NCBI GenBank assembly: GCA_000165345.1
Contig: CM000431.1
Location: forward strand, 704,001-768,000
Length of the DNA stretch: 64,000 nucleotides
Direction: 5' to 3'
Shown here: one piece after another, positions 1 to 64,000 of the stretch
Position numbering within the stretch: the stretch's first letter is position 1
How the letters are laid out: each line of letters begins with the position of its first letter
Notes under the pieces: generated by a model
Database searches by the model: none
Told to the model about the DNA's origin: nothing
What the model saw: only the letters and a program-made list of their open reading frames with translations
Program-made: the position numbers and the translations under genes

Positions 1-1
1 A

Positions 2-466
2 ACAATAAACAACAAGAACTTAAATGAAAATAAAGGAATAATTGGAGTCACAGAACTCAACATTTGCCCAAAAGAACATTTTCCTACAAACACGAACTCA
101 TTAATAGCTTCAGTTTCTCTTACCGACATTATTTGCATTAATAACGATGCAAATGTAAAAGATAATTCTATTATCAAATATAATTATGACTCTCTAGATC
201 TTAATTATGAAATTAAACAAAATTTTGACTCCGAAGGTTCTTCGATACGAGATAAAGGTTATATTATTGATTCAATTATAGTCCGAAATCTAAAGAAAAA
301 TAAGACCCTTCATATTGATGATATTACCAGGAGGGTGATTAATCATAATGATGTACTGCTACATGGAAGCACTGAGCTTATTGTTGAGAGACTAGAAATG
401 CTCTGTCAAAAAGAGTTTGTTTCTAAAGATTTATTTTCGCAAAACCTATATAGCTACGTTCCATGA
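2..466 (+). CDS. 3' end of a gene that starts upstream of the window. The frame is open from position 2 to the TGA at 464-466. Hypothetical protein.
   Basis: Manual translation of frame 2 gives 154 codons without a stop (…GIIGVTELNICPKEHFPT…LEMLCQKEFVSKDLFSQNLYSYVP*). The ORF track omits it because it has no in-window Met start. Confidence 0.4.
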   Translation, partial: TINNKNLNENKGIIGVTELNICPKEHFPTNTNSLIASVSLTDIICINNDANVKDNSIIKYNYDSLDLNYEIKQNFDSEGSSIRDKGYIIDSIIVRNLKKNKTLHIDDITRRVINHNDVLLHGSTELIVERLEMLCQKEFVSKDLFSQNLYSYVP

Positions 467-479
467 ATAAAGATAACAA

Positions 480-1070
480 TTAACAAATATTTTCAGTGAG
501 CTGTGACTTTCTTGCAAGTCTTCGTTCTTTTTTTCTCACAAATTTCATCTTTTTTGCAATAATTTGCTCTTCAGACAAGTTAGAGCTTTTTCGCCTCTTA
601 TTTTTTCTATTTGATTGTTTGTTGGGAGTCAAGCCAGAGCTTAATGCATTTTTAGGGTTAATCTCATCTATAATTTTATCTCCATCTGTCAAATTATGAA
701 GAATATTGAATTTTTCTCTTATTTTCCTTGCATCTTCCTGTTTTTTTTGCCATTTTTCTACCATATTTAGATGTTGTTTAGATTTGATATGCTTATCAAG
801 ATCAGACTCATTAATAATTATTTTTTTGGGACAGAGAATGCATTTAAATTTCCCAATAAAGTCATATTCAACGGAATCAATGCTTTCAGTTTTTATATCT
901 TCATTTTTCAATAGAGAATCTGAATGTTCTTCAACGTTCTTTGGGGATTCATCTGAAAAGTCATCTCCATAAACTTTATTTATTTGTTTTTCAATATTTT
1001 CACGTAAATATTTACAATTTAATGAGTTTGAAAGCAAATCTGACGAAAATAATGCAACTCTCTTATACAT
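480..1070 (-). CDS. U1/matrin-type C2H2 zinc-finger protein, basic C-terminus, possibly a ZNF593/Bud20-like ribosome-biogenesis factor.
   Basis: Single C-x2-C-x13-H-x5-H finger (CILCPKKIIINESDLDKHIKSKQH) followed by a Lys/Arg-rich tail (RKNKRRKSS…KKMKFVRKKERRLARK). Family assigned from recalled motif only. Confidence 0.5.
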   Translation of the reverse strand: MYKRVALFSSDLLSNSLNCKYLRENIEKQINKVYGDDFSDESPKNVEEHSDSLLKNEDIKTESIDSVEYDFIGKFKCILCPKKIIINESDLDKHIKSKQHLNMVEKWQKKQEDARKIREKFNILHNLTDGDKIIDEINPKNALSSGLTPNKQSNRKNKRRKSSNLSEEQIIAKKMKFVRKKERRLARKSQLTENIC

Positions 1071-1140
1071 TATATCTATTTTGACAACTAATTTAAATAT
1101 TTGTAAAGCGCCGCTTTTATTAAAAAAAATTATTTTTAAT

Positions 1141-1875
1141 CTAATTATCTAATATTGATGAGGCACGATCACTAAGTTTTTGATAAATACGAAGCTCTTT
1201 TAAAATAGATAATATTTTTGTTATAGAAAAATTATCTTTCTCAAATTCGTTTTCCAAAGATTTAATACAATTATCGATCTTAAATTTGTTCTTTTTTGAT
1301 ATTTCATCAAAGTCTGTAATATTAAAATCGGCATTCGAAATTTCCATAATTTTGTCATCTATCTCAAATATCTGTTCTAATAAACTTGAGTTTACTGGAA
1401 TTGTATCCATTATATTTATTAAACTATCTCTTGTCATGCCACTCTTCAAAGATATCAATAATAGAGCTCTTTCAAATGGATCGTTCACAGTGTTATATTG
1501 TTTTATGATATGAATAGAAATATTTTCGTTTACATTGTTACTTACATCAGGATGCAACTTTCTCATTAGTTCTTTATAACTTAAATCAACACTTTTTTTG
1601 TTAATTGAAAATTTATTTTCAAGACCAAATAACTGGAATGCATTCATATTTAAAATTCCAGATAAATTTTCCTCATTTAATAGTTTAAAAGTTTTTCTCA
1701 TATCTGAATAATTGCTTTTATCTCTCAAATATCGATTCGTTTTAAAATTTGAATTTATCAGTAGATAAGAGCATGGGAATTGCTTAAAATAAGAAACTAA
1801 AATTTTGTAATTTGGAGCTAACTTTGATATTAAACGTGAAACCAAAAGTTTTTCATTGCTAATATTAAAGATCAT
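1141..1875 (-). CDS. HSCB: J-type co-chaperone HscB/Jac1 (Fe-S cluster assembly, mitochondrion/mitosome).
   Basis: J-domain with HPD (NAFQLFGLENKFSINKKSVDLSYKELMRKLHPDVS…) followed by the HscB-type helical C-domain (…NDPFERALLLISLKSG…). N-terminal 70 aa basic/hydroxylated, as expected for a targeting extension. Confidence 0.7.
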   Translation of the reverse strand: MIFNISNEKLLVSRLISKLAPNYKILVSYFKQFPCSYLLINSNFKTNRYLRDKSNYSDMRKTFKLLNEENLSGILNMNAFQLFGLENKFSINKKSVDLSYKELMRKLHPDVSNNVNENISIHIIKQYNTVNDPFERALLLISLKSGMTRDSLINIMDTIPVNSSLLEQIFEIDDKIMEISNADFNITDFDEISKKNKFKIDNCIKSLENEFEKDNFSITKILSILKELRIYQKLSDRASSILDN

Positions 1876-1907
1876 TAATCAATTCTAATTAGAATAAACA
1901 AATTCAA

Positions 1908-1923
1908 CTTGGCGGTAGCCGAC
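1908..1923. promoter_or_regulatory. TTGGCGG (E2F-like) element in the 89-bp divergent spacer between Jac1/HscB (-) and POP1 (+).
   Basis: cttggcggtagccgac at 1908-1923, the only GC-rich block in the spacer. Confidence 0.35.
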
Positions 1924-1964
1924 AATTAAGTCAAAAGTCTAATTAAATAATAATTGAGTTAATA

Positions 1965-4436
1965 ATGAACTCAAGGTTTGAATACCAGCTAAATCCATTA
2001 ACACTTACTTCTAGTAAAAATTCATTACCTCAAATTGTCAATGTTCCCCATCTATCTAGTGGCCGGAAGGATGAAATTTGTAGATATGTAAATTTCATTA
2101 AGAAAAGTAACTCTACAAAACGATGTTTTCAAAGACTTCCACCCGCAATTAGGCGTAGGTCAATGTCATATAATGTTTATAGAGCACCAAGGAAAATCAG
2201 GCCAACTCTTTTCTACGAAATGGCCAAAGCGCCTCCAAGGATTTCAAGAAAGAGAAGAAAAGAAAGGAAAAAGCTACCTTGGATCAGACGAAACCTTTTA
2301 CTTAGAGCGATTAATCGGGAAAATTTTTGTGGAAAAGAAATTCTCCCATTTAATATAAGGAATTCAAGTGATTTAAGCACTGCCTTCCGCAAAAAAGGAC
2401 AAAGAAGTACAAAACTGCCATTTAATCAGTTTAAGTGGATGGAATCGCATTTGTATCATTCAAAAAGATTCAAAATGTGCGATGCCTTTGGATACAAATT
2501 GCCAATATGCTCAACCTCAAAAAGAAACCGAAAAATTTATAGAGCATTTAAACATGAATTTGTTGTTCACGATTCATCATATTTACAGCTATTTGAATTA
2601 AATGGTGTTATAGAGGATATTTCTATATTATTTAAGCTTTGTAATTTTAATGTTGACTTTTTATTTAGCAATGATTATTTTAATACCAGCTATCGCGGAG
2701 GTGGATTCCTTTTTAAGCTAAAGGACAATATACTGGATAAAATGTCTATAAATACATTATTTCCTGAGAAAACGCATTTTTATTCTTGGGAAAGAATTGC
2801 TCCTATTGAGTTTTTATGGTCTCCATTCTGTAAAAATTGCGGATACAGTAAATCTCTTTGGGTTTGGATACATCCTATTGCTTCTCATCAACAATTTTTT
2901 TATTGGGAAAAATGCATTGAGATATTTGGTCTAGATGTTTGCATAAACCTAGTAGAAGATGTAAATAGATTTGAGTTTAGAGGCCCAAAATCTTTGAATT
3001 TTATTGAGTCATTTAGATTAAAACGTCCCCTTTCTCAAATTGAAAAATTTGTGGCTGAACAAGATTTTGTGAATAGTATTCACATTAAAGTACCACTAAC
3101 ATACAGTTCAAATAAATTACCTAATGAGGTTTTTAAGTCAAATAAATATCCAGCTTTAAAAGATAATTTTATGGGATGCTCACTTTTTTGCAAGAAATAT
3201 AGAGAAGCCATTCGAAGCCAATTTTTTTCTTCAAAAAATTTATTATATAACAAGCAAACAACAAAATGTGAAAAATATCACTCACCATTGATCAATATTC
3301 TAAATTACAGAAGTAGAAAGAGAAAGAATATAAAAACCCTTCTTTCAAACATTATGGAGAGGAACGAAAAGTTTAACTCTTCCTTAGGGTCCAATTCAAG
3401 TAGAAAAAGAGTACAACAGAAATTCGTTGTTTCAAAAGCGTTAATTATTATTCATCAAGGTTCAAACTTTGGTTTTGATCTTGTTTTTCCGCGTGGATTA
3501 AATTCATCATTGATATTAAGATATATGCACTTTTATTCTGCCCAAATTATTGGGATTGGAGAGAGAAGAAAACTATTTACTCAATTTGGAATTCCAATGT
3601 TTCCATTTGATTTCATTGAAACTTTAAGTAACCAAAAATTACAAATTTCTAACCCAATTTATACTGAATCAAAAGAGTTATTCGAGGAGTTATCTAATGA
3701 GGTAGTTAATTTCTCAAACTTTTTAAAAACTCCACCAAGTAAAAGGATAAACTATTTTTTTAATAAAATTGAGTTCCCTTTTCTGATCAATTGGAATAAA
3801 ATATTGAATTATTCATGTGAAGAATTTGTTACATTTCAAAATAACTTCTTAACACTTAATCAAATTGTTTCAACCTCAACTGCCAATAATCCGGATAAAA
3901 TTACAGAAGTTGAAAATTACAATATATTTGTTGCTAGGGTTGGATACAGAGGAACTAGAAAAGAGTATAAAAATGTATCTTCTTATATTCTAGAAAACCC
4001 AATAATGAAGCTAAGAACTTTAGTGCTAGTAAAAATTACATCACCACGTAAAATAAATCATAAAGCGCATATTTACATGTGTAACAAAGATGATATCAAA
4101 GAGATTAAAAGGAAAAATTATTTGACTGAAGAGCCTAATAAATATGGAAAGATTTCTTTGAAAGAAAATGCAACAAATCAACCTGAATTTTTCAATTTTA
4201 GAAACCCTGGTTTTTCCACCTTGAGGAAACTTGTGGGCATTGTTACAAGCGGAGGATACTCCATGCTTTTGAGAAAAGGAATAGGAATAGGCTATATTTC
4301 GCTTTTCTCATTTGATGAATCTTGTCTAGAACAAAACAAAGAATCATTTTTCTGGATTAGAGATCGCTGCCTTAGATATACTCCTGTTAATGTAGAAAAA
4401 TACAGTGCAACAAATCTTCATTTCAATATTTATTAA
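1965..4436 (+). CDS. POP1: RNase P / RNase MRP protein subunit POP1.
   Basis: Arg/Lys-rich N-terminal POP1 region (…APRKIRPTLFYEMAKAPPRISRKRRKERKKLP…). The signature block WMESHLYHSKRFKMCDAFGYKLPICSTSKRNRKIYRAFKHEFVVHDSSYLQLFELNG matches the conserved LETHxWHAKRFHM…GYKLP…YRA.KH…HD.SY core of POP1. Confidence 0.75.
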   Translation: MNSRFEYQLNPLTLTSSKNSLPQIVNVPHLSSGRKDEICRYVNFIKKSNSTKRCFQRLPPAIRRRSMSYNVYRAPRKIRPTLFYEMAKAPPRISRKRRKERKKLPWIRRNLLLRAINRENFCGKEILPFNIRNSSDLSTAFRKKGQRSTKLPFNQFKWMESHLYHSKRFKMCDAFGYKLPICSTSKRNRKIYRAFKHEFVVHDSSYLQLFELNGVIEDISILFKLCNFNVDFLFSNDYFNTSYRGGGFLFKLKDNILDKMSINTLFPEKTHFYSWERIAPIEFLWSPFCKNCGYSKSLWVWIHPIASHQQFFYWEKCIEIFGLDVCINLVEDVNRFEFRGPKSLNFIESFRLKRPLSQIEKFVAEQDFVNSIHIKVPLTYSSNKLPNEVFKSNKYPALKDNFMGCSLFCKKYREAIRSQFFSSKNLLYNKQTTKCEKYHSPLINILNYRSRKRKNIKTLLSNIMERNEKFNSSLGSNSSRKRVQQKFVVSKALIIIHQGSNFGFDLVFPRGLNSSLILRYMHFYSAQIIGIGERRKLFTQFGIPMFPFDFIETLSNQKLQISNPIYTESKELFEELSNEVVNFSNFLKTPPSKRINYFFNKIEFPFLINWNKILNYSCEEFVTFQNNFLTLNQIVSTSTANNPDKITEVENYNIFVARVGYRGTRKEYKNVSSYILENPIMKLRTLVLVKITSPRKINHKAHIYMCNKDDIKEIKRKNYLTEEPNKYGKISLKENATNQPEFFNFRNPGFSTLRKLVGIVTSGGYSMLLRKGIGIGYISLFSFDESCLEQNKESFFWIRDRCLRYTPVNVEKYSATNLHFNIY

Positions 4437-4437
4437 G

Positions 4438-5322
4438 TTATAGTAGTTTAATTTTAGGTTTTCTTTTCATTGACGAAACTTTTGATAACAATAATTTTGG
4501 GGATTTAGTAGATATTAAGTACGCTTTGGAACCAGAAGTTTCAGATGATTTACTTTCTTCTTTACACTCTAAGAAATGTCTCGGAAGGCTAATGATATAG
4601 CTTTTTGTATATTCCTTTGGTAAATTTGATGAATAGTCTCTAACATATTTGTATAACTTATTTTCAATTTTATTATAAAGTGAGAACCTTGTCGTGGGAT
4701 GATTCCAACCTTCGTCCAATTCAAGAATGGTGTCCATGCCCTCTTCCTGAGAATCAAGCATCACTTGGAATGTTGAGCAGTAATTCATATCTAAAGGTAT
4801 AATGTCTAGTATCGATACAGCTGTAACATTTTGTTTTATTGGATGCATTAGTTTTACTACTTGATCATCAGTTTCTATTGTACCCCTCTCCATACAAACA
4901 GACTGACTGGTAATATCGCATTCATTTGCTTTAGTGCCATAATAAACTCCAATTATTTCTTCATCTATTATTGCCAAATCATCTGACGATATATGATTTT
5001 TACGAGAGGGATTTTCAACCGCATCTTCGGCTTTAATTGAATCATTTGAAAAGCCTGCATTATGTCTAGGGATCATATTTATTTGCAAATTGTGTGTAAA
5101 TTCATATAGAGTTGTAAGGTATTCTTGAATACTGGCTTGGCTAATTGGAAAATTAATATATTCAGGTTCAGATGATAAAAAAGGTAGTTTAATTAAGCCC
5201 GAAAAAAACTCATGTTTGTATGGGAACGGCATATTAGAGTCTGATAAATTTGCAGATGAAACCTGAAGACTCTTACGAAAATAATCTGCAACATTATGAT
5301 TTAGCTTGCTTCTTAATTGCAT
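4438..5322 (-). CDS. Hypothetical protein (294 aa), no motif recognised.
   Basis: Long uninterrupted ORF in AT-rich DNA, convergent with POP1, the two stop codons separated by 1 nt. Composition typical of a real coding frame. Confidence 0.45.
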   Translation of the reverse strand: MQLRSKLNHNVADYFRKSLQVSSANLSDSNMPFPYKHEFFSGLIKLPFLSSEPEYINFPISQASIQEYLTTLYEFTHNLQINMIPRHNAGFSNDSIKAEDAVENPSRKNHISSDDLAIIDEEIIGVYYGTKANECDITSQSVCMERGTIETDDQVVKLMHPIKQNVTAVSILDIIPLDMNYCSTFQVMLDSQEEGMDTILELDEGWNHPTTRFSLYNKIENKLYKYVRDYSSNLPKEYTKSYIISLPRHFLECKEESKSSETSGSKAYLISTKSPKLLLSKVSSMKRKPKIKLL

Positions 5323-5598
5323 TTGAAAAAGAAAATGAGTTATAAAAAAAAAATATAAATTTTGGCTCCAGAAATATGCGCCTTAATAAGTTTAATCATG
5401 TAATGATTGACATTTCTATAAATCAAATCCAAACAAAATAATTATTCGGATCTTTGTCAATTTATCTCTGAAAATATTTTATTAAAACGTGCAAACAATC
5501 AATTTCAGTTCAAGAATAATACAGGATATGCAACTAGCGCCCGAATATATTTTTATATAAAAAAACACGCTACGCAAAACGACAAATTAATCTTCTAC

Positions 5599-6252
5599 AT
5601 GAAAAAAAATAACAAGTCAACATACCAAAAAACTAGAAAACTTGACAATTACTGTAATGTTTGCGAAAAAGGATTTATCAACAATGAAAAACATGTACAA
5701 CATATTTTAAATTTTCATGTCACTTGCAGTGAAGAAAATTGTAACTACTCTGCACCAAAAGAAATAATGCACTATCATAAACTAAAACATATTAATAATA
5801 ATGAAGGTAATAGCATTACAGAATCAACTGAAGAGATCGAAAAATGGTTAATTTGTAGGAAAATGAAGTTCCCTAGACCTGTATGTTCAAAGAACCATTC
5901 GATTAAAAGTCAAGATTCAAATGAGATTCTGCAAGATAATAAAAAAAAATGTCAAAGTACTCAAATTTCTGCATTGGAACATTATATAAGGATAAATATG
6001 AGTAATCAGTTACCGTTTTCCCGTTCTAAAAAGCTAAACAAGCCTTTAAATAAAAAGAATATTAATTATAATTCTAACTTAAAGGTACATAAAAATAAAA
6101 TGTATGGGGAAGCCTTTCCAGAAAACAAAAAAATACAGAAATCTCTTTTATTTAGACTATTTAAAAGTGAGATTCATATATATGAAAAGAAAATGATATC
6201 CGCCATTAATCACATATTAGAACGTTCTCATTTCAAAAATCTGTTGAATTAA
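5599..6252 (+). CDS. Hypothetical Cys/His-rich protein, possible C2H2-like zinc binding.
   Basis: CNVCEKGFINNEKHVQHILNFHVTCSEENCNYSAPKEIMHYHKLKH spacing suggests one or two C2H2-like knuckles; basic C-terminus. Confidence 0.4.
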   Translation: MKKNNKSTYQKTRKLDNYCNVCEKGFINNEKHVQHILNFHVTCSEENCNYSAPKEIMHYHKLKHINNNEGNSITESTEEIEKWLICRKMKFPRPVCSKNHSIKSQDSNEILQDNKKKCQSTQISALEHYIRINMSNQLPFSRSKKLNKPLNKKNINYNSNLKVHKNKMYGEAFPENKKIQKSLLFRLFKSEIHIYEKKMISAINHILERSHFKNLLN

Positions 6253-6271
6253 CGTTGAATCAAATATAATT

Positions 6272-6313
6272 GCTTTATTATTATTTATAAACGCTTTATT
6301 ATTATTTATAAAC
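6272..6313. repeat. Perfect tandem duplication of the 21-mer gctttattattatttataaac.
   Basis: 6272-6292 is repeated exactly at 6293-6313, in the 3' flank between convergent genes. Confidence 0.8.
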
Positions 6314-6599
6314 TTCTTAAAATTAATGACGTCCTTCCACTGCTTATAATATCATCATCCTTCTTATGATTATCGGATAATTTCCTATTCACAGCTTTCT
6401 TATTCTTTTTAAATTTCTTTCTTTCAATCGCTTTACTAATAATGTTTTTTTTATCAACTTTAATTTTATCCTTTTTTGAATTAAGGAGAGATACCTCTAC
6501 TAGACTTTCATTCTTGAAATTAATAGTTGTATCTATCCACGATTCTATGTTCAAATCTTCATCTAGAGAATTTCTAAAAGTTATTTCGGAAAGATCCAT
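6306..6599 (-). CDS. Small Lys-rich hypothetical protein (97 aa).
   Basis: Non-overlapping ORF in an intergenic gap. Basic tail (KKFKKNKKAVNRKLSDNHKK). Its 3' end abuts a 21-bp tandem duplication. Could be spurious. Confidence 0.3.
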   Translation of the reverse strand: MDLSEITFRNSLDEDLNIESWIDTTINFKNESLVEVSLLNSKKDKIKVDKKNIISKAIERKKFKKNKKAVNRKLSDNHKKDDDIISSGRTSLILRSL

Positions 6600-6783
6600 T
6601 TATAGATATTTTCTATATAATTAATAAATTATCCCGCGGCAAAATATTTGAAATAATCGAGTTACAGAATGAATACTAAATATAAAATTTATAACATCAA
6701 AATAGAAATTTAGGTGTACTAAGATATGGATTTGTTGTATAAATAATCTAAGGTAAACCTTATATTTATTATATCAAATTGTT

Positions 6784-7893
6784 TCAGTTGTCAATACTGA
6801 AAAACTGTCCGTTATTCACTTGTGTTGCAATTTTAGTTTCAAGCGCTAGTGTCCTAAACATGCTTGCAATATTATCATGTGGATTACCATTATTTATTCC
6901 GAATGGTGAATAGCTTCCTGTTGAATGTATGTTTCTATCCTCCTCACTAATGCTTTGGGTTCCTATTGTCTGCATCCCTAAACTTGGAAAACTACTTGCA
7001 ACTGAGTTTATTTTGCTTTGTGAAGATCTTTTCAAGTCTTGAAGAGCAACTTTTTTTCCTCTTCGTCCAATATTTGGCATTTCATTTGCATTTAATAAGG
7101 ATTCAGAAAACAACCAAGAAATGGCACGCCTAACCTCTATTAAATTTTGTGAAAGAAATTTTATAGAGGAAACTTTAGAACACCACTTAATATGATATTC
7201 AGCATGAGGGCCACAATAAAGTACCACTCCAAGAAAATTTGACAACTTTTTTTTTGATATTTCTTCAGCCAATCTCTCATTCAGAGCTACATCTGCAGAC
7301 GTAACAATCAACCTTTTACAACCATCCAGTTCATTGTTAACATCTAACAACTCCTTACAATTATCTGCAATGAAAACATACGCTCCAAGCGCCTCTACTT
7401 CTTCTTTGAAATTTTTTGCAACATTAATCCCTAAATTTGCTCTTAAAAATAATACAATCGACTTTACTTTGCTTTTAACTTTCACTTCACTATTGTGGAA
7501 ATAATTTGTAACAAAATTGGAATTAATTAATGAAGGCAGAAAATTATCTTTATTATAATAATCATGGCAAGTGTACTCAGCATCATTTACATGATTCATT
7601 CCGTTTATATTTGTGTTAATATTTGATGGTATGCATTCTTCAAAATATTTAGTGTTTTCTACACTATTGAAGTTAACCCAATTATTGATTCCATTAATTT
7701 CGTTTTTTTTGTTTAAAATAGATGAAATATCTTCGTTGTTGTATGTATTATCACTATAATAGTAACAATAACTCTCAAAATCAAGGTCGACTGTATTTCC
7801 TGTGGGTAGAGATAGTGCCAACGTTTCATTTTCCGAAATGCCCTGGCTAAATGAGTTTAAATTAATTAGTTTTTCAATATTAAAACCTGACAT
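6784..7893 (-). CDS. Hypothetical protein (369 aa), Asn-rich N-terminal half and a globular C-terminal half.
   Basis: Uninterrupted ORF. Upstream region at 7979-8003 carries two TGCATGC motifs. No family recognised. Confidence 0.5.
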   Translation of the reverse strand: MSGFNIEKLINLNSFSQGISENETLALSLPTGNTVDLDFESYCYYYSDNTYNNEDISSILNKKNEINGINNWVNFNSVENTKYFEECIPSNINTNINGMNHVNDAEYTCHDYYNKDNFLPSLINSNFVTNYFHNSEVKVKSKVKSIVLFLRANLGINVAKNFKEEVEALGAYVFIADNCKELLDVNNELDGCKRLIVTSADVALNERLAEEISKKKLSNFLGVVLYCGPHAEYHIKWCSKVSSIKFLSQNLIEVRRAISWLFSESLLNANEMPNIGRRGKKVALQDLKRSSQSKINSVASSFPSLGMQTIGTQSISEEDRNIHSTGSYSPFGINNGNPHDNIASMFRTLALETKIATQVNNGQFFSIDN

Positions 7894-7978
7894 ATCTTTA
7901 TTCTTCTGACTTATCTTTGTTATTAATATTAATTATTGAAGGTTTTTCGTATAGAAAGTTATGCAACTTTAAAAGTAT

Positions 7979-8003
7979 TGCATGCGAAATTTTGGTGCAT
8001 GCA
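7979..8003. promoter_or_regulatory. Two TGCATGC(A) motifs 85-110 bp upstream of the 6784..7893 (-) gene.
   Basis: ttgcatgcg at 7978-7986 and gtgcatgcacgcacatgcc at 7995-8013. GCATGC is a palindromic motif widely over-represented in apicomplexan (AP2-regulated) promoters. Confidence 0.4.
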
Positions 8004-8148
8004 CGCACATGCCAGGTCAAATACACTTTTTTCAGAAGTTAGAAATTAGTATAACTTTTTGGAAATGTTTATAACTCGTAATTGACAAATATCATATAAA
8101 CCTAAATCCTCCGTTCACCCCACTCCAGGTTTATAATGAAAACAATCA

Positions 8149-10218
8149 TTATTTCGGTGTTTGTGTATTAATTCCTTGTGTCGCGGAGCTAGAGATATTT
8201 GAACTAGATATTGAAGATTGTTTGTCCTCAAAACTATCAAAATGTGAATCAAATGAGCTACAGCTGCAGGTTTCGGAATATTCATCGCTTTCATCACTTA
8301 ATATTGGACGGCTCCCGAGCCTGAACCAAGGTAAAATTGCCTTATTAATCATTGTTTGTAAACTTTTTACATTATCAAATTCCCCAGAAACAGATTGATC
8401 CAGTACCACATCTTCACACTTTTCAAAATTGTTAGGTTGATATATCATCAAAATCAACGGAATTATATATTTTCTTATTATGATTTGGAATGCAGAAATA
8501 GGATCATTTCCGCAGGAAGATGCTTCTCCGCAATAAAGCAATATTTCTTTAAATTCCCAATAGTCCAAACCTTTCGGATTAGTAATGACTGCAGAGTAGC
8601 ATCTTTCTAATTGAATTGGAGTAATATATTCCTCAAAATTCCCTCCTAGTAAACCAGAATCATTCATTAAATTGTAAAATTGACGATAAGAAAGTCTGTC
8701 ACTATTGGGCCCAGAGTAATAAACAAAGATCCTATATAATTTCTTATCATCCTCTTGATTAATGCTTGTAAGCGCTACTAAAATTTCTGATTCTGGGTCT
8801 GAAATTTTTTGAATTTTTTTTTTTTGAAGGTTTTTCTTCTCGCTTTTTTTTAAATCTTGTTGATTTAGCTCTTCCAGCTCGGGTTTTACAACAATCTCCT
8901 GAAGTCTTAGCTGATCTTGTATATTATAAACATTTAAATAATCAAATACTTGATTTTGATGTTCTTCATTGGAAGGATCATCTAATTCTCTCTGGATGTT
9001 AGTTAAATTTAACTCTTGTTCTATGTCACAATAGCAACTAGCATCTGCTACAGAAAAAGTTGCATCAACTGCTACACTATTTAAACTTTGTTCTATTTGG
9101 ATAGAGCTATCCCTTAATTCAGCCTTTATCTGTATATCTTTATCTTTTCTTTGCATTGTTGGATCATTTACTTGAATGGATCTTTCAGACCTAATCAACT
9201 TATTCGAAATTATATCAGCATAATCACAACTAAGTAAAAAAGAAACTACTAAATTCAATTTTTCATCTTCAGTTGCCCCGATCGATCTGAATTTAAATTG
9301 AGAAAAGCGATGCAAGAGCTTGAGAAATAAATTATATTCTATTTGTCTCTCCTCACTTGGTAAATTCTCTTGGCTTGAAGGAAACATCCTACCCAAAATA
9401 TCAATAGGCTTGCTTTTATGATAAAGCTTACTTAAATGAAGCATGCTTGCAAATTGCTTACACTTTAGATAGACTGAGTTATTTGAAAAGTAGTAAAATA
9501 AACTCTCTAGATCCATATTTAATTTACATGGAACAGAAATAATAACTTCATTATTATCATCTTTAGATACCTTAATTAAATTCGATCTTAAGTAGATGTC
9601 ATTTTTGACTTCCTTTTCTAAGTTTTGATTTTCAATATTAAATAAATTATTTTTATCTGCATTTTCTTCACTTAATTGTATTTTTTTTTCTCCAAGTACC
9701 TTGAAATCTTCCGAGTCCTTATTTTTTCTAATATTAAAATCTTCACTATCTACCTTATTTTTCGCATTAGAATCAATATTTGATGGAACAATACTTTGGT
9801 CATCTGATCTATCTAATAATGAAAATTTCCCTAATTCACTCGTAGGATTGTTTTTATTCGTTAAACAATTTGAATTATATTTAGTTGTAATATTTGATTT
9901 TGTGGTATTAACAGAATTCGAGTTTAAACATTTTGAATTAACCTTACTAATACTTGATTTTTCGCAACTATTTAAACTAATTTGTTTGTTTATTATTTTA
10001 GATCTCGAATTATTTACCTTAATATCAAGATTTTTTATTTTTAGATTTGGTTTGTTGCTGTCAGGAGTTTCTGAACCAAGTTTAGATGAATGGCCATTGG
10101 ACAAGAATAATGAAGAATAAAGAGAAGACTTCAAATTATTTGCGTTCATTTGAACAATTAATCCATTTGTTTTTTTCTTAAAATAAATTTGCACACAGCT
10201 CAAGGGCACACAATCCAC
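8149..10218 (-). CDS. Hypothetical Ser/Asn/Lys-rich protein (689 aa). The C-terminal ~150 aa is possibly a p25-alpha/TPPP-like fold (very tentative).
   Basis: Long ORF. N-terminal two thirds low-complexity (S/N/K). The C-terminal segment …YYSGPNSDRLSYRQFYNLMNDSGLLGGNFEEYITPIQLERCYSAVITNPKGLDYWEFKEIL… is globular. Confidence 0.5.
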   Translation of the reverse strand: MDCVPLSCVQIYFKKKTNGLIVQMNANNLKSSLYSSLFLSNGHSSKLGSETPDSNKPNLKIKNLDIKVNNSRSKIINKQISLNSCEKSSISKVNSKCLNSNSVNTTKSNITTKYNSNCLTNKNNPTSELGKFSLLDRSDDQSIVPSNIDSNAKNKVDSEDFNIRKNKDSEDFKVLGEKKIQLSEENADKNNLFNIENQNLEKEVKNDIYLRSNLIKVSKDDNNEVIISVPCKLNMDLESLFYYFSNNSVYLKCKQFASMLHLSKLYHKSKPIDILGRMFPSSQENLPSEERQIEYNLFLKLLHRFSQFKFRSIGATEDEKLNLVVSFLLSCDYADIISNKLIRSERSIQVNDPTMQRKDKDIQIKAELRDSSIQIEQSLNSVAVDATFSVADASCYCDIEQELNLTNIQRELDDPSNEEHQNQVFDYLNVYNIQDQLRLQEIVVKPELEELNQQDLKKSEKKNLQKKKIQKISDPESEILVALTSINQEDDKKLYRIFVYYSGPNSDRLSYRQFYNLMNDSGLLGGNFEEYITPIQLERCYSAVITNPKGLDYWEFKEILLYCGEASSCGNDPISAFQIIIRKYIIPLILMIYQPNNFEKCEDVVLDQSVSGEFDNVKSLQTMINKAILPWFRLGSRPILSDESDEYSETCSCSSFDSHFDSFEDKQSSISSSNISSSATQGINTQTPK

Positions 10219-10363
10219 AATTAATGAAAAAACATTTTAAAACAATTTAAAATCTAAAACTTATGTTTACAAAACTTTTGTAAATCAATTTATTGACTTT
10301 TCAATGTTCAACTATTATATTACTTATTAGATTGTGTTTACAGAGAATTTAAGTTAATATTAT

Positions 10364-12697
10364 CTAGAATTCAATTTTTTCTAATAATTTTTCTCTGTCA
10401 ATTGAACCTTTAAATGTTTTTGGTATATTTGTCTCTATAATTTTGTATGGAATATATGATTTTGGTATGTTAGAATAATTAAGCTCATTCCTTATAAAAT
10501 GTTCAAAATTTTCACTATTCTCGAAGGGTTCATAAATGAATATTATTTTATCATCTTCTGAAATTTTATCATCCTTATTACTGATAACAGTAGAAAAAAA
10601 ATTTTTGGGAAATTTTTTTTTGTTTAAATTCCTTAGAGTACTTACAATTCTATCATTAATTTCTTCAGAACTGTATTTTACGCCTCCAATTTTAATAATT
10701 GAAGAAGAGCGAGATAACCAAAATAAAAATATATTATCTACAAAAATATTATCTTTACAGCATGCGCAAGAATTTAGTTTTTCTTCAATAATTATATTTG
10801 GATCTTTATTGATGTGGGCTACCTGCCTTTCTTCACCTAATATGTACACGGTTGATGGCTCTGAATTTGTATTAATTTTCTCAGCAGTCCAGTAACCTTG
10901 ATCTCCTAATCCAAGATACCAAGGATGATTGTCGCAAATAAATAACATCTTACGACATTTTTGCGTGCTAAAGCCAATTTTATTAATTCTATTTACTATT
11001 TCTCTTGTAATTAATACATTCTCGTGATTAATGTAACCACTCATTATAGTTTTCCCACGGCAAATAATGTGACCAACTTCAAATTCGTTCGTTGGAATAA
11101 GAAAGTTATCTGCATTAATGTCTATTGACTTTACAACAAAAACTTCTGCGAATGGTTGTATAGATCTGCCAATAAAGTACCCATTTTTCTTTTTTGTTTT
11201 AGAATTAATTTCATTGATATTACTTGTGATTTTTAAAGCTGCGTTTAGCAGAGAATGATCCATTAATAAATCAGTTCCGCACAACTGTAAACATGTTTCC
11301 GTTGATCCAAATCTAATTCTTGGAATTTTTCCATTAAATAATTTTTTAAATTCATTTATTAAATCATTTGATACAGCCGATGAGCCAAAAAAAAAACTAA
11401 CTGATGGATGAGATAAATTAGTCAATATTTCATTTCTATCTTCAAAGTAATTATTTTCAATCATTGACGAGAAATATTCGAAGTGTTTTGGAACTAATGG
11501 GACAATCATATTGAAGTTATTACCGTAGCTATTTATTGAGATTTTGATTGTTTCGTTCAATATTTGCCAGTAAACTTTAGAATATTTATGAATTAATATC
11601 AACTTTGATGAGCTCCTAATGCAGTATTCAGTAAAACAAGTACTGTTTACATGATGTAATGGGTTTGTAATAACAAATATAGACTTTATGTTATTGTTAT
11701 TATTACATAAAACACTTAAAGTACTAATCATTCCCGAATAATTACCAAAAGTTAGCTTTGCCCCTTTAGGTCTTCCCGTTGATCCAGACGTAAATACAAT
11801 ATTTCTAACCTTTGAATAAATTTCTGGCCCTGATATGCCCATCTTTTTTCCCACATTAGTTATATTATTCGTTTCATTTCCTGAATAGACGCCCTCAATG
11901 TTACCTAGAGACTGATTAATTTTAGAATTTTGGACTTTTTTTGATGTATTCGTATACTCATTAGCCTTATCAATTTTGACTTGATTTGTTTCAAAAAAGT
12001 TTTCTAAATAATTTTCAGAATAAGAATAAATTTTCTGAGAATCATTAGTCAATTCATTGTTTGGAAAATTATTCAAATATAAGTTTTGATTTGTTAAATT
12101 CGAAAATAAAACCTGATCTGAAGGTAGAAGAAAGATCTTTTTGTCATATTTGGTTGAAAAATTGCTCGATACTTCATCAATAAATGATTTAGGAATATCA
12201 ACATCAAATAGTAGAATTTGGCAATCAGCAACAGATAATTTATATGAGATAATTTCTGGATTATCAACTGCGTAATTTAAAAAAACAGGTATGAAGGTGT
12301 TATTATTATAGCATACTTCTCTAAATATTAAGTCTTCTATTTTATTTCCATCCCATAAGGTACCCACTTTAATTGTATTTATGCTACAACTATCATTTTC
12401 TTTAATTTGGTTCAAATCTACAAATTGATTGAGCTTAATGGTCATAAAATATTGAAAATATTCAAACGAATCTTTTAAAATAGAAATTTTCTCAGGTCTT
12501 TCACCGTTTTTCCTCCAATATTCAATACTGAACTCCTCTTTTGTTTGGTCACATATGTTCTTTTCTGAGTTATAAAATATTGAGCTGTACTCAAAACTTA
12601 CATATTTTTTTTTGGTTTCTGTCGTATTTAGAACCTTCATTTTCATTTTAATAAAATTTATGTTTAAATTGACGGTGAACAACAAAAATACGCACAT
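10364..12697 (-). CDS. AMP-binding (adenylate-forming) enzyme, acyl-CoA synthetase / acyl-AMP ligase superfamily.
   Basis: Core A3 motif VFTSGSTGRPKGAKL (nt ~11761-11810). Downstream A5-like RFGSTETC, A7-like LGLGDQGYW and A8-like IKIGGVKYSSEEIN. 777 aa with an N-terminal extension. Confidence 0.65.
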   Translation of the reverse strand: MCVFLLFTVNLNINFIKMKMKVLNTTETKKKYVSFEYSSIFYNSEKNICDQTKEEFSIEYWRKNGERPEKISILKDSFEYFQYFMTIKLNQFVDLNQIKENDSCSINTIKVGTLWDGNKIEDLIFREVCYNNNTFIPVFLNYAVDNPEIISYKLSVADCQILLFDVDIPKSFIDEVSSNFSTKYDKKIFLLPSDQVLFSNLTNQNLYLNNFPNNELTNDSQKIYSYSENYLENFFETNQVKIDKANEYTNTSKKVQNSKINQSLGNIEGVYSGNETNNITNVGKKMGISGPEIYSKVRNIVFTSGSTGRPKGAKLTFGNYSGMISTLSVLCNNNNNIKSIFVITNPLHHVNSTCFTEYCIRSSSKLILIHKYSKVYWQILNETIKISINSYGNNFNMIVPLVPKHFEYFSSMIENNYFEDRNEILTNLSHPSVSFFFGSSAVSNDLINEFKKLFNGKIPRIRFGSTETCLQLCGTDLLMDHSLLNAALKITSNINEINSKTKKKNGYFIGRSIQPFAEVFVVKSIDINADNFLIPTNEFEVGHIICRGKTIMSGYINHENVLITREIVNRINKIGFSTQKCRKMLFICDNHPWYLGLGDQGYWTAEKINTNSEPSTVYILGEERQVAHINKDPNIIIEEKLNSCACCKDNIFVDNIFLFWLSRSSSIIKIGGVKYSSEEINDRIVSTLRNLNKKKFPKNFFSTVISNKDDKISEDDKIIFIYEPFENSENFEHFIRNELNYSNIPKSYIPYKIIETNIPKTFKGSIDREKLLEKIEF

Positions 12698-12758
12698 GGA
12701 AAAAATAATAAAGTAAATTTTATAAAATCGGAAACGAATAAGTAATAAATATTAGGTT

Positions 12759-13517
12759 TTATTCATTGATGTAATTGTCAACGATTTCTTGTGCTTCTGG
12801 TGTGATTTCGCTTTTCATAAGCGAATCTTCAAGAACTCTTAATTGTTTAATGTCATTACATAGAGAAATTGCTATTTTTATATTGTTCAATTGAGTATGA
12901 TTCGGCTTATTAATTGGCAAATTTATTATAGTATTTATTTTTGAGGTTGAAACATTATTCATAATTTTTATGGAGTTATCTTCGAAATTTTTGAAAGAGT
13001 ATTGAACTAATAAGTCCTTACCGATACTATTAGTTTCGAAAAATAACTCAGATGCGTTCCTATCTACTTTATTGATCTTTTGGAAATCCAGATAAATTAA
13101 ATTAGGAAGCATCCCTATTAAAATTGTTTTGTAATTAGGAATTTTTGTAATTGGATTATTAACCAACGATAATCTTTTCAAATTCCTAAGAAAGAATATT
13201 GCTGATATTGACTCGATATTTTTAATTTGATTATTTGTTAATACCAAACTCTCGAGATTTGGTAAACTCTTAGTGAATCCAGACTCTATATATTCTATTT
13301 CATTATTGCACGCAATAAAAGTCGACAGTCTATTTAAATTCGAAATATAGCTAAGAGATGAAATTGAGTTATCGCTTAAGTCAATGCATTCAAATTGATC
13401 TTTTAGTATTCCAGTATTATCAAATGCCTTGATTTTTGAGTTTCTAATATTAAATGAATACGATTCGTTTATCTTATTTAGAAAAATAGTTGACAGTTGA
13501 GTCAACAAGGTATCCAT
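12759..13517 (-). CDS. SNRPA1: U2 snRNP protein A' (leucine-rich repeat, SNRPA1/Lea1 family).
   Basis: LRR block ILKDQFECIDLSDNSISSLSYISNLNRLSTFIACNNEIEYIESGFTKSLPNLESLVLTNNQIKNIESISAIFFLRNLKRLSLVNNPITKIPNYKTILIGMLPNLIYLDFQKINKVDRN follows the U2A' pattern (…DLSDNEI…LxxLKTLLxNNNRI…LPxLxxLxLTNN…LxxLSxLxNPV…YRxYVIxxxPxLxxLDFxKV). Confidence 0.7.
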   Translation of the reverse strand: MDTLLTQLSTIFLNKINESYSFNIRNSKIKAFDNTGILKDQFECIDLSDNSISSLSYISNLNRLSTFIACNNEIEYIESGFTKSLPNLESLVLTNNQIKNIESISAIFFLRNLKRLSLVNNPITKIPNYKTILIGMLPNLIYLDFQKINKVDRNASELFFETNSIGKDLLVQYSFKNFEDNSIKIMNNVSTSKINTIINLPINKPNHTQLNNIKIAISLCNDIKQLRVLEDSLMKSEITPEAQEIVDNYINE

Positions 13518-13589
13518 TATTAATAAATATGTTTAAAATGCTGGGATCTTATTTGAAGAAATTGTATATGAACCATTTTTTGTTATAAA

Positions 13590-13598
13590 TTTTCGCGC
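13590..13598. promoter_or_regulatory. E2F-like site TTTTCGCGC in the 255-bp divergent promoter shared by the U2A' (-) and PRP8 (+) genes.
   Basis: Exact TTTSGCGC-type sequence seen at 13590-13598. It is the only GC-rich element in an otherwise >75% AT spacer. Confidence 0.4.
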
Positions 13599-13772
13599 TT
13601 CAAGTCATTAGCTGGGTCTAAAGTTAAATTCCAAAAAAACTAACTTTCAAAGCCAAGTATTGTGTACTCTAAAATTAAAAGGGTATTTTTAATTGTTTAC
13701 ATTATTTTGTATTTTATGTAACTAATCAGCTTATAAGATAAATGTTTCTAACTTATTTAGACGACCCAAAGT

Positions 13773-16700
13773 ATGGATTTCAATAACGCCCTTCAAAATG
13801 AACAAGCAAGCCAGATAAATTTGGGAATAAAGCACTTAAATTGGTCGAAGCTAAATGAAGCCCGATATTGCAGACGCTCAAAAGTTAATGGAAATCAGAT
13901 TGTGAGAAAATCTAAATTACCACCTGAACATTTAAGGAAACTAATTAATATTCATGGCGATATGTCATCGAGAAAGTTTCAGAATGAGAAGAGAGTCTAT
14001 TTAGGTGCGCTAAAATATATCCCTCATTCAATTTTTAAGTTGTTAGAAAACATACCAATGCCTTGGGAAAGAGTAAAGTATGTAGATTGTTTGTATCATA
14101 CTACAGGCGCAATAACTTTTGTAAATGAAATACCATGGGTTATTGAACCTATCTATATTGCTCAGTGGTCTACAATGTGGACGATGATGAGAAGGGAAAA
14201 GCGTGATAGGAAACATTTTAAAAGGATTCGTTTTCCACCCTTCGATGATGAAGAGCCCCCGATAGATTATTGCGAAAATATCTTAGGTGTTGAACCACTT
14301 GATTCTATACAGATAGTTTTGGATGGTGAAGAAGATATTTCTGTTTATGATTGGTTTTATTTAGATTCAAAACAACAATTTAAGTATTTTCATAAAAAGG
14401 GGAATTATAAAAAACATCAGTGGCATTTAACATTTGAACAACTTGGGACTCTTTATAGATTATCCATGCAAATATTGCCAATCTTATTAGAAAATAACTC
14501 TTATTATTTATTTAATAAAGATGCATTTTTTACTGCGAAAGCACTAAACATTGCAATTCCAGGAGGGCCTAAATTTGAGCCACTAAATAGTACTTCATTT
14601 GATGAGGATGAAGATTGGAATGAATTTAACGATCTTAACCGAGTAATTTTCAGGTCGATTACAAGATCTGAATATAAAATAGCCTTTCCGCATTTTTATA
14701 ACTCATTACCTAAATTTGTTTCTACATCAGTCTATCATTACATAGTTAATATATTTACAAAGCCGGAAAACCCGAATTCTCCAATATTCGAGTTCAATGA
14801 ATATTACCATCCAATTTCTCCAAATAACTCCTTGTTGGAAAATATTTACCAAATCGTTGACGAGGAAATACATAATATTAAAATTCACTTTAGCCCTTTT
14901 TTCCACGAATATAGCCTTGAGACAAGTTCCACAACAAATGGAATTTTATTATTTTGGTCTCCATTTCCATTTAATGTTAGATCAAACCCAAGAAGAAGAA
15001 GTTATGACATTTCTTTATTAAAAGAATGGTATAAGTATAACAATATTTCTTCTGAGCAGCCAGTTAAGATCCGTATTTCACAACAAAAATTATTAAAAAA
15101 CTGGATATTAAACTCTTTGCATAATAAGGTTGCAAAGAACTGTAAAAGACGTAATTTTTTAAAAATATTACAAAATACAAAATTCTTTCAATCTACTGAA
15201 ATGGACTGGGTTGAGGTCGGGCTTCAGGTATGCAAACAAGGATATAATATGCTAAATTTACTAATTCATAGAAAGAACCTAACGTATTTGCATTTAGACT
15301 ACAATTTTAATCTAAAACCAATTAAAACATTAACTACTAAAGAAAGGAAAAAAAGTAGGTTTGGAAATGCTTTTCATCTTTGTAGAGAGGTATTAAGGTT
15401 AACAAAGTTAGTTGTTGATTGCCACGTACAGTATAGACTAGGGAATATTGATGCGTTCCAACTTGCAGATGGGCTACAATATATTTTTAATCATGTTGGA
15501 CAACTTACTGGGATATATCGATATAAATATCGAATTATGAGACAAGTTAGAATGTGCAAAGATATAAAACATATTGTCTATTATAGATTTAATACTGGTT
15601 CGGTGGGCAAAGGTCCCGGAGTTGGATTCTGGGAACCAAGTTGGAGAATTTGGATATTTTTTCTTCGTGGAATAATACCAATTCTTGAACGTTGGATTGG
15701 TAATTTATTATCTAGGCAATTTACAGGACGTCAGAATTCCAATCCATATAGATCTATTAGCAAGCAAAGAGTTGAAAGTCACTTTGATCTTGAGTTGAGA
15801 GCTTCCGTAATGCATGATATACTTGATATGATGCCTGAGCAACTTCGATCTAGTAAAGCACGCCCAATATTGCAACATTTGAGTGAATCATGGCGATGCT
15901 GGAAGGCAAATCTTCCTTGGAAAGTACATGGAATGCCACCCGCAGTAGAAAATATTATTTTGAGATATGTAAAATTAAAAGCAGATTGGTGGACAAATTC
16001 AGCTTATTTTAATAGAGAAAGGATTCGAAGAGGGGCAACTGTTGATAAAACTGTTGTAAAAAAAAATTTAGGTAGATTAACAAGATTATACATTAAGGCA
16101 GAACAAGAAAGACAAATAAGCTATCTAAAGGATGGTCCTTATATATCTAGCGAAGAAGCTGTTGCAATTTATACTACTGCAGTTCATTGGCTGGAGAGTC
16201 GTAGATTTATTCATATTCCATTTCCTCCATTAAATTATAAACATGACACGAAACTACTTATTTTAGCATTAGAACGCCTAAAAGAAGTATATAGCGTAAA
16301 ATCAAGGCTTAATCGTTCACAACGTGAAGAGTTGACATTAATTGAAAATGCTTATGATAATCCACACGAAACTCTAGCCAGAATAAAAAGACATTTATTA
16401 ACTCAAAGAACATTTAAAGAAACAAATATTGAGTTTATGGACTTATATTCTCATTTAATACCTGTTTATGAAATCGATCCATTGGAAAAAATTACTGACA
16501 CATATTTAGACCAGTATTTATGGTATGAATCTGACAACAGAAAACTGTTTCCGAATTGGGTAAAGCCATCGGATAATGAACCGCCTCCACTGCTTGTATA
16601 TAAACTATGTAATGGAATAAATAATCTTGACGGATTTTGGAAGTTTGATGATGATTCAGTTGGTCTTTTGGTTGAGACTCAATTTGAACAAATCATGGAA

Positions 16701-19700
16701 AAAATTGACTTAACTTTGCTAAATAGACTTTTAAGATTAATTACCGATCACAATATTGCTGACTATATCACAAGCAAAAATAATATTAATGTAACATATA
16801 AAGATATGAATTATTTGAACTCTTATGGAATTATTCGTGGTTTACAATTCTCTTCATTTGTTTGCCAGTATTATCTCTTGATTGTTGATTTGCTATTACT
16901 TGGATTGACTCGAGCAAATCAAATTGCAGGCTCGCCAAGTCATCCTAATGAGTTTTTAAAGTATTCAGATAAAAAGATAGAGCTATCTCATCCAATTAGA
17001 TTGTATTGCAGATTTGTTGATAAGTTATACATAATTATTAAACTTAGTAAACAAGAAATAAAAGAAATAGTTCAACGATACTTATCTGAAAACCCAGATT
17101 TTAGCAATAATCAAAATTTAATAGGATATAATAACAAGAAATGTTGGCCAAGAGAATGCCGCATGAGACTAGTTAAAAATGACGTAATTATAGGCAAAAG
17201 TGTCTATTGGGAGCTATCTAATCGACTTCCAAAGAGTATAACTACATTAGAATGGGAAAGATCATTTGTTTCAGTATATTCGAAAAGTAACCCAAATCTA
17301 TTATTTTCATTGGCTGGATTTTCAGTGAGAATACTTCCCACTTGCAGGATAGGAAAAAGAACTTTTGAAGCAAGCAATACATCTTTTATTGGTAATGAAG
17401 ATTCCCAATATTATACAAGAGAAAGTACATGGCAATTGAGTAATAATTTGACAAAGGAAATTACATCTTATGTCTTTTTAATGGTAGACGAGTCAGAAAT
17501 TAGAAATTTTGAAAATAGAGTTAGGCAGATTCTAATTACTTCAGGATCTGCAACATTTACTAAAATTGCGAACAAGTGGAATACGTGCTTGATTGGTCTA
17601 ATGACATATTTTAGAGAGGCAGTTATTTATACTGAAAAATTATTGGACTTACTTGTAAGGTGCGAAAACAAAATCCAAACTAGAATAAAAATAGGTCTTA
17701 ATTCAAAAATGCCAACAAGATTTCCGCCTGTAGTTTTCTATACACCTAAAGAACTTGGAGGACTTGGTATGCTATCAATGGGGCATATATTAATTCCACA
17801 AAGTGATTTACGCTTTACTAGACAAACTGATTTAGGAACAATTTCACATTTCAGAGCTGGAATGACTCATGACCAAGATGAGCATATACCAAATTTGTAT
17901 CGCTATATTCAAACATGGGAAAGCGAATTTATAGAATCTCAACGTGTCTGGCTAGAATATTCACTTAAAAGGCAGCAAGCTCAGTTGCAAAATAAGAGGC
18001 TCACACTAGAAGATATAGAAGATAGTTGGGATAAAGGAATTCCAAGGATAAATACTTTATTTCAAAAAGATAGGCATACTCTTGCTTATGATAAAGGTTG
18101 GAGAATTAGACAGATTTTTAGGCAGTTCCAGATATTAAGAAATAATCCTTTCTGGTGGACTCACCAGAAACATGACGGTAAGTTATGGAACTTAAGTAAC
18201 TATAGAACCGATATGATACAGGCATTGGGAGGGGTTGAAAGCATTTTAGAACATACATTATTTAAAGGCACATACTTTTCAACCTGGGAAGGACTTTTCT
18301 GGGAAAAATCATCGGGCTTTGAAGAGAGCATGAAATATAAAAAACTTACAAATGCACAAAGAAGTGGATTAAATCAAATTCCAAACCGTAGATTTACTTT
18401 GTGGTGGAGTCCTACAATTAATCGCGCAAACGTCTATATTGGTTTCCAAGTACAACTGGATTTAACCGGCATTTTTATGCATGGAAAACTTCCAACATTG
18501 AAGATTTCATTGATCCAGATTTTTAGGGCCCATTTATGGCAAAAAATACACGAGTCAATCGTGATGGATATTTGCCAGGTTTTAGATAATGAAGTTGATG
18601 CACTAGGGATTGAAATGGTACAAAAAGAAGCCATTCATCCTAGAAAAAGTTATAAAATGAATTCTTCTTGTGCGGATATTTTGTTATTATCATCTTATAA
18701 ATGGGTAGCAACGAATCCATCTCTTTTACTGGACAAAAAAGATGACATTTCTTCTAATTCATTAATTAACACTAATAAATTTTGGATCGATATTCAGTTG
18801 AGATGGGGGGATTATGATTCACATGATATTGAAAGGTATTGCCGTGCAAAGTTTCTCGATTATACTAGCGATGCAATGTCAATTTACCCTTCTCCTACAG
18901 GAGTATTGATTGCAGTTGACCTAGCTTATAACCTTTATTCTGCATATGGAAATTGGATTCCAGGTCTTAAGGAATTAATTCAGAAAGCTATGGCAAAAAT
19001 TATGAAATCAAATCCTGCATTGTATGTTTTAAGGGAAAGAATAAGGAAAGGACTTCAGCTATATTGCTCTGAGCCTACTGAACCATATTTAAATAGCCAA
19101 AATTATAATGAACTGTTTAGCAACCAGACTACTTGGTTTGTAGATGATACAAATGTATATAGAGTTTCAATACATAAAACATTTGAAGGGAACCTAACTA
19201 CAAAACCAGTAAATGGCTGTATATTGATACTTAACCCATGCAATGGAAAGCTATTTATGAAAGTAATACACACCTCTGTTTGGGCTGGCCAAAAAAGACT
19301 TTCACAATTAGCCAAATGGAAGACGGCAGAAGAAGTTGTTGCGCTTATCCGCTCTTTACCTATTGAGGAACAACCAAAACAGGTAATAGTTACAAGAAAG
19401 GGTATGCTAGATCCTCTAGAAGTTCACTTACTTGATTTTCCCAATATTGTCATTAAAGGTTCAGATCTAAGCCTTCCGTTTCAGGCACTCCTCAAGATAG
19501 AAAAATTTGGAGATTTAGTACTTAAGTCAACACAACCATCAATGGTACTATTTTCCCTATATGATGATTGGCTTAAAACAATTTCTCCATTTACAGCATT
19601 TAGCAGATTAGTATTAATTTTAAGGTCAATGCATATTAACCCCGAAAGAACAAAGGTGATTCTTAAACCAAATAAAAATATTATTACAATGCATAATCAT

Positions 19701-20912
19701 ATTTGGCCATCATTAACAGATGAAGAATGGGCTAATGTCGAAGTTGCAATGAAAGACATAATATTGGATGATTACTCCAAAAAGAACAATGTACATATAT
19801 CTGCACTGACACAGAGCGAAATACGAGATATTATATTAGGAATGGAAATAACTCCTCCTTCAATTCAAAGACAACAAATTGCAGAAATCGAGAGACAAGT
19901 TAAGGATCTTGCGAACAAAACGACTGAATGTTCGGATATTACTAGTTTAACTACTAAAACGGTCAACGTTCATGGGCAGGAAATTGTAGTCACGACTCAA
20001 ACACAATATGAACAGAAGACTTTCTCTTCGAAAACCGACTGGAGAGCAAGAGCTTTAGCTTCAACGACTTTAAGCTTAAGAAGCGATAATATTTATATTT
20101 TATCTGATGATTCAATTCTTAACATTTCAAATAACTCGATTATCCCATATATTATCCCAAAAAATTTATTGAAAACATTTATTGAAATTTCAGATTTAAG
20201 GACGCAGATTGGAGCATTTATGTATGGTAAAAAAATCGTTGAATCGATCGGGAAAGGAAAATGCTATTCCGAAAATAGTTGTGAAATGGAAACTGTTATT
20301 GAGATAAGATGTTTAGTATTAGCTCCTCAACATGGCAATCAAAACTCTATTAATATGACTGACATTCTGCCCAAAAACCCGGAAATTTCAGACTTAGAAT
20401 TTATTGGATTAATAAAAACCAAAGTCCAAGAAGAGTTTTCTATAGCTATATCTGATATTGATTACTTATGGAGGATTTCTCAAAATAATTTGGATGTTCA
20501 AGTAGACAATATCGCGATGGTTAGCTGCAGCTTTACCCCAGGATCCACTACCCTTTCTGCAATTAAATTAGATCATGACTGTATTGATTGGTATAAAAAT
20601 AACATTGAAAATAAGGACTTGAACTATGAAACTTTTAAAACTTGTTCATCAGATTATACAGAAAAAATCAAGCTGATACTTTCGGAAACTTATAATGGAT
20701 TCTTTCTAATTCCGGAAGATGGCGTATGGAGCTACAATTCCATGGTGGTTAAGTACAATTATTCCTCTAAATGTTCATATATAGTGGACAAGCCTAATGC
20801 ATTTTATGATGAGGTTCATAGACCACAACATTTTTTGCAATTTGCATATTTAGAAAACATAGATGATTTTGATGAATGCGGACTATTGGAAATAGATGAA
20901 ATTTTTGAATAA
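13773..20912 (+). CDS. PRP8: Pre-mRNA-processing-splicing factor 8 (PRP8), full length 2,379 aa, no intein.
   Basis: Collinear with Prp8 throughout: N-terminal PRO8NT, an RT-like region (…[37 protein letters not shown]…), the U5/U6-binding block [39 protein letters not shown], an RNaseH-like domain and a C-terminal MPN/JAB domain (…[27 protein letters not shown]…). Length matches yeast/human Prp8. Confidence 0.95.
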
Positions 20913-20929
20913 TTTTTTAATTATTATAA

Positions 20930-20963
20930 TTTTTTTTTTTTTTTTTGCAATAATTTTTTTTTT
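20930..20963. repeat. Poly-T tracts (17 T, gcaataa, 10 T) immediately downstream of the PRP8 stop.
   Basis: Read directly. Likely a 3'-end/polyadenylation-region homopolymer. Confidence 0.7.
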
Positions 20964-21142
20964 CCGCTCCTATGAGTCATTTCATGCAACCTCGTATAAT
21001 TAACCACCCCACTTTCACTTGACCTTAAATGCCTCTTTATTAAACTAAAACTTTGAAAATATGATTAAAACTTGAAAATTGAGCCTATAGTATGGAATAA
21101 ATAATTGATGGTTTATTTATTTTTATTGAATTAAGTTGAAAG

Positions 21143-23041
21143 ATGCAGCAGATTCCTACCATACTAAAGAATTCAAAGTCTTGGTCAAATTCAACACAGA
21201 GATCTGAATATAACAAACATTCTAATAATTGGGTAGATTTTAATCTCAATGTTGAAAAACTGAATAATTGTTCGAATTCGAATTTTATTTACAAGTTTTT
21301 AAATACAGATCTTTCTAGGAACTATCATGGAAATTTGAATCATGCTGGATCAGAAAGATATCGGACAAAAAACGAAGGGGTAATTCAAAATTCATTGATA
21401 AAAGAAAATAAAGTTTCAAGACAAAAATTAGTCAATTCAAGGCCAGTTGAAATTGAATGCAAAACTTTACTTCCTAATTTATTTTCTGTGAATGGGCAAA
21501 AACATATTCCTTTTGACATTAATTTAAATCGATTTGATACTTTTGAAACTGAGAGTAAAAATTCTCATAAAAGCAAACCACAAATAATTAATAGGAAATT
21601 AGGAAACGATTTGAATTATTATAACACAAAAATTATTAACTCAAATCATTGCCCGAAGCTTGTACCAATAGCTTGTAATAATCTATTTCGTGCAACTTCT
21701 TTTTTAGAAGTCAAGCCAAATTTCAATAATTGCAACAATAACTCAAGTTTTTTGAGAAAAAATTCAAGTTTCATATCAGAGAATTATAGAAACAACGGTA
21801 TAAAATCGAATGTCAATGTGTCTTGTATTCAAGAAAAAAATTACAGTTCAAGTAATCTAACTAATAGTCAACAAAAAATTATTTATTCAGCAAATCAAGA
21901 AAATTCTTCGATATTGTTGAATAGCAAATCAAAAAATCTAAAAATGCCAAATTATTTCAGTTCTAAACTCTTTATAAGAAATCTTCCAAAAGTTTCAATT
22001 AATAATTTAAGTTCAAAGCCAATTTACCAAATAGATGGTCTTGAATCCAGTGATAATGGAATGGAAGTAAACTTGACGAGTATAAAGATGTTTTCAATAC
22101 TTGGATTTGGGTCAACCAGTTTAGTTTATTCAGCAGTTTGGAGAGGGACTGAAGTTGCCGTAAAAATATTGGGTAACTATGCAAAAAGTATTAAATCATC
22201 CGATTGTAATCACTTAAATCTAAGTATTAATAAAGCAATTAAACACATGGAAATTACCAAAAAGGATTGCCAACGTTACTTAGAATTTAGAAATGAGATT
22301 AGAATCATGAATCTGTTACGTCATCCAAATATTGTACAGTATATGGGAGGCAATATTAGTTCAAATCCGCCATTTTTGATATGTGAATTTTGCTCTGGAG
22401 GCACTCTTTTTAACTTATTACATGGAGACTCAAAAAAATGTTTAGGATCGAACAGTTTTTCTTTTTCTGGACCATCTGTTAACTTATCTTTGTACCAAAG
22501 AATAAAAATTCTGCAGGATATTGCTCGAGGGATTCATTTTTTGCACTCAGCAAATCCACCAATAATTCACAGGGATATTAAGTCACTAAATATTTTCTTA
22601 TCATTGCCAATTAAATCTAATGCTGACGTCCCAATTGCTAAAGTTGGAGATTTTGGCCTCTGTCAGCAATTATTCTCAGACAAAGGTTTTATAAATGGAT
22701 CTGGAAATTTGGTTGGTACATACCAATGGATGGCACCTGAGGTGTTAACAAGCCAAATCTACAACGAACATATAGATGTATATAGCTTTGGAATGATCAT
22801 GTATGAAGTTCTCTCAAACAGGACACCTTTTTTCGAATTAGGAGTTGATGTAAACCCAGAAATATTGGCTGATGAAATCATCAAAGGTATTAGACCTACA
22901 TTAAAGTATATAGTTAACGATGTACCTATCGAAATAAAAAACATAATGATTCGATGCTGGGACCCGCAACCTTCCAAGAGAGGGACGATGCTTGTAATAA
23001 TTAATGAATTACAGCATTTTATGGAAAAAATAGGGAATTAA
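21143..23041 (+). CDS. Protein kinase, TKL/tyrosine-kinase-like group, with an Asn/Ser-rich N-terminal half.
   Basis: C-terminal kinase domain: atypical Gly-loop LGFGSTSLVYSAVWRG, VAVK, catalytic HRDIKSLNIFL, VGDFGLCQ, GTYQWMAPEV, DVYSFGMIMYEVL, CWDPQPSKR. Confidence 0.8.
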   Translation: MQQIPTILKNSKSWSNSTQRSEYNKHSNNWVDFNLNVEKLNNCSNSNFIYKFLNTDLSRNYHGNLNHAGSERYRTKNEGVIQNSLIKENKVSRQKLVNSRPVEIECKTLLPNLFSVNGQKHIPFDINLNRFDTFETESKNSHKSKPQIINRKLGNDLNYYNTKIINSNHCPKLVPIACNNLFRATSFLEVKPNFNNCNNNSSFLRKNSSFISENYRNNGIKSNVNVSCIQEKNYSSSNLTNSQQKIIYSANQENSSILLNSKSKNLKMPNYFSSKLFIRNLPKVSINNLSSKPIYQIDGLESSDNGMEVNLTSIKMFSILGFGSTSLVYSAVWRGTEVAVKILGNYAKSIKSSDCNHLNLSINKAIKHMEITKKDCQRYLEFRNEIRIMNLLRHPNIVQYMGGNISSNPPFLICEFCSGGTLFNLLHGDSKKCLGSNSFSFSGPSVNLSLYQRIKILQDIARGIHFLHSANPPIIHRDIKSLNIFLSLPIKSNADVPIAKVGDFGLCQQLFSDKGFINGSGNLVGTYQWMAPEVLTSQIYNEHIDVYSFGMIMYEVLSNRTPFFELGVDVNPEILADEIIKGIRPTLKYIVNDVPIEIKNIMIRCWDPQPSKRGTMLVIINELQHFMEKIGN

Positions 23042-23090
23042 CTACGAGGAAAACTAATAAACTCGAGTTAACATTGGTTGGTTTAAAGAG

Positions 23091-23777
23091 TTAAAATGAA
23101 ACTATTTTTTCTAATTTCCTACTTAGATTAAGAATTGCTTGTTTATTCGTAGAAATGACATTTTCATTCAAACATTTAGATTTTAGAATAACTAGTATAT
23201 GGTCATTGGAATTATAATTAAAATTTATATCTTTGAATTCGGTTTGAACAAAAATCACCACCTCATCTGCTTTGAGAGGGTTAAAAGTACACAAATAACA
23301 GCTGATATAAAGCGTGTTGTAAAGCGTAGGGGGTGTTGAATTTAAAGAACCAATATTCAAATGCTGCATAATCTCCAATATTGATTTAGATGAAAAACAT
23401 TCAACCACTTTATTGACCTGTATAGTCGCTTTTTTATCTTTATCGCTTGTTAAAGCCATTTCCAAACTATTAGTTGTGGGTTCAATAATTGGTGTTTGGT
23501 ACGAAATGTTGACTAAGTCTTTGCTTTCTGTAGGATAAATATACTGTAATATACGAGCTTCTGCTTCAGTGTGTTTTTGCGCCTTTGTAAAGTCTAATTT
23601 TCTAGAAAAACAATGCGACTCCATAACATTAGGACACCATGTGTTCTCACGCCACTTAACAAGCTTAACTTCTACGCATAAGGATTTCAACAGGTCAAGA
23701 AGGTCCTCAAGTTGATTAATATTGACTCTACCTACTTTACTACATTCGATATAACTCATTTGTTTATCTAATAGCAA
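23091..23777 (-). CDS. Hypothetical protein (228 aa).
   Basis: Uninterrupted ORF. Start is 92 bp from the divergent ATG4 start. No motif recognised. Confidence 0.45.
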   Translation of the reverse strand: MLLDKQMSYIECSKVGRVNINQLEDLLDLLKSLCVEVKLVKWRENTWCPNVMESHCFSRKLDFTKAQKHTEAEARILQYIYPTESKDLVNISYQTPIIEPTTNSLEMALTSDKDKKATIQVNKVVECFSSKSILEIMQHLNIGSLNSTPPTLYNTLYISCYLCTFNPLKADEVVIFVQTEFKDINFNYNSNDHILVILKSKCLNENVISTNKQAILNLSRKLEKIVSF

Positions 23778-23869
23778 TAGATTATTAAAACATTTAAGGC
23801 AGCGCGGTAATTCAAATTAAGCTTACATTCAAACTTTGGTTCCAAAGTTTTAATTTAAAACATGAAATA

Positions 23870-24916
23870 ATGAATTTTGGAAGGACAATTTATTTTTCGA
23901 TCAGTTCATTCTTCAGAGAAATGACACAAAAGTTTCTCAGCGCTGAAGAAGAAATTTTTATGCTAAAAAATAAATTTGCACCAGAAGAAAAAAAATACTT
24001 CTTAAAAGAATTTCACGATATTATACTATTCACATACAGGAATGAATTTAAAAATATTATCATAACTAGAAATACAGTACAACTAACAAAAAATTATTCA
24101 AAAAATATAAACTCTGATGTCGGGTGGGGATGCATGTATAGAGTGACCCAAATGTCGATTGCTCACGGTATATGCCAATTTATGAAGAGGTTTCTGGGCA
24201 ATTTAAATATCGAAAAAATTTTGAATAACTTTCAAGATAATGAAAGTGCAAAATTTTCAATTCATAATATGGTAAATATTGGTCTGAGTGAATTCGGAAT
24301 TGATCCTACATCTTGGATTGGACCAACAACATCATCAATGATCGCAAATAAGCTAATAAATGATAATAGAAGCATTATATCTAATATTCAGATTGCGAGT
24401 ATTACCTACGTAGAAGGCACTATTTATAGGGATCAAGCGGTTAAACACTTTTCAGAAGTGGGTTCAGATAGCTGTACTTTTGTATGGCTTTGCATGAAGT
24501 TGGGTACGTCCAAATTCAATATTAACTCATATAAGAAAACAGTAATTTCAATGAGTAATGTCTCACAGTTCATATGTATTATGGGAGGTAATAATTATTC
24601 GTCAGGGGCTTTATTAATTGTTGCATTTAGCAATTCCTTTTTGTATTGCTTAGATCCGCATATTAAAGTACTTCCATCATTTTCCGATAAAAACTTTATT
24701 AGGGATGACTTTATTCAAAAAGTTCCGACAAGGATTTATTGGGGGGAACTGAATTCATCTTTATCCATGGTTTATATTTGCCGAAACCTTGAAGATTTTG
24801 ATGATTTGTGCAGCAATTTAACTAGAATTAATTCTGATTTATTTGAAGTTATAAATAATTGTGATTTTGAAGTAAAGAGTATAAATGAATTAGATTCTGG
24901 TTTTTTAGTAGTATAA
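23870..24916 (+). CDS. ATG4: Autophagy cysteine protease ATG4 (peptidase C54).
   Basis: Catalytic-Cys block NSDVGWGCMYRVTQMSIAHG (nt ~24121-24150) matches D.GWGCMLR.GQM. Downstream YCLDPHIKV matches the catalytic His region (LDPH). Size 348 aa fits. Confidence 0.75.
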   Translation: MNFGRTIYFSISSFFREMTQKFLSAEEEIFMLKNKFAPEEKKYFLKEFHDIILFTYRNEFKNIIITRNTVQLTKNYSKNINSDVGWGCMYRVTQMSIAHGICQFMKRFLGNLNIEKILNNFQDNESAKFSIHNMVNIGLSEFGIDPTSWIGPTTSSMIANKLINDNRSIISNIQIASITYVEGTIYRDQAVKHFSEVGSDSCTFVWLCMKLGTSKFNINSYKKTVISMSNVSQFICIMGGNNYSSGALLIVAFSNSFLYCLDPHIKVLPSFSDKNFIRDDFIQKVPTRIYWGELNSSLSMVYICRNLEDFDDLCSNLTRINSDLFEVINNCDFEVKSINELDSGFLVV

Positions 24917-24934
24917 TACCTTAAATTGCCAGCT

Positions 24935-26209
24935 TTAAAAAATGGGGATTGAACCTATTATTTCCAGATTAGTTATCAAATAGGGGTATTCCAGACCAGG
25001 AACATTGGCATTTGGATGAGGAGTTACTTTGATTGAATATTGTAACTCTTTGATATCGTCTATGGAACCGGAAATTATTCTTCCATTAGAGTCTTGCAAG
25101 CAATTAATTTGTTGCGTTTTAAATGTAAACATAAATTCCGGTTGATTTGTTTGTATTTTACAATCCTTAAAAGAAAACATTAAATCTGAGATTTCTGCTC
25201 CTATCAGCTCTACATTTCCTAATTGAAGAATTTTTGTATTTAAGCAAAGCCCCATCTTTTTAAGTTTTTCAATGTTTGAGCAAAGTTGTCTATATGCTAC
25301 ATCCCCACAATGCAATCTCAGCTTGTGCTCGTCGCATTTAAGATATGATTCCATGAATTTTGGGAGAATGTATTCTTCAAAAAATGACATAAAGTCAGTT
25401 AATTTAAAATTTGGATTGATTGCCTTCATTTCTTTAACGACTTTAGATATTTTATTTCCATTATATATAGTTTTAAAATATTCACTTTCAAATATATTTT
25501 TCAATAATAACATATCCTTAAGTTTTACGCCGAGCCTGTTCCGTAAAGAATAATTGTGTAGCACAACAGAATTTTCTACTATTGGAACTATAGTTTTGCC
25601 TTCAATATTCTTATTTATAATTTTCTTATTGCTAGTTTTAATTTCACTGTTACTTTCTTTATTACAATCTGACTTCCAACTCGAAAGCTCTCTTTCTATC
25701 ACATTCCTATTGGTTTCATCATAGAATAAAACTTTTATTATTTCTATGTGCCTTGAAAAAAGGTTACTTGAAAGGAATCGAGAGAAAATTGAAGAAATTT
25801 TAGCTGTAAAAAATTTAATATGGGATAAAAATCTATTAATTTTATACAATTCTGCAATATTTATGAAATAAACCGAAGAATAGAAATTTATAAATGGTAA
25901 ATTACTGTAAAACTTGAAATATAAATTATCAAATTTTTTCTTCAAAAGTGCAATATCATCCTGTAGTATTTTGTCACTCTTAATTTCATTTTTTAATTGT
26001 GAAACAAATTTATTAAAATATGAATTAAATGTTGAATAACATCTTCGTTTTCTAAAATTTAAATTATTAAGTTGAGTGAAATGCATATAATATTTGTTGC
26101 TCTGATAAAACAAGAAAATATTTCTGCATATAGAAATATCCTGTCGAAGGTTGTATCTCAAGCTATTTATGCAAACTTTTGTTAAGGCATTGCTACTAAG
26201 CCCTTCCAT
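24935..26209 (-). CDS. Tim44-like domain protein (mitochondrial/mitosomal inner-membrane import motor tether; Tim44/MRPL45/Mba1 fold).
   Basis: C-terminal ~150 aa (FMSFFEEYILPKFMESYLKCDEHKLRLHCGDVAYRQLCSNIEKLKKMGLCLNTKILQLGNVELIGAEISD…FMFTFKTQQINCLQDSNGRIISGSIDDIKELQYSIKV…) parallels the Tim44 C-domain pattern (…VLEAY.KGD…L…CSE..Y..L…GL…D..ILDI.NVDL…G…F…F.AQ.I.CVRD..G.VVEG…I….YVW). Basic N-terminus. Confidence 0.55.
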   Translation of the reverse strand: MEGLSSNALTKVCINSLRYNLRQDISICRNIFLFYQSNKYYMHFTQLNNLNFRKRRCYSTFNSYFNKFVSQLKNEIKSDKILQDDIALLKKKFDNLYFKFYSNLPFINFYSSVYFINIAELYKINRFLSHIKFFTAKISSIFSRFLSSNLFSRHIEIIKVLFYDETNRNVIERELSSWKSDCNKESNSEIKTSNKKIINKNIEGKTIVPIVENSVVLHNYSLRNRLGVKLKDMLLLKNIFESEYFKTIYNGNKISKVVKEMKAINPNFKLTDFMSFFEEYILPKFMESYLKCDEHKLRLHCGDVAYRQLCSNIEKLKKMGLCLNTKILQLGNVELIGAEISDLMFSFKDCKIQTNQPEFMFTFKTQQINCLQDSNGRIISGSIDDIKELQYSIKVTPHPNANVPGLEYPYLITNLEIIGSIPIF

Positions 26210-26394
26210 TAATAAATATTAATGTCTAAAATATATGAAGTATTACAAATAAATCTAAGAACATTAATTTTTTTGGATTGATTTCATTGAAATATAATAA
26301 GATAAATTTCAACCTGAGCATTAATTTAAAAACTAAATAAATATACCGCTGTGTATAATGAGCTTGTAAAGAAATACCTTATTTTTTTTTTTTA

Positions 26395-27792
26395 ATGAAA
26401 AGAAAAGATAAAAATGAAATTATAAATACGAATTACATTGCAAGTAAGCCTTGGTTAGCTGAGGAGGTTAATAATAGACTAAAAGAAAGAGACAATATCT
26501 TTAATGTTTGTGAAGATGAGTTTGAAAGTAATAAATGGTTTCAATTAATGAACAAATTTTCTAAATATGGAGAAATAACTAGAGGGAACAAAATAAAATT
26601 ATTTGAAAATAGCCGGGATTCATACTTGTCGATGATTGAAAGTATCGATTCAGCGAAAAAGAGAGTATGGTTTGAAACATATATCTTTGAGGAATGCGAA
26701 ACTGGAGAAAAATTTGTTGATTCGTTTTGTGAAGCATCACAAAGAGGATGCGAAGTTATTTTACTACTAGACGCTTTTGGTAGCTCTAAATTCCCGAAAA
26801 GATGGGAACAAAAGTTACTAAAAAATAATGTGAAGGTTATATGGTTTAATCCCATTTCTCAAATTTTTAAGGATACCTTTTTATTCAGGAATCACAGAAA
26901 GTTATTAATTGCTGATGAAAAGGCATATTGCGGATCAATTAATATTACTAACCGAATTAATGATTCATCGTTGAATGACGAAGCTAATATCAAAAATTAC
27001 AACATAATTTGTAACTCGGCGTATAAAAAACTAATTTTTTTATTTAAACAAGTAATTTATTCAATTTCACCAATAAAGGTTAATAAGCTTTGTTTCTACG
27101 ATGTACACGCGGAGATAGAAGGCCCTGCAACTTACGATCTCGGAAAAGTTTTTATCGACTCACTCAAAGAATCTAAATGTGGACAAATTCCAATAATATT
27201 CCAGAGACCGAAGGAAATCAAGAATGGCACTATATTACAGGTACTATACAGTAATACAAGAAGGCAGCATAGAGGAATTCAAAATGTTTTAAATATTGCA
27301 ACAAAAAATTCAAATAGTTATATTTATCTCACAACTTCTTATTTTTTTCCTCCAAGTTTTCTACGTAGAGCCATTCAAACTGCAATTAATAATAATGTAA
27401 AAGTTTCGATGTTGTTATCAGGTAGATCCGATATTCCAGGAGATACAATTGCAACAAAGTATTTAATCAAAAGGTTTATTCAAAACAATGTAAGATTTTT
27501 TTTTACAAGAAATATTCACTGTCACGCTAAATACATTACAATAGATGGGATATGGTCATCTTTTGGAAGTTTTAACTGGGACGGGTTTTCTGCGAATCGA
27601 AATTTGGAAGTTTCTGTAGCGTCATTCGATTCAAAGATTGCAAGCCAGTTAATGAAAATGCACTCAAAAATGACGCATTCATTTCAAAGTACAGAACAAA
27701 CAATAAATCAATGGAATGAGCAGTCTAGGCTCACCAGAGTTTGCTCAAAAGCTGCATATATGCTTATCAAATTTGTAAATAAGTATTTGTAA
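26395..27792 (+). CDS. PLD-superfamily phospholipid synthase with two HKD motifs, i.e. a PLD-type cardiolipin synthase (CLS_pld) or PGP synthase of the cardiolipin pathway.
   Basis: HKD1 NHRKLLIADEKAYCGSINITNRI (nt ~26890-26960) and HKD2 HCHAKYITIDGIWSSFGSFNWDGFSANRN (nt ~27516-27600). N-terminal region (…KIKLFENSRDSYLSMIESIDSAKKRVWFETYIFEE…GEKFVDSFCEASQRGCEVILLLDAFGS) matches the first PLD repeat of bacterial-type Cls. Confidence 0.7.
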   Translation: MKRKDKNEIINTNYIASKPWLAEEVNNRLKERDNIFNVCEDEFESNKWFQLMNKFSKYGEITRGNKIKLFENSRDSYLSMIESIDSAKKRVWFETYIFEECETGEKFVDSFCEASQRGCEVILLLDAFGSSKFPKRWEQKLLKNNVKVIWFNPISQIFKDTFLFRNHRKLLIADEKAYCGSINITNRINDSSLNDEANIKNYNIICNSAYKKLIFLFKQVIYSISPIKVNKLCFYDVHAEIEGPATYDLGKVFIDSLKESKCGQIPIIFQRPKEIKNGTILQVLYSNTRRQHRGIQNVLNIATKNSNSYIYLTTSYFFPPSFLRRAIQTAINNNVKVSMLLSGRSDIPGDTIATKYLIKRFIQNNVRFFFTRNIHCHAKYITIDGIWSSFGSFNWDGFSANRNLEVSVASFDSKIASQLMKMHSKMTHSFQSTEQTINQWNEQSRLTRVCSKAAYMLIKFVNKYL

Positions 27793-27820
27793 CAATATTT
27801 TACAAACTTCAACTGTTATA

Positions 27821-27852
27821 TTTTTGCGCGCATAAAATTGCGCCATTTGGGA
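27821..27852. promoter_or_regulatory. Paired E2F-like elements (TTTTTGCGCGC … TTGCGCCATTTGGG) about 50-80 bp upstream of the KRR1 start codon.
   Basis: Sequence tttttgcgcgcataaaattgcgccatttggg read directly. GCGC cores resemble the E2F/DP TTTGGCGC family. Confidence 0.4.
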
Positions 27853-27898
27853 GGTCATATTTTACATTACCAATAATTTTAGGTTTAGTATTAATTGA

Positions 27899-28975
27899 AT
27901 GTTAGAGATGAGTGTAGGTACTCCAATGGAAAATCAAGAGATTATTTCTAAAAAAAGAAGGTATAGAAAGGATAAGCCGTGGGATACCGATGATATTGAT
28001 CACTGGAACGTTCCTAAATTAACACCTGAAGATAATCCTCATGGACTTTTAGAAGAAAGTAGTTTTGCAGTGCTATTTCCAAAATATCGTGAAAAATATT
28101 TACGTGATATTTGGCCAGATATACGTAATGCCCTGAAAGCCCATCATATTAAATGCGAGCTTGATTTAGTAGAAGGATCTATTACTGTAAGAACGACAGG
28201 CAAGACTTGGGACCCGTTTATTATTATACGCGCTAGAGATATGGTAAAGCTCTTATCAAGAAGCGTACCATTTCACCAAGCAGTTCGAATTCTAGGTGAG
28301 GGGGAGGATGATAACAATCTTGGCTGTGACATAATAAAAATCGGGCATAGGAATAAGGAGAAGATGGTTAAAAGACGTCAGAGACTAGTAGGCCCAAATG
28401 GATCTACATTAAAAGCTATTGAATTGCTAACAAATTGCTACGTGTTAGTTCAAGGTCAAACAGTTAGTGTAATTGGGTCATATAAAAGCTTAAAGCTCGT
28501 GCGCCGAATAGTAGAAGATTGTATGAATAATATACACCCAGTCTACCATATCAAAGAACTCATGATAAAGAGAGAATTAGAAAAAGATGAAAGATTAAGA
28601 GGAGAAAATTGGGATCGGTTTTTACCAAAATTTAAAAACAAATGTGTAAAGAGGAAGGTGAAGAAACAAATTAAAAAGAAAAACAAGTCAATATTCCCAC
28701 CTGAGCCTACTCCTAGAAAAGAAGATATGTTACTCGAAACTGGTGAGTACTTTTATAGTGAATTGGAAAGAAAAGCTAAACAAATTAAAGAAAGAATATC
28801 TGAGCAAAAAGAGAAAAAAAATGAAAAACATATGGAAAGAGAAAAGATGTATATTCCTCCGAATGAAAAATTGTTTTTAAAAAATAAAACAAGTAACCAA
28901 AACGAAATTAATTATAAAACTTTTGGGCAGAATTCCGAGAAATACAAGAATAATTTATCAAATTTTGTTGTTTAG
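27899..28975 (+). CDS. KRR1: KRR1 small-subunit processome component (KH-domain ribosome biogenesis factor).
   Basis: Near-collinear with KRR1 over ~250 aa: [13 protein letters not shown]…[17 protein letters not shown]…[23 protein letters not shown]…CDIIKIG…[36 protein letters not shown]…[16 protein letters not shown]…WDRFLPKFK, then a Lys-rich tail. Confidence 0.85.
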
Positions 28976-28981
28976 ATTGGA

Positions 28982-31900
28982 CTAGGACTTCAACTGATCA
29001 ATTAATTCTTGAACAATATTTGTTGACTTATACTTTTTGCTCAATTTGATAATTACTTCTTTAATGTAATTATATATTTCTTTTTTACTTAATTCGTGGT
29101 TGTTTGCTCGATTCTCTAACAAACTAATTTGCTCTACTATTGCAGATTCAGATTTAACCTGCCCAGATAGAAACTTAATGATTAGTGGAATAATAGCTTC
29201 AATTTTATAGAACTCGATGCATCTTCTAATTATTCTAACTGACTCTGTACTATATATATTTTTGTATTTATTAACGATAAACTCATATACTTGTGTAGCC
29301 TTAATTGACTCCATTAAGTATATTTCCTCTACCTGAGATTTTCTCTTGAAATCAATTAGTTCATCCAATTGAGCTCCAATTTCAAAAAAAAGTTTTGAAT
29401 TATTTGTTTTAATTAATTCATTTGAAAGAGCTGAAGCCAATATGTTTGAATTTGTTGAATATATTAAATAAGGAAGCATATTGAAGCTATCTTTTTTATC
29501 AATTATTACTTTTATTATTTTTTCCCTGTTCATAGAAAATAATGCATAATGCAAATCTACCGGATTCACGTATGAAAATAGTAATTCAATTATTGCAACA
29601 TCAAATATACTATTGACTTCATAAATGTCAAAGTTCTTATCACGCATAATCGACGAGAGCTTACATCTTTTCTCTAGACTATTTATTTTATTATTTTCAG
29701 AAATATCCTTGATCAAATTTGTGAAAAATGATAAAATATTATTTATCAATCTTCGATCATTTTCCTTAGAAAAAGAATTCAAGCTTTCAATTAACTTTTT
29801 TAAATTTAGAATAGAGTTGATTAGCTCAATTATTGCATTTAATAGTTCAAACACTTCAATGAAGGGGATGACTGGGCATGTATTAAATATCTTAGAAAGA
29901 ATGGGGATAATAAATCGTTTATTTGGTAAATTATAAAGCAAGTTGTTATTGTAAACGCATTCTTTTTTATCTTTTCCATTTTGTGCATATTTATTAATTA
30001 GGTTTGAAATGTACTCAACCGTATTTTTGAGTAAAAATATCGGATCTAAAACTAACAAATTCCATACATCAATGATTGATTTATTAATTTTAACTTTATA
30101 TATATATCCGCTAATATATGCTGCAAAAATTAAATTGCTGAATATTTTTACATCATTTTCGTCAAAAAGCTGCAAATATAAATTTTTTATTGTGTTTGAA
30201 AATAGGTTTGAATCGTAGATTCCAAAATCTAAACAAAGTTTTGTGATTAAATATAATATTTGGTTTAATTTCTTATCAACACTTTGACATCGAGTATTAG
30301 AGCTGAGATATAAAGCGTTTGAATATTCATTCTCTTTACCGACTATACATCTTACCTTTCTTTTTCTATTTTCATCTTTAAGAAATTCAGCATCTTTTGT
30401 ATCTTCAATTTGGTCAAGGTGTATCTGATTTGGCTTTAACAATTTATAGGAATCCTTTCTATTATTAAACTCCCTCCAAAGAGATCTGGCCAATCCAACC
30501 TTTTCAGATAAATAAAACTTGCTAAAATCTTGTGGAATGTGCAATTCATTAAAGTAAATCATATAGTAATTGTGAAGCCATATAACTTGCAGATCATCAT
30601 ACTTTGGGTATCTCTTTTGAATGTTTTTGATAGAGGCAATTTGAAATAGAGTTTTTAAAGCATTGCACTTAGTTGAATAGCTATAATTCGATGAGTTTTT
30701 AAACGAAATAGATAACAAAAGTATTATTGCATCGTTCAAAGATATTCCTCCGCAAATGAATGAGATCCTATCAATATAGGTGCAGTCATAAACCTTTGAG
30801 TTGAGTGATTGTATTCTGTACCAGTGATCAAATCCTGTAATTATTCCAGAACTTTCAATATCTTTAAAAATATCTTTTATAGTTGGAAATTTATTTTTTA
30901 AAGCTTCATAAGGCGTTTCAAATGGCTTGCTTAAGAGATTCTTAATTATTCTCACTCTGATTTTTCTTATATCAGAAGAATATACGCTTGATATTTCATC
31001 AATAAAAAAATTAAAATTTTCTTTCAGCGTAAAATTTGAAGAGCCAGGAGATTTTTCTATAGAATTTTTCCTACTAAAACTATAAATTTCTCGTTCTGGT
31101 TTAGGATCAATACAAAAAGATTGACAAACTGATTCCTGTAATTTGTTCCTAAATTTCCAGTAAATTCCTTCTGAAATAAGCGGTGTAAGATAGTAGTATA
31201 AAGAACTGATGAAAATATTAATGTCATTTGTCTCTTCTATAAGTTTTGAAAAAATGATGTCTAATTTATGTTTTTTTAAAATAAGCTTTGATGAAATTAG
31301 GCTTTTTTTTGATTTTAAGTAGTTTTCAATATTTATGATGACTTCGTTAAATCTGTTATATAATAAGAATTCCATGTTTATGATTGGATACCCTTTCTTT
31401 AATTCGACTCTTGCAATTGATCCTGATTTTCTTTCGCACCACTCTATTAATTTAATCTTTGTTTTTGAAAGGGGAATCTCGTCGATAACAAGTAAAACTA
31501 TTGCAATGCCAGCTTCCAAATCAACTGAAGCAATTGATTCAATATATCTCAATAAAATTTTGTCACTCTCCACTAGTTTAAAGCAATATTCTTGAAATTC
31601 ATTTGATTCCGTTTTTAATAAATTATTTTCCGATAGATATTTATACTTTCTGCACAATACAATATTCCAGACAAATTGAATATCAATTGATATATTCTTT
31701 ATGCCCAAATATTCTGACATTTTCTTTATCTTATATATAGTCTCGTCATTTATTTCATATTTTAATGCATTTATCGGATGTTTAATGAGATAATGGAAAG
31801 GAATTCTATATTTATTAGATTCCACTTTAAAATTAACTTTTTTACCCAACTCAATATTTCCATTAATACGCTCGGCTTCATTTTTAATGAATAGTTTTTC

Positions 31901-34900
31901 ATCTTTATCTGCAGGGCAAACTCTTTTATAAGTTGATAGTATTTTGAGAACTTCTAGTTTAGAAATTGTGGAAATATTTTTATGGTTTTGATTTTCAACA
32001 AATCCTTTATTTATTTCACTAGAGCTACTACTCGTAGAATATTCATTGTTTGCTTCTGTTCTCAAATAAGCATTCATAGAGTTAGGAAGTTCAATAGTAT
32101 TAATACAATTTTTATTATACCAATTTAATACGAACTTTAGTCTTTCATAGTTAAAAGAAGAAATAAATTCAAAAGTGCTTTCAAAAATCTCCTTTCCAAG
32201 TTCTGGTGTCACAAATGAAAGAATATTTTGCATTATTAGTTCGAATTTAGGATCAAAATTGTGAAGTATCATTTGTTTCGACCAAAGAAATAGGATATAT
32301 TCATCGTTAATATTATAATCCTTTGCATACTGTAAACAAAGAATTAAGTCAAAATCACTTTTATGAATCAGCTTGCAAATAATACTTTTCTTATAACCCT
32401 GATTGTTATTTTGAGGATCTTGTTTCTGAAAAAAGAGTGACTGATCAAATTCAATTTTTAGTTGCCTAAAGCTGTTACACCACTTAGATTGTTTGTGAAG
32501 ATCTTCCATCTCCTTCCTCATGCTGTAATGGTTGAACAAAATTCCTAAATCCCATCCAATTCTTGCCATCCTCTGTGTCCTATAATAGTTATCAAGGATA
32601 TTTGATGGGTTTAAAGATTGTACAAAAACATTCCATGAATCTTTTTTTTCCAGGGAAGAAGATAATGCCATGCAAAGTTGGCCGTCTATAGGATCTCTAC
32701 CCTTCAGTACTTTACGGAAAAATTCTGTGTTAATATTCAAGGCTAATTTCACATCAGAAATTAGAAGAGGATGCTTTAAATATATGCTCATTGCTAATGT
32801 TAAGCATTCTGATTGATAGAGTTGTTTTGCTAGTACATCAACATTTTCTCTTAATTCTTGAATATATTTCCCAACGTCAATAGGATAGTTTTCGTTAGTT
32901 TGAATTGTCCAAAGTGTTGGGTCAGTCCAGAAATTATAAATTAAAAATGGAGATATGTAAATTTTTTTAATTGAAATCTGTTTTGAAAGCTCTTTGAAAA
33001 TTCTTATTTTGGTGTAGAGAAAAGCCATTACAATTTGCTTTGCATCAGTAAAGGGATAAAGAGTACAAATCTCTTTATAATATGATTTGTAAGAGTCCAA
33101 TGGCAAAAAATGTAAATTTTTGAGTGATTTCATGATAATTTTAGAAAAAAGGTGATTATCTAAATGATTGCTAATCAATTTATTATTTGGGTTCTCAATA
33201 TTATCAATCGCATCTGAAGCGTATAAAAGAAAATCGTGTACCCATAAAATATCCGAAGATAGTGCCAGTACAAAGCTGATTAATTTAATGGGGCAATAAG
33301 GAATACAAGTTGCAACTACTTGAAGCAACTTTGAAAATATAAAAATTAACTCCAATCCATCAATACGAGACTCTTTGTCAAATTTTGCTGCATAATTTTT
33401 TTTTTTATCAACTAAATCAACCGTAAGTAAATTCAAAATAATATTTTGCACTTCATCAACTATTGTTATTGCATTTTTTGAAGATGGGGTCTTAAATAAT
33501 TCTTGTGTTAACCTTCGAAAAATACACAATTTTCCACCATCTCTTAAGGAATTCCGTATATTAGTCCTTCTAATATAGCTTTCATCAACTCCAATCAAAC
33601 TTCCCAGCCTTAACAATTTTGTAAAGATACCTTTTTTTTTCTCATCCGATATCTTTTTTTCAAAATATGGTTGTGCAAACTCATCGAAAATTTCGCATAG
33701 CTTTATATAACAAGACTCTTTATATAATTGAAAATAACCATTTCTCCATTCAGAAATAAAACTTTCATCAATTATCTGTTTATTACACAAATCAGCTTCA
33801 ATCTTTCCAAATGGATTTGATAATGTATTTTTGTTTTGAATTGGTTCTAAATACGTCATTTTGTCTTGAATTTCTTTTCCTATTAAACAATTCTGATCGT
33901 GATCCATTTTGTCTATCATTATGTCGCTAGGCCTTATGTAAATCCCAAATTCAAATTGAAGCTGTTGAAGCCTAATAAGAGTATTAAAAGATTCATTTGA
34001 AGTCCAAAAAGTGTTTTGTCTTAATTTCCATTTGTTTTCTTGGATTGTTTTAAATAGTTCTCTTAAAACGACTACTGCAGAATATGTGGCAATTTCGCAT
34101 CTTATTTTTAATCTGTTAGACTTAATACAATTTTTTGAATAACAATCCAAAAACTGCCAAACAAAGCACACAAACTGTTGCGTAATACTATAAATCTTTT
34201 TACAATCTACATTCGAAAATATATCCAATATATCCTCTTCAATTGTTTTGTTATGTATCTCTTTTATTGACTTTTTGGTCATTTTTTCCCATTCAATAAT
34301 GTTTCTTCTCCTGAAAATTAAAAATCTTAGTCTTAAGCAATATGCCTCTGAGATACCCATAAATGTAGTGTTAGTTTCTTGTTTTAAATAGTCTATTAAA
34401 AACATTGCATCGTTGAATGATTCTATTCCAGCATCGACTTGAGAGATCACATGCAGGATCAATCGTCTAGGTGCATTTTTTTCGAACAATATTATTGATG
34501 CCATACTATCTAAATTATATCTAGAAAGTAAATTTTGTGCATCTATTAACGCGATTCTATTTTTAAGTTCAAATGATTTTTTACCATTAACAGAAATGTT
34601 CTTTGCATATGACATCAAAAAATCTATTTCATTTTGAGCGGAATGAGGAAACTTCAGATCTATGTTACGATCTATTGCAAGACATTTATTATTCAATGAT
34701 AAGTACTGCAATAAAGCATGTGCCTTGTACTCATCATTTGTAATTGAATTGATCAAAGAAATGATTCTCGGTTGATAATATTTCTTGCCATCTGTAGAAT
34801 TCAAGTTGCTTTCAAGGGAGTTATAATTTATAGATGAAATTAGTTCTAACAAATATTCCATGATTATTTGATCAGCTTCCAATCCTCTTATTTTGCAAAA

Positions 34901-37060
34901 TGGTATAACGTGATGATTAATTTCGTAATTAAGTAATTCAGAAGAAGAAATTCTACTTAAAAGCTTAAAAGCAATATCCCGATTAGATATTTTCTTGTAA
35001 TAAAGAGAGCTGAAGTTTATTTCTAGTTTATATCTGTTCTTTAAATCATTACATTCCAAAAACGCCCAATAAACTTGATTAATTTTATTTAAAGGAATTT
35101 TATTAATAGAATAGCGTTTATCGCCAGAGCCTGCCCAAAGGATACCATTCGAAACAATTTGTTTTGGAAGTACATGATTGTTTGAATAACTGTACTCATT
35201 TAGAAAAACTGATGATAAAAGGAATAAGCAACGATCAATATCTCCATTGGAAACGTGTTCCAACGTAATAGCTCTATCTGCTATCAAATTTAGTAATTTG
35301 TTTTTGTTAGTTACAAATGGGAATACTTGATTCACTAACCATGATGGAATTTCTTTTTCAATTTTCTCTGGCAAATTTACGGGCAAATTACTCAATGATT
35401 CTAATATAATTTCACTTCTAACTTCCTCATCGCCATCACCAAAGTGAATAAAGTGTCTGTTAAAAAGAAAAAAAAACTCCTCAACCAAGTTAAAAGATAA
35501 TAAGCAGTTACATAATTTTCCCAAGTCACATTTTAAAAATCTCTTTAATAAAATATCCCAATTTGTGTCGATTTCGTTTGGGTTAGAATCATATTCTGAA
35601 CATATTTTAAGTGCAGCTTCAAAATTTTTATAGTTATTTTTATAAATTATATCGAAAGTTATTGACTTTTGAATGATGTAGTTCATCTTCATTATGTGAG
35701 AATTACTCGAGTTTGAATTTTCAAGAGCGGAAATTAGTGAAGAAAGTAAATTTAGTGCATCTTCAACATTATATAAAGGAATTTTGTCTAAATACTCAAA
35801 TACATCATTCCAATCAACTTTTTCTGAATTAGAAATCAACTTTGTGAGTTGGGGAATTACTATATTAAATTTGAAAGCTCTATCGAACTGATTATTTAAT
35901 GTTTTTTCGGAATTTAAAATAATTTGTTCATCTTTTACGTTATAATTTTCAAATCTAGGAATTCTTTTGTCTTTAATTAAATTATAATTTGGTTCTTCTT
36001 CCAAAATATTAATGAGAATATTGCCGGTTTTCTCTTCTAAAGTACAACCTGCATAAAAAATAGTTGTTTCACACAAACCATGTGAGACAAAAGGAATAAA
36101 AGATGTGTTTAAGTCATTATAATTTGCTATGCATATTTCTGAAGAAATTTCGTGGCCTTTAAAAACCACTACACTAGAATCGTATACTATAATGTTTGCC
36201 AAAATATCGTCTAAAAATTTGGTCTGAGAAATATTAATAATATTATCTGGATCTTTGATATTGATTTTATTAGCCCTTAGTGGAATAAGGTTATCACTTG
36301 AAATGGCTATCTCAATTCCATTAAATGGAATTCCATCCTCGATATTCAAAAATATTACATTTACAATATTGCCTTTTACTGCTTTATAAAACGAAATTAG
36401 TTTAAAATCACATTTTCCCAAAGACATGTTTAAGATCTCTCCAATGGACAAAGAGTCTATCATTGTGCATTTAATCGTATTGCTATCAATATAAAATTTT
36501 TGTATAAAACTCGAATTTACAACAAATATCCCATTCTCGCATGGTGTTGCTCCTTTACTTTCGGTTGTTATTATGTTTCCAATTTCAATGGAATAACCTG
36601 AATTGAAGCGATCAATAGAAACAGGGAAAAAACCAGAAGAAAAATTAACTATAGCAATGATTCTTTGACGATCAATTGGTATATTAGAGAAGTTATCTAT
36701 TAGTATAATCTCGGAGTTTTCAATAGTTTTTGTTAAACCATGTTTCGCAGTTTTTACTTCGAGGACTGATTCATTTTCCAATGCAAGTAAATACACTGAA
36801 CTGCTGCTTAATATTATAAATAAATTATTATCTATCCATATACCATTTAATATTAATTCTTCCTCTGAATTGATCTTCCAAGAATAAATTAATTTCGCGT
36901 TCTCGTGATCTTTCGTAATTATAAAGAAAAATACTAAGTTTTCCACAATGATAGATAGCCTTTCATTGAAAATGGTTACCTTTCGAATACTATTTGTGTA
37001 TTTTTGCAAGTTTAGACCAGGTAGACTTCCTAGTTCGATTACTTTTTTTAGATACATCAA
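28982..37060 (-). CDS. Giant hypothetical protein (2,692 aa). The N-terminal ~350 aa is probably a beta-propeller; the rest alpha-solenoid-like.
   Basis: Single uninterrupted 8.1-kb ORF, convergent with KRR1 (stop codons 6 nt apart). No catalytic or named motif recognised. Confidence 0.6.
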   Translation of the reverse strand: MMYLKKVIELGSLPGLNLQKYTNSIRKVTIFNERLSIIVENLVFFFIITKDHENAKLIYSWKINSEEELILNGIWIDNNLFIILSSSSVYLLALENESVLEVKTAKHGLTKTIENSEIILIDNFSNIPIDRQRIIAIVNFSSGFFPVSIDRFNSGYSIEIGNIITTESKGATPCENGIFVVNSSFIQKFYIDSNTIKCTMIDSLSIGEILNMSLGKCDFKLISFYKAVKGNIVNVIFLNIEDGIPFNGIEIAISSDNLIPLRANKINIKDPDNIINISQTKFLDDILANIIVYDSSVVVFKGHEISSEICIANYNDLNTSFIPFVSHGLCETTIFYAGCTLEEKTGNILINILEEEPNYNLIKDKRIPRFENYNVKDEQIILNSEKTLNNQFDRAFKFNIVIPQLTKLISNSEKVDWNDVFEYLDKIPLYNVEDALNLLSSLISALENSNSSNSHIMKMNYIIQKSITFDIIYKNNYKNFEAALKICSEYDSNPNEIDTNWDILLKRFLKCDLGKLCNCLLSFNLVEEFFFLFNRHFIHFGDGDEEVRSEIILESLSNLPVNLPEKIEKEIPSWLVNQVFPFVTNKNKLLNLIADRAITLEHVSNGDIDRCLFLLSSVFLNEYSYSNNHVLPKQIVSNGILWAGSGDKRYSINKIPLNKINQVYWAFLECNDLKNRYKLEINFSSLYYKKISNRDIAFKLLSRISSSELLNYEINHHVIPFCKIRGLEADQIIMEYLLELISSINYNSLESNLNSTDGKKYYQPRIISLINSITNDEYKAHALLQYLSLNNKCLAIDRNIDLKFPHSAQNEIDFLMSYAKNISVNGKKSFELKNRIALIDAQNLLSRYNLDSMASIILFEKNAPRRLILHVISQVDAGIESFNDAMFLIDYLKQETNTTFMGISEAYCLRLRFLIFRRRNIIEWEKMTKKSIKEIHNKTIEEDILDIFSNVDCKKIYSITQQFVCFVWQFLDCYSKNCIKSNRLKIRCEIATYSAVVVLRELFKTIQENKWKLRQNTFWTSNESFNTLIRLQQLQFEFGIYIRPSDIMIDKMDHDQNCLIGKEIQDKMTYLEPIQNKNTLSNPFGKIEADLCNKQIIDESFISEWRNGYFQLYKESCYIKLCEIFDEFAQPYFEKKISDEKKKGIFTKLLRLGSLIGVDESYIRRTNIRNSLRDGGKLCIFRRLTQELFKTPSSKNAITIVDEVQNIILNLLTVDLVDKKKNYAAKFDKESRIDGLELIFIFSKLLQVVATCIPYCPIKLISFVLALSSDILWVHDFLLYASDAIDNIENPNNKLISNHLDNHLFSKIIMKSLKNLHFLPLDSYKSYYKEICTLYPFTDAKQIVMAFLYTKIRIFKELSKQISIKKIYISPFLIYNFWTDPTLWTIQTNENYPIDVGKYIQELRENVDVLAKQLYQSECLTLAMSIYLKHPLLISDVKLALNINTEFFRKVLKGRDPIDGQLCMALSSSLEKKDSWNVFVQSLNPSNILDNYYRTQRMARIGWDLGILFNHYSMRKEMEDLHKQSKWCNSFRQLKIEFDQSLFFQKQDPQNNNQGYKKSIICKLIHKSDFDLILCLQYAKDYNINDEYILFLWSKQMILHNFDPKFELIMQNILSFVTPELGKEIFESTFEFISSFNYERLKFVLNWYNKNCINTIELPNSMNAYLRTEANNEYSTSSSSSEINKGFVENQNHKNISTISKLEVLKILSTYKRVCPADKDEKLFIKNEAERINGNIELGKKVNFKVESNKYRIPFHYLIKHPINALKYEINDETIYKIKKMSEYLGIKNISIDIQFVWNIVLCRKYKYLSENNLLKTESNEFQEYCFKLVESDKILLRYIESIASVDLEAGIAIVLLVIDEIPLSKTKIKLIEWCERKSGSIARVELKKGYPIINMEFLLYNRFNEVIINIENYLKSKKSLISSKLILKKHKLDIIFSKLIEETNDINIFISSLYYYLTPLISEGIYWKFRNKLQESVCQSFCIDPKPEREIYSFSRKNSIEKSPGSSNFTLKENFNFFIDEISSVYSSDIRKIRVRIIKNLLSKPFETPYEALKNKFPTIKDIFKDIESSGIITGFDHWYRIQSLNSKVYDCTYIDRISFICGGISLNDAIILLLSISFKNSSNYSYSTKCNALKTLFQIASIKNIQKRYPKYDDLQVIWLHNYYMIYFNELHIPQDFSKFYLSEKVGLARSLWREFNNRKDSYKLLKPNQIHLDQIEDTKDAEFLKDENRKRKVRCIVGKENEYSNALYLSSNTRCQSVDKKLNQILYLITKLCLDFGIYDSNLFSNTIKNLYLQLFDENDVKIFSNLIFAAYISGYIYKVKINKSIIDVWNLLVLDPIFLLKNTVEYISNLINKYAQNGKDKKECVYNNNLLYNLPNKRFIIPILSKIFNTCPVIPFIEVFELLNAIIELINSILNLKKLIESLNSFSKENDRRLINNILSFFTNLIKDISENNKINSLEKRCKLSSIMRDKNFDIYEVNSIFDVAIIELLFSYVNPVDLHYALFSMNREKIIKVIIDKKDSFNMLPYLIYSTNSNILASALSNELIKTNNSKLFFEIGAQLDELIDFKRKSQVEEIYLMESIKATQVYEFIVNKYKNIYSTESVRIIRRCIEFYKIEAIIPLIIKFLSGQVKSESAIVEQISLLENRANNHELSKKEIYNYIKEVIIKLSKKYKSTNIVQELIDQLKS

Positions 37061-37337
37061 TATTAGTTTAATTAATTTTAGAAATCCATATGCGGTACAT
37101 GTATTATTGAGGGGAAATATTCAATTATTATCAACAGCAAATATTTTAAAAACTTAAAAATATTAGTATTAAGTTGGAATATTTTAGCTCTAACCTAGGT
37201 TATTTGTTGAATTTGAAATAAATTAAAACCTTTAACGAAAACTTAGTTTATTAGTGTCATTATTTCTGAAAAAAATAAAATGATCAGATTTTATCAAATT
37301 GAGAATAATATAAATTATTTTAAGAAAATGAAAATAA

Positions 37338-37380
37338 ATAAATAAATAAATAAATGTATATGTACATTTATTTATTTATA
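37338..37380. repeat. (AAATA)n microsatellite forming an imperfect ~17-bp-arm inverted repeat (ataaataaataaatgta / tacatttatttatttat).
   Basis: Seen at 37331-37380 in the 420-bp divergent spacer between the 2,692-aa gene and the AP2 gene. Confidence 0.6.
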
Positions 37381-37481
37381 GGATTCGGCTAAACTTGATA
37401 GCAAGTAATAAATATTTCAAGTATGTATAATTTCAAGTAATAAATTATTCGCCATGCCTTTTACATGTTAAATCTCTAAAT

Positions 37482-40400
37482 TTGTATTCAAATACAAATT
37501 TAACAGGCGTGATGAGAAATATAGATTTTTTTGAAATTTTTAAAAGATTGGATATTAATTATACAAATAAACAAGTAAATTCATGTTCAAGTATTAATTT
37601 AAAAAAAGACAGTATTCAACAAGAAGTTAATTCAAAAGAAAATCAACCACCTGAAAGTGGTGGATATAAACATCGTGAAAATGATGGAATATATTTAGAC
37701 ATTAACTTCAACTCTAACTCTATTGCACTCCAGCCATGTATCGCAATTAAAGAGAAATCATTCAGATTACCAATATTTGAATTGACGTATGATTTTCAAA
37801 TGCCTAATACTACATACCAAGTTAAACAAAACAGCAGGCTTTATGAAGAAATTTACTCATTAGTATATGCAAATTATTCAAATATCATAATTAATGAGAT
37901 TACTCCTTCGAGAAAAATAAAAATTTCTGAAACAAAACCTATTTTTGAAATCTCTGAAAAAGAAGGGAATCAATATTCTATATTTTGGGATGATGAAGAT
38001 ATCAAATCCAACTCATCAATTTTACTTGGTGAGTTTACTGGATTGCTGTATAATGACGAAAAAAAATACTATAACAAGTATTCTTTCAAATTGCCCAATG
38101 TTTCAAATGAAGAGTTAAGTGTTATTTTGGATGCGTCTCATTACTGTAATGAATTTGCTTTTCTAAAACATTGTAGGCTCCCCTTTCCATTCGATGATCA
38201 AAGAATAAGACCAAACACTCAGTTACAGTGGTTATTTATTGATAAATGGCCACATCTTGTTGTATTAACTATTCCTGGAATCGAAATTAAACAAGGCGAT
38301 GAACTTGTTGTCGATTTTGGGAACAATTATCATATGTATTACGTAAATAGTTTGAAAACAATATTTAAAAACATCATCAAAATTAAAGCGGAGAATACGC
38401 AAATTTTCCAAATTTGCACTGTATGTAGACTTGAACTAGAGAAAAGCATTATTGAATGTAAAAAGTGTATAATTTGCCGTGAATACATACATGATAAGTG
38501 TGGTTATTATTATAAAAACAGTGGAAACTCGGTTTGTTGTACTACTTGTTTAAAAAAATCTTTTAATATTATCTTTGGCATTAATAAAAAATTTGATTAT
38601 CCCTTCAGCGGAACAAATAATTCGAGTAAGGATTCAATTATTAGTATACTAAAAATTTATGATGGGGATGCATGCGAAGAATGTTTATCATTGTTTCGTA
38701 AAAAAGACTTGGAATTAGAAAGATGTAAGTCTGCATTCTTTTGTAAACTACTCCATGAATTTTATCAGGTAGATAAACACCCTGATAATATTGACTCTTT
38801 TTATGCAGAATATAATTCCAAAAACGAGACAGAACCAAAGTCAAGCATTAATATGGACATTAAAGCCCTTGAAAATATTTATTATATTTTTGAAAGACTA
38901 GTGAAATACTTAAAGGATTTTTATGATGAAAACAGTGTTTGCGAAAGATTAAAATTTGAATCATATTTTTCCCAAGATAATTATGTTGGTTATTCAAACC
39001 GTCAATCAAAATGTTTATTTCCAGATTCGTTAATCTACGAAACATGGGGAAAGTCGAAATGGAAAGATTTTATTTTTTGGGATCAGGCAAAAAATTCTTG
39101 GGTCGGATTACTAAGACCAAATGGGATATTTTCAAGATTCGATTGCTGTAATAAATATCCAACTATAATTGAAAGTTTTTATGAAACAGAAAAGTGGGTA
39201 GAACAGAGAATAAGCGAAACTACAATTCCAAAGAATTTGATTTCTGCAATATTGAATAATTCTGATAAAGGTTCCAATTGTAATGAAAAAGACTATTCTA
39301 AAAGTCAAGAAGATATTGTTTCACATACTTATTACCACTCGCCGTATTTACCTACTGATCTAGCATCACACCCAGACTTCAAAATATTCAGCAATGAAAA
39401 TGGAAACAAGTATCAAGGTAATTTACCTCCAGTCAACGAAACTAATAATCTATTTTCAATGAATGATAATCAGTTATTGAATGGAAAACTCAAGAACGCA
39501 AATGCTACTCATAGTGTTGAATCAGAATTGTTCTCATTTTCAAATTCGCCTGAATTTTTATTAAATGATATTAGACCACGTGTTTCTACCACAGGTTATA
39601 TTCAATGCTGTTCGCCAGTCAACAGAAAACGTAGAATAAGGTCAACTCTCCCCTTAACTTCGAATGCTGCAAAATGCCCAACTGAATGGAGAGTAAGAGG
39701 GATCACGTGGCATGCAGAAAGAAAAGCATTTATTGTACCATATAGAAGAGATAAAGATGGTGGGCTTACTTCAACAACTTTTGGTGCAATGAAGTATGGA
39801 AGCCCTTTGACTGCATTTTTAAAAGCTTTAGAATTTAGGGAAAATTATTTAAAGGAGCAGGCGACAAAGTTACCAGAAGAAATAAAGCAGCCAAGTGTTA
39901 TTTGTGATCAAGCATTATTAATTAGAAATTTACCAAATATAATTTGGGATTCGAACAAACTTGTATGGAGAGCTCTTGCAGATGAGGAACTCCTATGCAA
40001 TAATAACTTAACACATAAATTAACTTTTTATACACAAGATATTGAAATAAACGCAATGCCTTATGGAGCAAGAATTGCATATGAAATAGCCGAAGTTTGC
40101 TATATTCGTAGAAAAGCATTACTTCTTAACTCAAAGGTAAATACTATAAAAAATTCATCTGTAAGCCGTATAAGAAATAAGAGTAATTCATTAGAGGGTC
40201 ATGGAGACGAGTACCAATTGATATTAGAGGATCAAAACCATTTATTATTACCTAAAAATTCACAAATGGATATTTCAAACTCGCAAAGCTCTTGTTTCAA
40301 ACAAATCAGGTTGAAAATTATTTTTCCAAATGGAGAGGAAGTTATTAGAAGTGACTTGATTGCATGGCATTTTAGGAGTAATTCATGGATAATTACCAAT

Positions 40401-41144
40401 ATGATTGATGGAAGTACATCTAATCAAACGAAAAATATTAGTTTCCTCAATTATTCAGATTCCAATATAAAACAGAAATCTCTTATTCAATCATTAATTT
40501 ACGCAATTGAATGTTGTACATCTATACCTCCAAAGTGTCAAGTATACGTTCATGCAGAGGAAGCTGAGTCAATAATTGATTCTGAAGATCTTGCGGAATT
40601 GTTGAAACCTTTCCCAACAGGGATATCGTGGTATTGCAAAAAAAGAAGGTTTTATACATCAAATGGGCTTGATAGTAATGGAAGAGGACAACACTTTAGT
40701 ATTGCATTATACGGTTCACTTATTTCTGCATTTAATGCCGCAATTGACTATAGAAATATTTTTTTGAAAAATAGGAGAAAGGCTATTTTGCCAAAAGTTG
40801 AATGGATTCTATGCTTTCCTGTTAATCAATGTTCAACTAATACAGGTTCAAATGAAAGAATAAGCGATTCAGATATTATTAATAATCGAGATATAGTAAA
40901 GGAATTGGATAGTTGCAACATTTATCATTTATCCGATAATTATATGGGGAGTTGTAACGATAGAAATATTGATCGAATAAATAGTCAAATATCATCATTA
41001 AATACATGTATTTCAGGAGATTCATATCATTCTGGAAGTGATTGGCTTCAACATCCAACAACAGTTTCATTGTTGGACGATCAGATAATTGAGCCACAAA
41101 ATGATTTGGATAACAGAATAATGAATATTGAATTAATAGAATAA
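37482..41144 (+). CDS. ApiAP2-family DNA-binding protein with two AP2 domains plus an N-terminal SET-like domain and a PHD-like Cys-rich finger.
   Basis: AP2-1 (nt ~39671-39855): CPTEWRVRGITWHAERKAFIVPYRRDKDGGLTSTTFGAMKYGSPLTAFLKALEFRENYL. AP2-2 (nt ~40621-40775): ISWYCKKRRFYTSNGLDSNGRGQHFSIALYGSLISAFNAAIDYRNIFL. SET-like (nt ~38019-38340): ILLGEFTGLLYNDEKKYYNKYSFKL … ILDASHYCNEFAFLKHC … HLVVLTIPGIEIKQGDELVVDFGNNY. PHD-like (nt ~38415-38560): CTVCRLELEKSIIECKKCIICREYIHDKCGYYYKNSGNSVCCTTCLKK. Confidence 0.7.
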   Translation: MYSNTNLTGVMRNIDFFEIFKRLDINYTNKQVNSCSSINLKKDSIQQEVNSKENQPPESGGYKHRENDGIYLDINFNSNSIALQPCIAIKEKSFRLPIFELTYDFQMPNTTYQVKQNSRLYEEIYSLVYANYSNIIINEITPSRKIKISETKPIFEISEKEGNQYSIFWDDEDIKSNSSILLGEFTGLLYNDEKKYYNKYSFKLPNVSNEELSVILDASHYCNEFAFLKHCRLPFPFDDQRIRPNTQLQWLFIDKWPHLVVLTIPGIEIKQGDELVVDFGNNYHMYYVNSLKTIFKNIIKIKAENTQIFQICTVCRLELEKSIIECKKCIICREYIHDKCGYYYKNSGNSVCCTTCLKKSFNIIFGINKKFDYPFSGTNNSSKDSIISILKIYDGDACEECLSLFRKKDLELERCKSAFFCKLLHEFYQVDKHPDNIDSFYAEYNSKNETEPKSSINMDIKALENIYYIFERLVKYLKDFYDENSVCERLKFESYFSQDNYVGYSNRQSKCLFPDSLIYETWGKSKWKDFIFWDQAKNSWVGLLRPNGIFSRFDCCNKYPTIIESFYETEKWVEQRISETTIPKNLISAILNNSDKGSNCNEKDYSKSQEDIVSHTYYHSPYLPTDLASHPDFKIFSNENGNKYQGNLPPVNETNNLFSMNDNQLLNGKLKNANATHSVESELFSFSNSPEFLLNDIRPRVSTTGYIQCCSPVNRKRRIRSTLPLTSNAAKCPTEWRVRGITWHAERKAFIVPYRRDKDGGLTSTTFGAMKYGSPLTAFLKALEFRENYLKEQATKLPEEIKQPSVICDQALLIRNLPNIIWDSNKLVWRALADEELLCNNNLTHKLTFYTQDIEINAMPYGARIAYEIAEVCYIRRKALLLNSKVNTIKNSSVSRIRNKSNSLEGHGDEYQLILEDQNHLLLPKNSQMDISNSQSSCFKQIRLKIIFPNGEEVIRSDLIAWHFRSNSWIITNMIDGSTSNQTKNISFLNYSDSNIKQKSLIQSLIYAIECCTSIPPKCQVYVHAEEAESIIDSEDLAELLKPFPTGISWYCKKRRFYTSNGLDSNGRGQHFSIALYGSLISAFNAAIDYRNIFLKNRRKAILPKVEWILCFPVNQCSTNTGSNERISDSDIINNRDIVKELDSCNIYHLSDNYMGSCNDRNIDRINSQISSLNTCISGDSYHSGSDWLQHPTTVSLLDDQIIEPQNDLDNRIMNIELIE

Positions 41145-41199
41145 AAAAAAATTGCCGCTACAAAATTATTGTTAATTAGGCTGCAGTAATATTTACTAA

Positions 41200-44100
41200 A
41201 TGAACAGAAACTCGATAATATCTCAATGCAACGTTGATCCCACTGTTTTCTTCTATTATTCAGGTAATAACTTCCACAAAAAATTGGGATTATATTTTAT
41301 TGATGATTTTACCTACGAAAATATTAATAAAATTTTTGAACACACAAATGAGTCAAAACTAACTTTTACTCCAGCTATTGGTGAAATATCAGACCCAATT
41401 TTTTCCGGAGAAACATCTATTGAATATTCATCCGAATTTTTCCCAAGATTTTCCTGGAGCAAAAACGATACTTTTGGTGCATTTACAACTGGTATTTCTC
41501 GCGAAATAAAAATATTGTATTTGAACAAGGGGCAACTCCAAATTTCAGAAGAGATTCATACTCCTGATTACTTTTGTTCTTGTCTTGAACTAAATAATTA
41601 TGTAAATTTTCATTTATTGGCTTCTTCCAATATTAAATATTTCAATTCTCAAAATTTCGCTCAAGGAATTATTTCTATAATCGATTCCAACACTAAACAA
41701 AACATTGTAAATTATCATAAAGGTTCTAGCTTCGAAAGACTTAATAATATTTCCGGATATCCTAATAATGTTAAGTGGATAAACTCCAACTGCTTGGTTT
41801 CTGGCTGGAAGCTTTGTAATTATTCAAGCCAATTGCATTTTTACGACATACGAGCTAAAGATGCAATTTTTGCTACCAATATTATGACCAATTGTAATGA
41901 ACTCCTAGCAGTTAGCCAAACTGGAGGTAATTATTTACTTTCCAGTAACTTAAATAACATTATTTGTATATTTGATATAAGGTTTATGAAAAATGAACCA
42001 AGACAAAATATTATTCAAACATTAAACTGCATTTATTTTAATGATAATGAGATCAACGATATACAGTGGTTTCCAAATGGAGAACTCAATATTTCAATTT
42101 ATACTAATGATGGGATCTTTATTGCAGAGTTAAATAAAGAAATAAACTCACATATATCTTTTGAAGCATACAAGTCAGATAATCGTTTTGAAAATATCTA
42201 TTGGAATGAAAATTTAATCAAGCATTACAAGCCATTAAGTCTTAAAGAAGATTTCAGCGATACATTTTGTTGGGTTAATTATTTTGGAGGAAGTAACAAT
42301 AAACATTCATTAGTATACACAACTTCTGAGTCTGCATATCTTTTATCAAATTTAGAAATTAAAATTAATTCTTTTCCTACCTTTCGAATTTCTCCACTGG
42401 ATTCTCATTCAATAGATACGAAACATAAGCCTCAAAAAATTAATTACAGGGTTTCAAATTCTCCAAAATTGTTTGGTTACTCATGGATTCCATATAGGAT
42501 AATAAAATACTATAAAAATGATAAGAAAATTGAAGAGTACAACTGCATAGAGTTATTGAGAAGACTTGAGAACATAAATTCAACAGAAGCTAGAAATTTG
42601 GTCATTAATCAAAATGATCAGAAAAAGTTAATTGATATTGGAATTTTCCCATTAGCATTAAATAACTTAACTAATATTATAAAAATTATTAAATCTGCTT
42701 CTCATGCATTTAATTACTTATCAACTTTACCTAATCGAATTATTCATTGGAAAGATATTTTGAGGCAATTTAACAAGCAAGGCCTATTTAGTGGTGAAAA
42801 CGTGTCTGTTTTAGATAAATTAATGTTACCAGGAATCAGAGACTTAGTTTATATTTTTAAGTTGGAAGCAGGGAATAGTGATATATCTACCCAGCTGAGA
42901 TTTATTAATGTCAAGTATGAAGATTTAGAAAATAAGTCTTCTAAATGCTTGAATATGAGAGAAAATTTTCATCACATTGAAATATTTTGTTCTCCTTTTA
43001 GAGAGAAGTTAATAAATCTTTTTGGAGTATCCTCATTTATTATTGAAACGCCTATCTTTATAGACAATAATGACCCAATTCAATTAGAATCATTTTTAAT
43101 CACATTTTTTTGGAACTGCATTACACTTCAATACCAGAATTTTATTTCTCACGGTGATAAGCTATCAAATATTCTTGATAATTTTATTGATAATGAAAAT
43201 AAGCTACTCAAATCCTCTTTTTTAAAAAATATTAAGTTGTTTTTTAATTCTGCTGGGATTTTTATTTCGAATTTATATTCTTCAGAAGAACTAAATAAAA
43301 TTTCTTTAAGCAGAAAAGATATTCAGTTCTACTACTATTCAATTATTTCAACAAGCGAACATTTACTAGATGAAGATTATTACTTGCCTATTTGGAACAG
43401 CAACATTCATTTTGAATCTAGTCTTCAACTTTCAATAAGATTTATTGTTGCATTTTCCAAATTTATTAATATCCATGATCAAAACAAGCAATTTTCTTCA
43501 TATTTATTGGATGAACTATTAATTCCTTCCATGAGAATAAACTCTTATATTTATATTCCTGCTAATTTGTTACTTTTGATTGGAATTTATTATTTACCTT
43601 TGGAGGAAATTTGTAACTTGATAGAAATAATTATAAGAAAAATGGCTCAAAATGGTTTTTTAGATGGAATATCAATTTTAGGGTTTAATACATTTACTGA
43701 TGAAACATTTTTGTTAAGAAGTTTTCCTGATAACTACAACTCTGAACAATTTGAAACCTTTCTCGGGAATTTCAATTTGAACGAAAATCTTGATTCGATA
43801 TTTTTAGAGCCAGAAAATAATATAAATAAAAATTTTGGTTATAATTTGAGCTCTCAAGTATTTCTTAATTTAATTTTTCGCAAATATTTATCTCTTTCAT
43901 TTGGAGATATTCAAACAGTTGCATTAATTGGATCGTGTATTCCTAATCTCTCTGGTGGTCTCAAAAAAAATATGGAATTATTAAAGATTTGCATTGATGA
44001 ATACAAAGATTTATTGAAGAATAACTCTTTAATATATTATCTAATTTATAGCTCAAACATAATCGGCCTTTTAAAAAATGGATCTAAATCCGCAAAATTT

Positions 44101-44796
44101 ACTTATAATAATGTATCGGGCATACTTTATGAGCTTAATATCCTAAGATCGAGTTACTATAAAATGATTCATATTGACCAGGATCAATTAAAGCCACTAT
44201 TACCAACTGGGAATATATTATTTTGCTATTATTGCGAGCAGCCATTATGCCAAGCATATTTCGAGCAGAGTTGCTTTTTTGAAAAAAGCAATTCGAACAT
44301 GGATTGTAATTCAATAATTTCTCAATCATTCAATACAGACCTTTCTGAAGTTCAATTAGACAAAAAAGAAATAGTTTTTAAGAATATTTATAATAGAGAC
44401 TATCAGGTAGGATATTCGTTACGTTGGACAAGCAGTAATAAATCAAGTATAAATAGTTTAATTCAACCTGAAGCTATTCAAAGTTTGGAGTTATCATCTA
44501 TGATCTTAAACTGCCCTAATAAATATTGTAACAAACCTCTACCAAGATGCGTAATTTGTTTGACAGAAATGTCTATCAATGTGATTAGTAATTCAATCAA
44601 TGATGACGCTGCGCAAAAGGACTGTACTCAACAATGTAATTATAATAAATTGAGTAAATGGTATACTTGGTGTTTGCATTGCCACCATGGCGGATGTTTT
44701 AAACATATCAGTGAATGGTTTGAGTGTTTTGATGAATGCCCTGTACCGGAGTGCAATTGTTGGTGTAATTCAGTAGATCGTTGGCACAAATTATAA
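41200..44796 (+). CDS. WD40-repeat protein with a C-terminal GATOR2/SEACAT-type zinc finger (Mios/WDR24/WDR59 = Sea4/Sea2/Sea3-like).
   Basis: N-terminal region has WD-like strands (…DIQWFPNGELNISIYTNDGIFIAEL…). C-terminal 100 aa (nt ~44527-44796): CNKPLPRCVICLTEM…WCLHCHHGGCFKHISEWFECFDECPVPECNCWC resembles the GATOR2 RING signature C-x2-C…C-x2-C-x-H-G-G-H…W…CP-x-G-C-x-C-x-C. Confidence 0.5.
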   Translation: MNRNSIISQCNVDPTVFFYYSGNNFHKKLGLYFIDDFTYENINKIFEHTNESKLTFTPAIGEISDPIFSGETSIEYSSEFFPRFSWSKNDTFGAFTTGISREIKILYLNKGQLQISEEIHTPDYFCSCLELNNYVNFHLLASSNIKYFNSQNFAQGIISIIDSNTKQNIVNYHKGSSFERLNNISGYPNNVKWINSNCLVSGWKLCNYSSQLHFYDIRAKDAIFATNIMTNCNELLAVSQTGGNYLLSSNLNNIICIFDIRFMKNEPRQNIIQTLNCIYFNDNEINDIQWFPNGELNISIYTNDGIFIAELNKEINSHISFEAYKSDNRFENIYWNENLIKHYKPLSLKEDFSDTFCWVNYFGGSNNKHSLVYTTSESAYLLSNLEIKINSFPTFRISPLDSHSIDTKHKPQKINYRVSNSPKLFGYSWIPYRIIKYYKNDKKIEEYNCIELLRRLENINSTEARNLVINQNDQKKLIDIGIFPLALNNLTNIIKIIKSASHAFNYLSTLPNRIIHWKDILRQFNKQGLFSGENVSVLDKLMLPGIRDLVYIFKLEAGNSDISTQLRFINVKYEDLENKSSKCLNMRENFHHIEIFCSPFREKLINLFGVSSFIIETPIFIDNNDPIQLESFLITFFWNCITLQYQNFISHGDKLSNILDNFIDNENKLLKSSFLKNIKLFFNSAGIFISNLYSSEELNKISLSRKDIQFYYYSIISTSEHLLDEDYYLPIWNSNIHFESSLQLSIRFIVAFSKFINIHDQNKQFSSYLLDELLIPSMRINSYIYIPANLLLLIGIYYLPLEEICNLIEIIIRKMAQNGFLDGISILGFNTFTDETFLLRSFPDNYNSEQFETFLGNFNLNENLDSIFLEPENNINKNFGYNLSSQVFLNLIFRKYLSLSFGDIQTVALIGSCIPNLSGGLKKNMELLKICIDEYKDLLKNNSLIYYLIYSSNIIGLLKNGSKSAKFTYNNVSGILYELNILRSSYYKMIHIDQDQLKPLLPTGNILFCYYCEQPLCQAYFEQSCFFEKSNSNMDCNSIISQSFNTDLSEVQLDKKEIVFKNIYNRDYQVGYSLRWTSSNKSSINSLIQPEAIQSLELSSMILNCPNKYCNKPLPRCVICLTEMSINVISNSINDDAAQKDCTQQCNYNKLSKWYTWCLHCHHGGCFKHISEWFECFDECPVPECNCWCNSVDRWHKL

Positions 44797-44867
44797 TTGG
44801 TAAAATTTTCTACTTTAATATTCACTATAGGTATCTATTAATTTTCTGTCTATTATTTTTTCAATAG

Positions 44868-47800
44868 TCAATGATTAGTATCTGCTTCGTTTATTTTAAC
44901 ATTGACATTATCATCTTGCTCTACGTTGCCAAGCGATTCATTGCTTGACTGCTCCATCTCCATAATTGAGTCAGCAATCCTTGATTCATATCTCAATGAG
45001 ATTAACCATATTATTCCGATTACAATGCTAATTGCAAAACCTATAAACGTGGCAAAATTTAAAATAACGATAAGAGTGTCTTTGGTTCTACCGACCATCC
45101 CACAAAACGTAACGATCCCATTTGTAAAGTCAACTGAAACTTGTCCACAATTATGAGCTTCTGTCTTTATACTATTTAAAATCATTGCACTCCCAAACAT
45201 TTTCCTTATTCTATCGTTTAGAACCAAATTTAGTCTCTCGACCTCATTAGCTGCAAAGTTAGTTGGGTTAATTAAATAATCGTAACTAATACTGGCAATG
45301 TACTCTTGGAATTCAACGTATTTGCATGTATTATTATAGTATTTAATATAAAGGCTGTTATTTCCAAAATTGGGAATTTCCTTTATTCCTTCAATATCTA
45401 TCCAAGAAAATGGATAACAAAAAAAATTGTGATTATACAATTCCATTGATTTCTTTACCCATACTAGCGTATGTTTAAAGCTCGAAATTGGATAGTCCTT
45501 AAAATGTTTATTATCTTTATGATATTTTTCTATGGCTAGCTGATCAATGTCTGTGTCTGCTGAAATGATTAGATTCTCTTCTGAATTTGTATTATCCTCT
45601 GTAATAGAAGATGTTGGCTCAAATATATTTTCTAAGCTAGATAATTTTGAAGTAGGATTCTCCTCAGTTTTCTCTTGTTTTCCGTTAATAGTATCTGAAG
45701 TATCTACCAAGTATTTTATTTTAAATGGGTATATTATTGATTCAAGAACTTCCAAGCCAGGAACCTTAATTGGCAATGACTGAGAAATCATTAAAGTTGA
45801 AACATTAGAATTAGGACTGCTACATAGAGCAGTGTATGTAGTGTAGCCGAATATAGAACTTTTCATTAGCCAATTTTCTTCTTTGTAGCTCTGAGTTATT
45901 AAAACTAATACAGGCACGTCTTGTTCATCTGGTGTAGATTTCTCCACATCTGGAAAGTACATTAAAGAATATTTTATGTAGTCTGTTATATTCATGTAAT
46001 TAAAACATTGTTCTGCTATTGCTTGGCTGGTGGAAATAATATTGATATATTCTGGAACAATTTTTGACATATCATTGACAAAAGAGCCTGGTAGCAATTG
46101 AACTAATAAATAGGATAGACTGCTTTCTATTGGAGCATCGTCCAACAAACCAACTATTTCCTGATTACCGAACCTTTCAGCAAGTAAAATATCATTTGAG
46201 TTACTTTTTAGTAGTTCATTATTATAATTCAAAAACAAATTGGAAATAAAGTCATTTTTATTCATTGCTCTGCTTTTTGTACTCAAATCTCCCAAGTATA
46301 ATTCACTTTTTAAACTCTCGTTACTAAACAAGTGATTCTGATTCAACAAAAATCGAGGGCTTTTATTTGAATAGTTGAAAAATATGTCTTTAATATTTTC
46401 GCTATCTTTGGACTCATCACTCTGAAGTTTATTAAATAAATCTAAATATATATGATTTTTTATTCCATGATATTCTAAAACCCTTATCCTATCAGTTATA
46501 AAATCTTTTTCATTAAGATATCTTTTGTTATCACTTTTAATCTTAATATACGATGCAAGTGGATACATACATATACTCATAATCATTCCTAATTCGGGAC
46601 TTACAGTTGAAATCCAATTCATCCCTATTGGACTAAACAAATCACTAACTATCCAACCACAATAGTCTTTCCCTACTGTTCCTGAAACCGTTAGAGTATA
46701 TGAAACAAATGAAACAAATGTAGACAATCCCATAAATATGAATGCGACAGCAACCAATGCTGACCTACTTTGGAAAAATCCAATGTGACTTCTTCCAGAT
46801 AAGAATAGTTTTATGTGAAGAATTGAAAAAATAATTGAAATTACTCCAATTATTGTAGATGAAACGCATAGCACTGTAATTATTACAAACACAATGTTGC
46901 TTGCAGTCCTAGATACATTTAAAAATAATAAAATGTATGAAATAAATTTTTTGAAAATTTCAAAGTATTCATTAACACTAAATGACATTGATGAAGTATC
47001 CACTGATTTTATAATGTCAGTTATTTTATTTAAAACCGGAATCATAGAGTTAAATAAAGTTTCATTCACTGGCATAAATGAATTTACAGCATTTAATACA
47101 GAGTTCTTAAGTAATTCTTTGGCCGGAATATACCAATCAATTCCATTAGGATTAATTACTGATGAATTGGTAAAAACATTTGCTAATTCATTTAGTCTTA
47201 TACTTAGAGCAGTTGGAAACCCTGCACTTCTAATGTAATTAATTGTGTCTTTAAAAAATTCAATTAATGTTTCAACTGAACCCAATTCCTGAAATAAACC
47301 GTAAAGTGGTAGTGATCCAATGAATGGAACTGTTGTATTTGTTTTCAAGAATGATTTTGCAATACTGAACGAACCTGAAGTTGTGTTAATATTTATATTG
47401 CCATTTGAAAATGCATCCGCTCCAATTGCAAACCAACAAACTGATGTTAAAAAAGAATCAGAAAAGGCAAAAAAGTTTACAATAATCACAATAGAAAGAG
47501 TAATATAAATAACACATAGTCCACATAATAGGGTACTCAATATATATATACTCAGTTTTACTTTCCATAATCCGTTTGATGTTTCTTCAAATGAAACAAC
47601 TCTGTCGTTCATTACTCTGCACAAAACAAACCCAAGAGATACGGCAATAAAGGTAAAGATTGAAATACCAAAAATTATACAACTGGCAATTTCTCTCCAA
47701 ATCAATGCATCTAAATAGCTGGATATCAGCGGTTTAAGATTTATGTGAGTTTTATTGGAATCTGCAATGATTGCATTTTCAAAAATTATTCCTGCTAAGA

Positions 47801-48080
47801 CACTATAATCTGAATGCCACGATTTGAACGATTCCCACATTTCCTTTTTATAAGCGAGATCACTTTCTTGAAGTTTGTCGTACCTCCCACAGTTTTCAGA
47901 GACAAATTCTTCCAGAGTAGATACCCTGGAATAATTAATAACTTGCTGTGCCTTTTCAAGGCTAGATAAAATATATGGAGTGCTAACTGACCATGGTATA
48001 TCTGTTAAGGAGGCCTCAACTTTACCAAAAAGGTATATACATATACAAAAGATGGATGTTATGCAATATTTAACAGACAT
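44868..48080 (-). CDS. Signal-peptide-bearing multi-pass membrane glycoprotein (1,070 aa), prominin/tweety-like topology, acidic cytoplasmic tail.
   Basis: N-terminal hydrophobic signal (MSVKYCITSIFCICIYLFGKVEAS). TM helices at ~aa 120-145, 175-215, 375-420 and 440-465, a large Cys-containing loop, a last TM at ~aa 985-1015 (LIVILNFATFIGFAISIVIGIIWLISL), then a tail ending …EQDDNVNVKINEADTNH. Many N-x-S/T sites in the predicted luminal loops. Confidence 0.6.
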   Translation of the reverse strand: MSVKYCITSIFCICIYLFGKVEASLTDIPWSVSTPYILSSLEKAQQVINYSRVSTLEEFVSENCGRYDKLQESDLAYKKEMWESFKSWHSDYSVLAGIIFENAIIADSNKTHINLKPLISSYLDALIWREIASCIIFGISIFTFIAVSLGFVLCRVMNDRVVSFEETSNGLWKVKLSIYILSTLLCGLCVIYITLSIVIIVNFFAFSDSFLTSVCWFAIGADAFSNGNININTTSGSFSIAKSFLKTNTTVPFIGSLPLYGLFQELGSVETLIEFFKDTINYIRSAGFPTALSIRLNELANVFTNSSVINPNGIDWYIPAKELLKNSVLNAVNSFMPVNETLFNSMIPVLNKITDIIKSVDTSSMSFSVNEYFEIFKKFISYILLFLNVSRTASNIVFVIITVLCVSSTIIGVISIIFSILHIKLFLSGRSHIGFFQSRSALVAVAFIFMGLSTFVSFVSYTLTVSGTVGKDYCGWIVSDLFSPIGMNWISTVSPELGMIMSICMYPLASYIKIKSDNKRYLNEKDFITDRIRVLEYHGIKNHIYLDLFNKLQSDESKDSENIKDIFFNYSNKSPRFLLNQNHLFSNESLKSELYLGDLSTKSRAMNKNDFISNLFLNYNNELLKSNSNDILLAERFGNQEIVGLLDDAPIESSLSYLLVQLLPGSFVNDMSKIVPEYINIISTSQAIAEQCFNYMNITDYIKYSLMYFPDVEKSTPDEQDVPVLVLITQSYKEENWLMKSSIFGYTTYTALCSSPNSNVSTLMISQSLPIKVPGLEVLESIIYPFKIKYLVDTSDTINGKQEKTEENPTSKLSSLENIFEPTSSITEDNTNSEENLIISADTDIDQLAIEKYHKDNKHFKDYPISSFKHTLVWVKKSMELYNHNFFCYPFSWIDIEGIKEIPNFGNNSLYIKYYNNTCKYVEFQEYIASISYDYLINPTNFAANEVERLNLVLNDRIRKMFGSAMILNSIKTEAHNCGQVSVDFTNGIVTFCGMVGRTKDTLIVILNFATFIGFAISIVIGIIWLISLRYESRIADSIMEMEQSSNESLGNVEQDDNVNVKINEADTNH

Positions 48081-48198
48081 TTTGCTCCATTTTTCAAAGT
48101 TAAATAGGCTTCATGTAATTCAGAGTCGAAATTCACATTTTGGCGCTAGTACATTCGAAAACTTTTAATTAAATAGAAGTAATAAAAATAATTGTTTA

Positions 48199-49830
48199 TT
48201 AAATATTTTTTTCTTGTAAGATTTTACAAATTCTAAGTAATTCCCTACATGAACTAACTACATTGCACTTAACTTGCTCGATATCTTTAATATCCTTTGC
48301 ACTGTTGTACAAATTCTTAGTGATTTCTAATAAGCTTTCATTAAGTTTAGGCGCATTTGAATTTAATTCAGGCTCTGAATTTAAGTTACACCTTATTTGA
48401 GAATAATGTATGTCTCTATGTTCAAAAAAATGGCTTCTTTGATTGGATAATAGGACCTTTTTGTAGTTTTTATCATCAAAAGCTGAGCCACTTAATAATT
48501 TAGGCGAATTTAAGCACTCGTTTTCAGCAGAAACAGTGTAGCATAGTGATTTTGCGTTCGATAATATTTCAAGTGGACTAATAGATAAGTTTGATTGATT
48601 AACTATTAATTTCAACGTATGGTTAAAGTCAGAGTTTACTATTGCACTTCTTCTTGCAAGTAGTATTGAAATAGCAATAAAATTTACTATTGGTAAAGAT
48701 GATTCAACTGCTTCACAGACCTCTTTATTTATATTTTTTCTCCCTTTTGCAGAACCATCCATTAAAATTTCGCTATTAGAGAATTTCCCATTTTGAAGGG
48801 CATCACAAAAGATGCCTTCCCAAATTATAATTGAATTATTCAAATCGGAAAATTCTCTAGAAAATAAAAGTCTAATCCATCTTAAAAAAATAAGTTGGGG
48901 TTCAATTTCATGCTCTCTATATAGATGAATAAACAGCTCATAATCTACCTTTTCTAAAATGCCATAAATATTTATACATCTATGTACTATCGGAGGTTTA
49001 TTCGAATCATCGTTTTTCATTGAATTATTATCATTTGAATTACACTCATTGTATGTGGATTTAAACATATATTTTAAACCAAAAACATTCATAACAGAAT
49101 TAAACATAATATAAGTATCTGCTTCTATTGAATCGCTCCTAAAAATGTGTTCTAAACTGAAATTATCTCCATTGTATTCATTCTTTGACTCTAGACCATT
49201 AGAATAAACTCTATTATCAACAATTTTCTGACTGTGATTTATCAAAAATAAAATTGCAGCAATTTCATTCATTCCCTGCTTGTATCCCAGATCAGGGTTC
49301 TCGCGTGTCCATGTGAACAATATTCTTTGCAAAAGTTGTCTCGTATTTGAGTCAGAAAAAAGTTGTCGTTCAGAATAGGTTCTTGTGACGTCTTTCCAAA
49401 TTTCATCTAATAATTCACCATTTTTGTGTTGTTCATTCCACGGGTTATTAGCAATCTGAGATAGAGGATGAAACTTTAAAGGGTCCATTGAAGTAACTTT
49501 ACTAATATCTAATTTATTTTTGTTAAAAGAGCGAGAATAATTGCTTCTCTCCATTTCTAGTAATTCGTGAATTTTTTTATAGCAATCATGAATTGAAAGC
49601 GAAAAAAAATCAACAGGGATAATTCTGAGTAGAATCATCCACTTAAGACGTGGGATATCCAATATATTTTCATTTTTTCCTTGTACATATTTTACATTAC
49701 AAACATTTTCGGTATATTTAATAAAGTTTTGTTTTGGATTACCTTTCAAATATTCAAAAAAATCTATAAAGCTTGAATCTTCGATTTTTGAATAGTACTC
49801 GTCATTCTCAAAAACTTCAAAATCTGTCAT
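48199..49830 (-). CDS. TBC-domain Rab GTPase-activating protein.
   Basis: TBC Arg- and Gln-finger region RQLLQRILFTWTRENPDLGYKQGMNEIAAILFL (nt ~49180-49290), matching I..D..RT…Y.QGM. Start codon lies 32 bp downstream of the preceding gene's stop. Confidence 0.75.
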   Translation of the reverse strand: MTDFEVFENDEYYSKIEDSSFIDFFEYLKGNPKQNFIKYTENVCNVKYVQGKNENILDIPRLKWMILLRIIPVDFFSLSIHDCYKKIHELLEMERSNYSRSFNKNKLDISKVTSMDPLKFHPLSQIANNPWNEQHKNGELLDEIWKDVTRTYSERQLFSDSNTRQLLQRILFTWTRENPDLGYKQGMNEIAAILFLINHSQKIVDNRVYSNGLESKNEYNGDNFSLEHIFRSDSIEADTYIMFNSVMNVFGLKYMFKSTYNECNSNDNNSMKNDDSNKPPIVHRCINIYGILEKVDYELFIHLYREHEIEPQLIFLRWIRLLFSREFSDLNNSIIIWEGIFCDALQNGKFSNSEILMDGSAKGRKNINKEVCEAVESSLPIVNFIAISILLARRSAIVNSDFNHTLKLIVNQSNLSISPLEILSNAKSLCYTVSAENECLNSPKLLSGSAFDDKNYKKVLLSNQRSHFFEHRDIHYSQIRCNLNSEPELNSNAPKLNESLLEITKNLYNSAKDIKDIEQVKCNVVSSCRELLRICKILQEKNI

Positions 49831-49862
49831 TGTAAAATTTCACAATAATACAAATCGCAAAA

Positions 49863-52800
49863 TTACTTAGTCAAATTCCCCGCAAAATCTTTCGCATTAT
49901 AATTGGAGAAATTTATTTTTTTTTCATGGATATTTGATAGTAGGAAATCAAGGCGTTTTTCAAAAAAACTTATATAAAAACTGCTGTTTTCAAATATATC
50001 TTCTCTATTATTAATCTCCCTATATTTGGAAATTATAATCAATTTTCTAATTGATATCACAAAAGTTAAAATGCTTACTTCATCAATTAAAACGCTCCCA
50101 AAAAGTTCGATACTTATTAGTTGGGTCGGACACTCCTTTATACAATCATAAACTCTTTTAAACAGATTAATTTGACTCTTTATTTGCGTCCCCCATTGTT
50201 CAAAATGGAGCTCAATTTTCGATATTTCATCTGAATTTAGTGTTTTTTGGCTTATAGCTTTAAAATATTTGAAAATCTGACAAGTTGCTACCTGGGAAAT
50301 ATTCAAATATTCGTTACAAATATTATCAATCTCCCTTGGGAAAAATACGGAGTTATTTTGAGTTTCCATACTCCGTAAACTTTCAGATATTACGTCCAAG
50401 ATTATTATCGAAAATAAACATGAATTCTGGTCATTAAGCAAGACAATTTGTTTAATTTGATTTTCGTATTCGTTATAGCAATTTAAGCCACTGCCGTGAG
50501 AATCTTCATTTTGATGTAAGAAGTTACTACAGAAATATTTGATAATATGGATAAACGAATTAAAAGTAAGAATTGCTTTATTTTCGATGGACGCAGCTTC
50601 GTCAGTTATTAAATAAATTAAACAAACCATTAAGTTGTACCAATAATTGTGGTTAAAACACAACAAAAAAAGAATTGTTCCTTCATGAATATCATTAATG
50701 CCAATTTTTGTACAGAATAAGTTTCTAATTCTATCATTTTTTTCAACTTTTATTTCCAAAAATAATTCAGTTTCCAGAGATTCAAAAATAGTTCTTATTA
50801 TTTTGCAGATCAAACATTTTTTTTCAAGTGTTAACTGTGTTCCATTACATATGTTGTTACAAACCATCTTTAAGATTTTATCAAATACTATCTTTTCAAG
50901 TTCGTATACTATAAAATACGGAATACTATCATGTCTTGCTATATTTTTGTAAAACCTAATAAAAAAAATAGAAAATTCCAAAATCGCAATTTGATCTTCG
51001 AAAAAGAATCTTCCAATTTTGCTGTTTATTAAATCTATATCAGTTTTTTCCTCAGAGTTTTCATCTTCACCTTCGCTAGTCTTATATTTAGAAAGCTCTT
51101 GGTGATAAATCAGGTCAAAAACAGACTCTATTATTGAATCAGATTGTTCGTTTTCTAAAAAAACAAAAGACAACTTATAATTATAACCAATAAAAGATAA
51201 GCACCCTGTCAATACTTTAACTAAGTCTGTTAATATTGATAATTTTCTAATTTTCGTCTTCTCATTTATGTATTGCTCTTTATTGTTTGCTGAAATTAAA
51301 TGTTTTATGGACTTTAAATTGTTATCAATTAAGTTAAAAAGTTTCTGAACGAAGGTATCCTTCTTTTCTGATATAGATAGAATGTCAATAATTGACGAGT
51401 AGAATTCAAGTAAAATTTTCGGATGAATGATTTTATCAAAGGCTGGAGATAAACAAATTAATGAGTTTAATTCTCCAGAATCAATATATTTAAAAACATT
51501 ATTAACAATTATTTTTATCAAGTATATATGCTCTGATAGATTTTCATTAAAATAGTTCTTTGGATGACTTATTGATAAATATAGATTATTGTTTAGATTA
51601 GAGAAATCTATATAAAGTGTTTTAGATTTTGAACTGATGTTTTTCCAATAATAAATTAGATTTTCCAAACAATTCGATTTTTCATTTATAGGAAATTCAA
51701 GTTCAAATAACAAACTCATTAGTTCTAACGCCGTTATTCTTAATAGTGGATGCTTAAATGTTGTAAAGCTATCTCTAATAAAAACCAACAAATTTTCGTA
51801 AATTGAATTGTCTATAGATTTGAAAGAATTCCAACAAGATTGATTTTTAAATTTTTTCATCAGAACAATTCCCAAATTTAGAATTCCATGAATTAAGTTA
51901 TATTTATTCTCTGAATTGTTAATCGAAAATTTGATAGATTGAAAAATTAAATTTAGTAAAGAATTGGCTTTAGAAGCTTGATTATTCGAGTTATTGATAA
52001 AAATTTCAAGCAGGATTCCATCTAAATTTGCATTAGAAATTTCATTTAGTGGATGTAAACTCAAATTAGGGATATTTAATGTTAAAAAAATAATCTCTCC
52101 CAATAACTTTGAAGAATACATTCTAACGAAATATGAACTTGAATAAATTGATTTAATAATGCAAATAGCAAGCTCGTATGAGCAATCTGCCCATGAAATA
52201 GATATTTCAGTAAGTAGTAACAGAACCATTCCTTGAAATTGCGTATGAGTAGAATTTAGCAAAATATCAATAATGCATGGCTCAAAAATACCTGAAATTC
52301 TTTTAATCGATTTTAGTGAAAAACGGGTAGAAGTATTGATTTCAGATATCAAAGAATTAACACAATTATAATCAAATTGTTTATTTAATACGATTGATAA
52401 AACATCTTTGAGCACTTTATTAAATAAAATGGGTAAGTCGTCTGACCCCGGTGTGGTTTTAAAATCATTATTAAGAATTTCGCATCGATTGTTCGTCTTG
52501 CTAATATATTCAATATTACTTTCTATTCCGTTTGCTTTGAAACTAAACCTTTTCAAAAGTGCAGACATTAAATTCAATGAAGAATTGCATAAAGCAAACC
52601 CGTTTTCGTCTTTAACTTTCAAATCGTATATTTTAATATTATTGAATGCTGAAAATAAAGAACCACATAGTAAACTCAGATCAAAAATTTCGCAAAGAGT
52701 ATTTGTTCCAGAACTGCTTTTTGATTTAGAAATTAATTTTGCGAGGATATGATTAGAGTGAATACTGCATCTATAACGCTGGAATAAAATATAATCAGAA

Positions 52801-55800
52801 TCATAATCTTGCTTATTAATAATCCCATTAAATAAATTAATATTTAGGCTAGCTATTATTAATAATTTAATTGTATATTTAACGAGTTTATGTAATTTAA
52901 AGTCCTTGATTATAATCGATACTAAAATATTTATTATATTACAAAGATTATTTGATTTTCTTTTTGGAGGAGGAATATATAATTTTTCAAGATTGTTATT
53001 TAAATTGCCATGAAGTAAAAATAGCTTATTAGTATCATAAAATGAATTTGTTGTGATGAATTCATTGTTAACATATCCAGATTTTGTATAACCGTCGAAA
53101 AACTGAAAAAAAATATTGTCAATTTGTTCATAATCTAAAATACAGTTTTCAACTTCTCGATGATTAAATTTATCATTATTGCAATCTGAGCTGAGCTCAT
53201 CAAATGACAATAAAGAATAAAGAATGTGTAAAAGCAAATTTTTTGGTAGGTTATCTGTTTGTTTGTTCAAGGAGCTTTTATAATATGTTAAATCTTGAAT
53301 TTTTGCCTTATTTAAAATTGAATGTGAGCTCATTAAAATAAAATCATTGAAAGTTTTAGCAGCTTCATTATTTATCAATATATGAATTCTTGTAATTGGC
53401 AGCTTAAAACCTTTATTTTTTGATTGCTTTTCATGAGAACTCTCAAATAATTTTGTACTATATGAGTTTATTATTGCGTAAAATATTTCTAATAGGTTTT
53501 CGGAACTTCCTGGATGGTCGCACTTCAAAATAAAATTGATATAAATTATACATAGCTTATAGGAAAAATAATAGCATTTTTTAGAGTTAAATGCGATATT
53601 AAGACGATTCAAAAATGAATTCAAGTATAAATTTGATGTGATAAAATCATTAGGAATTGAATTTAGTTGATTATGAGATTCCTCAAAAATTGAATCAATG
53701 GTAATTTTTGCCAAAATGATTTTAATAAAATTACAGACTTCTTCGATAATTCTAGAAAAGTTTTGATTTAAGTTTTGGTTATAAAATCGTTCTGAAGGAT
53801 CTAATTCTTGAATTAACTCATCATGAAATTTATTTGAATAGTTAGAAATAAACTCAGAGTCGGATAAAATAAATAATAATAACGTAAATAAATAAAGAAT
53901 CTTCAATAAGTTCCAACACAAACGTTTAAAATTATTTTCAGAGTTAAATATAAATTCTGAAATAAAAGACATGTTGAGTAAGTTTATGATGCTTTGTAGT
54001 GGAATATTGTTATTCCCAAATATCAATACGTTAATATCAAAATTATTAGAACAGAAATTCTGAATTCTTGTAATTAACTCAAAAAATATTACTTCACTTA
54101 AAAAAAAGTAAATATTGTTAATTATATCCAACATTTCAAAGTTTTTCAAGTTGAATAAAGTTTTTAATAATATGATTATGCTTTCTCTCTGGCTTTCTAA
54201 ATCAATGGATAATTTTTTCATATAGTAATATAGTAAAATATTGGACACATAGTATTCTCTAGGCCGAATTATTTTAGATAATTTTTTCAGTATTGAAAAT
54301 GCACGATTAAAAGAAGGTAAATTATGTGGTTGAATAGTGTTAAAATGAAATTGATCAAAAATCTTACAAAATTTTTTATTATTGATTAGTAGGTTATTGA
54401 CTAAATTCTTGCATTCGTTTGACGATGAAAATAATTGAGATTGAATATTTGGCATTACTGACTCAACGATACATCTCTTGAGAATGATACTGCAGTCAAA
54501 TAGATCTCCATTTAAATCTTCAAAAGAGAAAGTTTCTAAAAACAGAAGAAATATAGGCAAATATAAGTCAACCTTATCACTAGAAATCTGAAGTCCAATA
54601 GAAGTTCTTAGGAAATTGAATATTTTATGTAACCATGAATAGTATACATCTCTAATTTTAAGTGGAAAAGTCTTATTCAATAATATTTTATTACTTAAAA
54701 TAAAAAATTGACCAAATATTGAAATAATACGAGACAAAACCCCCGAGCAGATATTTAATGGCTTAATATTGCAAATAATGATGTATAAGCATTCCATTTC
54801 ATTTAACAGGCAATTTCTTTCTGATAAATTTTTCATTTCTGAAGGTTTTATTGATAGAGATAGTAACTCTAATATTCTCGACAGAGAAATTGAATTATTA
54901 GAAGTTAGAGTTTTAATAAAATAATCACCGTGAATTTTGGAATATGGTTTTTTTTTGGAGTCAAAAATAACTACCAAACTAAAGTTATTAGTTAAATAAT
55001 CTCCACCTTCAAATTCATTTTCCCAAAACAAACATTCACTTCTTTTCAACTCAATTAGTGTTTGTATTTGAATAAAGTTTAATTCCGTAATAAATGAATT
55101 ATCTAATCTCAAAATTTCTTCAAAAAAACGATCAAATATTAAGGGTAATTTTTCATAATAATATTTTCTATCTGCTTTTTTTAATATTTGAAGTATTCTA
55201 GTAAATATGTCAGACTTTCCTTCTGGAGTTATTATTTCTTTTTTTTCAAAATTATTATGATCTCTTTTAATAATTTGAATCGACGTAAATAAAATAAAAT
55301 CTAAAAAAAAGTTTTCTTCTAATCCATTGTTAATTTCTTCTTTTAAAAAAACCCTTTTTCCGAGATTAAACCAAGCCAAAATTAAATTTTGTGATGAAGA
55401 AGATATATTATGTATTGAAAGTGAGTATACTAAATAGTATATAAGCTGGATTTCAACAAAACTATGATCTAATTGAGTAAGGTCAAGCTGATCTATGCTT
55501 AAGTTAATAAATCTGTTTAATTTACAAAATTGATTTTTGAATTTATGATTTTTTGAATGATTTAATATTCCGTTGAAAAGTATATTTAATGATAAAAATT
55601 TATTTTTATTATTATTGAAACTATTGTTTAATATTAAGTTCATAAACCAATTTAATGGACCTGAGCTTATTTCTTCAATGATATCTTGTTCAAAAATTGA
55701 ATCTAGAACTAATAGATAGTCAACAAATTCCTCCAAAATTTGGTTAGCCAATTTGGAATGGTAATTAATCGGTTGGTCTAAAAATGAAAAGATGATATCT

Positions 55801-57146
55801 GAAATAGGTGTTAAATAAAAGCAAAGGGCTGATAAATTAATCGAAGTTTTGTCTATACTTGAAATTTCATATTTAAATCTTGAAATCCAAATTACAAGAG
55901 ATTGCAATCCATACGCTGAGTCTTCATCTGACTTGTAATCAGTTATTAAGCACGCCAATGAGTGAAATGATACTTCAAAGATTTCATGATTATTAATAGG
56001 ATTTTTAAATTGAACAGCATCATGTATCATTGAGCAACAAAGAACTAATCCTCGGTAAAATGCCACTTGACAAACATTCGAAAATTTGCATTTTTGAACA
56101 TGCTCTTTAACATTTTTCGCAATTTTATTCATGCTTTTTATATATAAGTCATTTTTATCATCATACGTAACTTGTTCACTAATATACAATAATGACAAAA
56201 ATAGTCCAATTGATGTTATTAAATCTTTGTTAAATTTGTCAAGACTATTTGAGCACAAAATTCTGTAAAAAATAGAATTAATCACCTTTTTCGTAATTTT
56301 CCCATCCTTGTGTTCGCCTAAAACAGTATTAAAAAGAATTTTAGTATATTTTATTAAACTACTAAATGAATTGCTGCAGCATATCACAATACTAGAAATA
56401 CGGTTTAATATAGATATAATGGATAATAATATTTGCTGATCAATTTCAAAATAATGATCTATAGTATTTTCCATATTATTACTGTTTAGAAAAGATGTTA
56501 TTTTGTAAGCAAAATCTGGGGTTTGAAGTAAATAAATTAATATTTTTTTTAATACCAAATCTAAATTATATATTCCTTCAAATAATATTGGTAATACATT
56601 GTTAGAACGTAAAGTTTCTTTGTTATTAAGTCCTGCAGACGAAACTAACATTTCAAATAAGTCGTTGAGGATAAATTGAACAGAATAAATATATTTTTCA
56701 ATTAACAATTGATTTTCTCCCTTAAGTAAGTTAGAATTATTAGTATAAAAATCTGTATTAATATCTTCAATCATATTTTCCACAACAAAATTGACCAAGT
56801 TATTAAAACTATCAAGGACAAATTGGGTGTATTCTGAAATATTTGGTTGAATTATCTTCGATTTCTGCATAAAGCTTCGTAGGTAATTCAATAATTTTCT
56901 CTTTAGGTTTCTGTTATTTTCTACGAAAGCAATTAGTAGTAGTATTAGGCAACAGGACCTACTTATGCTAGAAACGTCTGTTGAACATATCTTCCCTTCT
57001 GCATTTCCATATTCGAAATCAATTTCTAGACCTAATCCAATTTCACGAATGATTTGAGCAACATCTTTCTTCACATAAGGGTATCTATAAAAATATCTAT
57101 TTGATAATTTGATCAATAAATTATTCATAAAAAGATAATTTAGCAC
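49863..57146 (-). CDS. Giant hypothetical protein (2,427 aa), Leu/Ile/Asn-rich, probably an alpha-helical (HEAT/ARM-like) scaffold.
   Basis: Single 7.3-kb ORF, no kinase/ATPase/named motif seen. Helical-repeat composition. Possibly a ribosome-biogenesis or trafficking scaffold (unassigned). Confidence 0.6.
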   Translation of the reverse strand: MLNYLFMNNLLIKLSNRYFYRYPYVKKDVAQIIREIGLGLEIDFEYGNAEGKICSTDVSSISRSCCLILLLIAFVENNRNLKRKLLNYLRSFMQKSKIIQPNISEYTQFVLDSFNNLVNFVVENMIEDINTDFYTNNSNLLKGENQLLIEKYIYSVQFILNDLFEMLVSSAGLNNKETLRSNNVLPILFEGIYNLDLVLKKILIYLLQTPDFAYKITSFLNSNNMENTIDHYFEIDQQILLSIISILNRISSIVICCSNSFSSLIKYTKILFNTVLGEHKDGKITKKVINSIFYRILCSNSLDKFNKDLITSIGLFLSLLYISEQVTYDDKNDLYIKSMNKIAKNVKEHVQKCKFSNVCQVAFYRGLVLCCSMIHDAVQFKNPINNHEIFEVSFHSLACLITDYKSDEDSAYGLQSLVIWISRFKYEISSIDKTSINLSALCFYLTPISDIIFSFLDQPINYHSKLANQILEEFVDYLLVLDSIFEQDIIEEISSGPLNWFMNLILNNSFNNNKNKFLSLNILFNGILNHSKNHKFKNQFCKLNRFINLSIDQLDLTQLDHSFVEIQLIYYLVYSLSIHNISSSSQNLILAWFNLGKRVFLKEEINNGLEENFFLDFILFTSIQIIKRDHNNFEKKEIITPEGKSDIFTRILQILKKADRKYYYEKLPLIFDRFFEEILRLDNSFITELNFIQIQTLIELKRSECLFWENEFEGGDYLTNNFSLVVIFDSKKKPYSKIHGDYFIKTLTSNNSISLSRILELLSLSIKPSEMKNLSERNCLLNEMECLYIIICNIKPLNICSGVLSRIISIFGQFFILSNKILLNKTFPLKIRDVYYSWLHKIFNFLRTSIGLQISSDKVDLYLPIFLLFLETFSFEDLNGDLFDCSIILKRCIVESVMPNIQSQLFSSSNECKNLVNNLLINNKKFCKIFDQFHFNTIQPHNLPSFNRAFSILKKLSKIIRPREYYVSNILLYYYMKKLSIDLESQRESIIILLKTLFNLKNFEMLDIINNIYFFLSEVIFFELITRIQNFCSNNFDINVLIFGNNNIPLQSIINLLNMSFISEFIFNSENNFKRLCWNLLKILYLFTLLLFILSDSEFISNYSNKFHDELIQELDPSERFYNQNLNQNFSRIIEEVCNFIKIILAKITIDSIFEESHNQLNSIPNDFITSNLYLNSFLNRLNIAFNSKKCYYFSYKLCIIYINFILKCDHPGSSENLLEIFYAIINSYSTKLFESSHEKQSKNKGFKLPITRIHILINNEAAKTFNDFILMSSHSILNKAKIQDLTYYKSSLNKQTDNLPKNLLLHILYSLLSFDELSSDCNNDKFNHREVENCILDYEQIDNIFFQFFDGYTKSGYVNNEFITTNSFYDTNKLFLLHGNLNNNLEKLYIPPPKRKSNNLCNIINILVSIIIKDFKLHKLVKYTIKLLIIASLNINLFNGIINKQDYDSDYILFQRYRCSIHSNHILAKLISKSKSSSGTNTLCEIFDLSLLCGSLFSAFNNIKIYDLKVKDENGFALCNSSLNLMSALLKRFSFKANGIESNIEYISKTNNRCEILNNDFKTTPGSDDLPILFNKVLKDVLSIVLNKQFDYNCVNSLISEINTSTRFSLKSIKRISGIFEPCIIDILLNSTHTQFQGMVLLLLTEISISWADCSYELAICIIKSIYSSSYFVRMYSSKLLGEIIFLTLNIPNLSLHPLNEISNANLDGILLEIFINNSNNQASKANSLLNLIFQSIKFSINNSENKYNLIHGILNLGIVLMKKFKNQSCWNSFKSIDNSIYENLLVFIRDSFTTFKHPLLRITALELMSLLFELEFPINEKSNCLENLIYYWKNISSKSKTLYIDFSNLNNNLYLSISHPKNYFNENLSEHIYLIKIIVNNVFKYIDSGELNSLICLSPAFDKIIHPKILLEFYSSIIDILSISEKKDTFVQKLFNLIDNNLKSIKHLISANNKEQYINEKTKIRKLSILTDLVKVLTGCLSFIGYNYKLSFVFLENEQSDSIIESVFDLIYHQELSKYKTSEGEDENSEEKTDIDLINSKIGRFFFEDQIAILEFSIFFIRFYKNIARHDSIPYFIVYELEKIVFDKILKMVCNNICNGTQLTLEKKCLICKIIRTIFESLETELFLEIKVEKNDRIRNLFCTKIGINDIHEGTILFLLCFNHNYWYNLMVCLIYLITDEAASIENKAILTFNSFIHIIKYFCSNFLHQNEDSHGSGLNCYNEYENQIKQIVLLNDQNSCLFSIIILDVISESLRSMETQNNSVFFPREIDNICNEYLNISQVATCQIFKYFKAISQKTLNSDEISKIELHFEQWGTQIKSQINLFKRVYDCIKECPTQLISIELFGSVLIDEVSILTFVISIRKLIIISKYREINNREDIFENSSFYISFFEKRLDFLLSNIHEKKINFSNYNAKDFAGNLTK

Positions 57147-57773
57147 TGAAAAAAAATACTTAAACTGAAAGCTAATTGTATTAATATTAATAGATTTTTA
57201 GAGCAAATAGATTAGACTAGGAATTTTGGATTACCTGCTATTAAAGAACGATATTCATCAACCAATCCAATAAGATGGAATTTCAGACTGGGGCGACAAG
57301 GAAGTCGTCATGAATCAACGCAAATTGTCAATCATCATACACTCCAATACTTACTGAAAATGCGAAGACCAAGGCTAATTGAAATTCAATACCTTAGTAG
57401 AATAATAATTTGAGCTCAGTTATTAGTTGTTTCTTCAAAAATACAATATTTCAGAAACACGGAAACCAAATACATCATTGCATTTAAAAATCGCATTTAA
57501 GTGATAAACTCCATCCGTAATAGAGGTAAAATCGATCCCTAAGCCATGGTAAACTTACGAATAAATTATAATCTTCACATTTCATTTAGGACACGGTAGT
57601 ATATAAAATTAATCTAGCTTAGCAATAATTTGATAGTTTGATAAGAGCCTCAGGACAATACATTATGCCGTCTAATTAAACTCGGCGCCCATGTCATTTT
57701 CGCCTTGAAAGAGATTCGAATGATTTGAAGCCAATTCCTTTTTTCGCAAACAACTTTTTATTAGACTGCTATT

Positions 57774-58847
57774 CTAATTTATGGGTTTATTTTGTATTGA
57801 AAATGATTCAGCAGAAAAAATACCGTCTTCTGTAACAATTGCGTTTATGAACTTGGGGGGGATTACGTCGTAGCAAGGGATAAATGTAGCTATTTGCGGT
57901 TTAGGTAAACTTTCCGAGTTTTCTGGAACATATTGGAGGTTATCAGATATGCCTTGTTCAACGACTTCGTTGAAAACTGTTGAATACTCAAAGTAATTCT
58001 TTTCGCATAGTTTATATGATTCTGAAACGATCATTACAGGAATGTGGTGTATATTTGCAAGCATTGCAACAAGTGATGATCCAGAACGATTCATTACATA
58101 TCCATTAGAAAATATTGCACAAGAACCAATAATTACTTTGGTTGCGTACCTCAAATGGTAGGCCAAACAATTAAGTAATGTATAGGTTATTTTTATCCCC
58201 TTTAGAGATAGTTTTTTAGCAATGTCTTGACTACTGGAATCAAGGTTGTTCTTTGAATCAACGACAATTAGTTGAAAGTTCTTGTTCATTTCTGCAGCCT
58301 TAAATAATGATTTGATTACAGAGCTAGAATTGGAATATGTAACTATTACATCGCCGTCAGTAATATATTTGTTTGAAACTAAATATGAAATTCTTTCACA
58401 TGCGTTCACAATTCTTTGATAAATATAAGTTTTTATACTAGAAATTAGTTGGTTTATTATTTCATTTGGTGGGAGAGATGGATTAATTTTGCATATTTGT
58501 TTTTTTAGCCATTTAATCACGTTCCCCATCGCAATGTTATGTTGTCTCTGCGATGTTATATATGAGATATGCACGTCTAAAACCATCTTTAAATGCTTTT
58601 CAATACTTTTGTATGGAGGACAGTAATAATCCTCAAGCATTTGCCCAATGGCAATTAGCAGGCATTTACTCCTCATATTTGTACCAACAATTTTCCTGTC
58701 TTTCATTCTCATTCCCAATCTCAAAATAGCAGGATGGATTTTAGACTGATCCAGTATCGAAATAAAAGAGTGTGAAATGGAATTCCTACCGAAGTATGGG
58801 CATATAGGACAATTAAATATGTTTTGTACAACATTTTTTTTCTCCAT
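57774..58847 (-). CDS. Translation initiation factor eIF2B subunit (alpha/beta/delta family; beta/delta-like regulatory subunit).
   Basis: N-terminal helical block IHPAILRLGMRMKDRKIVGTNMRSKCLLIAIGQMLEDYY (eIF2B-delta-like IHPAV.RLG…I.GSNARC.A.L…I.DY). IF-2B Rossmann core GDVIVTYSNSSSVIKSLFKAAEMNKNFQLIVVDS…GIKITYTLLNCLAYHLRYATKVIIGSCAIFSNGYVMNRSGSSLVAMLANIHHIPVMIVSESYKL… C-terminal …PCYDVIPPKFINAIVTEDGIF. Confidence 0.75.
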   Translation of the reverse strand: MEKKNVVQNIFNCPICPYFGRNSISHSFISILDQSKIHPAILRLGMRMKDRKIVGTNMRSKCLLIAIGQMLEDYYCPPYKSIEKHLKMVLDVHISYITSQRQHNIAMGNVIKWLKKQICKINPSLPPNEIINQLISSIKTYIYQRIVNACERISYLVSNKYITDGDVIVTYSNSSSVIKSLFKAAEMNKNFQLIVVDSKNNLDSSSQDIAKKLSLKGIKITYTLLNCLAYHLRYATKVIIGSCAIFSNGYVMNRSGSSLVAMLANIHHIPVMIVSESYKLCEKNYFEYSTVFNEVVEQGISDNLQYVPENSESLPKPQIATFIPCYDVIPPKFINAIVTEDGIFSAESFSIQNKPIN

Positions 58848-59046
58848 TATATTAAAAACCTAGTAAATACTAAAAAAAAATTGCGCCCAAATAAATCGTA
58901 CTTAACTTTTATTAACAGAGCTGACATATATTTCGATTTATAGGCCAGCATTTACTGTTGGATATAGTTTTAGCAACAAAATCAAATAAAATTACCCTCC
59001 AATAAATTTACTCAATCCTTTTAGATTTGAGTGGATTTCAAAATAT

Positions 59047-60765
59047 TTATATATTGCTTTCTGTTTTTCCATAGGCAATTCTTTTTAAATTGTCAGTAGT
59101 ACTCTTGACACGTTGACCCACGCCGATCACCGTGTTTTCCATATTCAAGTTTGCGTCATTACCTGATTCTGAGTCACTGGGGTATGATATAAATGGATAT
59201 GTTCTTTTTTGTAATGCTGGCGTTGTAAGACATAATTCTTGCGAACGATGAAGGAGAAGCCCTTCAGATCCAACGTCGTAATCATTTGAGGGAATAATAG
59301 TCCCTGATTGTGCAGGTTGAGAGTTTGACATTCTATTTTGTTTATGGACTATTGACAGCCTTTTAACCATATCGATTGTACCTAAAATATCAAAACTGTT
59401 GGAAGGGGTAATTGAAGTAGAAGATGACGTGCTCATAAGAGAATCAACCATGTATGCATTTATTCTATCTTTTCCCCTCAGTGTATTTGTAGCATACTTT
59501 GACCTTAGCATTTGTAGATGCTTTTTTGGGACGTTGATGCCTAAATGGTGAATAAACGGAAAGTCTCGAATTAAAATCTCTGGATGAAAATCTGCAATTT
59601 CTTCGTATACCTTATTCTGTAACAGTCTCTTTGTTGGCTCAAAGTTGTCGAAAGACCAATCAATAGAATCAGTAGTGTTGGAATCCAATGAGATTAATTC
59701 TGGTTCAATAGAGTTATTTGATTTAAACTGAATGTTATGAGCACTAGATGATTTTGGAGAGTCGTACCCTGAGTTAATATTAATTCCATTGAAATATGGA
59801 TGCGATAGAGCCTCTTCAGCTGTTATTCGCTTTTTTGGATTAAAGCTTAGCATTTTTTCAATAAGGTCAATAGCTTCAGGGCAATTAAATCCAGGGAATA
59901 AAGTTGAAATATGCCTACCCTTATAGTTTGGAAGCGTGTCTAAGTACTTTCTCGCATTCTCGGTACTCCCCTTGTAAGGAAGCCAGGAATCTAAGTCATC
60001 TCTGCTTGGGGTACCCAAACAAGAAATAATAGCTTTAAGTTGATCTAGATGGTCATGACCAGCAAACAAAGCACTCCTTTTAATTAATTCAGCAAAAATA
60101 CAGCCTGCACTCCATATATCCACAGCTTTATCGTATCTATTTACACACAAAATTATTTCGGGTGCCCTGTACCATCTCGTAACTACATAATCTGTTAATT
60201 CGTCCTTGCTTTTATCAATATCACAGACATTTCCTCTTGCTAAGCCAAAATCACAAATCTTTAAATCACATGATAAGTTTACAAGGATATTTGATGGCTT
60301 CAGATCACGGTGTATAATATTTACCTTATGTAGGTAAGATAATCCTCTCAAAATTTGATACATAAAATATTGTATATGCTCATTTGTCAGTGTCTGTTTA
60401 CTATATATCACACGGTGCAAATCTGTCTCCATTAACTGAGTAACAATATATATATCTTCAAAATTCGGAGAGTCTGGAGGAAGAAGATCAATAATACCCA
60501 AAATGTTTTCGTGTTGAAGCTGCCTTAAAAGCTTAATTTCTCTTAGAATTCTCTTTGCATCTATTAAGTCCTGAAATGCATCAAATATCTTCTTTACTGC
60601 AATATAAGATCCTCGAGATTTATCGTAAAATGAAACTACACATCCATAGGCACCACTTCCAACTTTTTTAATAAACTTGTAATGCTCGGGAACTGTGTAC
60701 GTGCTTCCATCTTCTACATTTACAGTAATATTTTTTGTGATTTTCATTATTTCATAGATTATCAA
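59047..60765 (-). CDS. Mitogen-activated protein kinase with TDY activation-loop motif and a ~220-aa C-terminal extension.
   Basis: GSGAYGCV Gly-loop, AVKKI, HRDLKPSNILVN, ICDFGLAR, activation loop DELTDYVVTRWYRAPEI (TDY at nt ~60185-60193), CDK/MAPK-type insert and the common docking region. Confidence 0.85.
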   Translation of the reverse strand: MIIYEIMKITKNITVNVEDGSTYTVPEHYKFIKKVGSGAYGCVVSFYDKSRGSYIAVKKIFDAFQDLIDAKRILREIKLLRQLQHENILGIIDLLPPDSPNFEDIYIVTQLMETDLHRVIYSKQTLTNEHIQYFMYQILRGLSYLHKVNIIHRDLKPSNILVNLSCDLKICDFGLARGNVCDIDKSKDELTDYVVTRWYRAPEIILCVNRYDKAVDIWSAGCIFAELIKRSALFAGHDHLDQLKAIISCLGTPSRDDLDSWLPYKGSTENARKYLDTLPNYKGRHISTLFPGFNCPEAIDLIEKMLSFNPKKRITAEEALSHPYFNGININSGYDSPKSSSAHNIQFKSNNSIEPELISLDSNTTDSIDWSFDNFEPTKRLLQNKVYEEIADFHPEILIRDFPFIHHLGINVPKKHLQMLRSKYATNTLRGKDRINAYMVDSLMSTSSSTSITPSNSFDILGTIDMVKRLSIVHKQNRMSNSQPAQSGTIIPSNDYDVGSEGLLLHRSQELCLTTPALQKRTYPFISYPSDSESGNDANLNMENTVIGVGQRVKSTTDNLKRIAYGKTESNI

Positions 60766-60829
60766 AATAATCTACATTACGAATTTATAATCTTACGGCC
60801 TTTTAGTGGTACATTTCAATATTAATAAT

Positions 60830-60850
60830 CCCACATGTTAAACATGTGGG
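60830..60850. promoter_or_regulatory. Perfect 21-nt palindrome CCCACATGTT-A-AACATGTGGG in the MAPK/PKA divergent promoter.
   Basis: Read directly: 10-nt arms are exact reverse complements around a central A. Contains two CACATG/CATGTG E-box-like cores. Confidence 0.45.
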
Positions 60851-61098
60851 CATTTTACCGCCTTAGCTACGGCACGACGTTCTTTGAGTGGAAATTATGA
60901 AGTTACAAAAAATTTACAACCAAATATTCATTGAAAAATTTATTAAAGGAGTTGAAAGTGTGTCGCCAATTACAAGTTAATAAAATGAATTTGAATGGTA
61001 AAAATTTAATTGATACATATTTTTAGCGAATAAGCAATAGTATATAGAGCTTCTAGATTTAATTTTTTTGTATTGCAATTACAAATTTGAATAATCAT

Positions 61099-61128
61099 GG
61101 CGCCCTAAGCGCCTATGTTCATGCATGA
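61099..61128. promoter_or_regulatory. GGCGCC…GCGCC (E2F-like) plus adjacent CATGCATG about 170-200 bp upstream of the PKA-C start.
   Basis: ggcgccctaagcgcctatgttcatgcatga read directly at 61099-61128. Confidence 0.35.
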
Positions 61129-61297
61129 CAGAAAAATCAGCGAGTGTAGACGGAGTGTGCAAAGCGAATTAATGTCTTAGTCTATAGTGTTGTATCTAAA
61201 GCCGTGCTCTCGCTCATATTTTTATAGCTATACACATACTTCGGTCCCAGACAATAATTATATTATATTTTTTGCTTAGTACCGTAGGGGACTTAAT

Positions 61298-62500
61298 TTG
61301 GTATTATTCAAATTATTACGAATGGATGGAATTTGGAAAAGACTTGTTTCTGGAGGGAAGAATCACTCTTCAAAAGAGGGCGGCAATAGTCAGAAAAATG
61401 CAGTTGCTGCTAACAATCGGACATGTGAAAATGGCCGAAGTTTAGATTTTAATACCAATAATAAGTCCCACAATAATCCAAATAATGACACCCGTTATCC
61501 TGCTACTTCAAACATGAACAAGCATGACACGGATATATCAGGGAATAACCAGAAAAAATATAGCATCGACGATTTTCAGCTTATTAGAACATTAGGAACA
61601 GGCTCGTTCGGAAGAGTTTTCTTATCTAAGCACAAGGAAGATAATAGCATTTATGCAATAAAAAGACTTAAAAAGAGTGTGGTTATTCGGCAAAAGCAGG
61701 TGGACCATATTACAAATGAAAAAGCGATTCTTTCAAGAATTAAACATCCATTTTTAGTTAGAATGTTTGGAACATTTAAAGATGACCGATATTTATACAT
61801 TATGATGGAATTTGTTATAGGGGGAGAGTTTTTCACATACCTAAGAAGGTGTAGGCACTTTGACAATGAAACTTCGAGGTTTTATGCTGCGCAAGTCGTG
61901 TTAATGTTTGAATATTTGCACGGAAAAAACATTATATATAGAGATCTTAAACCAGAAAATATTCTAATTGACAAAGATGGGTATTTGAAGCTAACTGATT
62001 TTGGATTTGCAAAGGCAATCGAATATAGGACGTTTACACTTTGTGGGACGCCTGAATATATCGCTCCAGAAGTTCTTTTAAACAAGGGCCATGGAAAGCC
62101 GGTTGATTGGTGGACGCTGGGCATATTGATATATGAAATGGTTGTAGGCTTTCCCCCTTTTTATGATGATGAACCTATGGGTATCTATCAAAAAATTCTA
62201 GCGGGTAAGATTTTTTTCCCTAAGTATTTTGACAAAAATTGTAAAAGTTTGGTAAAAAGACTACTTACTCCGGATTTAACAAAAAGATATGGTAACCTCA
62301 AAGGTGGTGTTAGTGATATAAAACTACACAAGTGGTTTTATAATTATGACTTTAATTCTTTGATATCAAGGAAAGTTGACCCCCCGTATATTCCTAAGGT
62401 CAACTCGTATGATGATTCATCGAATTTTGAAGAATATCCAGATAGCCATGAACAACCTACTACTGTTACAGGTAATGCTGATCCATTCGTTGACTGGTAG
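61298..62500 (+). CDS. PKAC: cAMP-dependent protein kinase catalytic subunit (PKA-C) with a ~90-aa N-terminal extension.
   Basis: Collinear with PKA-C: FQLIRTLGTGSFGRVFL…YAIKRLKK…ITNEKAIL…PFLVRMFGTFKD.RYLYIMMEFV.GGE.F..LRR…YRDLKPENILID.DGY.KLTDFGFAK…TLCGTPEYIAPEVLL.KGHGK.VDWW.LGILIYEM..G.PPF…YQKIL.GK..FP, then the AGC C-tail (…FNSLISRKVDPPYIPKV…FEEY). Confidence 0.9.
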   Translation: MVLFKLLRMDGIWKRLVSGGKNHSSKEGGNSQKNAVAANNRTCENGRSLDFNTNNKSHNNPNNDTRYPATSNMNKHDTDISGNNQKKYSIDDFQLIRTLGTGSFGRVFLSKHKEDNSIYAIKRLKKSVVIRQKQVDHITNEKAILSRIKHPFLVRMFGTFKDDRYLYIMMEFVIGGEFFTYLRRCRHFDNETSRFYAAQVVLMFEYLHGKNIIYRDLKPENILIDKDGYLKLTDFGFAKAIEYRTFTLCGTPEYIAPEVLLNKGHGKPVDWWTLGILIYEMVVGFPPFYDDEPMGIYQKILAGKIFFPKYFDKNCKSLVKRLLTPDLTKRYGNLKGGVSDIKLHKWFYNYDFNSLISRKVDPPYIPKVNSYDDSSNFEEYPDSHEQPTTVTGNADPFVDW

Positions 62501-62668
62501 TTTAACATATACATAGCTTAATCCTGCCCAAATAGTTATGTCTTTCTAGTTATTTCTTTCAATTGCAGCACACTTGACTTAGAAGATATTGTAAATGACT
62601 GTGTTGTAATATTCCATTAGTATTTAAATGATATTTTATTTTTTACAGTGTTTATAATGCGTAAATAA

Positions 62669-63628
62669 TCAATTATCAACAAAGCAGTTTCCCTGACTAT
62701 ATTTTAGGCTAACGTGATCGCTATACTCGCACGGAGTACAGGAAGAAAATATGCTATTTGTAAGCAGGTTTCCTTTATTGGGGTAAGCTTTATTATCTTT
62801 TAAGTTATGCTCAAAACATTCTTCAATACAGAAGCACTCTCTTTCAGAATTTTCTGGAAAGAAATCTTTAAATTCATTACTTTGATTCTCACTATGCTTT
62901 ATGAAATAATTCTCATCAATTATTTCTCGAGAAAGCGTGTTGTCAACAATTTTATGGAATGAATTGGACTCAATGTTATCGTATCTTTCTTCAAACTCTA
63001 TCTCTTGATGACTATTCCCTAAACAGTTACAAGTCAGTTTATTTGGTTCATTAAAAATAGGTGATTCAACAGTTTTTTCAACATACCTCCTTGGTCCATA
63101 AGAACTTGAAGAAGGCAATACGGAACGTCTATTAGAAGGATATTCAGCCTGAATAGTGCAGAAAGAAGCAGATGAGCCCGAACAAATAGGTGTAATACAA
63201 TTCCCTGCTAACGTTGGGTGTCTTAAATTTCCTTTAACTGAGCCATCAGCATTTATTGAACCTTGTAAATTTGGGCTTACTCCTATGTTGCTGCTTGCAC
63301 TGTAAAATTGATTATATTGGGGTTTTTGATTATTTGCGTTGTACGAGTATGCATTGTTATTATTATACTTTCTTTTGCTATATTTAGCTTTTTTCATTCT
63401 TCTTTTTTGTGATATACATCTTCCAGTAAGGAAAAAAGCTCTGCATGGATAAATACAGCACTTAAGACACGGAACCAAACATCCATACACAGGGTTTATA
63501 TCCTTAAATTCATCCCCATCTACTCCTTCAAATTCAAGTTGATCTTTTTTCACATTCTCCTTCCTGCACCCTCTAGGACTAATATTTTGACAAAACCTAC
63601 GTTCCTCTTCTTCACGTCTGATTGACAT
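62669..63628 (-). CDS. Hypothetical Cys-rich protein (319 aa).
   Basis: Uninterrupted ORF. N-terminal Cys cluster (FCQNISPRGC…YGCLVPCLKCCIYPCRAFFLTGRC), basic stretch (KRRMKKAKYSKRKY), Asn/Ser-rich middle. Confidence 0.45.
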   Translation of the reverse strand: MSIRREEEERRFCQNISPRGCRKENVKKDQLEFEGVDGDEFKDINPVYGCLVPCLKCCIYPCRAFFLTGRCISQKRRMKKAKYSKRKYNNNNAYSYNANNQKPQYNQFYSASSNIGVSPNLQGSINADGSVKGNLRHPTLAGNCITPICSGSSASFCTIQAEYPSNRRSVLPSSSSYGPRRYVEKTVESPIFNEPNKLTCNCLGNSHQEIEFEERYDNIESNSFHKIVDNTLSREIIDENYFIKHSENQSNEFKDFFPENSERECFCIEECFEHNLKDNKAYPNKGNLLTNSIFSSCTPCEYSDHVSLKYSQGNCFVDN

Positions 63629-63861
63629 ATTTTTTCAAGTAGACAAAAATAAAAGAATAAAATTCAATTAAGCTAAGAGATAATTAAACTTTTGTAGAGG
63701 TCTACCTAGTCCCATTTTTCTAAAATTGTTTTGTAGAATTATTATAACAAAGTTTCCAAAGTGCCCGGACCTCTGGTTTGAATAAGCTGGAGTAATGATG
63801 GATGCAAATATAATATATTTGTCTATAATTGGAACATTTAAAGAATTAAATATTTGACTAT

Positions 63862-64000
63862 TTATTCGTCTTCGTCGTCATCTTCAATATCATCATCATC
63901 ACCCTCACCGCTATTAGAGTTTAGCCCAATTTCTTGGTTTATTAGGCCGGGAATCATCCACTGCTTGCTGTTTTCAATTTCAATTGCACGTTTTAATGCA
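63862..64000 (-). CDS. C-terminal end of a minus-strand gene that continues beyond the window, acidic tail.
   Basis: Reverse-complement frame is open from the window edge to the TAA at 63862-63864 (…ALKRAIEIENSKQWMIPGLINQEIGLNSNSGEGDDDDIEDDDEDE*). Confidence 0.35.
   Translation of the reverse strand, partial: ALKRAIEIENSKQWMIPGLINQEIGLNSNSGEGDDDDIEDDDEDE

Follow-up and report, generated by a model that had tools for sequence, protein, structure and literature searches.

The region analysed here is a window of 64,000 nt from Cryptosporidium parvum chromosome 3 (GenBank assembly GCA_000165345.1, contig CM000431.1, positions 704,001 to 768,000). Two genes lie head to head within this window. 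The first gene, on the minus strand (24935..26209), codes for 424 amino acids and is an exact database match to EAK89037.1, 'possible mitochondrial import inner membrane translocase subunit TIM44'. The second gene, cgd3_2940, lies on the plus strand (26395..27792) and codes for a PLD-type (ClsB-like) cardiolipin synthase (CLS) of 465 amino acids, again an exact database match. Both ATGs are separated by a spacer of 185 nt (26210..26394). A first-pass annotation had described a divergent pair starting 185 bp apart, and the ORF coordinates and strands are exactly as claimed. The names of both genes date from 2004, and cgd3_2940 has been published as CpCLS (Kong et al. 2018, Table S1).

The Tim44-like identity of the first gene product was confirmed with the Pfam profile PF04280. 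This profile, on which the first-pass annotation had also made its reading depend, matched residues 255-402 (25004..25447, minus strand), the C-terminal domain, with E=3e-22 and 79.7 bits against a cut-off of 29.6. The model TIGR00984 (tim44) was also matched (E=9e-22), but with 77.6 bits against a trusted cut-off of 552 and over model positions 220-359 only. This shortfall reflects how strongly the N-terminal half has diverged, and it makes membership at the equivalog level less certain while leaving homology untouched. Matches were likewise obtained to human TIMM44 (2cw9) and to yeast Tim44 (8e1m_C). The phmmer alignment to 8e1m_C starts at query residue 166 and spans yeast residues 179-356.

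The published layout of Tim44 consists of a presequence, a PAM-binding N-domain and a C-domain (PMC5455965). Sequence comparison revealed a basic N-terminus, a conserved block and a C-domain in the C. parvum protein. Its first 60 residues contain nine K/R versus two D/E, and an R-3-type motif, RCY|S, is located at residues 56-59. R55 is invariant among the homologues and R56 nearly so. Immediately thereafter follows a conserved N-domain block, which is common to C. parvum and Babesia Tim44. Codons 1-58 (26036..26209, minus strand) are thus a putative cleavable presequence, inferred from these features. In the 8e1m_C alignment, codons ~219-250 (25460..25555, minus strand) correspond to the stretch of yeast Tim44 that precedes the C-terminal domain and runs into it, and on this basis they would form the A1/A2 membrane-binding helices. 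S221, L236 and F240 are invariant among the homologues. Binding of Tim44 to cardiolipin membranes, as stated in the first-pass annotation, is established in yeast, where the A1/A2 helices are required for cardiolipin-dependent bilayer binding (PMC5580885). A hydrophobic segment of TM grade was not found in the C. parvum protein (maximum KD19 score 1.07). Gene 1 encodes a Tim44 with a presequence-like N-terminus of ~58 residues, a helical N-domain and a C-terminal Tim44 domain. By homology, it is predicted to be attached peripherally to the inner membrane on its matrix side, where it would tether mtHsp70 to the Tim17/23 channel. With yeast Tim44 (8e1m chain C) and human TIMM44 (2cw9) it shares the PF04280 domain, the lack of a TM helix, the basic presequence-like N-terminus and, putatively, the tripartite organisation. 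In contrast to these, the C. parvum protein is very divergent (E ~1e-7 to the PDB Tim44s), evolves quickly (30-46% identity within the genus) and belongs to a DNA-less mitosome lacking a respiratory chain.

The product of cgd3_2940 has two PLDc_2 stretches (Pfam, E=8e-36) and an intact HKD motif at H167/K169/D174 as well as at H377/K379/D384, in agreement with the earlier description as a two-HKD PLD-superfamily protein. The first HKD signature, RxHRKx4Dx5Gx2N, covers codons 165-183 (26887..26943, plus strand), and R165, H167, K169, D174, G180 and N183 show no variation among 46 homologues. The second signature, HxKx4Dx6Gx2NxDx2Sx5E, covers codons 377-405 (27523..27609, plus strand). Here H377, K379, G391 and N394 are invariant, and conservation of D384, D396, S399, N403 and E405 reaches at least 90% among the 46 homologues. 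The extended Cls signatures have been defined as RxHRKx4Dx5-6Gx2N and HxKx4Dx6Gx2NxDx2Sx4-5E (PMC13175493), and the synthase contains both of them.

Structure prediction resulted in a confident two-lobed PLD model. The exception is a lineage-specific insert at codons ~190-230 (26962..27084, plus strand), which is a gap in the comparison with E. coli ClsB and has a pLDDT of 43-57 versus >85 elsewhere. The top Kyte-Doolittle segment of the protein (residues 204-222) lies within this insert; its score of 0.93 is below the level of a TM helix, and the insert is possibly a membrane-association element. Pfam gave no match to PF13396 (PLDc_N), and no segment of TM grade was found. The synthase is therefore ClsB/ClsC-like and not ClsA-like; the wider family does not depend on such N-terminal TM helices. 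Gene 2 encodes a soluble or peripheral ClsB-like transphosphatidylase of the PLD superfamily, and its orthology with the Plasmodium enzyme, which has been characterised, predicts cardiolipin as its product.

The spacer between the two genes has a GC content of 18%. It must accommodate the 5' UTR and the core promoter of each gene. Since two promoters have to fit into 185 nt, some sharing of regulation is likely on physical grounds, and some transcriptional coupling across this distance is possible. E2F-like GGCGC, GCATGC, the G-box and CCAAT are upstream motifs of C. parvum; a search of the 185 nt for these motifs found none of them. The spacer can be aligned among close relatives only, and the sole element recurring across them is TACCGC/AACCGC, near the CLS side. 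In C. parvum TACCGC is located at 26344..26349 (plus strand), 50 nt upstream of the CLS ATG. The same hexamer precedes three unrelated ORFs at a distance of 27-37 nt, and all five copies in the window are intergenic. It is probably a general motif of promoter-proximal or 5'-UTR regions. Comparison among relatives and within the window revealed no conserved element specific to the Tim44/CLS pair. A full-text literature search by the gene ids of the pair returned no matches.

Next to other gene pairs, the layout is ordinary. Of the 25 adjacent ORF pairs in the window, seven (28%) have a divergent orientation; their spacers measure 89, 92, 185, 255, 276, 421 and 532 bp, so that the Tim44/CLS spacer is mid-range among them. 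The published mean intergenic distance in C. parvum is 504 bp. Head-to-head orientation and a short spacer are the default in this compact genome. Adjacency of two mitosome-related genes is expected by chance at 0.6-1.6 pairs per genome, given our own assumption of 50-80 such genes among ~3,900; the wider range is roughly 0.2-1.6 pairs. The Tim44/CLS arrangement is no more than chance would give.

Gene order was also compared between species. The block kinase / 228-aa ORF / ATG4 / Tim44 / CLS / KRR1 / KNTC1-like has the same order in five other Cryptosporidium species. As a pair, Tim44 and CLS are conserved only through this longer genus-wide block, which includes the unrelated ATG4 and KRR1. 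The spacer measures 152-185 bp in all five intestinal Cryptosporidium species examined and 1,454 bp in C. andersoni. Outside the genus, the comparison covered P. malariae, B. caballi and another contig of apicomplexan type, and in none of them did a Tim44 lie closer than 10 kb to CLS. In B. bigemina, Tim44 adjoins Tim17 and GrpE, not CLS. Within the genus, identity is 30-46% for Tim44 versus 50-74% for CLS, which indicates that Tim44 evolves much faster than CLS.

Because such a layout is normal where the genome is compact, and was not conserved in the lineages compared outside the genus, we regard the pair as an ordinary neighbourhood with no demonstrated functional module. Probably, these are two separate mitosome genes that became neighbours by accident, with no selection for a co-regulated module. 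Tim44 and CLS would be nuclear housekeeping genes that serve the relict mitochondrion (mitosome) of C. parvum and function separately, positioned head to head because the genome is extremely compact. Their adjacency would be a lineage-specific accident of gene order, fixed together with the other genes of the syntenic block. A cellular link between the two proteins is plausible, since cardiolipin helps Tim44 and TIM23 to bind and function.

The first-pass annotation had instead proposed a co-regulated functional module, in which one bidirectional promoter within the 185-bp spacer drives a lipid synthase and a protein tethered by the lipid. Head-to-head genes at this distance, and a spacer that stays short in intestinal Cryptosporidium, are consistent with such a selected module. 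Bidirectional promoters have been proposed previously for C. parvum, and like the bidirectional-promoter gene pairs of compact eukaryotic genomes the two genes have a short common spacer. The membrane binding of yeast Tim44 depends on cardiolipin (PMC5580885), and the cardiolipin-pathway enzyme Tam41 was originally discovered as a TIM23 maintenance factor. However, more than a quarter of the pairs in the window are divergent as well, conservation spans the whole block with its unrelated genes, and the spacer is widely expanded in C. andersoni. The adjacency is missing in Plasmodium, Babesia and the other contig, TACCGC is CLS-proximal and also upstream of unrelated genes, and chance alone would yield pairs of mitosome genes. 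Pair-specific conservation, in contrast to known bidirectional-promoter pairs, was not found. These comparisons thus gave the module proposal no support. We consider a selected promoter module, which would keep import motor and cardiolipin supply in step, unlikely.

Cardiolipin is characteristic of the mitochondrial inner membrane. The synthase might nevertheless act outside the mitosome, at the ER, the plasma membrane or the feeder-organelle interface, in which case the products of the two genes would never meet. Its N-terminus is not presequence-like (eight K/R versus seven D/E in the first 40 residues). Furthermore, several C. parvum proteins once presumed to be mitosomal, NDH2 and one transhydrogenase among them, localise elsewhere, and PfCls is additionally peripheral in gametocytes (PMC13175493). 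Against this, PfCls equally lacks a predicted MTS but is mitochondrial in asexual stages (PMC13175493), and EfCLS is mitochondrial in Eimeria (PMC5964319). An extra-mitosomal synthase is improbable on this comparison, and we infer a mitosomal location for both proteins.

The first-pass annotation had assigned the synthase to a CLS/PGP synthase type. Only the CLS part of this assignment stood, as BLASTP gave E=6e-27 with E. coli ClsB versus E=0.42 with E. coli PssA. Among the NCBIfam models, ClsB (NF008427) scored best with E=1.3e-41 and 143 bits, below its equivalog cut-off of 281, followed by bac_cardiolipin/Cls (TIGR04265) with E=3.5e-36 and 125 bits, below its cut-off of 290. Other PLD profiles scored 38 (DrmC), 35 (NucT, cut-off 211) and 24 bits (PssA NF006946, cut-off 314). 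All named homologues are cardiolipin synthases, namely the Plasmodium and Babesia orthologues (E=5e-79 with P. malariae Cls, E ~1e-67 with Babesia Cls) and then bacterial Cls. The protein therefore groups with cardiolipin synthases and not with nucleases or secreted PLDs, the distinction on which the first-pass annotation had made its reading depend. From these comparisons, cgd3_2940 is predicted to be a CLS, and neither a PGP synthase nor a nuclease.

It is very unlikely that the protein is a PGP or PS synthase, a general phospholipase D or a nuclease. The scores under the curated cut-offs would allow for this, and the fold alone does not discriminate, as PLD1/2, PLD3, PssA and F13 score alike. 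Recombinant PfCls produced no detectable cardiolipin in vitro but had PLD and transphosphatidylation activity (PMC13175493), and a PG-making role is conceivable in C. parvum, which reportedly lacks PGPS. However, the Cls models score ~100 bits above PssA and NucT, every named homologue is a CLS, and both Cls-specific extended signatures are present. In addition, PfCls raises cardiolipin in E. coli, and knockout of PbCls lowers cardiolipin species (PMC13175493). The ClsB and Cls models of NCBIfam derive from bacterial sequences, and the orthologues of eukaryotes have diverged. A Nuc-type nuclease has a single HKD in a chain of ~160-180 aa and is therefore excluded by the two HKD motifs in one chain of 465 aa. 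A PGP synthase of the PssA/PGS1 branch, compared via E. coli PssA, was dismissed on the PssA bit score (24 versus 314) and the E-value of 0.42.

That the first gene product is some other Tim44-domain protein, e.g. a mitoribosomal MRPL45/Mba1 homologue, and not a TIM23 motor subunit, is highly improbable: Pfam scores the C-terminal domain only, the full-length cut-off of TIGR00984 is missed and the protein is diverging fast, but its best PDB relatives are all true Tim44s, the yeast alignment extends upstream of the C-domain, the putative tripartite layout would fit the published description of Tim44, and the C. parvum mitosome contains no DNA, so that no mitoribosome is expected.

The closest characterised relatives of the CLS are the Plasmodium enzymes (PfCls PF3D7_0609400/PbCls; PMC13175493), and the C. 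parvum sequence is already part of the alignment in that paper. P. malariae Cls is an orthologue with 38% identity. The same two Cls signature motifs are found in cgd3_2940; neither PfCls nor cgd3_2940 has a predicted TM helix or MTS, and both carry a disordered insert between the HKD halves. In contrast, cgd3_2940 is shorter (465 aa versus 636 aa in P. malariae) and would serve an organelle without oxidative phosphorylation. The Plasmodium enzymes have been characterised biochemically and genetically, whereas cgd3_2940 is known from its sequence. E. coli ClsB (YbhO) is 24% identical over 356 residues, including both HKD halves. ClsB lacks N-terminal TM helices (PMC13175493), similar to cgd3_2940, in which PLDc_N was not detected. 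The differences to ClsB are the score of cgd3_2940 below the equivalog cut-off, its ~40-residue insert after HKD1 and its eukaryotic host. EfCLS and EfPGPS of Eimeria falciformis (PMC5964319) are also PLD-type enzymes with duplicated domains and without a TM helix, and CpCLS is listed together with them in one family table. In Eimeria, PGPS and CLS are both present and both are predicted to carry a mitochondrial targeting peptide, whereas C. parvum has CLS only, and the N-terminus of cgd3_2940 is unlike that of EfCLS in this respect.

C. parvum has been reported to lack a PGP synthase (Kong et al. 2018), in contrast to Plasmodium. The ClsB-like cgd3_2940 may therefore make its own PG. A side reaction from PE and glycerol to PG has been shown for E. 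coli ClsB and PfCls (PMC13175493), but not for cgd3_2940. We tentatively suggest that cgd3_2940 could be the sole remaining enzyme of the PG/cardiolipin branch, converting PE and glycerol to PG and then to cardiolipin, and that the tight placement next to Tim44 in intestinal species could then loosely couple expression; at present this is rather doubtful. If true, the mitosome would gain a self-contained one-enzyme route to the lipid needed by the Tim44/TIM23 import motor. The CLS apparently works without an upstream PGP synthase, which bears on the source of its substrate.

The gene-order finding itself carries little weight, as genes and functions were annotated earlier and the neighbourhood looks accidental. 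Of more general relevance, the C. parvum mitosome would retain an import-motor subunit and a CLS despite having no respiratory chain. This retention fits a role of cardiolipin in protein import and membrane integrity, not in respiration. The CLS is of bacterial type, unlike the host enzyme, and could conceivably be targeted selectively by drugs. Tim44 diverges fast and CLS more slowly, which hints that constraints on the import motor are relaxed or shifting in reduced organelles.

A third mitosome-related gene lies in the window outside the pair, on the minus strand (1141..1875). It codes for an HscB/Jac1-type J-protein of 244 aa with a match to HSCB_C (PF07743, E=3.3e-9, 37.4 bits against a cut-off of 22.1). 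A DnaJ domain was not reported by Pfam at E<=0.01; an HPD tripeptide is visible on inspection of the translation. The N-terminus is basic and poor in acidic residues. The first-pass annotation had counted this gene as a third organellar gene in the window. It is a real ORF of the proposed family, but it lies 23 kb from Tim44/CLS, with about a dozen unrelated genes in between (including POP1, PRP8, a kinase and ATG4), and adds little. With it, three of the 26 ORFs in the window are mitosome-related, versus 0.3-0.5 expected under the assumed gene numbers. This excess is modest, and several windows like this one are expected genome-wide.

The divergent gene pair was found exactly where the first-pass annotation had placed it. 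The Tim44 gene is an ORF of 424 aa on the minus strand (24935-26209) and the CLS gene an ORF of 465 aa on the plus strand (26395-27792), and their start codons are separated by a spacer of 185 nt with a GC content of 18%. The window is AT-rich (GC ~29%), with long uninterrupted ORFs that are tightly packed, and an exact-sequence look-up identified its source as Cryptosporidium parvum chromosome 3. Both genes are already known, and the annotations of their proteins date from the 2004 genome. The Tim44 record (EAK89037.1) reads 'possible mitochondrial import inner membrane, translocase subunit TIM44' and the CLS record (EAK89258.1/QOY42648.1) 'probable phosphatidylserine/phosphatidylglycerophosphate/cardiolipin synthase, 2x PLD'. 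CLS_pld was scored positive in C. parvum, C. hominis and C. muris (Tian et al. 2012), the protein is CpCLS (cgd3_2940) in Kong et al. 2018, and the C. parvum sequence is part of the alignment in a 2026 paper on Plasmodium Cls (PMC13175493). A full-text literature search returned no main-text mention of cgd3_2920, cgd3_2930, cgd3_2940 or cgd3_2950; cgd3_2940 was found in one supplement only. The length of CLS is 476 aa in the 2004 model (EAK89258.1), 479 aa in one Logan assembly and 465 aa in current models, and these variants are a difference in N-terminal annotation. Directly 5' of the CLS ATG lies a T-run (26381-26393).

The Tim44-like assignment was borne out by the Pfam profile PF04280, which matched residues 255-402 with E=3e-22 and 79.7 bits (cut-off 29.6). 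The NCBIfam profile TIGR00984 (tim44) matched the C-terminal part only (E=9e-22), well under its full-length cut-off. In the PDB, relatives were true Tim44 only, namely human TIMM44 (2cw9) and yeast Tim44 in the TIM23 complex (8e1m chain C), and the alignment with yeast Tim44 (query 166-340, yeast 179-356) extended upstream of the C-terminal domain. A hydrophobicity scan revealed no TM-grade segment. The first 60 residues contain 9 K/R and 2 D/E, and an R-3-type motif (RCY|S) is present at residues 56-59. In an alignment with the Cryptosporidium and Babesia homologues, for which the search supplied 9 proteins only, R55 was invariant and R56 nearly so, and a conserved helical block followed directly. 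Thus arranged, the predicted protein would agree with the published tripartite layout of Tim44, in which a presequence is followed by a PAM-binding N-domain and a Tim17-binding C-domain (PMC5455965). A Tim44-domain protein of the MRPL45 type is unlikely because the C. parvum mitosome contains no DNA (PMC12691609), and both the PDB matches and the reach of the yeast alignment speak for Tim44 itself.

The PLD protein had been described as being of the cardiolipin synthase / PGP synthase type, and only the first half of this description held. Two PLDc_2 stretches were detected with Pfam, and both HKD motifs, the catalytic motif of the superfamily, are intact. Both extended Cls signatures, as worded in PMC13175493, are present, and across 46 aligned homologues they varied little or not at all. 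Among the NCBIfam profiles, ClsB (1.3e-41) and bacterial Cls (3.5e-36) ranked far above DrmC, NucT and PssA, with every score under its curated bacterial cut-off. Outside the genus, the nearest homologues were proteins annotated as cardiolipin synthase in Plasmodium and Babesia, at 34-38% identity; bacterial Cls came next. Neither a PLDc_N domain nor a TM helix was detected by Pfam and the hydrophobicity scan, and therefore the protein is ClsB-like. BLASTP against E. coli ClsB gave E=6e-27 with both halves covered. Eukaryotic PGP synthases are related to the PssA branch of PLD proteins (PMC5964319). A PGP synthase was rejected here on the PssA profile, which was far weaker than ClsB, and on BLASTP against E. 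coli PssA, which gave E=0.42. A nuclease was rejected on the far weaker NucT profile and the presence of two HKD motifs, and the first-pass grouping with cardiolipin synthases rather than nucleases was right. We conclude from these comparisons that cgd3_2940 is predicted to be a cardiolipin synthase. The AlphaFold model (mean pLDDT 87, pTM 0.86) was confident except for an insert at ~190-230, which holds the most hydrophobic stretch of the protein. With this model as query, Foldseek matched nothing more specific than the generic PLD fold. To our knowledge no structure of a PLD-type Cls has been solved, and the fold search was therefore unable to assign the subfamily. A PDB sequence search was equally uninformative on this point.

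Cardiolipin supports many inner-membrane proteins, and the lipid link is therefore not particular to Tim44. The premise that Tim44 proteins bind cardiolipin membranes is sound on yeast data, where Tim44 binds the bilayer in a cardiolipin-dependent manner via helices of its C-terminal domain (PMC5580885). In addition, Tam41, an enzyme of the cardiolipin pathway, was first identified as a TIM23 maintenance factor (PMC7018664). The Plasmodium orthologue PfCls is membrane-associated and mitochondrial despite having no predicted MTS or TM helix; it forms PG from PE and glycerol, and PA from CDP-DAG, and it raised cardiolipin in E. coli, and knockout of PbCls lowered cardiolipin, membrane potential and respiration (PMC13175493). 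Like PfCls, CpCLS has an N-terminus that is not presequence-like, and we infer a mitosomal location for the enzyme. PLD-type cardiolipin synthases require PG. In Table S1 of Kong et al. 2018, no PGP synthase is listed for C. parvum, and the same study gives one each in Plasmodium, Toxoplasma, Neospora and Eimeria. E. coli ClsB and PfCls have both been shown to make PG from PE and glycerol (PMC13175493). Since CLS needs PG and no PGP synthase is listed, the PG for CpCLS would have to be either scavenged or made from PE and glycerol by the ClsB-like enzyme itself. This listed lack of a PGP synthase is of more interest than the adjacency of Tim44 and CLS.

Neither the layout statistics nor synteny, the spacer footprint or evolutionary rates supported the proposal that the pair forms a co-regulated module with a shared bidirectional promoter. 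When ORFs of at least 150 aa in the window were counted as genes, 7 of the 25 neighbouring pairs were head-to-head, with spacers of 89, 92, 185, 255, 276, 421 and 532 bp. One of these seven is HscB/POP1, 89 bp apart. The mean intergenic distance genome-wide is 504 bp (PMC7840661). Assuming 50-80 mitosome-related genes among ~3,900 (gene numbers that are our own assumption), 0.6-1.6 adjacent mitosome-gene pairs are expected by chance in the genome, and 0.7-2.6 window-sized stretches with at least three mitosome-related genes. The Tim44/CLS arrangement is not special. The HscB/Jac1 J-protein, which had been named as a further organellar-type gene, was recovered on the minus strand (1141-1875) with an HSCB_C domain, an HPD tripeptide and a basic N-terminus. 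The 23 kb that separate it from Tim44/CLS contain genes for POP1, an AMP-binding enzyme, an LRR protein, PRP8, a kinase and ATG4.

The block kinase / 228-aa ORF / ATG4 peptidase / Tim44(-) / CLS(+) / KRR1 / KNTC1-like is kept in C. meleagridis, C. canis, C. felis, C. bovis and C. andersoni. As unrelated genes are kept alongside, the conservation is that of the whole block. The spacer measures 152-185 bp in C. parvum, C. canis, C. felis and C. bovis. An annotated gap of 299 bp in C. meleagridis results from a shorter Tim44 model (382 aa). The C. andersoni spacer measures 1,454 bp (locus L001, 4547-6000), versus 152-185 bp in the intestinal species and 70-390 bp for neighbouring spacers of the same locus, and it contained no ORF of at least 60 aa and no Rfam match. 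In Plasmodium malariae, Babesia caballi and a contig from Logan SRR26661632 (L006), neither annotation nor tblastn placed a Tim44 within 10 kb of CLS. The CLS on this Logan contig is 35% identical to CpCLS, and its source is probably a piroplasm-like apicomplexan because the downstream Rpb2 and MACPF context is common to Babesia caballi (L005). In Babesia bigemina (L012), CLS is not adjacent to Tim44 (10001-11450), which is directly abutted by Tim17 (11451-12144), with GrpE/Mge1 (7099-7909) a few kb upstream. These three presequence-import genes within ~5 kb (7099-12144) form a functionally tighter cluster than the C. parvum pair. Identity to C. parvum in C. meleagridis, C. canis, C. felis, C. 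bovis and C. andersoni, respectively, was 89, 46, 38, 34 and 30% for Tim44, 94, 74, 71, 61 and 50% for CLS, and 96, 82, 74, 78 and 81% for KRR1. Tim44 diverged quickest among the six block genes compared, ahead even of the 228-aa ORF without a Pfam domain. By these rates, Tim44 and CLS are not under comparable constraint.

Upstream motifs known for C. parvum, namely E2F-like GGCGC, GCATGC, G-box and CCAAT, were all absent from the 185-nt spacer in a motif scan. A sigma-70 promoter/terminator scan of the spacer gave 0 matches, with models that are not applicable to a eukaryote, and nothing was found by Rfam and tRNA scans of the whole window. The five-species spacer alignment was reliable for C. 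parvum versus C. meleagridis only. The sole recurring block was ACCGC, which precedes the CLS ATG by ~40-50 nt. The window contains five copies of the hexamer TACCGC, an ordinary number, at 1912-1917(-), 23804-23809(-), 26344-26349(+), 37092-37097(-) and 60856-60861(+). All five copies are intergenic, with intergenic spacers making up ~7% of the window, a statistic that is post hoc. Four are in sense orientation 27-50 nt 5' of an ATG (HscB, the 228-aa ORF, CLS and the KNTC1-like ORF). The hexamer is kept in C. meleagridis and partly in C. bovis and C. andersoni. This pattern, with copies ahead of three genes besides CLS, points to a candidate promoter-proximal or 5'-UTR element of general use rather than a signal specific to Tim44/CLS.

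Convergent ORF ends were found 1 nt apart for POP1 and a 294-aa ORF (4436/4438), 18 nt apart for ATG4 and Tim44 (24916/24935) and 6 nt apart for KRR1 and the KNTC1-like ORF (28975/28982). At such distances the 3' UTRs must overlap, in agreement with the abundance of antisense transcription reported at 3' ends in C. parvum (PMC7840661). Eight ORFs of the window had no Pfam match at E<=0.01. Four have 2,427, 1,220, 1,070 and 689 aa (49863-57146(-), 37482-41144(+), 44868-48080(-) and 8149-10218(-)), and four have 228-369 aa (6784-7893(-), 62669-63628(-), 4438-5322(-) and 23091-23777(-)). Though without a Pfam match, the 228-aa ORF is kept across the genus Cryptosporidium.

Follow-up and report, generated by a model that had tools for sequence, protein, structure and literature searches.

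The locus at positions 37482 to 41144 raises the question of whether a single Cryptosporidium parvum protein joins a SET-like domain and a PHD-like finger to two AP2 domains and, if so, whether such a protein would act as a histone methyltransferase or in another capacity. An uninterrupted ORF extends over 37482..41144 (+) of the window (the whole 64,000-nucleotide stretch of DNA that was analysed), with TTG as its first codon. This mechanically derived frame begins 10 codons upstream of the ATG of the annotated CDS (37512..41144, +), which encodes 1,210 aa plus stop. The 1,210-aa protein is identical to C. parvum EAK89035.1 / Q5CUG0 / CPATCC_001309. Residue numbers given here follow the ORF numbering of the original prediction (numbering of the annotated protein: minus 10). 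The features of the gene are as follows.

37512..41144, + strand: complete CDS of the SET10-like / PHD / 2xAP2 protein, ATG at 37512, exact match to EAK89035.1 / Q5CUG0 / CPATCC_001309
37731..37916, + strand: N-terminal family-conserved region before the SET core (QPCI...LYEEIYSLVY), aa 84-145, 17/62 residues invariant in the genus
37917..38339, + strand: divergent SET domain of the SET10 type, aa 146-286; GxG absent, EFTG for EYxG, FLKHC for (F/I)NHxC and DELVVDFG for ELxFDY
38409..38555, + strand: zinc finger of the PHD type (C4HC3), aa 310-358, without the Trp that normally precedes the last Cys pair
39336..39377, + strand: motif HSPYLPTDLASHPD, aa 619-632, invariant in all nine orthologues
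39624..39641, + strand: basic patch RKRRIR, candidate nuclear-localisation signal just upstream of AP2 domain 1, K716-R720 invariant
39672..39860, + strand: AP2 domain 1 (D1), aa 731-793, sub-threshold Pfam AP2, 61/63 residues invariant
39861..40136, + strand: conserved inter-AP2 region, aa 794-885, including YGARIAYEIAEVxYxRxKAL, 40/92 residues invariant
40602..40781, + strand: AP2 domain 2 (D2), aa 1041-1100, Pfam AP2 E 4.9e-4, 54/60 residues invariant
41043..41084, + strand: near-invariant C-terminal motif WLQHPTTVSLLDDQ, with W1188-L1198, D1200 and Q1201 invariant in nine orthologues

The original prediction of one frame combining the four modules was upheld, each module being found where it had been placed. 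Full-length orthologues (43-97% identity) were detected in Cryptosporidium only; all eight orthologue clusters carry PF00847 in their precomputed annotation, and the orthologue of C. felis already goes by the name H3K4 methyltransferase. The gene is probably cgd3_2970, an assignment based on its position (744.6-748.2 kb in the 1.10-Mb record CP044420.1) and locus tag CPATCC_001309; a literature search by neighbouring gene IDs yielded no cgd number for it.

A Pfam scan of the whole protein found no SET, PHD or AP2 domain, and a whole-protein sequence scan of the PDB gave nothing useful. With isolated segments, matches to all three families were obtained, each of them under the curated cut-off. 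Judged by the HMM searches that the original prediction proposed, the case would thus be borderline. The domain call nevertheless holds because of remote-homology and fold evidence.

The SET segment matched PF00856 with 17.6 bits (E 0.0054, model 8-105/105; threshold 22.4 bits), and SET matches, again below threshold, were obtained for seven of the nine orthologues (best 3.1e-4). The blocks on which the SET-like call had been based (LLGEFTG, YSFKL, LDASHYCNEFAFLKHC and PNTQLQWLFIDKWPHLVVLTIPGIEIKQGDELVVDFG) are present and conserved in the nine Cryptosporidium orthologues. A profile of aa 84-308 was searched against 1.84 billion proteins with hmmsearch and retrieved, over an E range of 6e-16 to 1e-3, Babesia microti SET10 (6.2e-16), a Cardiosporidium protein annotated AP2VIIa-7 (7.3e-14), P. 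falciparum SET10 (3.7e-8) and Neospora AP2VIIa-7 (8.6e-7), together with Cyclospora AP2VIIa-7, a Toxoplasma histone lysine methyltransferase SET and chromerid PHD proteins. BLASTP linked the protein to Neospora AP2VIIa-7 (8e-12) and to a Cryptosporidium paralogue (3e-14), and the region preceding the SET core (aa 84-145) aligns with its equivalents in B. microti SET10 and in this paralogue. A homologue search with the family alignment returned one match only and made the alignment no deeper. A weak ECR1_N_2 match at aa 104-128 was treated as spurious.

The SET region was aligned with SET8 by hhalign at 94.5%. The structure of the SET-PHD region was predicted with AF2 from a 20-sequence alignment to which distant relatives had been added; as the original prediction required, the modelled SET region has a SET beta-fold, and fold searches returned only SET/PR domains. 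These results bear on the alternative that the SET and PHD resemblance arose by chance in low-complexity AT-rich coding sequence, the protein being simply an ApiAP2 factor whose N-terminus is lineage-specific. The empty whole-protein Pfam scan would fit such a reading, as would the pLDDT of 35 given by AF2 for aa 84-400 when nine Cryptosporidium orthologues only were supplied. It is, however, refuted by the significant profile search, the fold searches and the hhalign result, and the zinc-ligand and PHD-profile data given below also speak against it, so that its probability is negligible.

The Cys-rich finger, which starts ~25 aa past the SET domain, proved to be of the C4HC3 PHD type, with canonical ligand spacing (C312-x2-C315-x13-C329-x2-C332-x4-H337-x2-C340-x12-C353-x2-C356, invariant in nine orthologues) and an alignment with the PHD fingers of the SET10 / AP2VIIa-7 family. 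The segment reached 8.8 bits (E 2.2) against PF00628, under the threshold of 24 bits, and scored better as C1_1 (E 0.0089) and RING (E 0.023). In comparisons with solved structures in the PDB, the orthogroup profile gave the BRD1 PHD at 0.18, and the family PHD profile matched the CHD4 PHD (E 1.6e-9). The Trp expected two residues before Cys7 is absent: the C. parvum sequence reads SVCCTTC (V, I or Y in orthologues), compared with EWFCxxC in the family.

As for the AP2 modules, D1 matched Pfam AP2 with 19.0-20.6 bits (E 5.4e-4 to 1.7e-3, model 2-52/54) and D2 with 20.8 bits (E 4.9e-4, model 5-49/54), both below the 33.3-bit cut-off; a Pfam AP2 match was obtained for 5/7 related domains (best 1.6e-5). 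The claim of two AP2 domains was supported: hhalign relates D1 to D2 (83%, E 8.5e-6), and both are also related to AP2 domains in AP2VIIa-7-annotated proteins. Across the genus the two modules vary very little (61/63 and 54/60 residues invariant), compared with 44/141 invariant residues in SET. D1 is also related to the AP2 domain of the Cryptosporidium paralogue, and the LKPFPTGISW lead-in of D2 is common to the AP2 domains of this paralogue and of the Cardiosporidium protein annotated AP2VIIa-7. A phmmer search with D2 gave P0033 at 6.4e-5 and P0018 at 8e-4. No AP2 structure was found in PDB searches with the AP2 domain sequences and an AP2 domain profile. Further AP2-like stretches suspected at aa 515-585, 810-885 and 940-1015 found no support (no Pfam match; hhalign to D1/D2 <=14%), a weak partial HMM match at aa ~950-980 being the sole signal of this kind in them. 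Support for an AP2 domain was likewise lacking in the inter-AP2 region (no Pfam match; hhalign to D1 and D2 <1%).

D1 and D2 could instead be protein-protein interaction modules, in which case the protein would be a chromatin-complex subunit that does not itself bind DNA. The sub-threshold Pfam scores and the failure of sequence searches to find a solved AP2 structure are compatible with this, and the invariance of 61/63 and 54/60 residues would fit a tight protein interface equally well. In addition, the AP2 domains of cgd3_2970, the most likely catalogue entry for this gene, yielded no motif on protein-binding microarrays and are described as ‘does not bind DNA’, according to a passage of PMC12246861 that cites Oberstaller 2014; if the gene is cgd3_2970, this weakens the DNA-targeting step. 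Against it, matches in each of two independent modules cover the Pfam AP2 model almost completely, and 5/7 related domains match it as well; a negative microarray result is a frequent outcome for isolated ApiAP2 domains that depend on an adjacent one (PMC4117751), and the identity with cgd3_2970 is itself inferred. We regard the purely protein-binding role as possible but not as the likelier one.

The suggestion that the SET domain is degenerate and may be a pseudo-methyltransferase was supported by residue mapping, which placed SHYCNEF...KHC at NHxC and DFG at DY. Motif I (GxG) is found in no orthologue. The equivalent strand reads EGNQYSIFW (DCYTVVY in the family), and strand order in the model, which matches that of a SET domain, suggests that NQY occupies the GxG position. 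Motif II reads EFTG in C. parvum, as it does in C. hominis; the remaining orthologues have EITG, ELTG, EVTG or EISG, and the wider SET10 / AP2VIIa-7 family has EYTG. At motif III, NH(S)xC is replaced in C. parvum by FLKHC; in the hhalign alignment FLKH pairs with LINH of SET8 (K on Asn, H on His), with 10 inserted residues separating the (N/K)H motif from the PN motif, and C. xiaoi has KY for KH. At motif IV, DELVVDFG pairs with EELLYDYG of SET8 (VVDFG with LYDYG), placing Phe on Tyr; C. muris lacks DFG and has DLRLLNLG instead. In comparison with SET8/KMT5A, MLL1, EZH2 and C. parvum CpSET8 (4LDG), four catalytic/cofactor signature positions are changed; unlike canonical SET methyltransferases, the protein also has no post-SET Cys cluster and carries the PHD finger in its place.

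The Phe-for-Tyr change at motif IV is family-wide, common to PfSET10 and not peculiar to the C. parvum gene. A SET10-type domain with Phe for the last Tyr may still act, since knockout of PfSET10 abolishes H3K18me1 (PMC11580448). Loss of catalysis is therefore argued mainly from the extra Asn-to-Lys and Tyr-to-Phe/Ile changes, with which the C. parvum SET domain is probably not catalytic. The competing view is that of an active DNA-targeted lysine methyltransferase, with AP2 bringing SET10-type catalysis to specific loci for methylation of histone H3, for example at H3K18 or H3K4 as has been reported for PfSET10. Homology to PfSET10 favours it, given the knockout phenotype, and so do a statement cited in PMC11580404 that H3K4 was methylated by immunoprecipitates of PfSET10, the SET fold kept in the model, the invariance across the genus of 44/141 SET residues (among them DEL, the WPH block and the His of KH) and the annotation of the C. 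felis orthologue. However, the orthogroup has lost both the EYxG Tyr and the NH Asn that the SET10 / AP2VIIa-7 core retains, as well as GxG, and the C. muris and C. xiaoi substitutions also count against activity; moreover, recombinant PfSET10 SET-PHD was inactive in vitro, and in that work co-purifying enzymes could not be excluded (PMC11580404). An active enzyme is thus an improbable reading.

The reading that we consider likely is that of a SET10 / AP2VIIa-7-family chromatin scaffold, sequence- or chromatin-targeted and not an enzyme. (i) The AP2 modules would anchor the protein at DNA sites or on AP2-containing partners. (ii) The SET fold, without its AdoMet and lysine-channel signature residues (GxG absent; EYxG Tyr to Phe/Ile/Leu/Val; NHxC Asn to Lys; ELxFDY Tyr to Phe), would have lost catalysis. 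(iii) Together with the PHD finger it would probably form a histone-tail or partner-binding surface, which (iv) may recruit bromodomain or other chromatin complexes, by analogy with TgAP2VIIa-7, which is described as an AP2 factor of the BDP1/2/5 complex that carries PHD and SET domains (PMC10470533). The protein would be nuclear, and the composition of RKRRIR is that of a putative nuclear-localisation signal.

The novelty implied for the SET-PHD-AP2 combination did not stand, as it has been published for Toxoplasma AP2VIIa-7 (PMC10470533); the gene adds a Cryptosporidium member to the PfSET10 / TgAP2VIIa-7 family. The coccidian AP2VIIa-7 proteins (T. gondii TGME49_202490, Neospora NCLIV_022440, Besnoitia BESB_066670) have the same order, with a SET10-type SET followed by PHD and, further downstream, AP2 (844-1004, 1200-1239 and 2421-2461 in Neospora, in which the C-terminal half of SET is 31% identical to that of C. 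parvum, E 8e-12), and share Phe for the last catalytic Tyr. However, they comprise ~3,000 aa with one detected AP2, compared with 1,210 aa and two, and retain EYTG and VNH(F/Y), compared with EFTG and LKHC. PfSET10 (PF3D7_1221000) and piroplasm SET10 likewise have a divergent SET followed by a PHD finger, and the SET domain of PfSET10 had similarly escaped standard HMM screens (PMC11580404). The EYTG Tyr and the NH Asn, both lost in C. parvum, are retained in PfSET10. No AP2 was detected in Plasmodium/Babesia SET10 with the small profile used, and many of these proteins contain a PTM/DIR17-type Tudor domain, which was found in 10/29 relatives, including B. microti SET10 and the Cryptosporidium paralogue, but not in the C. 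parvum protein (Pfam, E<=10).

The paralogue (C. canis, 1,467 aa, ‘PHD domain-containing protein’; C. meleagridis cmbei_6002240, at the cgd6_2240 position) shares the SET10-type SET (43% identity over 69 aa, E 3e-14) and the PHD finger and, like the C. parvum protein, has AP2 in its C-terminal part with the same lead-in, LRPFPxGIxW. It differs in its Tudor domain (8e-11), a PHD above the Pfam cut-off, a ~90-aa SET insert and intact EYTG and LNH motifs, and of the two proteins it stands nearer to Plasmodium SET10 (E 1e-35).

In a NJ tree of 86 columns, in which the deep branches are unsupported, the C. parvum orthogroup was monophyletic (91%) and lay outside the core AP2VIIa-7 / SET10 clade. 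Tentatively, it might represent an old, separately evolving SET10 branch, in which a catalytically dead SET module that binds histones or partners is permanently tethered to two invariant AP2 domains as a ‘reader-targeter’, possibly specific to male gamonts, as has been reported for cgd3_2970. A corollary would be that AP2 fusion is ancestral to the SET10 family; if true, AP2 was lost in Plasmodium and piroplasms, and PfSET10 is a former ApiAP2 protein. If the gene is cgd3_2970, the male-stage factor that it encodes is a candidate for regulating sexual development.

Recognisable transcription factors and chromatin enzymes are scarce in Cryptosporidium, so that each one counts. Ten C. parvum SET genes have been listed in print (PMC9487757), and neither this gene nor its chromosome-6 paralogue is among them, although both encode SET-fold proteins; the ApiAP2 catalogues make no mention of the SET and PHD parts of either. 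Neither family thus has a complete inventory. Whether PfSET10 is an enzyme or a scaffold is at issue between PMC11580404 and PMC11580448, and the residue pattern described here, which predicts a non-methylating copy, offers a clean test of SET10-type domains as enzymes versus scaffolds.

Of the known C. parvum promoter motifs, one GAGGGG alone occurs in the 451-bp intergenic region upstream of the gene. At the other end of the gene, position 1199, which is D or E, is the sole variable position of the C-terminal motif WLQHPTTVSLLDDQ, a candidate partner-docking peptide.

The G+C content of the window is approximately 30%, and it contains long intronless ORFs. The ORF under study (37482..41144, forward strand) opens with a TTG codon, and the earliest ATG is located at 37512; translation from this ATG yields a 1,210-aa protein identical to C. 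parvum EAK89035.1 (Q5CUG0, CPATCC_001309). Residue numbers used below are those of the ORF and exceed those of the annotated protein by 10. No full-length orthologue was found outside Cryptosporidium; those within the genus form eight clusters, with identity ranging from 97% (C. hominis) to 43% (C. muris). The C. felis orthologue is annotated as a putative H3K4 methyltransferase.

The gene occupies 744.6–748.2 kb of the 1.10-Mb chromosome record CP044420.1. A list of 18 ApiAP2 genes has two entries on chromosome 3, cgd3_1980 and cgd3_2970 (PMC12246861). Gene identifiers usually scale with position at 2.2–2.6 kb per ten ID units (coordinates from PMC9487757). Since the position of the gene on this scale fits cgd3_2970 and does not fit cgd3_1980, we infer that it corresponds to the former.

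The original prediction had assigned to this protein a SET-like domain, a Cys-rich PHD-like finger and two AP2 domains. None of these (SET, PHD, AP2) came up when the complete sequence was scanned with Pfam, and a phmmer search against the PDB produced no match. When isolated segments were scanned, the expected families appeared, every one under its curated cut-off.

Pfam matches of isolated segments of the protein
SET: 17.6 bits, E 0.0054, cut-off 22.4, model positions 8–105 of 105
AP2, first module (D1, aa 731–793): 19.0 bits, E 1.7e-3, cut-off 33.3, model positions 2–52 of 54
AP2, second module (D2, aa 1041–1100): 20.8 bits, E 4.9e-4, cut-off 33.3, model positions 5–49 of 54
PHD: 8.8 bits, E 2.2, cut-off 24

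The predicted families were therefore recovered from segments, at sub-threshold scores that make the domain call from HMM evidence alone borderline. SET was the best-scoring Pfam family in seven of the nine Cryptosporidium orthologues (the orthogroup), and the C1 and RING models slightly outscored PHD on the finger segment.

At the level of sequence, remote homology settles the SET question. A profile of aa 84–308 built from the nine orthologues was compared with 1.84 billion representative proteins and gave 31 matches at E≤1e-3, those outside the orthogroup being apicomplexan and chromerid proteins. In Babesia microti and P. falciparum the matches bear the name [quoted passage not shown]; those of Neospora, Cardiosporidium and Cyclospora are called "AP2 domain transcription factor AP2VIIa-7", and the name in Toxoplasma is "histone lysine methyltransferase, SET"; those of Vitrella are PHD-type proteins, and a second Cryptosporidium protein of ~1,470 aa was also retrieved. 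Pfam identified PHD in 16 of 29 relatives (best 6e-13), a PTM/DIR17 Tudor domain in 10, SET in three (8e-15) and AP2 in one. The family consensus reads GEYTG ... Y.F.L ... LDSS..NE.S.VNHY ... N.EWQ.VYVDGWPHIVLTSIPGV.I.PGDEL.ADFG..WF, followed by the PHD finger. The SET-PHD-AP2 architecture is already known in Apicomplexa, and the predicted feature is real and was, overall, read accurately.

A neighbour-joining tree (86 columns) recovers the orthogroup as monophyletic (91%) and places it outside the core SET10/AP2VIIa-7 clade, the deeper branching being unsupported. Proteins of Cardiosporidium (P0033), Cystoisospora suis (P0035) and B. microti (P0022/P0057; BMR1_02g03206) carry FLKH- or QLH-type SET variants like those of the orthogroup, without the VNHY and EWQ of core SET10; this sharing is a hint of an ancient second subfamily spread across Apicomplexa. 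The pre-SET region, which is conserved in the family, also contains a weak match to ECR1_N_2, the exosome RRP4 N-terminal domain (window 37791–37865, aa 104–128; seven of nine orthologues, E 0.002–0.08), which is probably spurious.

The AlphaFold model obtained from the nine-orthologue alignment had a pLDDT of 35, and that of aa 140–378 from a 20-sequence family alignment reached a pLDDT of 76.4 and a pTM of 0.60. Compared with the PDB by Foldseek, the latter gave 322 matches at E≤1e-3, the best 50 of which are without exception SET or PR domains (MLL1 SET: E 1.1e-6, probability 1.00, target TM 0.57–0.67), so the SET beta-fold proposed for aa 150–300 is borne out. A SET-only family profile matched 24 PDB sequences, 22 of them SET methyltransferases, at marginal E values (SET8, 0.044). 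Aligned by hhalign with the human SET8 SET domain, it gave a probability of 94.5% (E 7e-8); the SET8 sequence used agrees with the PDB alignment of the SET8 match.

In this alignment FLKH stands opposite LINH, and DELVVDFG opposite EELLYDYG, which places Lys at the Asn of NHxC and Phe at the last Tyr. The proposed degeneracy of the SET domain is thus upheld for both substitutions, the second of which is no peculiarity of this gene, being found throughout the family, PfSET10 included. The Lys is specific to the orthogroup (core family, VNH(Y/F)), as is loss of the EYxG Tyr: EFTG, EITG, ELTG, EVTG or EISG replaces the EYTG of the core family. GxG is missing at the presumably corresponding strand, assigned by strand order in the model, and the whole family shares an insertion of 10 residues between the (N/K)H and PN motifs. 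In the C. muris orthologue (P0008) the motif IV block DELVVDFG (window 38300–38340, aa ~273–286) is replaced by DELFADLRLLNLG, so that the Phe is lost; DFG has become DLRLLNLG, with five residues inserted. C. xiaoi has KY instead of the motif III KH. These two changes show that the former active site is still decaying within the genus.

Across the genus 44 of 141 SET residues are invariant, indicating that the fold is under constraint. Together with the motif substitutions, this suggests that the domain is probably non-catalytic and kept as a binding or structural module. The main rival reading, an active methyltransferase targeted by its AP2 domains, is improbable given these replacements. 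For PfSET10, the SET-PHD region was inactive as a recombinant protein, and blood stages do not require the protein (PMC11580404, PMC7860991); according to a different group, its loss abolishes H3K18me1 (PMC11580448).

The eight ligands of the finger (C312-x2-C315-x13-C329-x2-C332-x4-H337-x2-C340-x12-C353-x2-C356) are invariant in the nine orthologues, accounting for most of the 11 invariant positions among 49. They align one-for-one with those of relatives whose PHD fingers score above the Pfam cut-off: the second Cryptosporidium protein from C. canis (27.3 bits), Neospora AP2VIIa-7 (30.1) and Cardiosporidium (29.7 and 31.5). The family PHD profile matches solved PHD fingers (CHD4, 1.6e-9; also DPF2, AIRE and UHRF1). 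The usual Trp ahead of the last Cys pair is missing. The proposed PHD-like finger, with its C4HC3 ligand pattern, is a degenerate PHD.

Both predicted AP2 domains are supported by their near-full-length coverage of the Pfam model and by their mutual relationship (hhalign 83%, E 8.5e-6). Further relatives of the two are the C-terminal AP2 of the second Cryptosporidium protein (LRPFPHGITW...) and the AP2 of a Cardiosporidium protein annotated as AP2VIIa-7; the link to the AP2 domain of AP2VIIa-7 in Neospora and Besnoitia comes from a small seed profile with the Neospora domain among its seeds. Five of seven related domains match Pfam AP2 (best 1.6e-5), none above the cut-off, and PDB sequence searches found no solved AP2 structure. 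From C. parvum to C. muris 61 of 63 (D1) and 54 of 60 (D2) residues are invariant; the whole proteins are only ~45% identical. Three further AP2-like stretches noted by eye (aa 515–585, 810–885 and 940–1015) are not supported: none matches in Pfam, hhalign probabilities to D1 or D2 reach 14% at most, and a single weak, partial HMM match lies at aa ~950–980. Between the two modules (window 39861–40136, aa 794–885), 40 of 92 positions are invariant, with the stretch YGARIAYEIAEVxYxRxKAL among them; no Pfam family matches this region, and hhalign does not detect it as AP2.

Two short peptides stand out in poorly conserved surroundings: HSPYLPTDLASHPD, mid-protein (window 39336–39377), is fully invariant in the nine orthologues, and WLQHPTTVSLLDDQ, near the C-terminus (41043–41084), is invariant bar one position. 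These may be docking motifs.

The best-supported reading is that of a chromatin-targeting scaffold, in which the two largely invariant AP2 modules would provide locus or partner specificity, the catalytically impaired SET fold and degenerate PHD would form a histone-tail or partner-binding surface, and HSPYLPTDLASHPD and WLQHPTTVSLLDDQ may dock partners. Of this picture, the analysis shows the architecture, the fold, the family, the substitutions and the conservation; inactivity, DNA binding, the partners and the stage are predictions. That the AP2 modules are themselves protein-interaction domains, a reading compatible with the scaffold, is a tentative possibility. The cgd3_2970 entry carries the labels male-specific, Cryptosporidium-specific and, on microarrays, "does not bind DNA" (PMC12246861); these would hold for the present protein if it is cgd3_2970. 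The bromodomain proteins BDP1, BDP2 and BDP5 have TgAP2VIIa-7 as a core partner (PMC10470533).

The family has two members in Cryptosporidium, the present gene and the ~1,470-aa paralogue, encoded outside the window (P0018, P0020 and P0073–P0078, from C. canis, C. muris, C. meleagridis and others). C. meleagridis cmbei_6002240 corresponds to the cgd6_2240 position. Unlike the window protein, the paralogue retains intact EYTG and LNH motifs; its PHD scores above the Pfam cut-off, it carries a Tudor domain of the PTM/DIR17 kind, and its C-terminus has three AP2-like domains, one clear and two weaker. It matches Plasmodium SET10 at 1e-35. Its annotation is [quoted passage not shown]. Both genes are missing from the ten-gene C. 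parvum SET catalogue, which has no entry on chromosome 3 and none of 1,210 aa (PMC9487757), and the paralogue is missing from the 18-gene ApiAP2 list. What the window gene adds is modest: it reveals that the SET and AP2 inventories of Cryptosporidium have a gap, and as a natural "dead" copy it could help to establish the role of SET10-type domains.

Other genes of the window
1141–1875, reverse strand: HscB-type Fe-S co-chaperone
23870–24916, forward strand: ATG4-type C54 peptidase
24935–26209, reverse strand: Tim44-domain protein
28982–37060, reverse strand: 2,691-aa protein with a KNTC1/ROD-type ARM domain (PF24515), divergent neighbour
41200–44796, forward strand: 1,198-aa protein with a C-terminal zinc_ribbon_16, directly downstream, 55 bp past the stop codon
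57774–58847, reverse strand: eIF2B/IF-2B family protein

The intergenic region shared with the KNTC1/ROD-like gene is 451 bp long (20.6% G+C), and known C. parvum promoter motifs were not found in it, bar one GAGGGG at 37109. The product of that gene may be part of a Cryptosporidium RZZ kinetochore complex. The C-terminal position of zinc_ribbon_16 in the downstream protein is as in MIOS/GATOR2-type proteins, and the HscB-type co-chaperone and Tim44-domain genes are relevant to the mitosome.

Follow-up and report, generated by a model that had tools for sequence, protein, structure and literature searches.

Almost everything known about GATOR2 concerns its part as an amino-acid-signaling input to TORC1, and TORC1-independent roles for it are debated. 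A gene in a 64,000-nucleotide stretch of DNA (contig CM000431.1, positions 704,001 to 768,000; the whole stretch is referred to here as the window) raises the question of what a protein of GATOR2 type does in an organism reported to lack TOR. An earlier note, made from the letters alone, had proposed that this gene encodes a WD40 protein with a GATOR2/SEACAT-type C-terminal RING and had supposed that the genome might be that of an apicomplexan reported to be without TOR. This supposition held: the genome is that of Cryptosporidium parvum, which is reported to have none of the TOR-complex subunits (van Dam et al. 2011, PMC3236823). In the literature searched we found no discussion of GATOR2 in apicomplexans.

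The gene and the architecture of its product

The gene is a single uninterrupted ORF that begins with ATG, and an identical product of 1198 aa is a called gene in two C. parvum assemblies (GCA_015245375.1 and GCA_048859185.1). Translation of positions 44509-44796 gave NCPNKYCNKPLPRCVICLTEMSIN...WYTWCLHCHHGGCFKHISEWFECFDECPVPECNCWCNSVDRWHKL*, and the C-terminal end of the protein at 44796 reads ...WCLHCHHGGCFKHISEWFECFDECPVPECNCWC. This is exactly the Cys/His motif quoted in the earlier note, and its matches in Pfam and PDB are far beyond chance. The zinc domain is already annotated automatically in UniProt and NCBI records. No GATOR2 partner genes are located within the 64-kb window.

Table 1. 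Features of the C. parvum gene and their positions in the window.
Feature	Position	Strand	Basis
Complete CDS, Mios/Sea4 orthologue of C. parvum	41200..44796	+	1198 codons plus stop, no intron
WD40 beta-propeller, N-terminal (aa ~5-375)	41212..42324	+	beta-strand content; hhalign against the Mios propeller, E=8.9e-15
Alpha-solenoid (aa ~429-990)	42484..44169	+	hhalign against the canonical Mios solenoid, prob 96.3%, E=1.6e-9
First C-x2-C pair of the zinc domain (C1009, C1012)	44224..44235	+	translation CYYC
Variable insert splitting the zinc domain (aa 1018-1100)	44251..44499	+	pLDDT <50; unaligned to canonical Mios
Mios-type zinc-ribbon/RING-like domain (aa 1104-1190)	44509..44769	+	PF17034 match
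W-C-L-H-C-H-H-G-G-C box (aa 1157-1166)	44668..44697	+	myzozoan variant of canonical C-x2-C-R-H-G-G-H

The protein is built in three parts, with a WD40 beta-propeller at the N-terminus followed by an alpha-solenoid and a multi-zinc RING-like domain at the C-terminus (Table 1). The propeller that had been expected is present. The ~1,000 aa upstream of the motif had been described as carrying WD-repeat-like segments, which is correct for the propeller; the segment that follows it is a helical alpha-solenoid, which makes up two thirds of these upstream residues. The reversed control for the hhalign comparison of the solenoid gave E=0.48. The core of the solenoid (aa 600-830) is its most conserved part, with within-genus identity in the solenoid peaking at 0.77-0.86 over aa 601-800, and AlphaFold2 (AF2) modeled helices over aa 550-830 with pLDDT of 70-93. 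The solenoid contains the Mios-type motifs GFLDGISILGF (819-829) and GDIQT (902-906), in which G819, G828 and D903 are invariant in 55 Mios sequences.

Assignment to the Mios/Sea4 family

The earlier note had named a search with the zinc_ribbon_16 HMM as a check on its proposal. This model (Pfam PF17034, the Mios/Sea4 C-terminal family) matched the C-terminus with 54.4 bits (E=1.9e-14) at a gathering cut-off of 27 bits. Using phmmer against PDB, we found that human MIOS (3e-14) and yeast Sea4 (4e-9) were the only significant solved relatives; WDR24 appeared at E=3.8. A profile search against PDB returned MIOS/Sea4 (8.9e-18) and, up to E<=1, weak generic WD40 proteins only. Alignment of the full-length profile with canonical Mios by hhalign was colinear (E=6.7e-41), and each domain aligned with its counterpart when taken separately (propeller 8.9e-15, solenoid 1.6e-9, zinc domain 1.7e-29). 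Control comparisons of all off-diagonal domain pairs and of reversed templates were null.

Structure prediction gave the same assignment. The AF2 model made from an alignment of 55 sequences including canonical Mios had a pLDDT of 60 with confident domains, and the top 20 Foldseek matches in PDB were MIOS or Sea4 chains only (E from 6e-18 to 4e-9), a result that does not count as evidence separate from the sequences because canonical Mios was in the alignment. The model made with nine Cryptosporidium sequences only had a pLDDT of 29 and is usable for secondary structure alone. Thus, in phmmer, profile and Foldseek searches the best relatives are Mios/Sea4 and not Vps/HOPS proteins or generic RING E3s, as had been anticipated.

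We conclude with very little doubt that the gene product is the C. parvum orthologue of Mios, known in yeast as Sea4. The RING had been attributed to the Mios/WDR24/WDR59 type as a group; the Mios/Sea4 part of this attribution stands, and WDR24 and WDR59 are not supported. The paralogue is specifically Mios/Sea4. A different RING-bearing protocoatomer, either WDR24/WDR59 (Sea2/Sea3) or a HOPS/CORVET subunit of the Vps8, Vps11, Vps18 or Vps41 type, the latter being vacuole/lysosome-associated and sharing the plan of propeller, solenoid and C-terminal RING, is effectively refuted: Pfam at E<=10 gave no match to zf-RING_16 (PF17120), RWD or Vps families, phmmer at E<=10 returned no Vps chain and WDR24 only weakly compared with MIOS, the profile search at E<=1 contained neither WDR24/59 nor a Vps chain, Vps was absent from the Foldseek top 50, and the solenoid matches the Mios-specific solenoid. 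The HOPS/CORVET reading was therefore rejected on both sequence and fold, and the ligand pattern is not that of a RING-H2. The WDR24/WDR59 reading was rejected for lack of zf-RING_16, which is the zinc domain of WDR24/Sea2 and WDR59/Sea3, and of the RWD domain expected in WDR59, together with a fold that matches MIOS/Sea4.

Human MIOS, Drosophila Mio and yeast Sea4 (PDB 7UHY, 9LVJ and 8ADL) have the same colinear propeller, solenoid and C-terminal zinc domain as the C. parvum protein, the zinc domain being a four-zinc one in canonical Mios. They also share with it the PF17034 match, 14 of 16 ligand columns, and the solenoid motifs G-x-L-D/E-G-I, GD-I/V-QT and Y-R/K-x-LL. The C. parvum protein differs in being ~320 residues longer and in having only ~12-19% identity to them beyond the zinc domain. 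Neither the MIOS_WD40 nor the MIOS_a-sol model of Pfam matches the C. parvum protein alone, which we attribute to this low identity. When 1.84 billion representatives were searched exhaustively with the profile, there were 645 matches at E<=1e-3, among which non-Cryptosporidium sequences aligned only at profile positions ~1100-1193.

Zinc-domain variation and descent

The zinc domain is the best-conserved part of the protein, with identity of 0.89 at aa 1151-1198 and dN/dS of 0.15-0.27. C1009 and C1012 are present without exception in the alignment of 55 Mios sequences. In C. parvum, unlike MIOS/Mio/Sea4, the domain is split by a variable insert of ~80 residues, which among Cryptosporidium orthologues is the least conserved stretch of the C-terminus (0.55). 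Compared with canonical Mios, 14 of the 16 zinc-ligand Cys/His columns are identical, one His is replaced by Cys (1166), and one ligand is lost (His to Phe1177). The earlier note had given HGGH as the box of the family; the HGG is kept, and in the Cryptosporidium lineage the box is HHGGC, as opposed to the RHGG-His of MIOS/Mio/Sea4. The apicomplexan sequences have Cys at position 1166 (14/14), where all other Mios have His (41/41). At position 1177, the canonical His of W-F-x-x-H, which is present in 38/41 other Mios, is Phe in C. parvum, suggesting that the metal stoichiometry may differ.

The HGGC variant occurred in 17 matches, exclusively from Cryptosporidium, gregarines, Cardiosporidium or Vitrella. 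The best matches outside Cryptosporidium were from Vitrella brassicaformis (CEL97425.1), Cardiosporidium cionae (KAF8820529.1) and the gregarines Lankesteria and Ancora. These myzozoan proteins have both the HGGC box and an aromatic residue replacing the canonical His, as in C. parvum, and Pfam recognizes the zinc domain alone in them too. Vitrella Mios is 1193 aa long, close to the 1198 aa of the C. parvum protein, and by BLASTP the two are alignable over the last ~90 residues only. Vitrella is a free-living phototroph, unlike C. parvum. Since the nearest relatives outside the genus are Myzozoa that share this variant, C. parvum Mios was probably inherited vertically within this group.

Full-length orthologues are present in at least 13 Cryptosporidium taxa, and PF17034 was matched by all 13 Cryptosporidium orthologues. 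The orthologues are intact throughout the genus at identities as low as 29%, and synteny around the gene is conserved. Overall dN/dS is 0.18-0.23 and is below 0.5 in every domain. Judged from these sequence comparisons, the Mios gene is functionally constrained and under purifying selection.

A probable scaffold in a parasite reported to lack TOR

By analogy with characterized complexes, we consider it probable that C. parvum Mios works as an architectural subunit of GATOR2/SEACAT type and not as an enzyme. Mios would be a protocoatomer-type scaffold subunit of this complex. On the model of the solved human and yeast complexes, a Seh1-type propeller would be the partner of its propeller/solenoid region, and a cage would form through docking of its zinc domain with the corresponding domains of WDR24/WDR59-like paralogues. 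In yeast, SEACAT is held together by the RING domains, and Sea4 deprived of its own binds nothing but Seh1 (review PMC8534245).

The setting differs from that of MIOS/Mio/Sea4 in that C. parvum is reported to lack TOR. TOR-complex subunits being reported absent, the output of the scaffold is probably something other than TORC1 activation, and a GATOR2/SEACAT scaffold with such an output is our likely overall explanation for C. parvum Mios. We infer the step from a retained Mios to a TOR-independent function from published absence calls, and we lean slightly toward an output that is TOR-independent. Candidate roles from the literature are at a vacuole/lysosome membrane, in connection with autophagy or in mitosis. 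That a working GATOR2/SEACAT-like cage of Mios, Seh1/Sec13 and RING paralogues has been kept in Cryptosporidium while TOR, and possibly Rag and GATOR1, were lost is a more tentative proposal, which we regard as possible but somewhat doubtful.

It is unlikely that Mios is instead an orphan that moonlights without a GATOR2-like cage, with Seh1 only or alone. Sites for such an orphan could be, for example, nuclear pores, kinetochores or spindle poles in closed mitosis or meiosis. Genome reduction in Cryptosporidium has often left partial complexes, Seh1 and Sec13 are common to the nuclear pore (PMC8421043), and mitotic and meiotic roles of Mio/Seh1 are known from human cells and Drosophila, although the human mitotic role appears to be tied to mTORC1 (review PMC8534245). 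Against an orphan stands the zinc domain, which is the most conserved part of C. parvum Mios. The zinc domain binds other RING subunits in yeast (PMC8534245), and that it has been so strictly kept speaks for a partner zinc domain being still present.

We consider it quite unlikely that the pathway is conventional, with a divergent and undetected TOR/Rag/GATOR1 axis in which Mios relieves the inhibition of TORC1 by GATOR1. Cryptosporidium orthologues can diverge far, as the first ~1000 residues of C. parvum Mios, which escape the Pfam Mios models, illustrate. The text of a 2025 survey (PMC12290439) places GATOR1 subunits in unnamed "several apicomplexans", and PIKK phylogenies state ATM as the sole Cryptosporidium loss and are silent on TOR there. 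A BLAST-based supplementary table credits C. parvum with TOR-kinase "orthologues" (Besteiro 2011), but it also gives TOR to Plasmodium and Theileria, which later work rejected. The table includes TOR-less P. falciparum and Theileria, so its C. parvum entries are probably cross-hits to PI3K-like kinases. By contrast, the kinome survey of C. parvum lists RIO and ABC1 as the only atypical kinases and lacks the TOR/FRAP kinase (PMC3227725), the kinase domain of which ranks with the best-conserved sequences of eukaryotes and would be hard to miss.

If the retained-cage proposal is true, Cryptosporidium would be a natural TOR-null background that exposes the ancestral TOR-independent job of GATOR2, for example in mitosis, in the control of autophagy, or at the membrane of a lysosome-like compartment or feeder organelle. 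The myzozoan rewiring of one zinc site, with Cys for His at 1166 and Phe for His at 1177, would then be the sign of a changed junction between domains. That a parasite reported to be without TOR has kept a full-length Mios under purifying selection suggests that the scaffold does something else there. C. parvum is amenable to genetics, and tagging or depleting its Mios could show what the scaffold does without TOR as a confounder. C. parvum Mios is thus a modest but real lead to GATOR2 function without TOR.

The gene and its C-terminal zinc domain

The C. parvum gene for Mios (Sea4 in yeast), a subunit of GATOR2/SEACAT, is a single uninterrupted ORF that starts with ATG. It lies in a window of about 30% G+C where long intron-free ORFs are densely packed. 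The same exact 1198-aa product is called as a gene in C. parvum GCA_015245375.1 (CP044420.1) and GCA_048859185.1, and the same genes flank it in three species. The last 96 codons translate as NCPNKYCNKPLPRCVICLTEMSIN...WYTWCLHCHHGGCFKHISEWFECFDECPVPECNCWCNSVDRWHKL*, identical to the C-terminal motif from which an earlier note proposed a GATOR2/SEACAT-type RING. A further C-x2-C pair (C1009 and C1012, CYYC) lies upstream.

Features of the window discussed in the text
Feature	Position	Strand	Length	Pfam match
ATG4 cysteine protease	23870-24916	+		Peptidase_C54, E=4e-56
KNTC1/ROD-like giant	28982-37060	-	2692 aa	ARM_KNTC1_3rd, E=5e-16; none outside this region
ORF with AP2-like segments	37482-41144	+	1220 aa	one chance-level match at E<=0.1
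Mios	41200-44796	+	1198 aa	PF17034 (see text)
Variant zinc-box stretch (aa 1157-1177)	44668-44730	+		
ORF with long hydrophobic stretches	44868-48080	-	1070 aa	none at E<=1e-3
TBC-domain RabGAP	48199-49830	-		TBC, E=2e-20
Long ORF	49863-57146	-	2427 aa	none at E<=1e-3

The sole significant Pfam family was zinc_ribbon_16 (PF17034; aa 1104-1190, 54.4 bits against a cut-off of 27, E=1.9e-14), a profile that the earlier note had put forward. Using phmmer against all PDB chains (E<=10), we found matches to human MIOS (3e-14), engineered MIOS constructs and yeast Sea4 (4e-9), together with non-significant matches to CIAO1 (E=1.7) and WDR24 (E=3.8). The best solved relatives are MIOS and Sea4; the Vps/HOPS proteins and ordinary RING E3s that the earlier note had weighed were not among these matches. 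A profile of 13 Cryptosporidium species matched MIOS (8.9e-18), Sea4 (2.9e-10) and, beyond these, weak generic WD40s only (aa ~190-308). Searched exhaustively with HMMER, 1.84 billion representatives yielded 645 proteins at E<=1e-3. Full-length matches were from Cryptosporidium only, and all others were restricted to profile positions ~1100-1193.

The 1220-aa ORF ends only 55 bp upstream of the Mios ATG. Its orthologues in C. hominis and the chipmunk genotype have a 'faint' precomputed AP2 (PF00847) match, and it contains AP2-like segments (RGITWHAERKAFIV..., GISWYCKKRRFYT...); it may encode a divergent ApiAP2 factor. The 1070-aa ORF is convergent with Mios, the stop codons being 71 bp apart. 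The RabGAP gene lies two genes downstream of Mios, and no sign of a functional connection between the two emerged. Other ORFs in the window include POP1, PRP8, Tim44, KRR1, eIF2B, a PLD-like enzyme and three protein kinases.

Full-length relationship to Mios

The Pfam models MIOS_WD40 (PF21720) and MIOS_a-sol (PF21719) are strong on canonical Mios (for example 1e-72 and 1e-81 for thrips MIOS) and matched neither the Cryptosporidium protein nor Cardiosporidium or Vitrella Mios. Because these models miss the Cryptosporidium protein, we used hhalign to set a 13-sequence Cryptosporidium profile against one built from 32 canonical full-length Mios sequences. The undivided profiles are colinear across 841 columns (probability 100%, E=6.7e-41). 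The N-terminus aligned with the Mios propeller (98.4%, E=8.9e-15), the middle with the solenoid (96.3%, E=1.6e-9) and the C-terminus with its counterpart (99.8%, E=1.7e-29). In control comparisons every mismatched domain pair gave a probability of 0.1% with E about 0.5, and reversed-sequence templates gave E = 0.76, 0.48 and 0.006. Aligned Mios hallmarks (Cryptosporidium/canonical) were L-x-x-Y-D-I-R/L-R-v-x-D-x-R, F-D-I-R-F-x-K-N/W-D-x-R-N, W-F-P/W-C-P-T-R, S-P-F-R-E-K-L-I-x-L-F-G/S-x-x-R-x-x-A-L-x-L-C-G-W, G-F-L-D-G-I-S-I-L-G/G-D-L-E-G-I-L-L-T-G, G-D-I-Q-T-V-A-L-I-G/G-D-V-Q-T-A and C-I-D-E-Y-K-D-L-L/W-I-E-S-Y-R-x-L-L-D. The C. parvum protein has the three-domain architecture of Mios with a conserved zinc domain.

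AlphaFold2 gave a mean pLDDT of 29 with 9 close sequences only and 60 with a 55-sequence alignment. Confident blocks were all beta at aa 80-310 (pLDDT 75-85) and helical at aa 550-830 and 885-940 (up to 93); the zinc domain (aa 1100-1127 and 1150-1190) scored 66-82. In a Foldseek search of the PDB, which is corroboration and not independent proof because the alignment included canonical Mios, ranks 1-20 were MIOS (7uhy_A/B, 9lvj, 9lvk, 9lwf, 9oti) and Sea4 (8adl_B/G, 9h5k_B/G) chains throughout (E from 5.9e-18 to 4.4e-9; identities taken from the phmmer search). Generic WD40 propellers followed, and no Vps protein was in the top 50. The beta block and these matches confirm the WD40 fold that the earlier note had expected. 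The assignment to Mios is based on sequence, profile and Foldseek evidence.

Conservation and a variant zinc box

Full-length orthologues were found in C. hominis (96% identity), chipmunk genotype I (79%), C. ubiquitum (69%), C. canis (53%), C. felis (45%), C. ryanae (about 38%) and the gastric clade C. muris/andersoni/serpentis (about 29%). Conservation peaks in the solenoid core (identity 0.77-0.86 over aa 601-800) and in the final 48 residues (0.89). Nei-Gojobori dN/dS was 0.23 against C. hominis (N-terminus 0.45, middle 0.10, C-terminus 0.27) and 0.18 against chipmunk genotype I, with every domain at or below 0.23. The gene is under purifying selection and is not a decaying relic.

The closest matches outside Cryptosporidium came from the gregarines Lankesteria and Ancora, the nephromycid Cardiosporidium cionae and the chromerid Vitrella brassicaformis (1193 aa, found within one cluster), which fits vertical descent within Myzozoa. 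Fourteen of the 16 conserved Cys/His columns of canonical Mios are unchanged in the apicomplexan sequences. Position 1166 is Cys in 14/14 of these versus His in 41/41 other Mios, and position 1177 is Phe in 14/14 versus His in 38/41. Thus, the box that the earlier note described as HGGH reads HGGC in C. parvum. The HGG-Cys form occurred in 17 of all retrieved matches, exclusively from Cryptosporidium, gregarines, Cardiosporidium or Vitrella, and all 17 have Phe/Tyr for the canonical His of W-F-x-x-H. No other retrieved Mios has this variant; those matching the box pattern are all HGG-His except for one RHGG-Tyr. One zinc site may have been rebuilt in myzozoan Mios, and Asp1178 or His1162 might be the substitute ligand.

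A possible role without TOR

In P. falciparum, C. parvum and T. parva, van Dam et al. 2011 (PMC3236823) found no subunit of the TOR complexes, and the C. parvum kinome paper (PMC3227725), which is silent on TOR, lists two RIO and two ABC1 kinases as the only atypical ones. According to Tatebe and Shiozaki 2017, P. falciparum has lost TOR, Rag and GATOR1. Two PIKK phylogenies place TOR in T. gondii and none in Plasmodium, and mention Cryptosporidium for ATM loss only. A conventional TOR pathway that has escaped notice is unlikely beside these reports; in its favour is one 2011 BLAST table listing TOR-kinase 'orthologues' for C. parvum, P. falciparum and Theileria. Since the table covers two genera agreed to be TOR-less, these are probably cross-hits to other PI3K-like kinases. 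The 64-kb window contains no TOR, Seh1, WDR24/59, GATOR1 or Rag gene.

In structures 7UHY and 8ADL, heterotypic junctions are reportedly made by the C-terminal domains, whose role is said to be structural. In yeast, Sea4 lacking its RING binds only Seh1, the pairing partner of Sea4/Mios, and RING-less Sea2 or Sea3 bind no other SEACAT subunit, indicating that SEACAT is held together by RING domains (PMC8534245). We propose that C. parvum Mios would be a scaffold within a GATOR2-like assembly. The strict conservation of its zinc domain suggests that a partner zinc domain would still be present in C. parvum. We consider an orphan Mios moonlighting with Seh1 unlikely beside that conservation. That the protein is really WDR24/59 or a HOPS/CORVET subunit is barely credible, the WDR24 match being non-significant and those to MIOS and Sea4 strong.

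As a scaffold in a TOR-less cell, Mios would have an output other than TOR, perhaps one in autophagy, in mitosis or at the vacuole/lysosome membrane. The same window still carries ATG4. Cryptosporidium ATG8, unlike that of other apicomplexans, retains a C-terminal tail and needs ATG4 processing (PMC8161075); retained ATG4 and tailed ATG8 bear on autophagy control in a TOR-less cell.

Database labels partly anticipate the assignment: 'GATOR2 complex protein MIO zinc-ribbon like domain-containing protein' in UniRef for C. canis, C. muris and C. andersoni, 'GATOR complex protein MIOS isoform X1' at NCBI for C. felis, and 'WD40-repeat-containing protein' for the C. hominis-led UniRef cluster, which shares 96% identity with the C. 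parvum protein. Our literature search found no paper connecting GATOR2 or WDR24/59 to Cryptosporidium or Apicomplexa. New here are the full-length orthology missed by Pfam, the purifying selection and the myzozoan zinc-box variant. The value of the lead hinges on the published absence calls for TOR in C. parvum. Cryptosporidium Mios is no surprise of principle; it is a useful lead, in a parasite that is tractable, to what GATOR2 does independently of TOR.

What the first reader, a model, noticed from the sequence alone, without database searches (positions are those of the whole stretch)
44868..48080. 1,070-aa signal-peptide membrane glycoprotein with prominin/tweety-like topology and no recognisable family
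Cleavable-looking signal peptide, two TM pairs flanking a ~170-aa loop, a very large (~500 aa) second loop rich in N-glycosylation sequons and Cys, and a final TM followed by an acidic 55-aa tail. This 5-TM, two-large-loop layout is the prominin/tweety arrangement. Those proteins organise membrane protrusions or form channels. In a parasite such a surface protein could be involved in host-interface membrane structures.
Basis: inference. Interest (0 to 1): 0.5.

Follow-up and report, generated by a model that had tools for sequence, protein, structure and literature searches.

The report
Cryptosporidium prominin-like pentaspan membrane glycoprotein
This Cryptosporidium parvum gene encodes a real, conserved five-pass surface-type glycoprotein that looks like an orphan in routine searches but is most likely a very divergent member of the prominin/Tweety family, whose known members bend membranes and handle lipids. 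This gives a testable function to a "hypothetical protein".

Summary
Window 44868-48080 (-) is one 1,070-aa ORF of C. parvum with a signal peptide, five hydrophobic spans in a 2+2+1 pattern, two short basic inner loops, two large sequon- and Cys-bearing outer loops (188 and 538 aa) and an acidic 44-aa tail. Standard searches call it an orphan: no Pfam, NCBIfam or PDB sequence hit, and an exhaustive HMM search of 1.84 billion proteins finds only Cryptosporidium.

Verdict: a probable divergent prominin-superfamily member, a new member of a known kind. Its function (membrane curvature or lipid handling at the parasite surface) is inferred, not shown. Interest is moderate.

The parts
44868..48080 (-). 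Complete single-exon CDS, 1,070 codons plus stop. C. parvum 'hypothetical protein' EAK89032.1 / Q5CUF8 / CPATCC_001311.
48009..48080 (-). Signal-peptide-like N-terminus, aa 1-24, ending in VEA|S.
   Evidence: Hydropathy. Present in the orthologues. No SignalP run was possible.
47691..48008 (-). N-terminal ectodomain, aa 25-130, with conserved C64. It has no counterpart in the T. gondii protein, though some sarcocystid homologues have longer N-termini.
47466..47690 (-). First TM hairpin. TM1 (aa 131-155) ends in the invariant 'LCR' (C154-R155). A 20-aa inner loop follows, then TM2 (aa 176-205).
46902..47465 (-). Outer loop 1, aa 206-393. It holds four conserved sequons (N232, N248, N305, N339), C215, the shared motif PFIGSLPL...QELG (aa 252-267) and the motif SFMPVNETLFNSMIPVLNKITDII (aa 334-357).
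46695..46901 (-). Second TM hairpin. TM3 (aa 394-420), a 17-aa basic inner loop (conserved F436, R439, S440) and TM4 (aa 438-462).
46569..46682 (-). Post-TM4 signature, aa 467-504: G-x-V-G-x-D-Y-C474 ... W489 ... P495 ... C504. C474, W489 and C504 are invariant across Cryptosporidium, sarcocystid and mammalian prominin-1 sequences in the MAFFT alignment.
45081..46694 (-). Outer loop 2, aa 463-1000. Conserved blocks: 463-512, 629-792, 837-1000. Fast-evolving inserts: 513-628, 793-836. Conserved Cys: 474, 504, 888, 919, 978, 993. Conserved sequons: N697, N907.
45708..45767 (-). Loop-2 motif KVPGLEVLESIIYPFKIKYL (aa 772-791), matching T. gondii KLAGLKTLEKLVHPWKFSAL.
   Evidence: (segment loop2a)
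45096..45482 (-). Loop-2 C-terminal block, aa 867-995. This is the best-scoring hhalign region against the T. gondii family (Tg 569-689). It includes W874, the C888/C919 pair and the pre-TM5 NC978-x14-C993 pair.
44871..45080 (-). TM5 (aa 1001-1026, W1025) and the acidic Ser-rich cytoplasmic tail (aa 1027-1070). The juxtamembrane motif R-x(3)-R-I-x-D-S is shared with sarcocystids (W..R...D).

Best explanation
The ORF encodes the Cryptosporidium representative of the apicomplexan prominin-like pentaspan family, whose other members are T. gondii TGME49_218910 and P. falciparum PF3D7_0104100 ('CPMP'). That makes it a very divergent member of the prominin/TTYH superfamily.

What is shown: the topology and the sequence and fold relationships.

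What is inferred, as a working model:
1. The signal peptide directs the protein into the secretory pathway. It ends up N-out/C-in in the parasite plasma membrane or a secretory or endosomal membrane.
2. The five TM helices continue outward into a disulfide-stapled, N-glycosylated helical ectodomain built from loops 1 and 2.
3. As in prominin and TTYH, this wedge-shaped unit binds membrane lipid or sterol at the TM/ectodomain junction. It thereby stabilises curved membrane (protrusions, vesicle budding) and/or speeds lipid exchange between the membrane and extracellular carriers.
4. The Cryptosporidium-specific additions are a 106-aa N-terminal ectodomain and about 190 extra residues in loop 2, two stretches of which evolve fast. 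They would adapt the outer face to lineage-specific partners.
For: Topology:
- 2+2+1 TM pattern, inner loops of 20 and 17 aa, and conserved sequons in the outer loops.

Link to the sarcocystid family (A4, 5 sequences):
- hhalign of the Cryptosporidium profile (A3) against A4 scores 37.2, P=0.0023.
- The null from 40 local column shuffles has mean 20.0, sd 3.3 and max 28.4.
- At a lower alignment threshold the alignment is collinear, Cp 143-996 to Tg 47-690, with TM1-TM4 in register.
- Topologically matched segments tested separately give loop 1 P~0.012, loop 2a P~0.0035 and loop 2b P~0.0015. The N-terminus is not significant. Fisher combination gives P=4.4e-5.
- An independent MAFFT alignment recovers the same anchors: C154, R155, F253, G255, P258, C474, W489, C504, G775, P785, W874, C888, C919, W1025, R1034, D1037.

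Link to prominin:
- Published HHpred results: Tg against human prominin-2 E~2e-20, Pf against Tg 3.4e-44 (PMC8115857).
- Here, the merged Cp+Tg profile against 30 mammalian prominin-1 sequences scores 44.3-47.6, P 1e-4 to 4e-4, probability 34-57%. Tg alone scores 34.2 and Cp alone 28.3.
- The shuffle null for the merged profile has mean 25.8 and max 37.0.
- The alignment is collinear over Cp 120-553 / PROM1 87-593.
- C154, R155, G255, P258, C474, W489 and C504 are invariant in a three-family alignment.

Fold:
- The AF2 model was built from Cp and Tg sequences only.
- Foldseek ranks 1, 2, 3, 5 and 12 are TTYH2.
- A cruder Cp-only model does not hit TTYH, so the hit is not automatic for any helical model.

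Function of the family:
- TTYH2 accelerates lipid transfer from APOE particles (PMC12328215).
Against: - No Pfam Prominin or Tweety hit in any of the 16 family members, even at E<=10.
- The Cp profile alone against prominin-1 is not significant and aligns in the wrong register.
- All profiles are shallow (Neff 1.6-2.6). The hhalign probabilities are low (9-57%), so significance rests on P-values of 1e-3 to 1e-5, not on database-grade E-values.
- As a single sequence, the Cp protein scores only 20.7 against the Tg profile. That is rank 2 of 25 window proteins, behind PRP8 at 25.4 by chance.
- The Tg query came from a machine-read supplementary figure, although the search returned the real database proteins.
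- The Cys-rich cluster after TM1, present in prominin and the Tg family, is reduced to a single Cys in Cryptosporidium.
- There are no localisation, expression or lipid-binding data for this protein.
Confidence: 0.65

Rival explanations
1. A lineage-restricted Cryptosporidium surface glycoprotein with no true relatives. On this view the pentaspan 2+2+1 layout is convergent and the weak matches to the Toxoplasma family are noise. Its job would be parasite-specific, for example an adhesin or antigen exposing a large glycosylated ectodomain.
For: - The exhaustive HMM search of 1.84 billion representatives finds only two Cryptosporidium clusters.
- No Pfam, NCBIfam or PDB sequence hits.
- The single-sequence control is not significant.
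- Two loop-2 stretches evolve fast (36-46% mean identity), as expected for exposed antigens.
Against: - Three separate, topologically equivalent segments each beat their shuffle nulls, and they are collinear.
- Six loop-2 cysteines and several 8-20-aa motifs keep the same order.
- Merging with the Tg family improves the prominin-1 score rather than diluting it.
- An adhesin role is not excluded and could coexist with prominin-family ancestry.
Confidence: 0.2
2. A sterol-sensing-domain (SSD) protein of the NPC1/Patched/SCAP type, as suggested by the UniRef name 'SSD domain-containing protein' given to the C. hominis orthologue.
For: - The source label.
- Five hydrophobic spans.
- Cryptosporidium depends on scavenged sterol (general knowledge).
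Against: - An SSD is five consecutive TM helices within about 180 aa joined by short loops. Here TM2 and TM3 are 188 aa apart and TM4 and TM5 are 538 aa apart.
- No match to Pfam Sterol-sensing or Patched models at E<=10 in any of the 16 family members.
Confidence: 0.03
3. A pore-forming anion channel, following the older view of Tweety homologues as chloride channels.
For: - Fold-level resemblance to TTYH.
Against: [quoted passage not shown]
- Prominins are not channels (PMC11405016).
- Nothing in the five TM segments suggests a polar pore lining: the TM segments contain almost no charged residues.
Confidence: 0.05

Closest known systems
Apicomplexan prominin-like proteins TGME49_218910 (T. 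gondii) and PF3D7_0104100 / CPMP (P. falciparum), described in PMC8115857
   Same: - Five TMs in a 2+2+1 pattern.
- Collinear similarity over about 850 residues.
- Shared motifs: LCR after TM1, FIG..PL in loop 1, C..W..P..C after TM4, FP(D/E)...(E/Q)(D/E)V, GL..LE...P(F/W)K...L, W..K...C.P, NC-x14-C before TM5, and W...R...D after TM5.
- The most variable part lies in loop 2, as reported for P. falciparum CPMP.
   Different: - About 340 residues longer than the T. gondii protein (1,070 against 734 aa).
- Has a cleavable-looking signal peptide and a 106-aa N-terminal ectodomain.
- Loop 2 is 538 aa against ~349 aa.
- The CCCC cluster after TM1 is absent.
- Only 15-19% identity.
- Orthology (reciprocal best hit) could not be tested.
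Metazoan prominin-1/-2 (CD133; Pfam PF05478)
   Same: - Signal peptide, N-out/C-in pentaspan topology, two short inner loops and two large N-glycosylated outer loops.
- A Cys-Arg at the end of TM1.
- A Cys shortly after TM4 and a Cys pair just before TM5.
- Cytoplasmic tail of similar length.
   Different: - No Pfam hit, and direct profile comparison is not significant. The link is seen only through the Toxoplasma-type intermediates.
- Loop 1 is shorter (188 against ~260 aa) and loop 2 much longer (538 against ~230-290 aa).
- The Cys-rich juxtamembrane cluster is missing, as is the TM5 Trp (W795 in human PROM1).
- Cholesterol binding and localisation to protrusions are unknown.
Tweety homologues TTYH1-3 (Pfam PF04906; PDB 7p5j, 7p54, 9qnr, 9g71)
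   Same: - Five TMs whose helices extend into an extracellular helical bundle.
   Different: - TTYH outer loops are only ~120 aa, and the proteins are ~450-530 aa long.
- No sequence-level match.
- The model used for the comparison has low confidence.

Membership tests
Prominin (PF05478; curation criteria of PMC11405016) | Five TM helices in a 2+2+1 pattern, N-terminus outside, C-terminus inside. | tested here: met
   Hydropathy peaks at 131-155, 176-205, 394-420, 438-462 and 1001-1026, plus a signal peptide. Charge bias and sequon placement fit N-out/C-in. Helices in the AF2 models agree. No dedicated predictor was available.
Prominin (PF05478; curation criteria of PMC11405016) | Two small intracellular loops (<25 aa). 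| tested here: met
   20 aa (156-175) and 17 aa (421-437).
Prominin (PF05478; curation criteria of PMC11405016) | Two large glycosylated extracellular loops. | tested here: met
   188 and 538 aa, with six sequons conserved in at least 9 of 11 species. Loop 1 is shorter than in metazoan prominins. Glycosylation itself was not tested.
Prominin (PF05478; curation criteria of PMC11405016) | Significant match to the Pfam Prominin model. | tested here: not met
   No hit at E<=1 for the protein. No hit at E<=10 for any of 16 Cryptosporidium and sarcocystid family members.
Prominin (PF05478; curation criteria of PMC11405016) | Profile-profile similarity to bona fide prominins. | tested here: inconclusive
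   Cp profile alone: probability 1.4%. Merged Cp+Tg profile: score 44.3-47.6, P 1e-4 to 4e-4, probability 34-57%, collinear over TM1-TM4. The shuffle null has max 37.0.
Prominin (PF05478; curation criteria of PMC11405016) | Cys-rich cluster at the TM1/first cytoplasmic loop boundary. | tested here: not met
   Only C154 ('LCR') is kept. PROM1 has CMCRCCNKCGG and T. gondii has CRWCRKCCCC.
Prominin (PF05478; curation criteria of PMC11405016) | Conserved extracellular cysteines after TM4 and before TM5. | tested here: met
   C474/C504 align with PROM1 C507/C554. For the pre-TM5 pair, C978/C993 against PROM1 C704/C720, the three-family alignment (A6) does not align them. The match is by position relative to TM5 only. 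All four Cp cysteines are invariant in 11 Cryptosporidium species.
Prominin (PF05478; curation criteria of PMC11405016) | Cholesterol binding and enrichment in curved membrane protrusions or vesicles. | not testable with these tools
   Needs tagging, fractionation and lipid-binding assays.
Apicomplexan prominin-like family (TGME49_218910 / PF3D7_0104100) | Collinear sequence similarity across both outer loops and the TM core. | tested here: met
   hhalign P=0.0023. Segment tests give P 0.012, 0.0035 and 0.0015, combined 4.4e-5. MAFFT recovers the same anchors. Against the single machine-read P. falciparum sequence the result is only P~0.01-0.05.
Apicomplexan prominin-like family (TGME49_218910 / PF3D7_0104100) | Reciprocal best match (orthology) within whole proteomes. 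| not testable with these tools
The exhaustive search from the Cp side did not reach Toxoplasma.
Tweety homologues (PF04906) | Match to the Tweety Pfam model. | tested here: not met
   No hit at E<=10.
Tweety homologues (PF04906) | TTYH fold: five TMs extending into an extracellular helical bundle. | tested here: inconclusive
Sterol-sensing domain proteins (NPC1/Patched/SCAP) | Five consecutive TMs within ~180 aa, and a match to SSD or Patched models. | tested here: not met
   The TMs are split by loops of 188 and 538 aa. No Pfam Sterol-sensing or Patched hit. The UniRef label is probably a hydrophobicity-driven false positive.

The most novel reading that the evidence does not exclude
Cryptosporidium cannot make its own sterols and lives under a host-derived membrane on a heavily folded feeder organelle. 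It may use this enlarged prominin/TTYH-type protein at that interface, or on invasive stages. There the protein would both shape highly curved parasite membrane and pull host-derived lipid or sterol into it, which would be a parasite counterpart of TTYH2-APOE lipid unloading. The Cryptosporidium-specific N-terminal domain and the loop-2 insertions would be the docking surface for a host or parasite lipid carrier.
Probability: 0.12. Interest if true: 0.75.

Novelty: new member of a known kind. Interest (0 to 1): 0.42.

Why it matters
- It turns a conserved 'hypothetical protein' of a major diarrhoeal pathogen into a candidate with a defined fold family and concrete assays: vesicle induction, sterol or lipid binding, and localisation to curved membranes.
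- It extends the prominin/TTYH superfamily to the earliest-branching apicomplexan lineage examined here. It also shows how far the ectodomain can expand while the five-TM core and cysteine framework persist.
- It corrects a misleading database label ('SSD domain-containing protein').
- If the protein is surface-exposed, its conserved ectodomain blocks are potential antibody targets and its fast-evolving loop-2 stretches are potential typing markers, as CPMP already is in P. falciparum.

Tried and rejected
1. Pfam and NCBIfam scans of the protein and of 16 family members found nothing relevant.
2. PDB sequence searches with the protein and with profiles A1 and A7 found nothing.
3. The word-indexed homologue search and the exhaustive profile search of 1.84 billion representatives found Cryptosporidium only.
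4. A direct hhalign of the Cryptosporidium profile against 30 mammalian prominin-1 sequences gave probability 1.4% and a wrong-register TM match. It is rejected as evidence either way because both profiles are shallow.
5. No solved prominin structure turned up by sequence in the PDB copy, using a human PROM1 sequence recalled from memory. That sequence was validated only indirectly, by retrieving prominin-1 proteins at up to 96% identity.
7. The afdb50 structure library was not available, so the model could not be compared with AlphaFold prominin models.
8. Prominin-1 sequences were deliberately left out of the AF2 alignment so that the fold search would not be circular.
9. In the single-sequence control, the Cp protein scored 20.7 against the Tg profile, rank 2 of 25 window proteins. 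The signal needs the family profile.
10. The machine-read P. falciparum sequence gave only marginal segment statistics (P~0.04-0.05), despite a striking loop-1 motif.
11. The SSD label was rejected on topology and on the absence of hits.
12. Literature searches by accession and by 'Cryptosporidium + prominin' found no prior description.
Full report
**The object.** Window 44868-48080 on the minus strand is one uninterrupted ORF of 1,070 codons. The window is ~30% G+C and densely packed with long ORFs. The protein is 100% identical to C. parvum Iowa II 'hypothetical protein' EAK89032.1 / Q5CUF8 / CPATCC_001311. It maps to ~752-755 kb of the 1,102,616-bp chromosome record CP044420.1, where it is called as the same single gene. 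Its neighbours are a TBC RabGAP gene 118 bp upstream and a convergent WD/zinc-ribbon (MIOS-like) gene whose stop lies 71 bp beyond its stop.

**Checking the observation.** Hydropathy shows a signal-peptide-like N-terminus (aa 1-23, then VEA|S) and five strong hydrophobic spans:

| Span | Residues |
|---|---|
| TM1 | ~131-155 |
| TM2 | ~176-205 |
| TM3 | ~394-420 |
| TM4 | ~438-462 |
| TM5 | ~1001-1026 |

- This is a 2+2+1 pattern with inner loops of 20 and 17 aa, outer loops of 188 and 538 aa, and a 44-aa acidic tail.
- Eleven Cryptosporidium species keep the full-length protein at 34-90% identity.
- C64, C215, C474, C504, C888, C919, C978 and C993 are invariant across these species. All are predicted to be extracellular.
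- The six outer-loop sequons conserved in at least 9 of 11 species are N232, N248, N305, N339, N697 and N907.
- Loop 2 is a mosaic. The conserved blocks are 463-512, 629-792 and 837-1000 (74-82% mean identity). Two stretches evolve fast: 513-628 (46%) and 793-836 (36%).
- I had no dedicated TM or signal-peptide predictor, so the topology is an inference from hydropathy, charge, sequons and the AlphaFold helices.

**Why it looks like an orphan.**
- Pfam and NCBIfam give no hit.
- PDB sequence searches with the protein and with family profiles give nothing.
- The word-indexed search finds only Cryptosporidium.
- An exhaustive HMMER profile search of 1.84 billion cluster representatives finds only two Cryptosporidium clusters.
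- One source names the C. hominis orthologue 'SSD domain-containing protein'. I reject that label for two reasons. A sterol-sensing domain is five consecutive TMs within ~180 aa, which this layout is not. And none of 16 family members matches the Sterol-sensing or Patched models even at E<=10.

**The bridge to a known family.** A literature search turned up PMC8115857. That study used HHpred to show that P. falciparum PF3D7_0104100 ('CPMP') and T. gondii TGME49_218910 are prominin homologues. The reported values are Tg against human prominin-2 ~2e-20 and Pf against Tg 3.4e-44. Its supplementary figure gave a machine-read T. gondii sequence. Using that as a query retrieved the real T. gondii, Neospora, Besnoitia and Cystoisospora proteins (alignment A4).

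Comparison of the Cryptosporidium profile (A3, 11 sequences) with A4 gave these results:
- hhalign scores 37.2, P=0.0023, over Cp 867-995 / Tg 569-689.
- Forty decoys made by shuffling A3 columns within 20-column windows preserve the local hydrophobicity. They give mean 20.0, sd 3.3 and max 28.4. The reversed profile gives 17.4.
- With a lower alignment threshold, the alignment extends collinearly over Cp 143-996 / Tg 47-690, with TM1-TM4 in register.

The shared motifs in that alignment are:

| Location | C. parvum | T. gondii |
|---|---|---|
| TM1 end | FVLCR | KVFCR |
| Loop 1 | PFIGSLPL..QEL | RFIGVSPL..RDL |
| After TM4 | C474..NWIS-TVSPE..C504 | C358..SWIIDKVDPE..C393 |
| Loop 2 | YFPD..EQDVPVLV | TFPE..EEDVEIVF |
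| Loop 2 | KVPGLEVLESIIYPFKIKYL | KLAGLKTLEKLVHPWKFSAL |
| Loop 2 | LVWVKK..FFC888YPF | IWWSVQK..YDC590PYY |
| Loop 2 | C919 | C605 |
| Before TM5 | NC978..C993 | NC672..C687 |

Further checks on this link:
- I tested segments paired by topology separately, with 100 shuffles each. Loop 1 gave P~0.012, the first part of loop 2 P~0.0035 and the last part of loop 2 P~0.0015. The N-terminus with TM1-2 was not significant. The Fisher combination is 4.4e-5.
- An independent MAFFT alignment of the two families recovers the same anchors as invariant or nearly invariant columns.
- The machine-read P. falciparum sequence aligns collinearly too. It shares a notable loop-1 motif (Cp SFMPVNETLFNSMIPVLNKITDII / Pf [24 protein letters not shown]), but its statistics are marginal.

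**The link to prominin proper.**
- With the shallow profiles available here, Tg family against 30 mammalian prominin-1 sequences (A2) gives only score 34-36, P~0.003-0.004. My set-up is therefore far less sensitive than the published HHpred run.
- The Cryptosporidium profile alone against prominin-1 is not significant.
- Merging the Cryptosporidium and Toxoplasma families raises the score to 44.3-47.6 (P 1e-4 to 4e-4, probability 34-57%). This is what a genuine family would be expected to do.
- The shuffle null for the merged profile has mean 25.8 and max 37.0 (n=48). The extended alignment is collinear over Cp 120-553 / PROM1 87-593.
- In a three-family MAFFT alignment the invariant columns are C154, R155, G255, P258, C474, W489 and C504. 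These are the TM1-end Cys-Arg, a loop-1 Gly/Pro pair and the post-TM4 C..W..C signature.

**Structure.**
- AF2 on Cryptosporidium sequences alone was unusable (pLDDT 34).
- Adding the five sarcocystid sequences, and deliberately no prominin or TTYH sequences, gave pLDDT 40.2 and pTM 0.32, with the TM helices at 60-73. In this model long helices run out of the membrane from each TM: H119-157, H168-225, H369-428, H438-482 and H977-1050.
- Foldseek against the PDB found nothing significant, but ranks 1, 2, 3, 5 and 12 were TTYH2 (best E=0.73).
- The cruder Cp-only model did not hit TTYH at all. The result is therefore not automatic for any helical model, but it depends on a low-confidence model and the margin is small.
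- No prominin structure was found in the PDB copy by sequence, and the AlphaFold-database library was unavailable.

**Interpretation.** The simplest reading is that this is the Cryptosporidium member of the apicomplexan prominin-like family, and so a very divergent prominin/TTYH-superfamily protein (confidence ~0.65).

It meets the topological criteria used to curate prominins in PMC11405016: a 2+2+1 pattern, inner loops under 25 aa and large outer loops. It fails the Pfam model and lacks the juxtamembrane Cys cluster. I therefore file it as a divergent superfamily member and not as a canonical prominin.

Mechanism is inferred from the family. Prom1 and Ttyh1 both bend membranes and drive vesicle formation, and Prom1 binds cholesterol (PMC11405016). 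TTYH2 accelerates lipid transfer from APOE particles into membranes (PMC12328215). I therefore propose an N-out/C-in, disulfide-stapled, glycosylated helical ectodomain on a five-TM base. It would organise curved membrane and/or lipid exchange at the parasite surface. Lineage-specific additions (the N-terminal ectodomain and the loop-2 insertions) would provide partner specificity.

Where and when the protein acts is unknown. I found no paper that mentions it.

**Rivals.**
- A true orphan with convergent topology (~0.2). The collinear multi-segment similarity argues against it. It is kept alive by the shallow statistics and by the non-significant single-sequence control.
- An anion channel (~0.05). 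This is the older view of TTYH, superseded by the structure-based lipid-transfer model.
- An SSD protein (~0.03). It is contradicted by the topology and by the absence of hits.

**Novelty and score.** The apicomplexan prominin link was published for Plasmodium and Toxoplasma. I found no report of it for Cryptosporidium, and public annotations call this gene hypothetical, or SSD. It is a new, unusually expanded member of a known kind. Interest is moderate (0.42). It is a useful re-annotation with clear experiments, but not a new kind of system unless the lipid-scavenging or feeder-organelle reading proves true.

Noticed in passing
window 28982-37060 (-): A 2,692-aa ORF matches the KNTC1 (ROD) third ARM-repeat domain (PF24515, E=5e-16). 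It is a candidate RZZ-complex kinetochore/checkpoint protein in Cryptosporidium.
   Followed up: partly
window 41200-44796 (+): A 1,198-aa protein has a C-terminal zinc_ribbon_16 domain (PF17034, E=2e-14) and a weak beta-propeller signal. This is the MIOS/GATOR2-type architecture. It is convergent with the target gene, with 71 bp between the stop codons.
   Followed up: partly
window 49863-57146 (-) and 37482-41144 (+): Two large ORFs (2,427 and 1,220 aa) have no Pfam hit at E<=0.001. They are further unannotated giants flanking the locus.
   Followed up: partly
window 13773-20912 (+) and 48199-49830 (-): PRP8 spliceosomal protein (seven Pfam domains, E down to 1e-219) and a TBC-domain RabGAP (E=2e-20). 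These are ordinary housekeeping neighbours, and there is no functional clustering with the target.
   Followed up: yes
C. hominis orthologue of window 44868-48080 (cluster members P0011, P0016): UniRef names it 'SSD domain-containing protein'. The topology and the lack of any Sterol-sensing or Patched model hit indicate that this label is a false positive that could spread to other annotations.
   Followed up: yes
window 45573-45704 and 46197-46544 (aa 793-836 and 513-628 of the target): Two loop-2 stretches evolve much faster than the rest (36% and 46% mean identity across 11 species, against 74-82% for the flanking blocks). This parallels the polymorphic second loop of P. falciparum CPMP, which is used as a genotyping marker, so they are possible typing or antigenic regions.
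   Followed up: partly
window 44928-44945 (aa 1046-1051, cytoplasmic tail): A conserved SSNES / acidic Ser-rich motif sits in the tail (the N1047 'sequon' is conserved in 9 of 11 species although predicted cytoplasmic). It looks more like an acidic-cluster or CK2-type phosphorylation or sorting signal than a glycosylation site.
   Followed up: no
P0007 (C. canis orthologue): The database protein lacks the first ~44 residues, including the signal peptide, compared with all the other orthologues. This is probably a mis-called start codon in that annotation.
   Followed up: no
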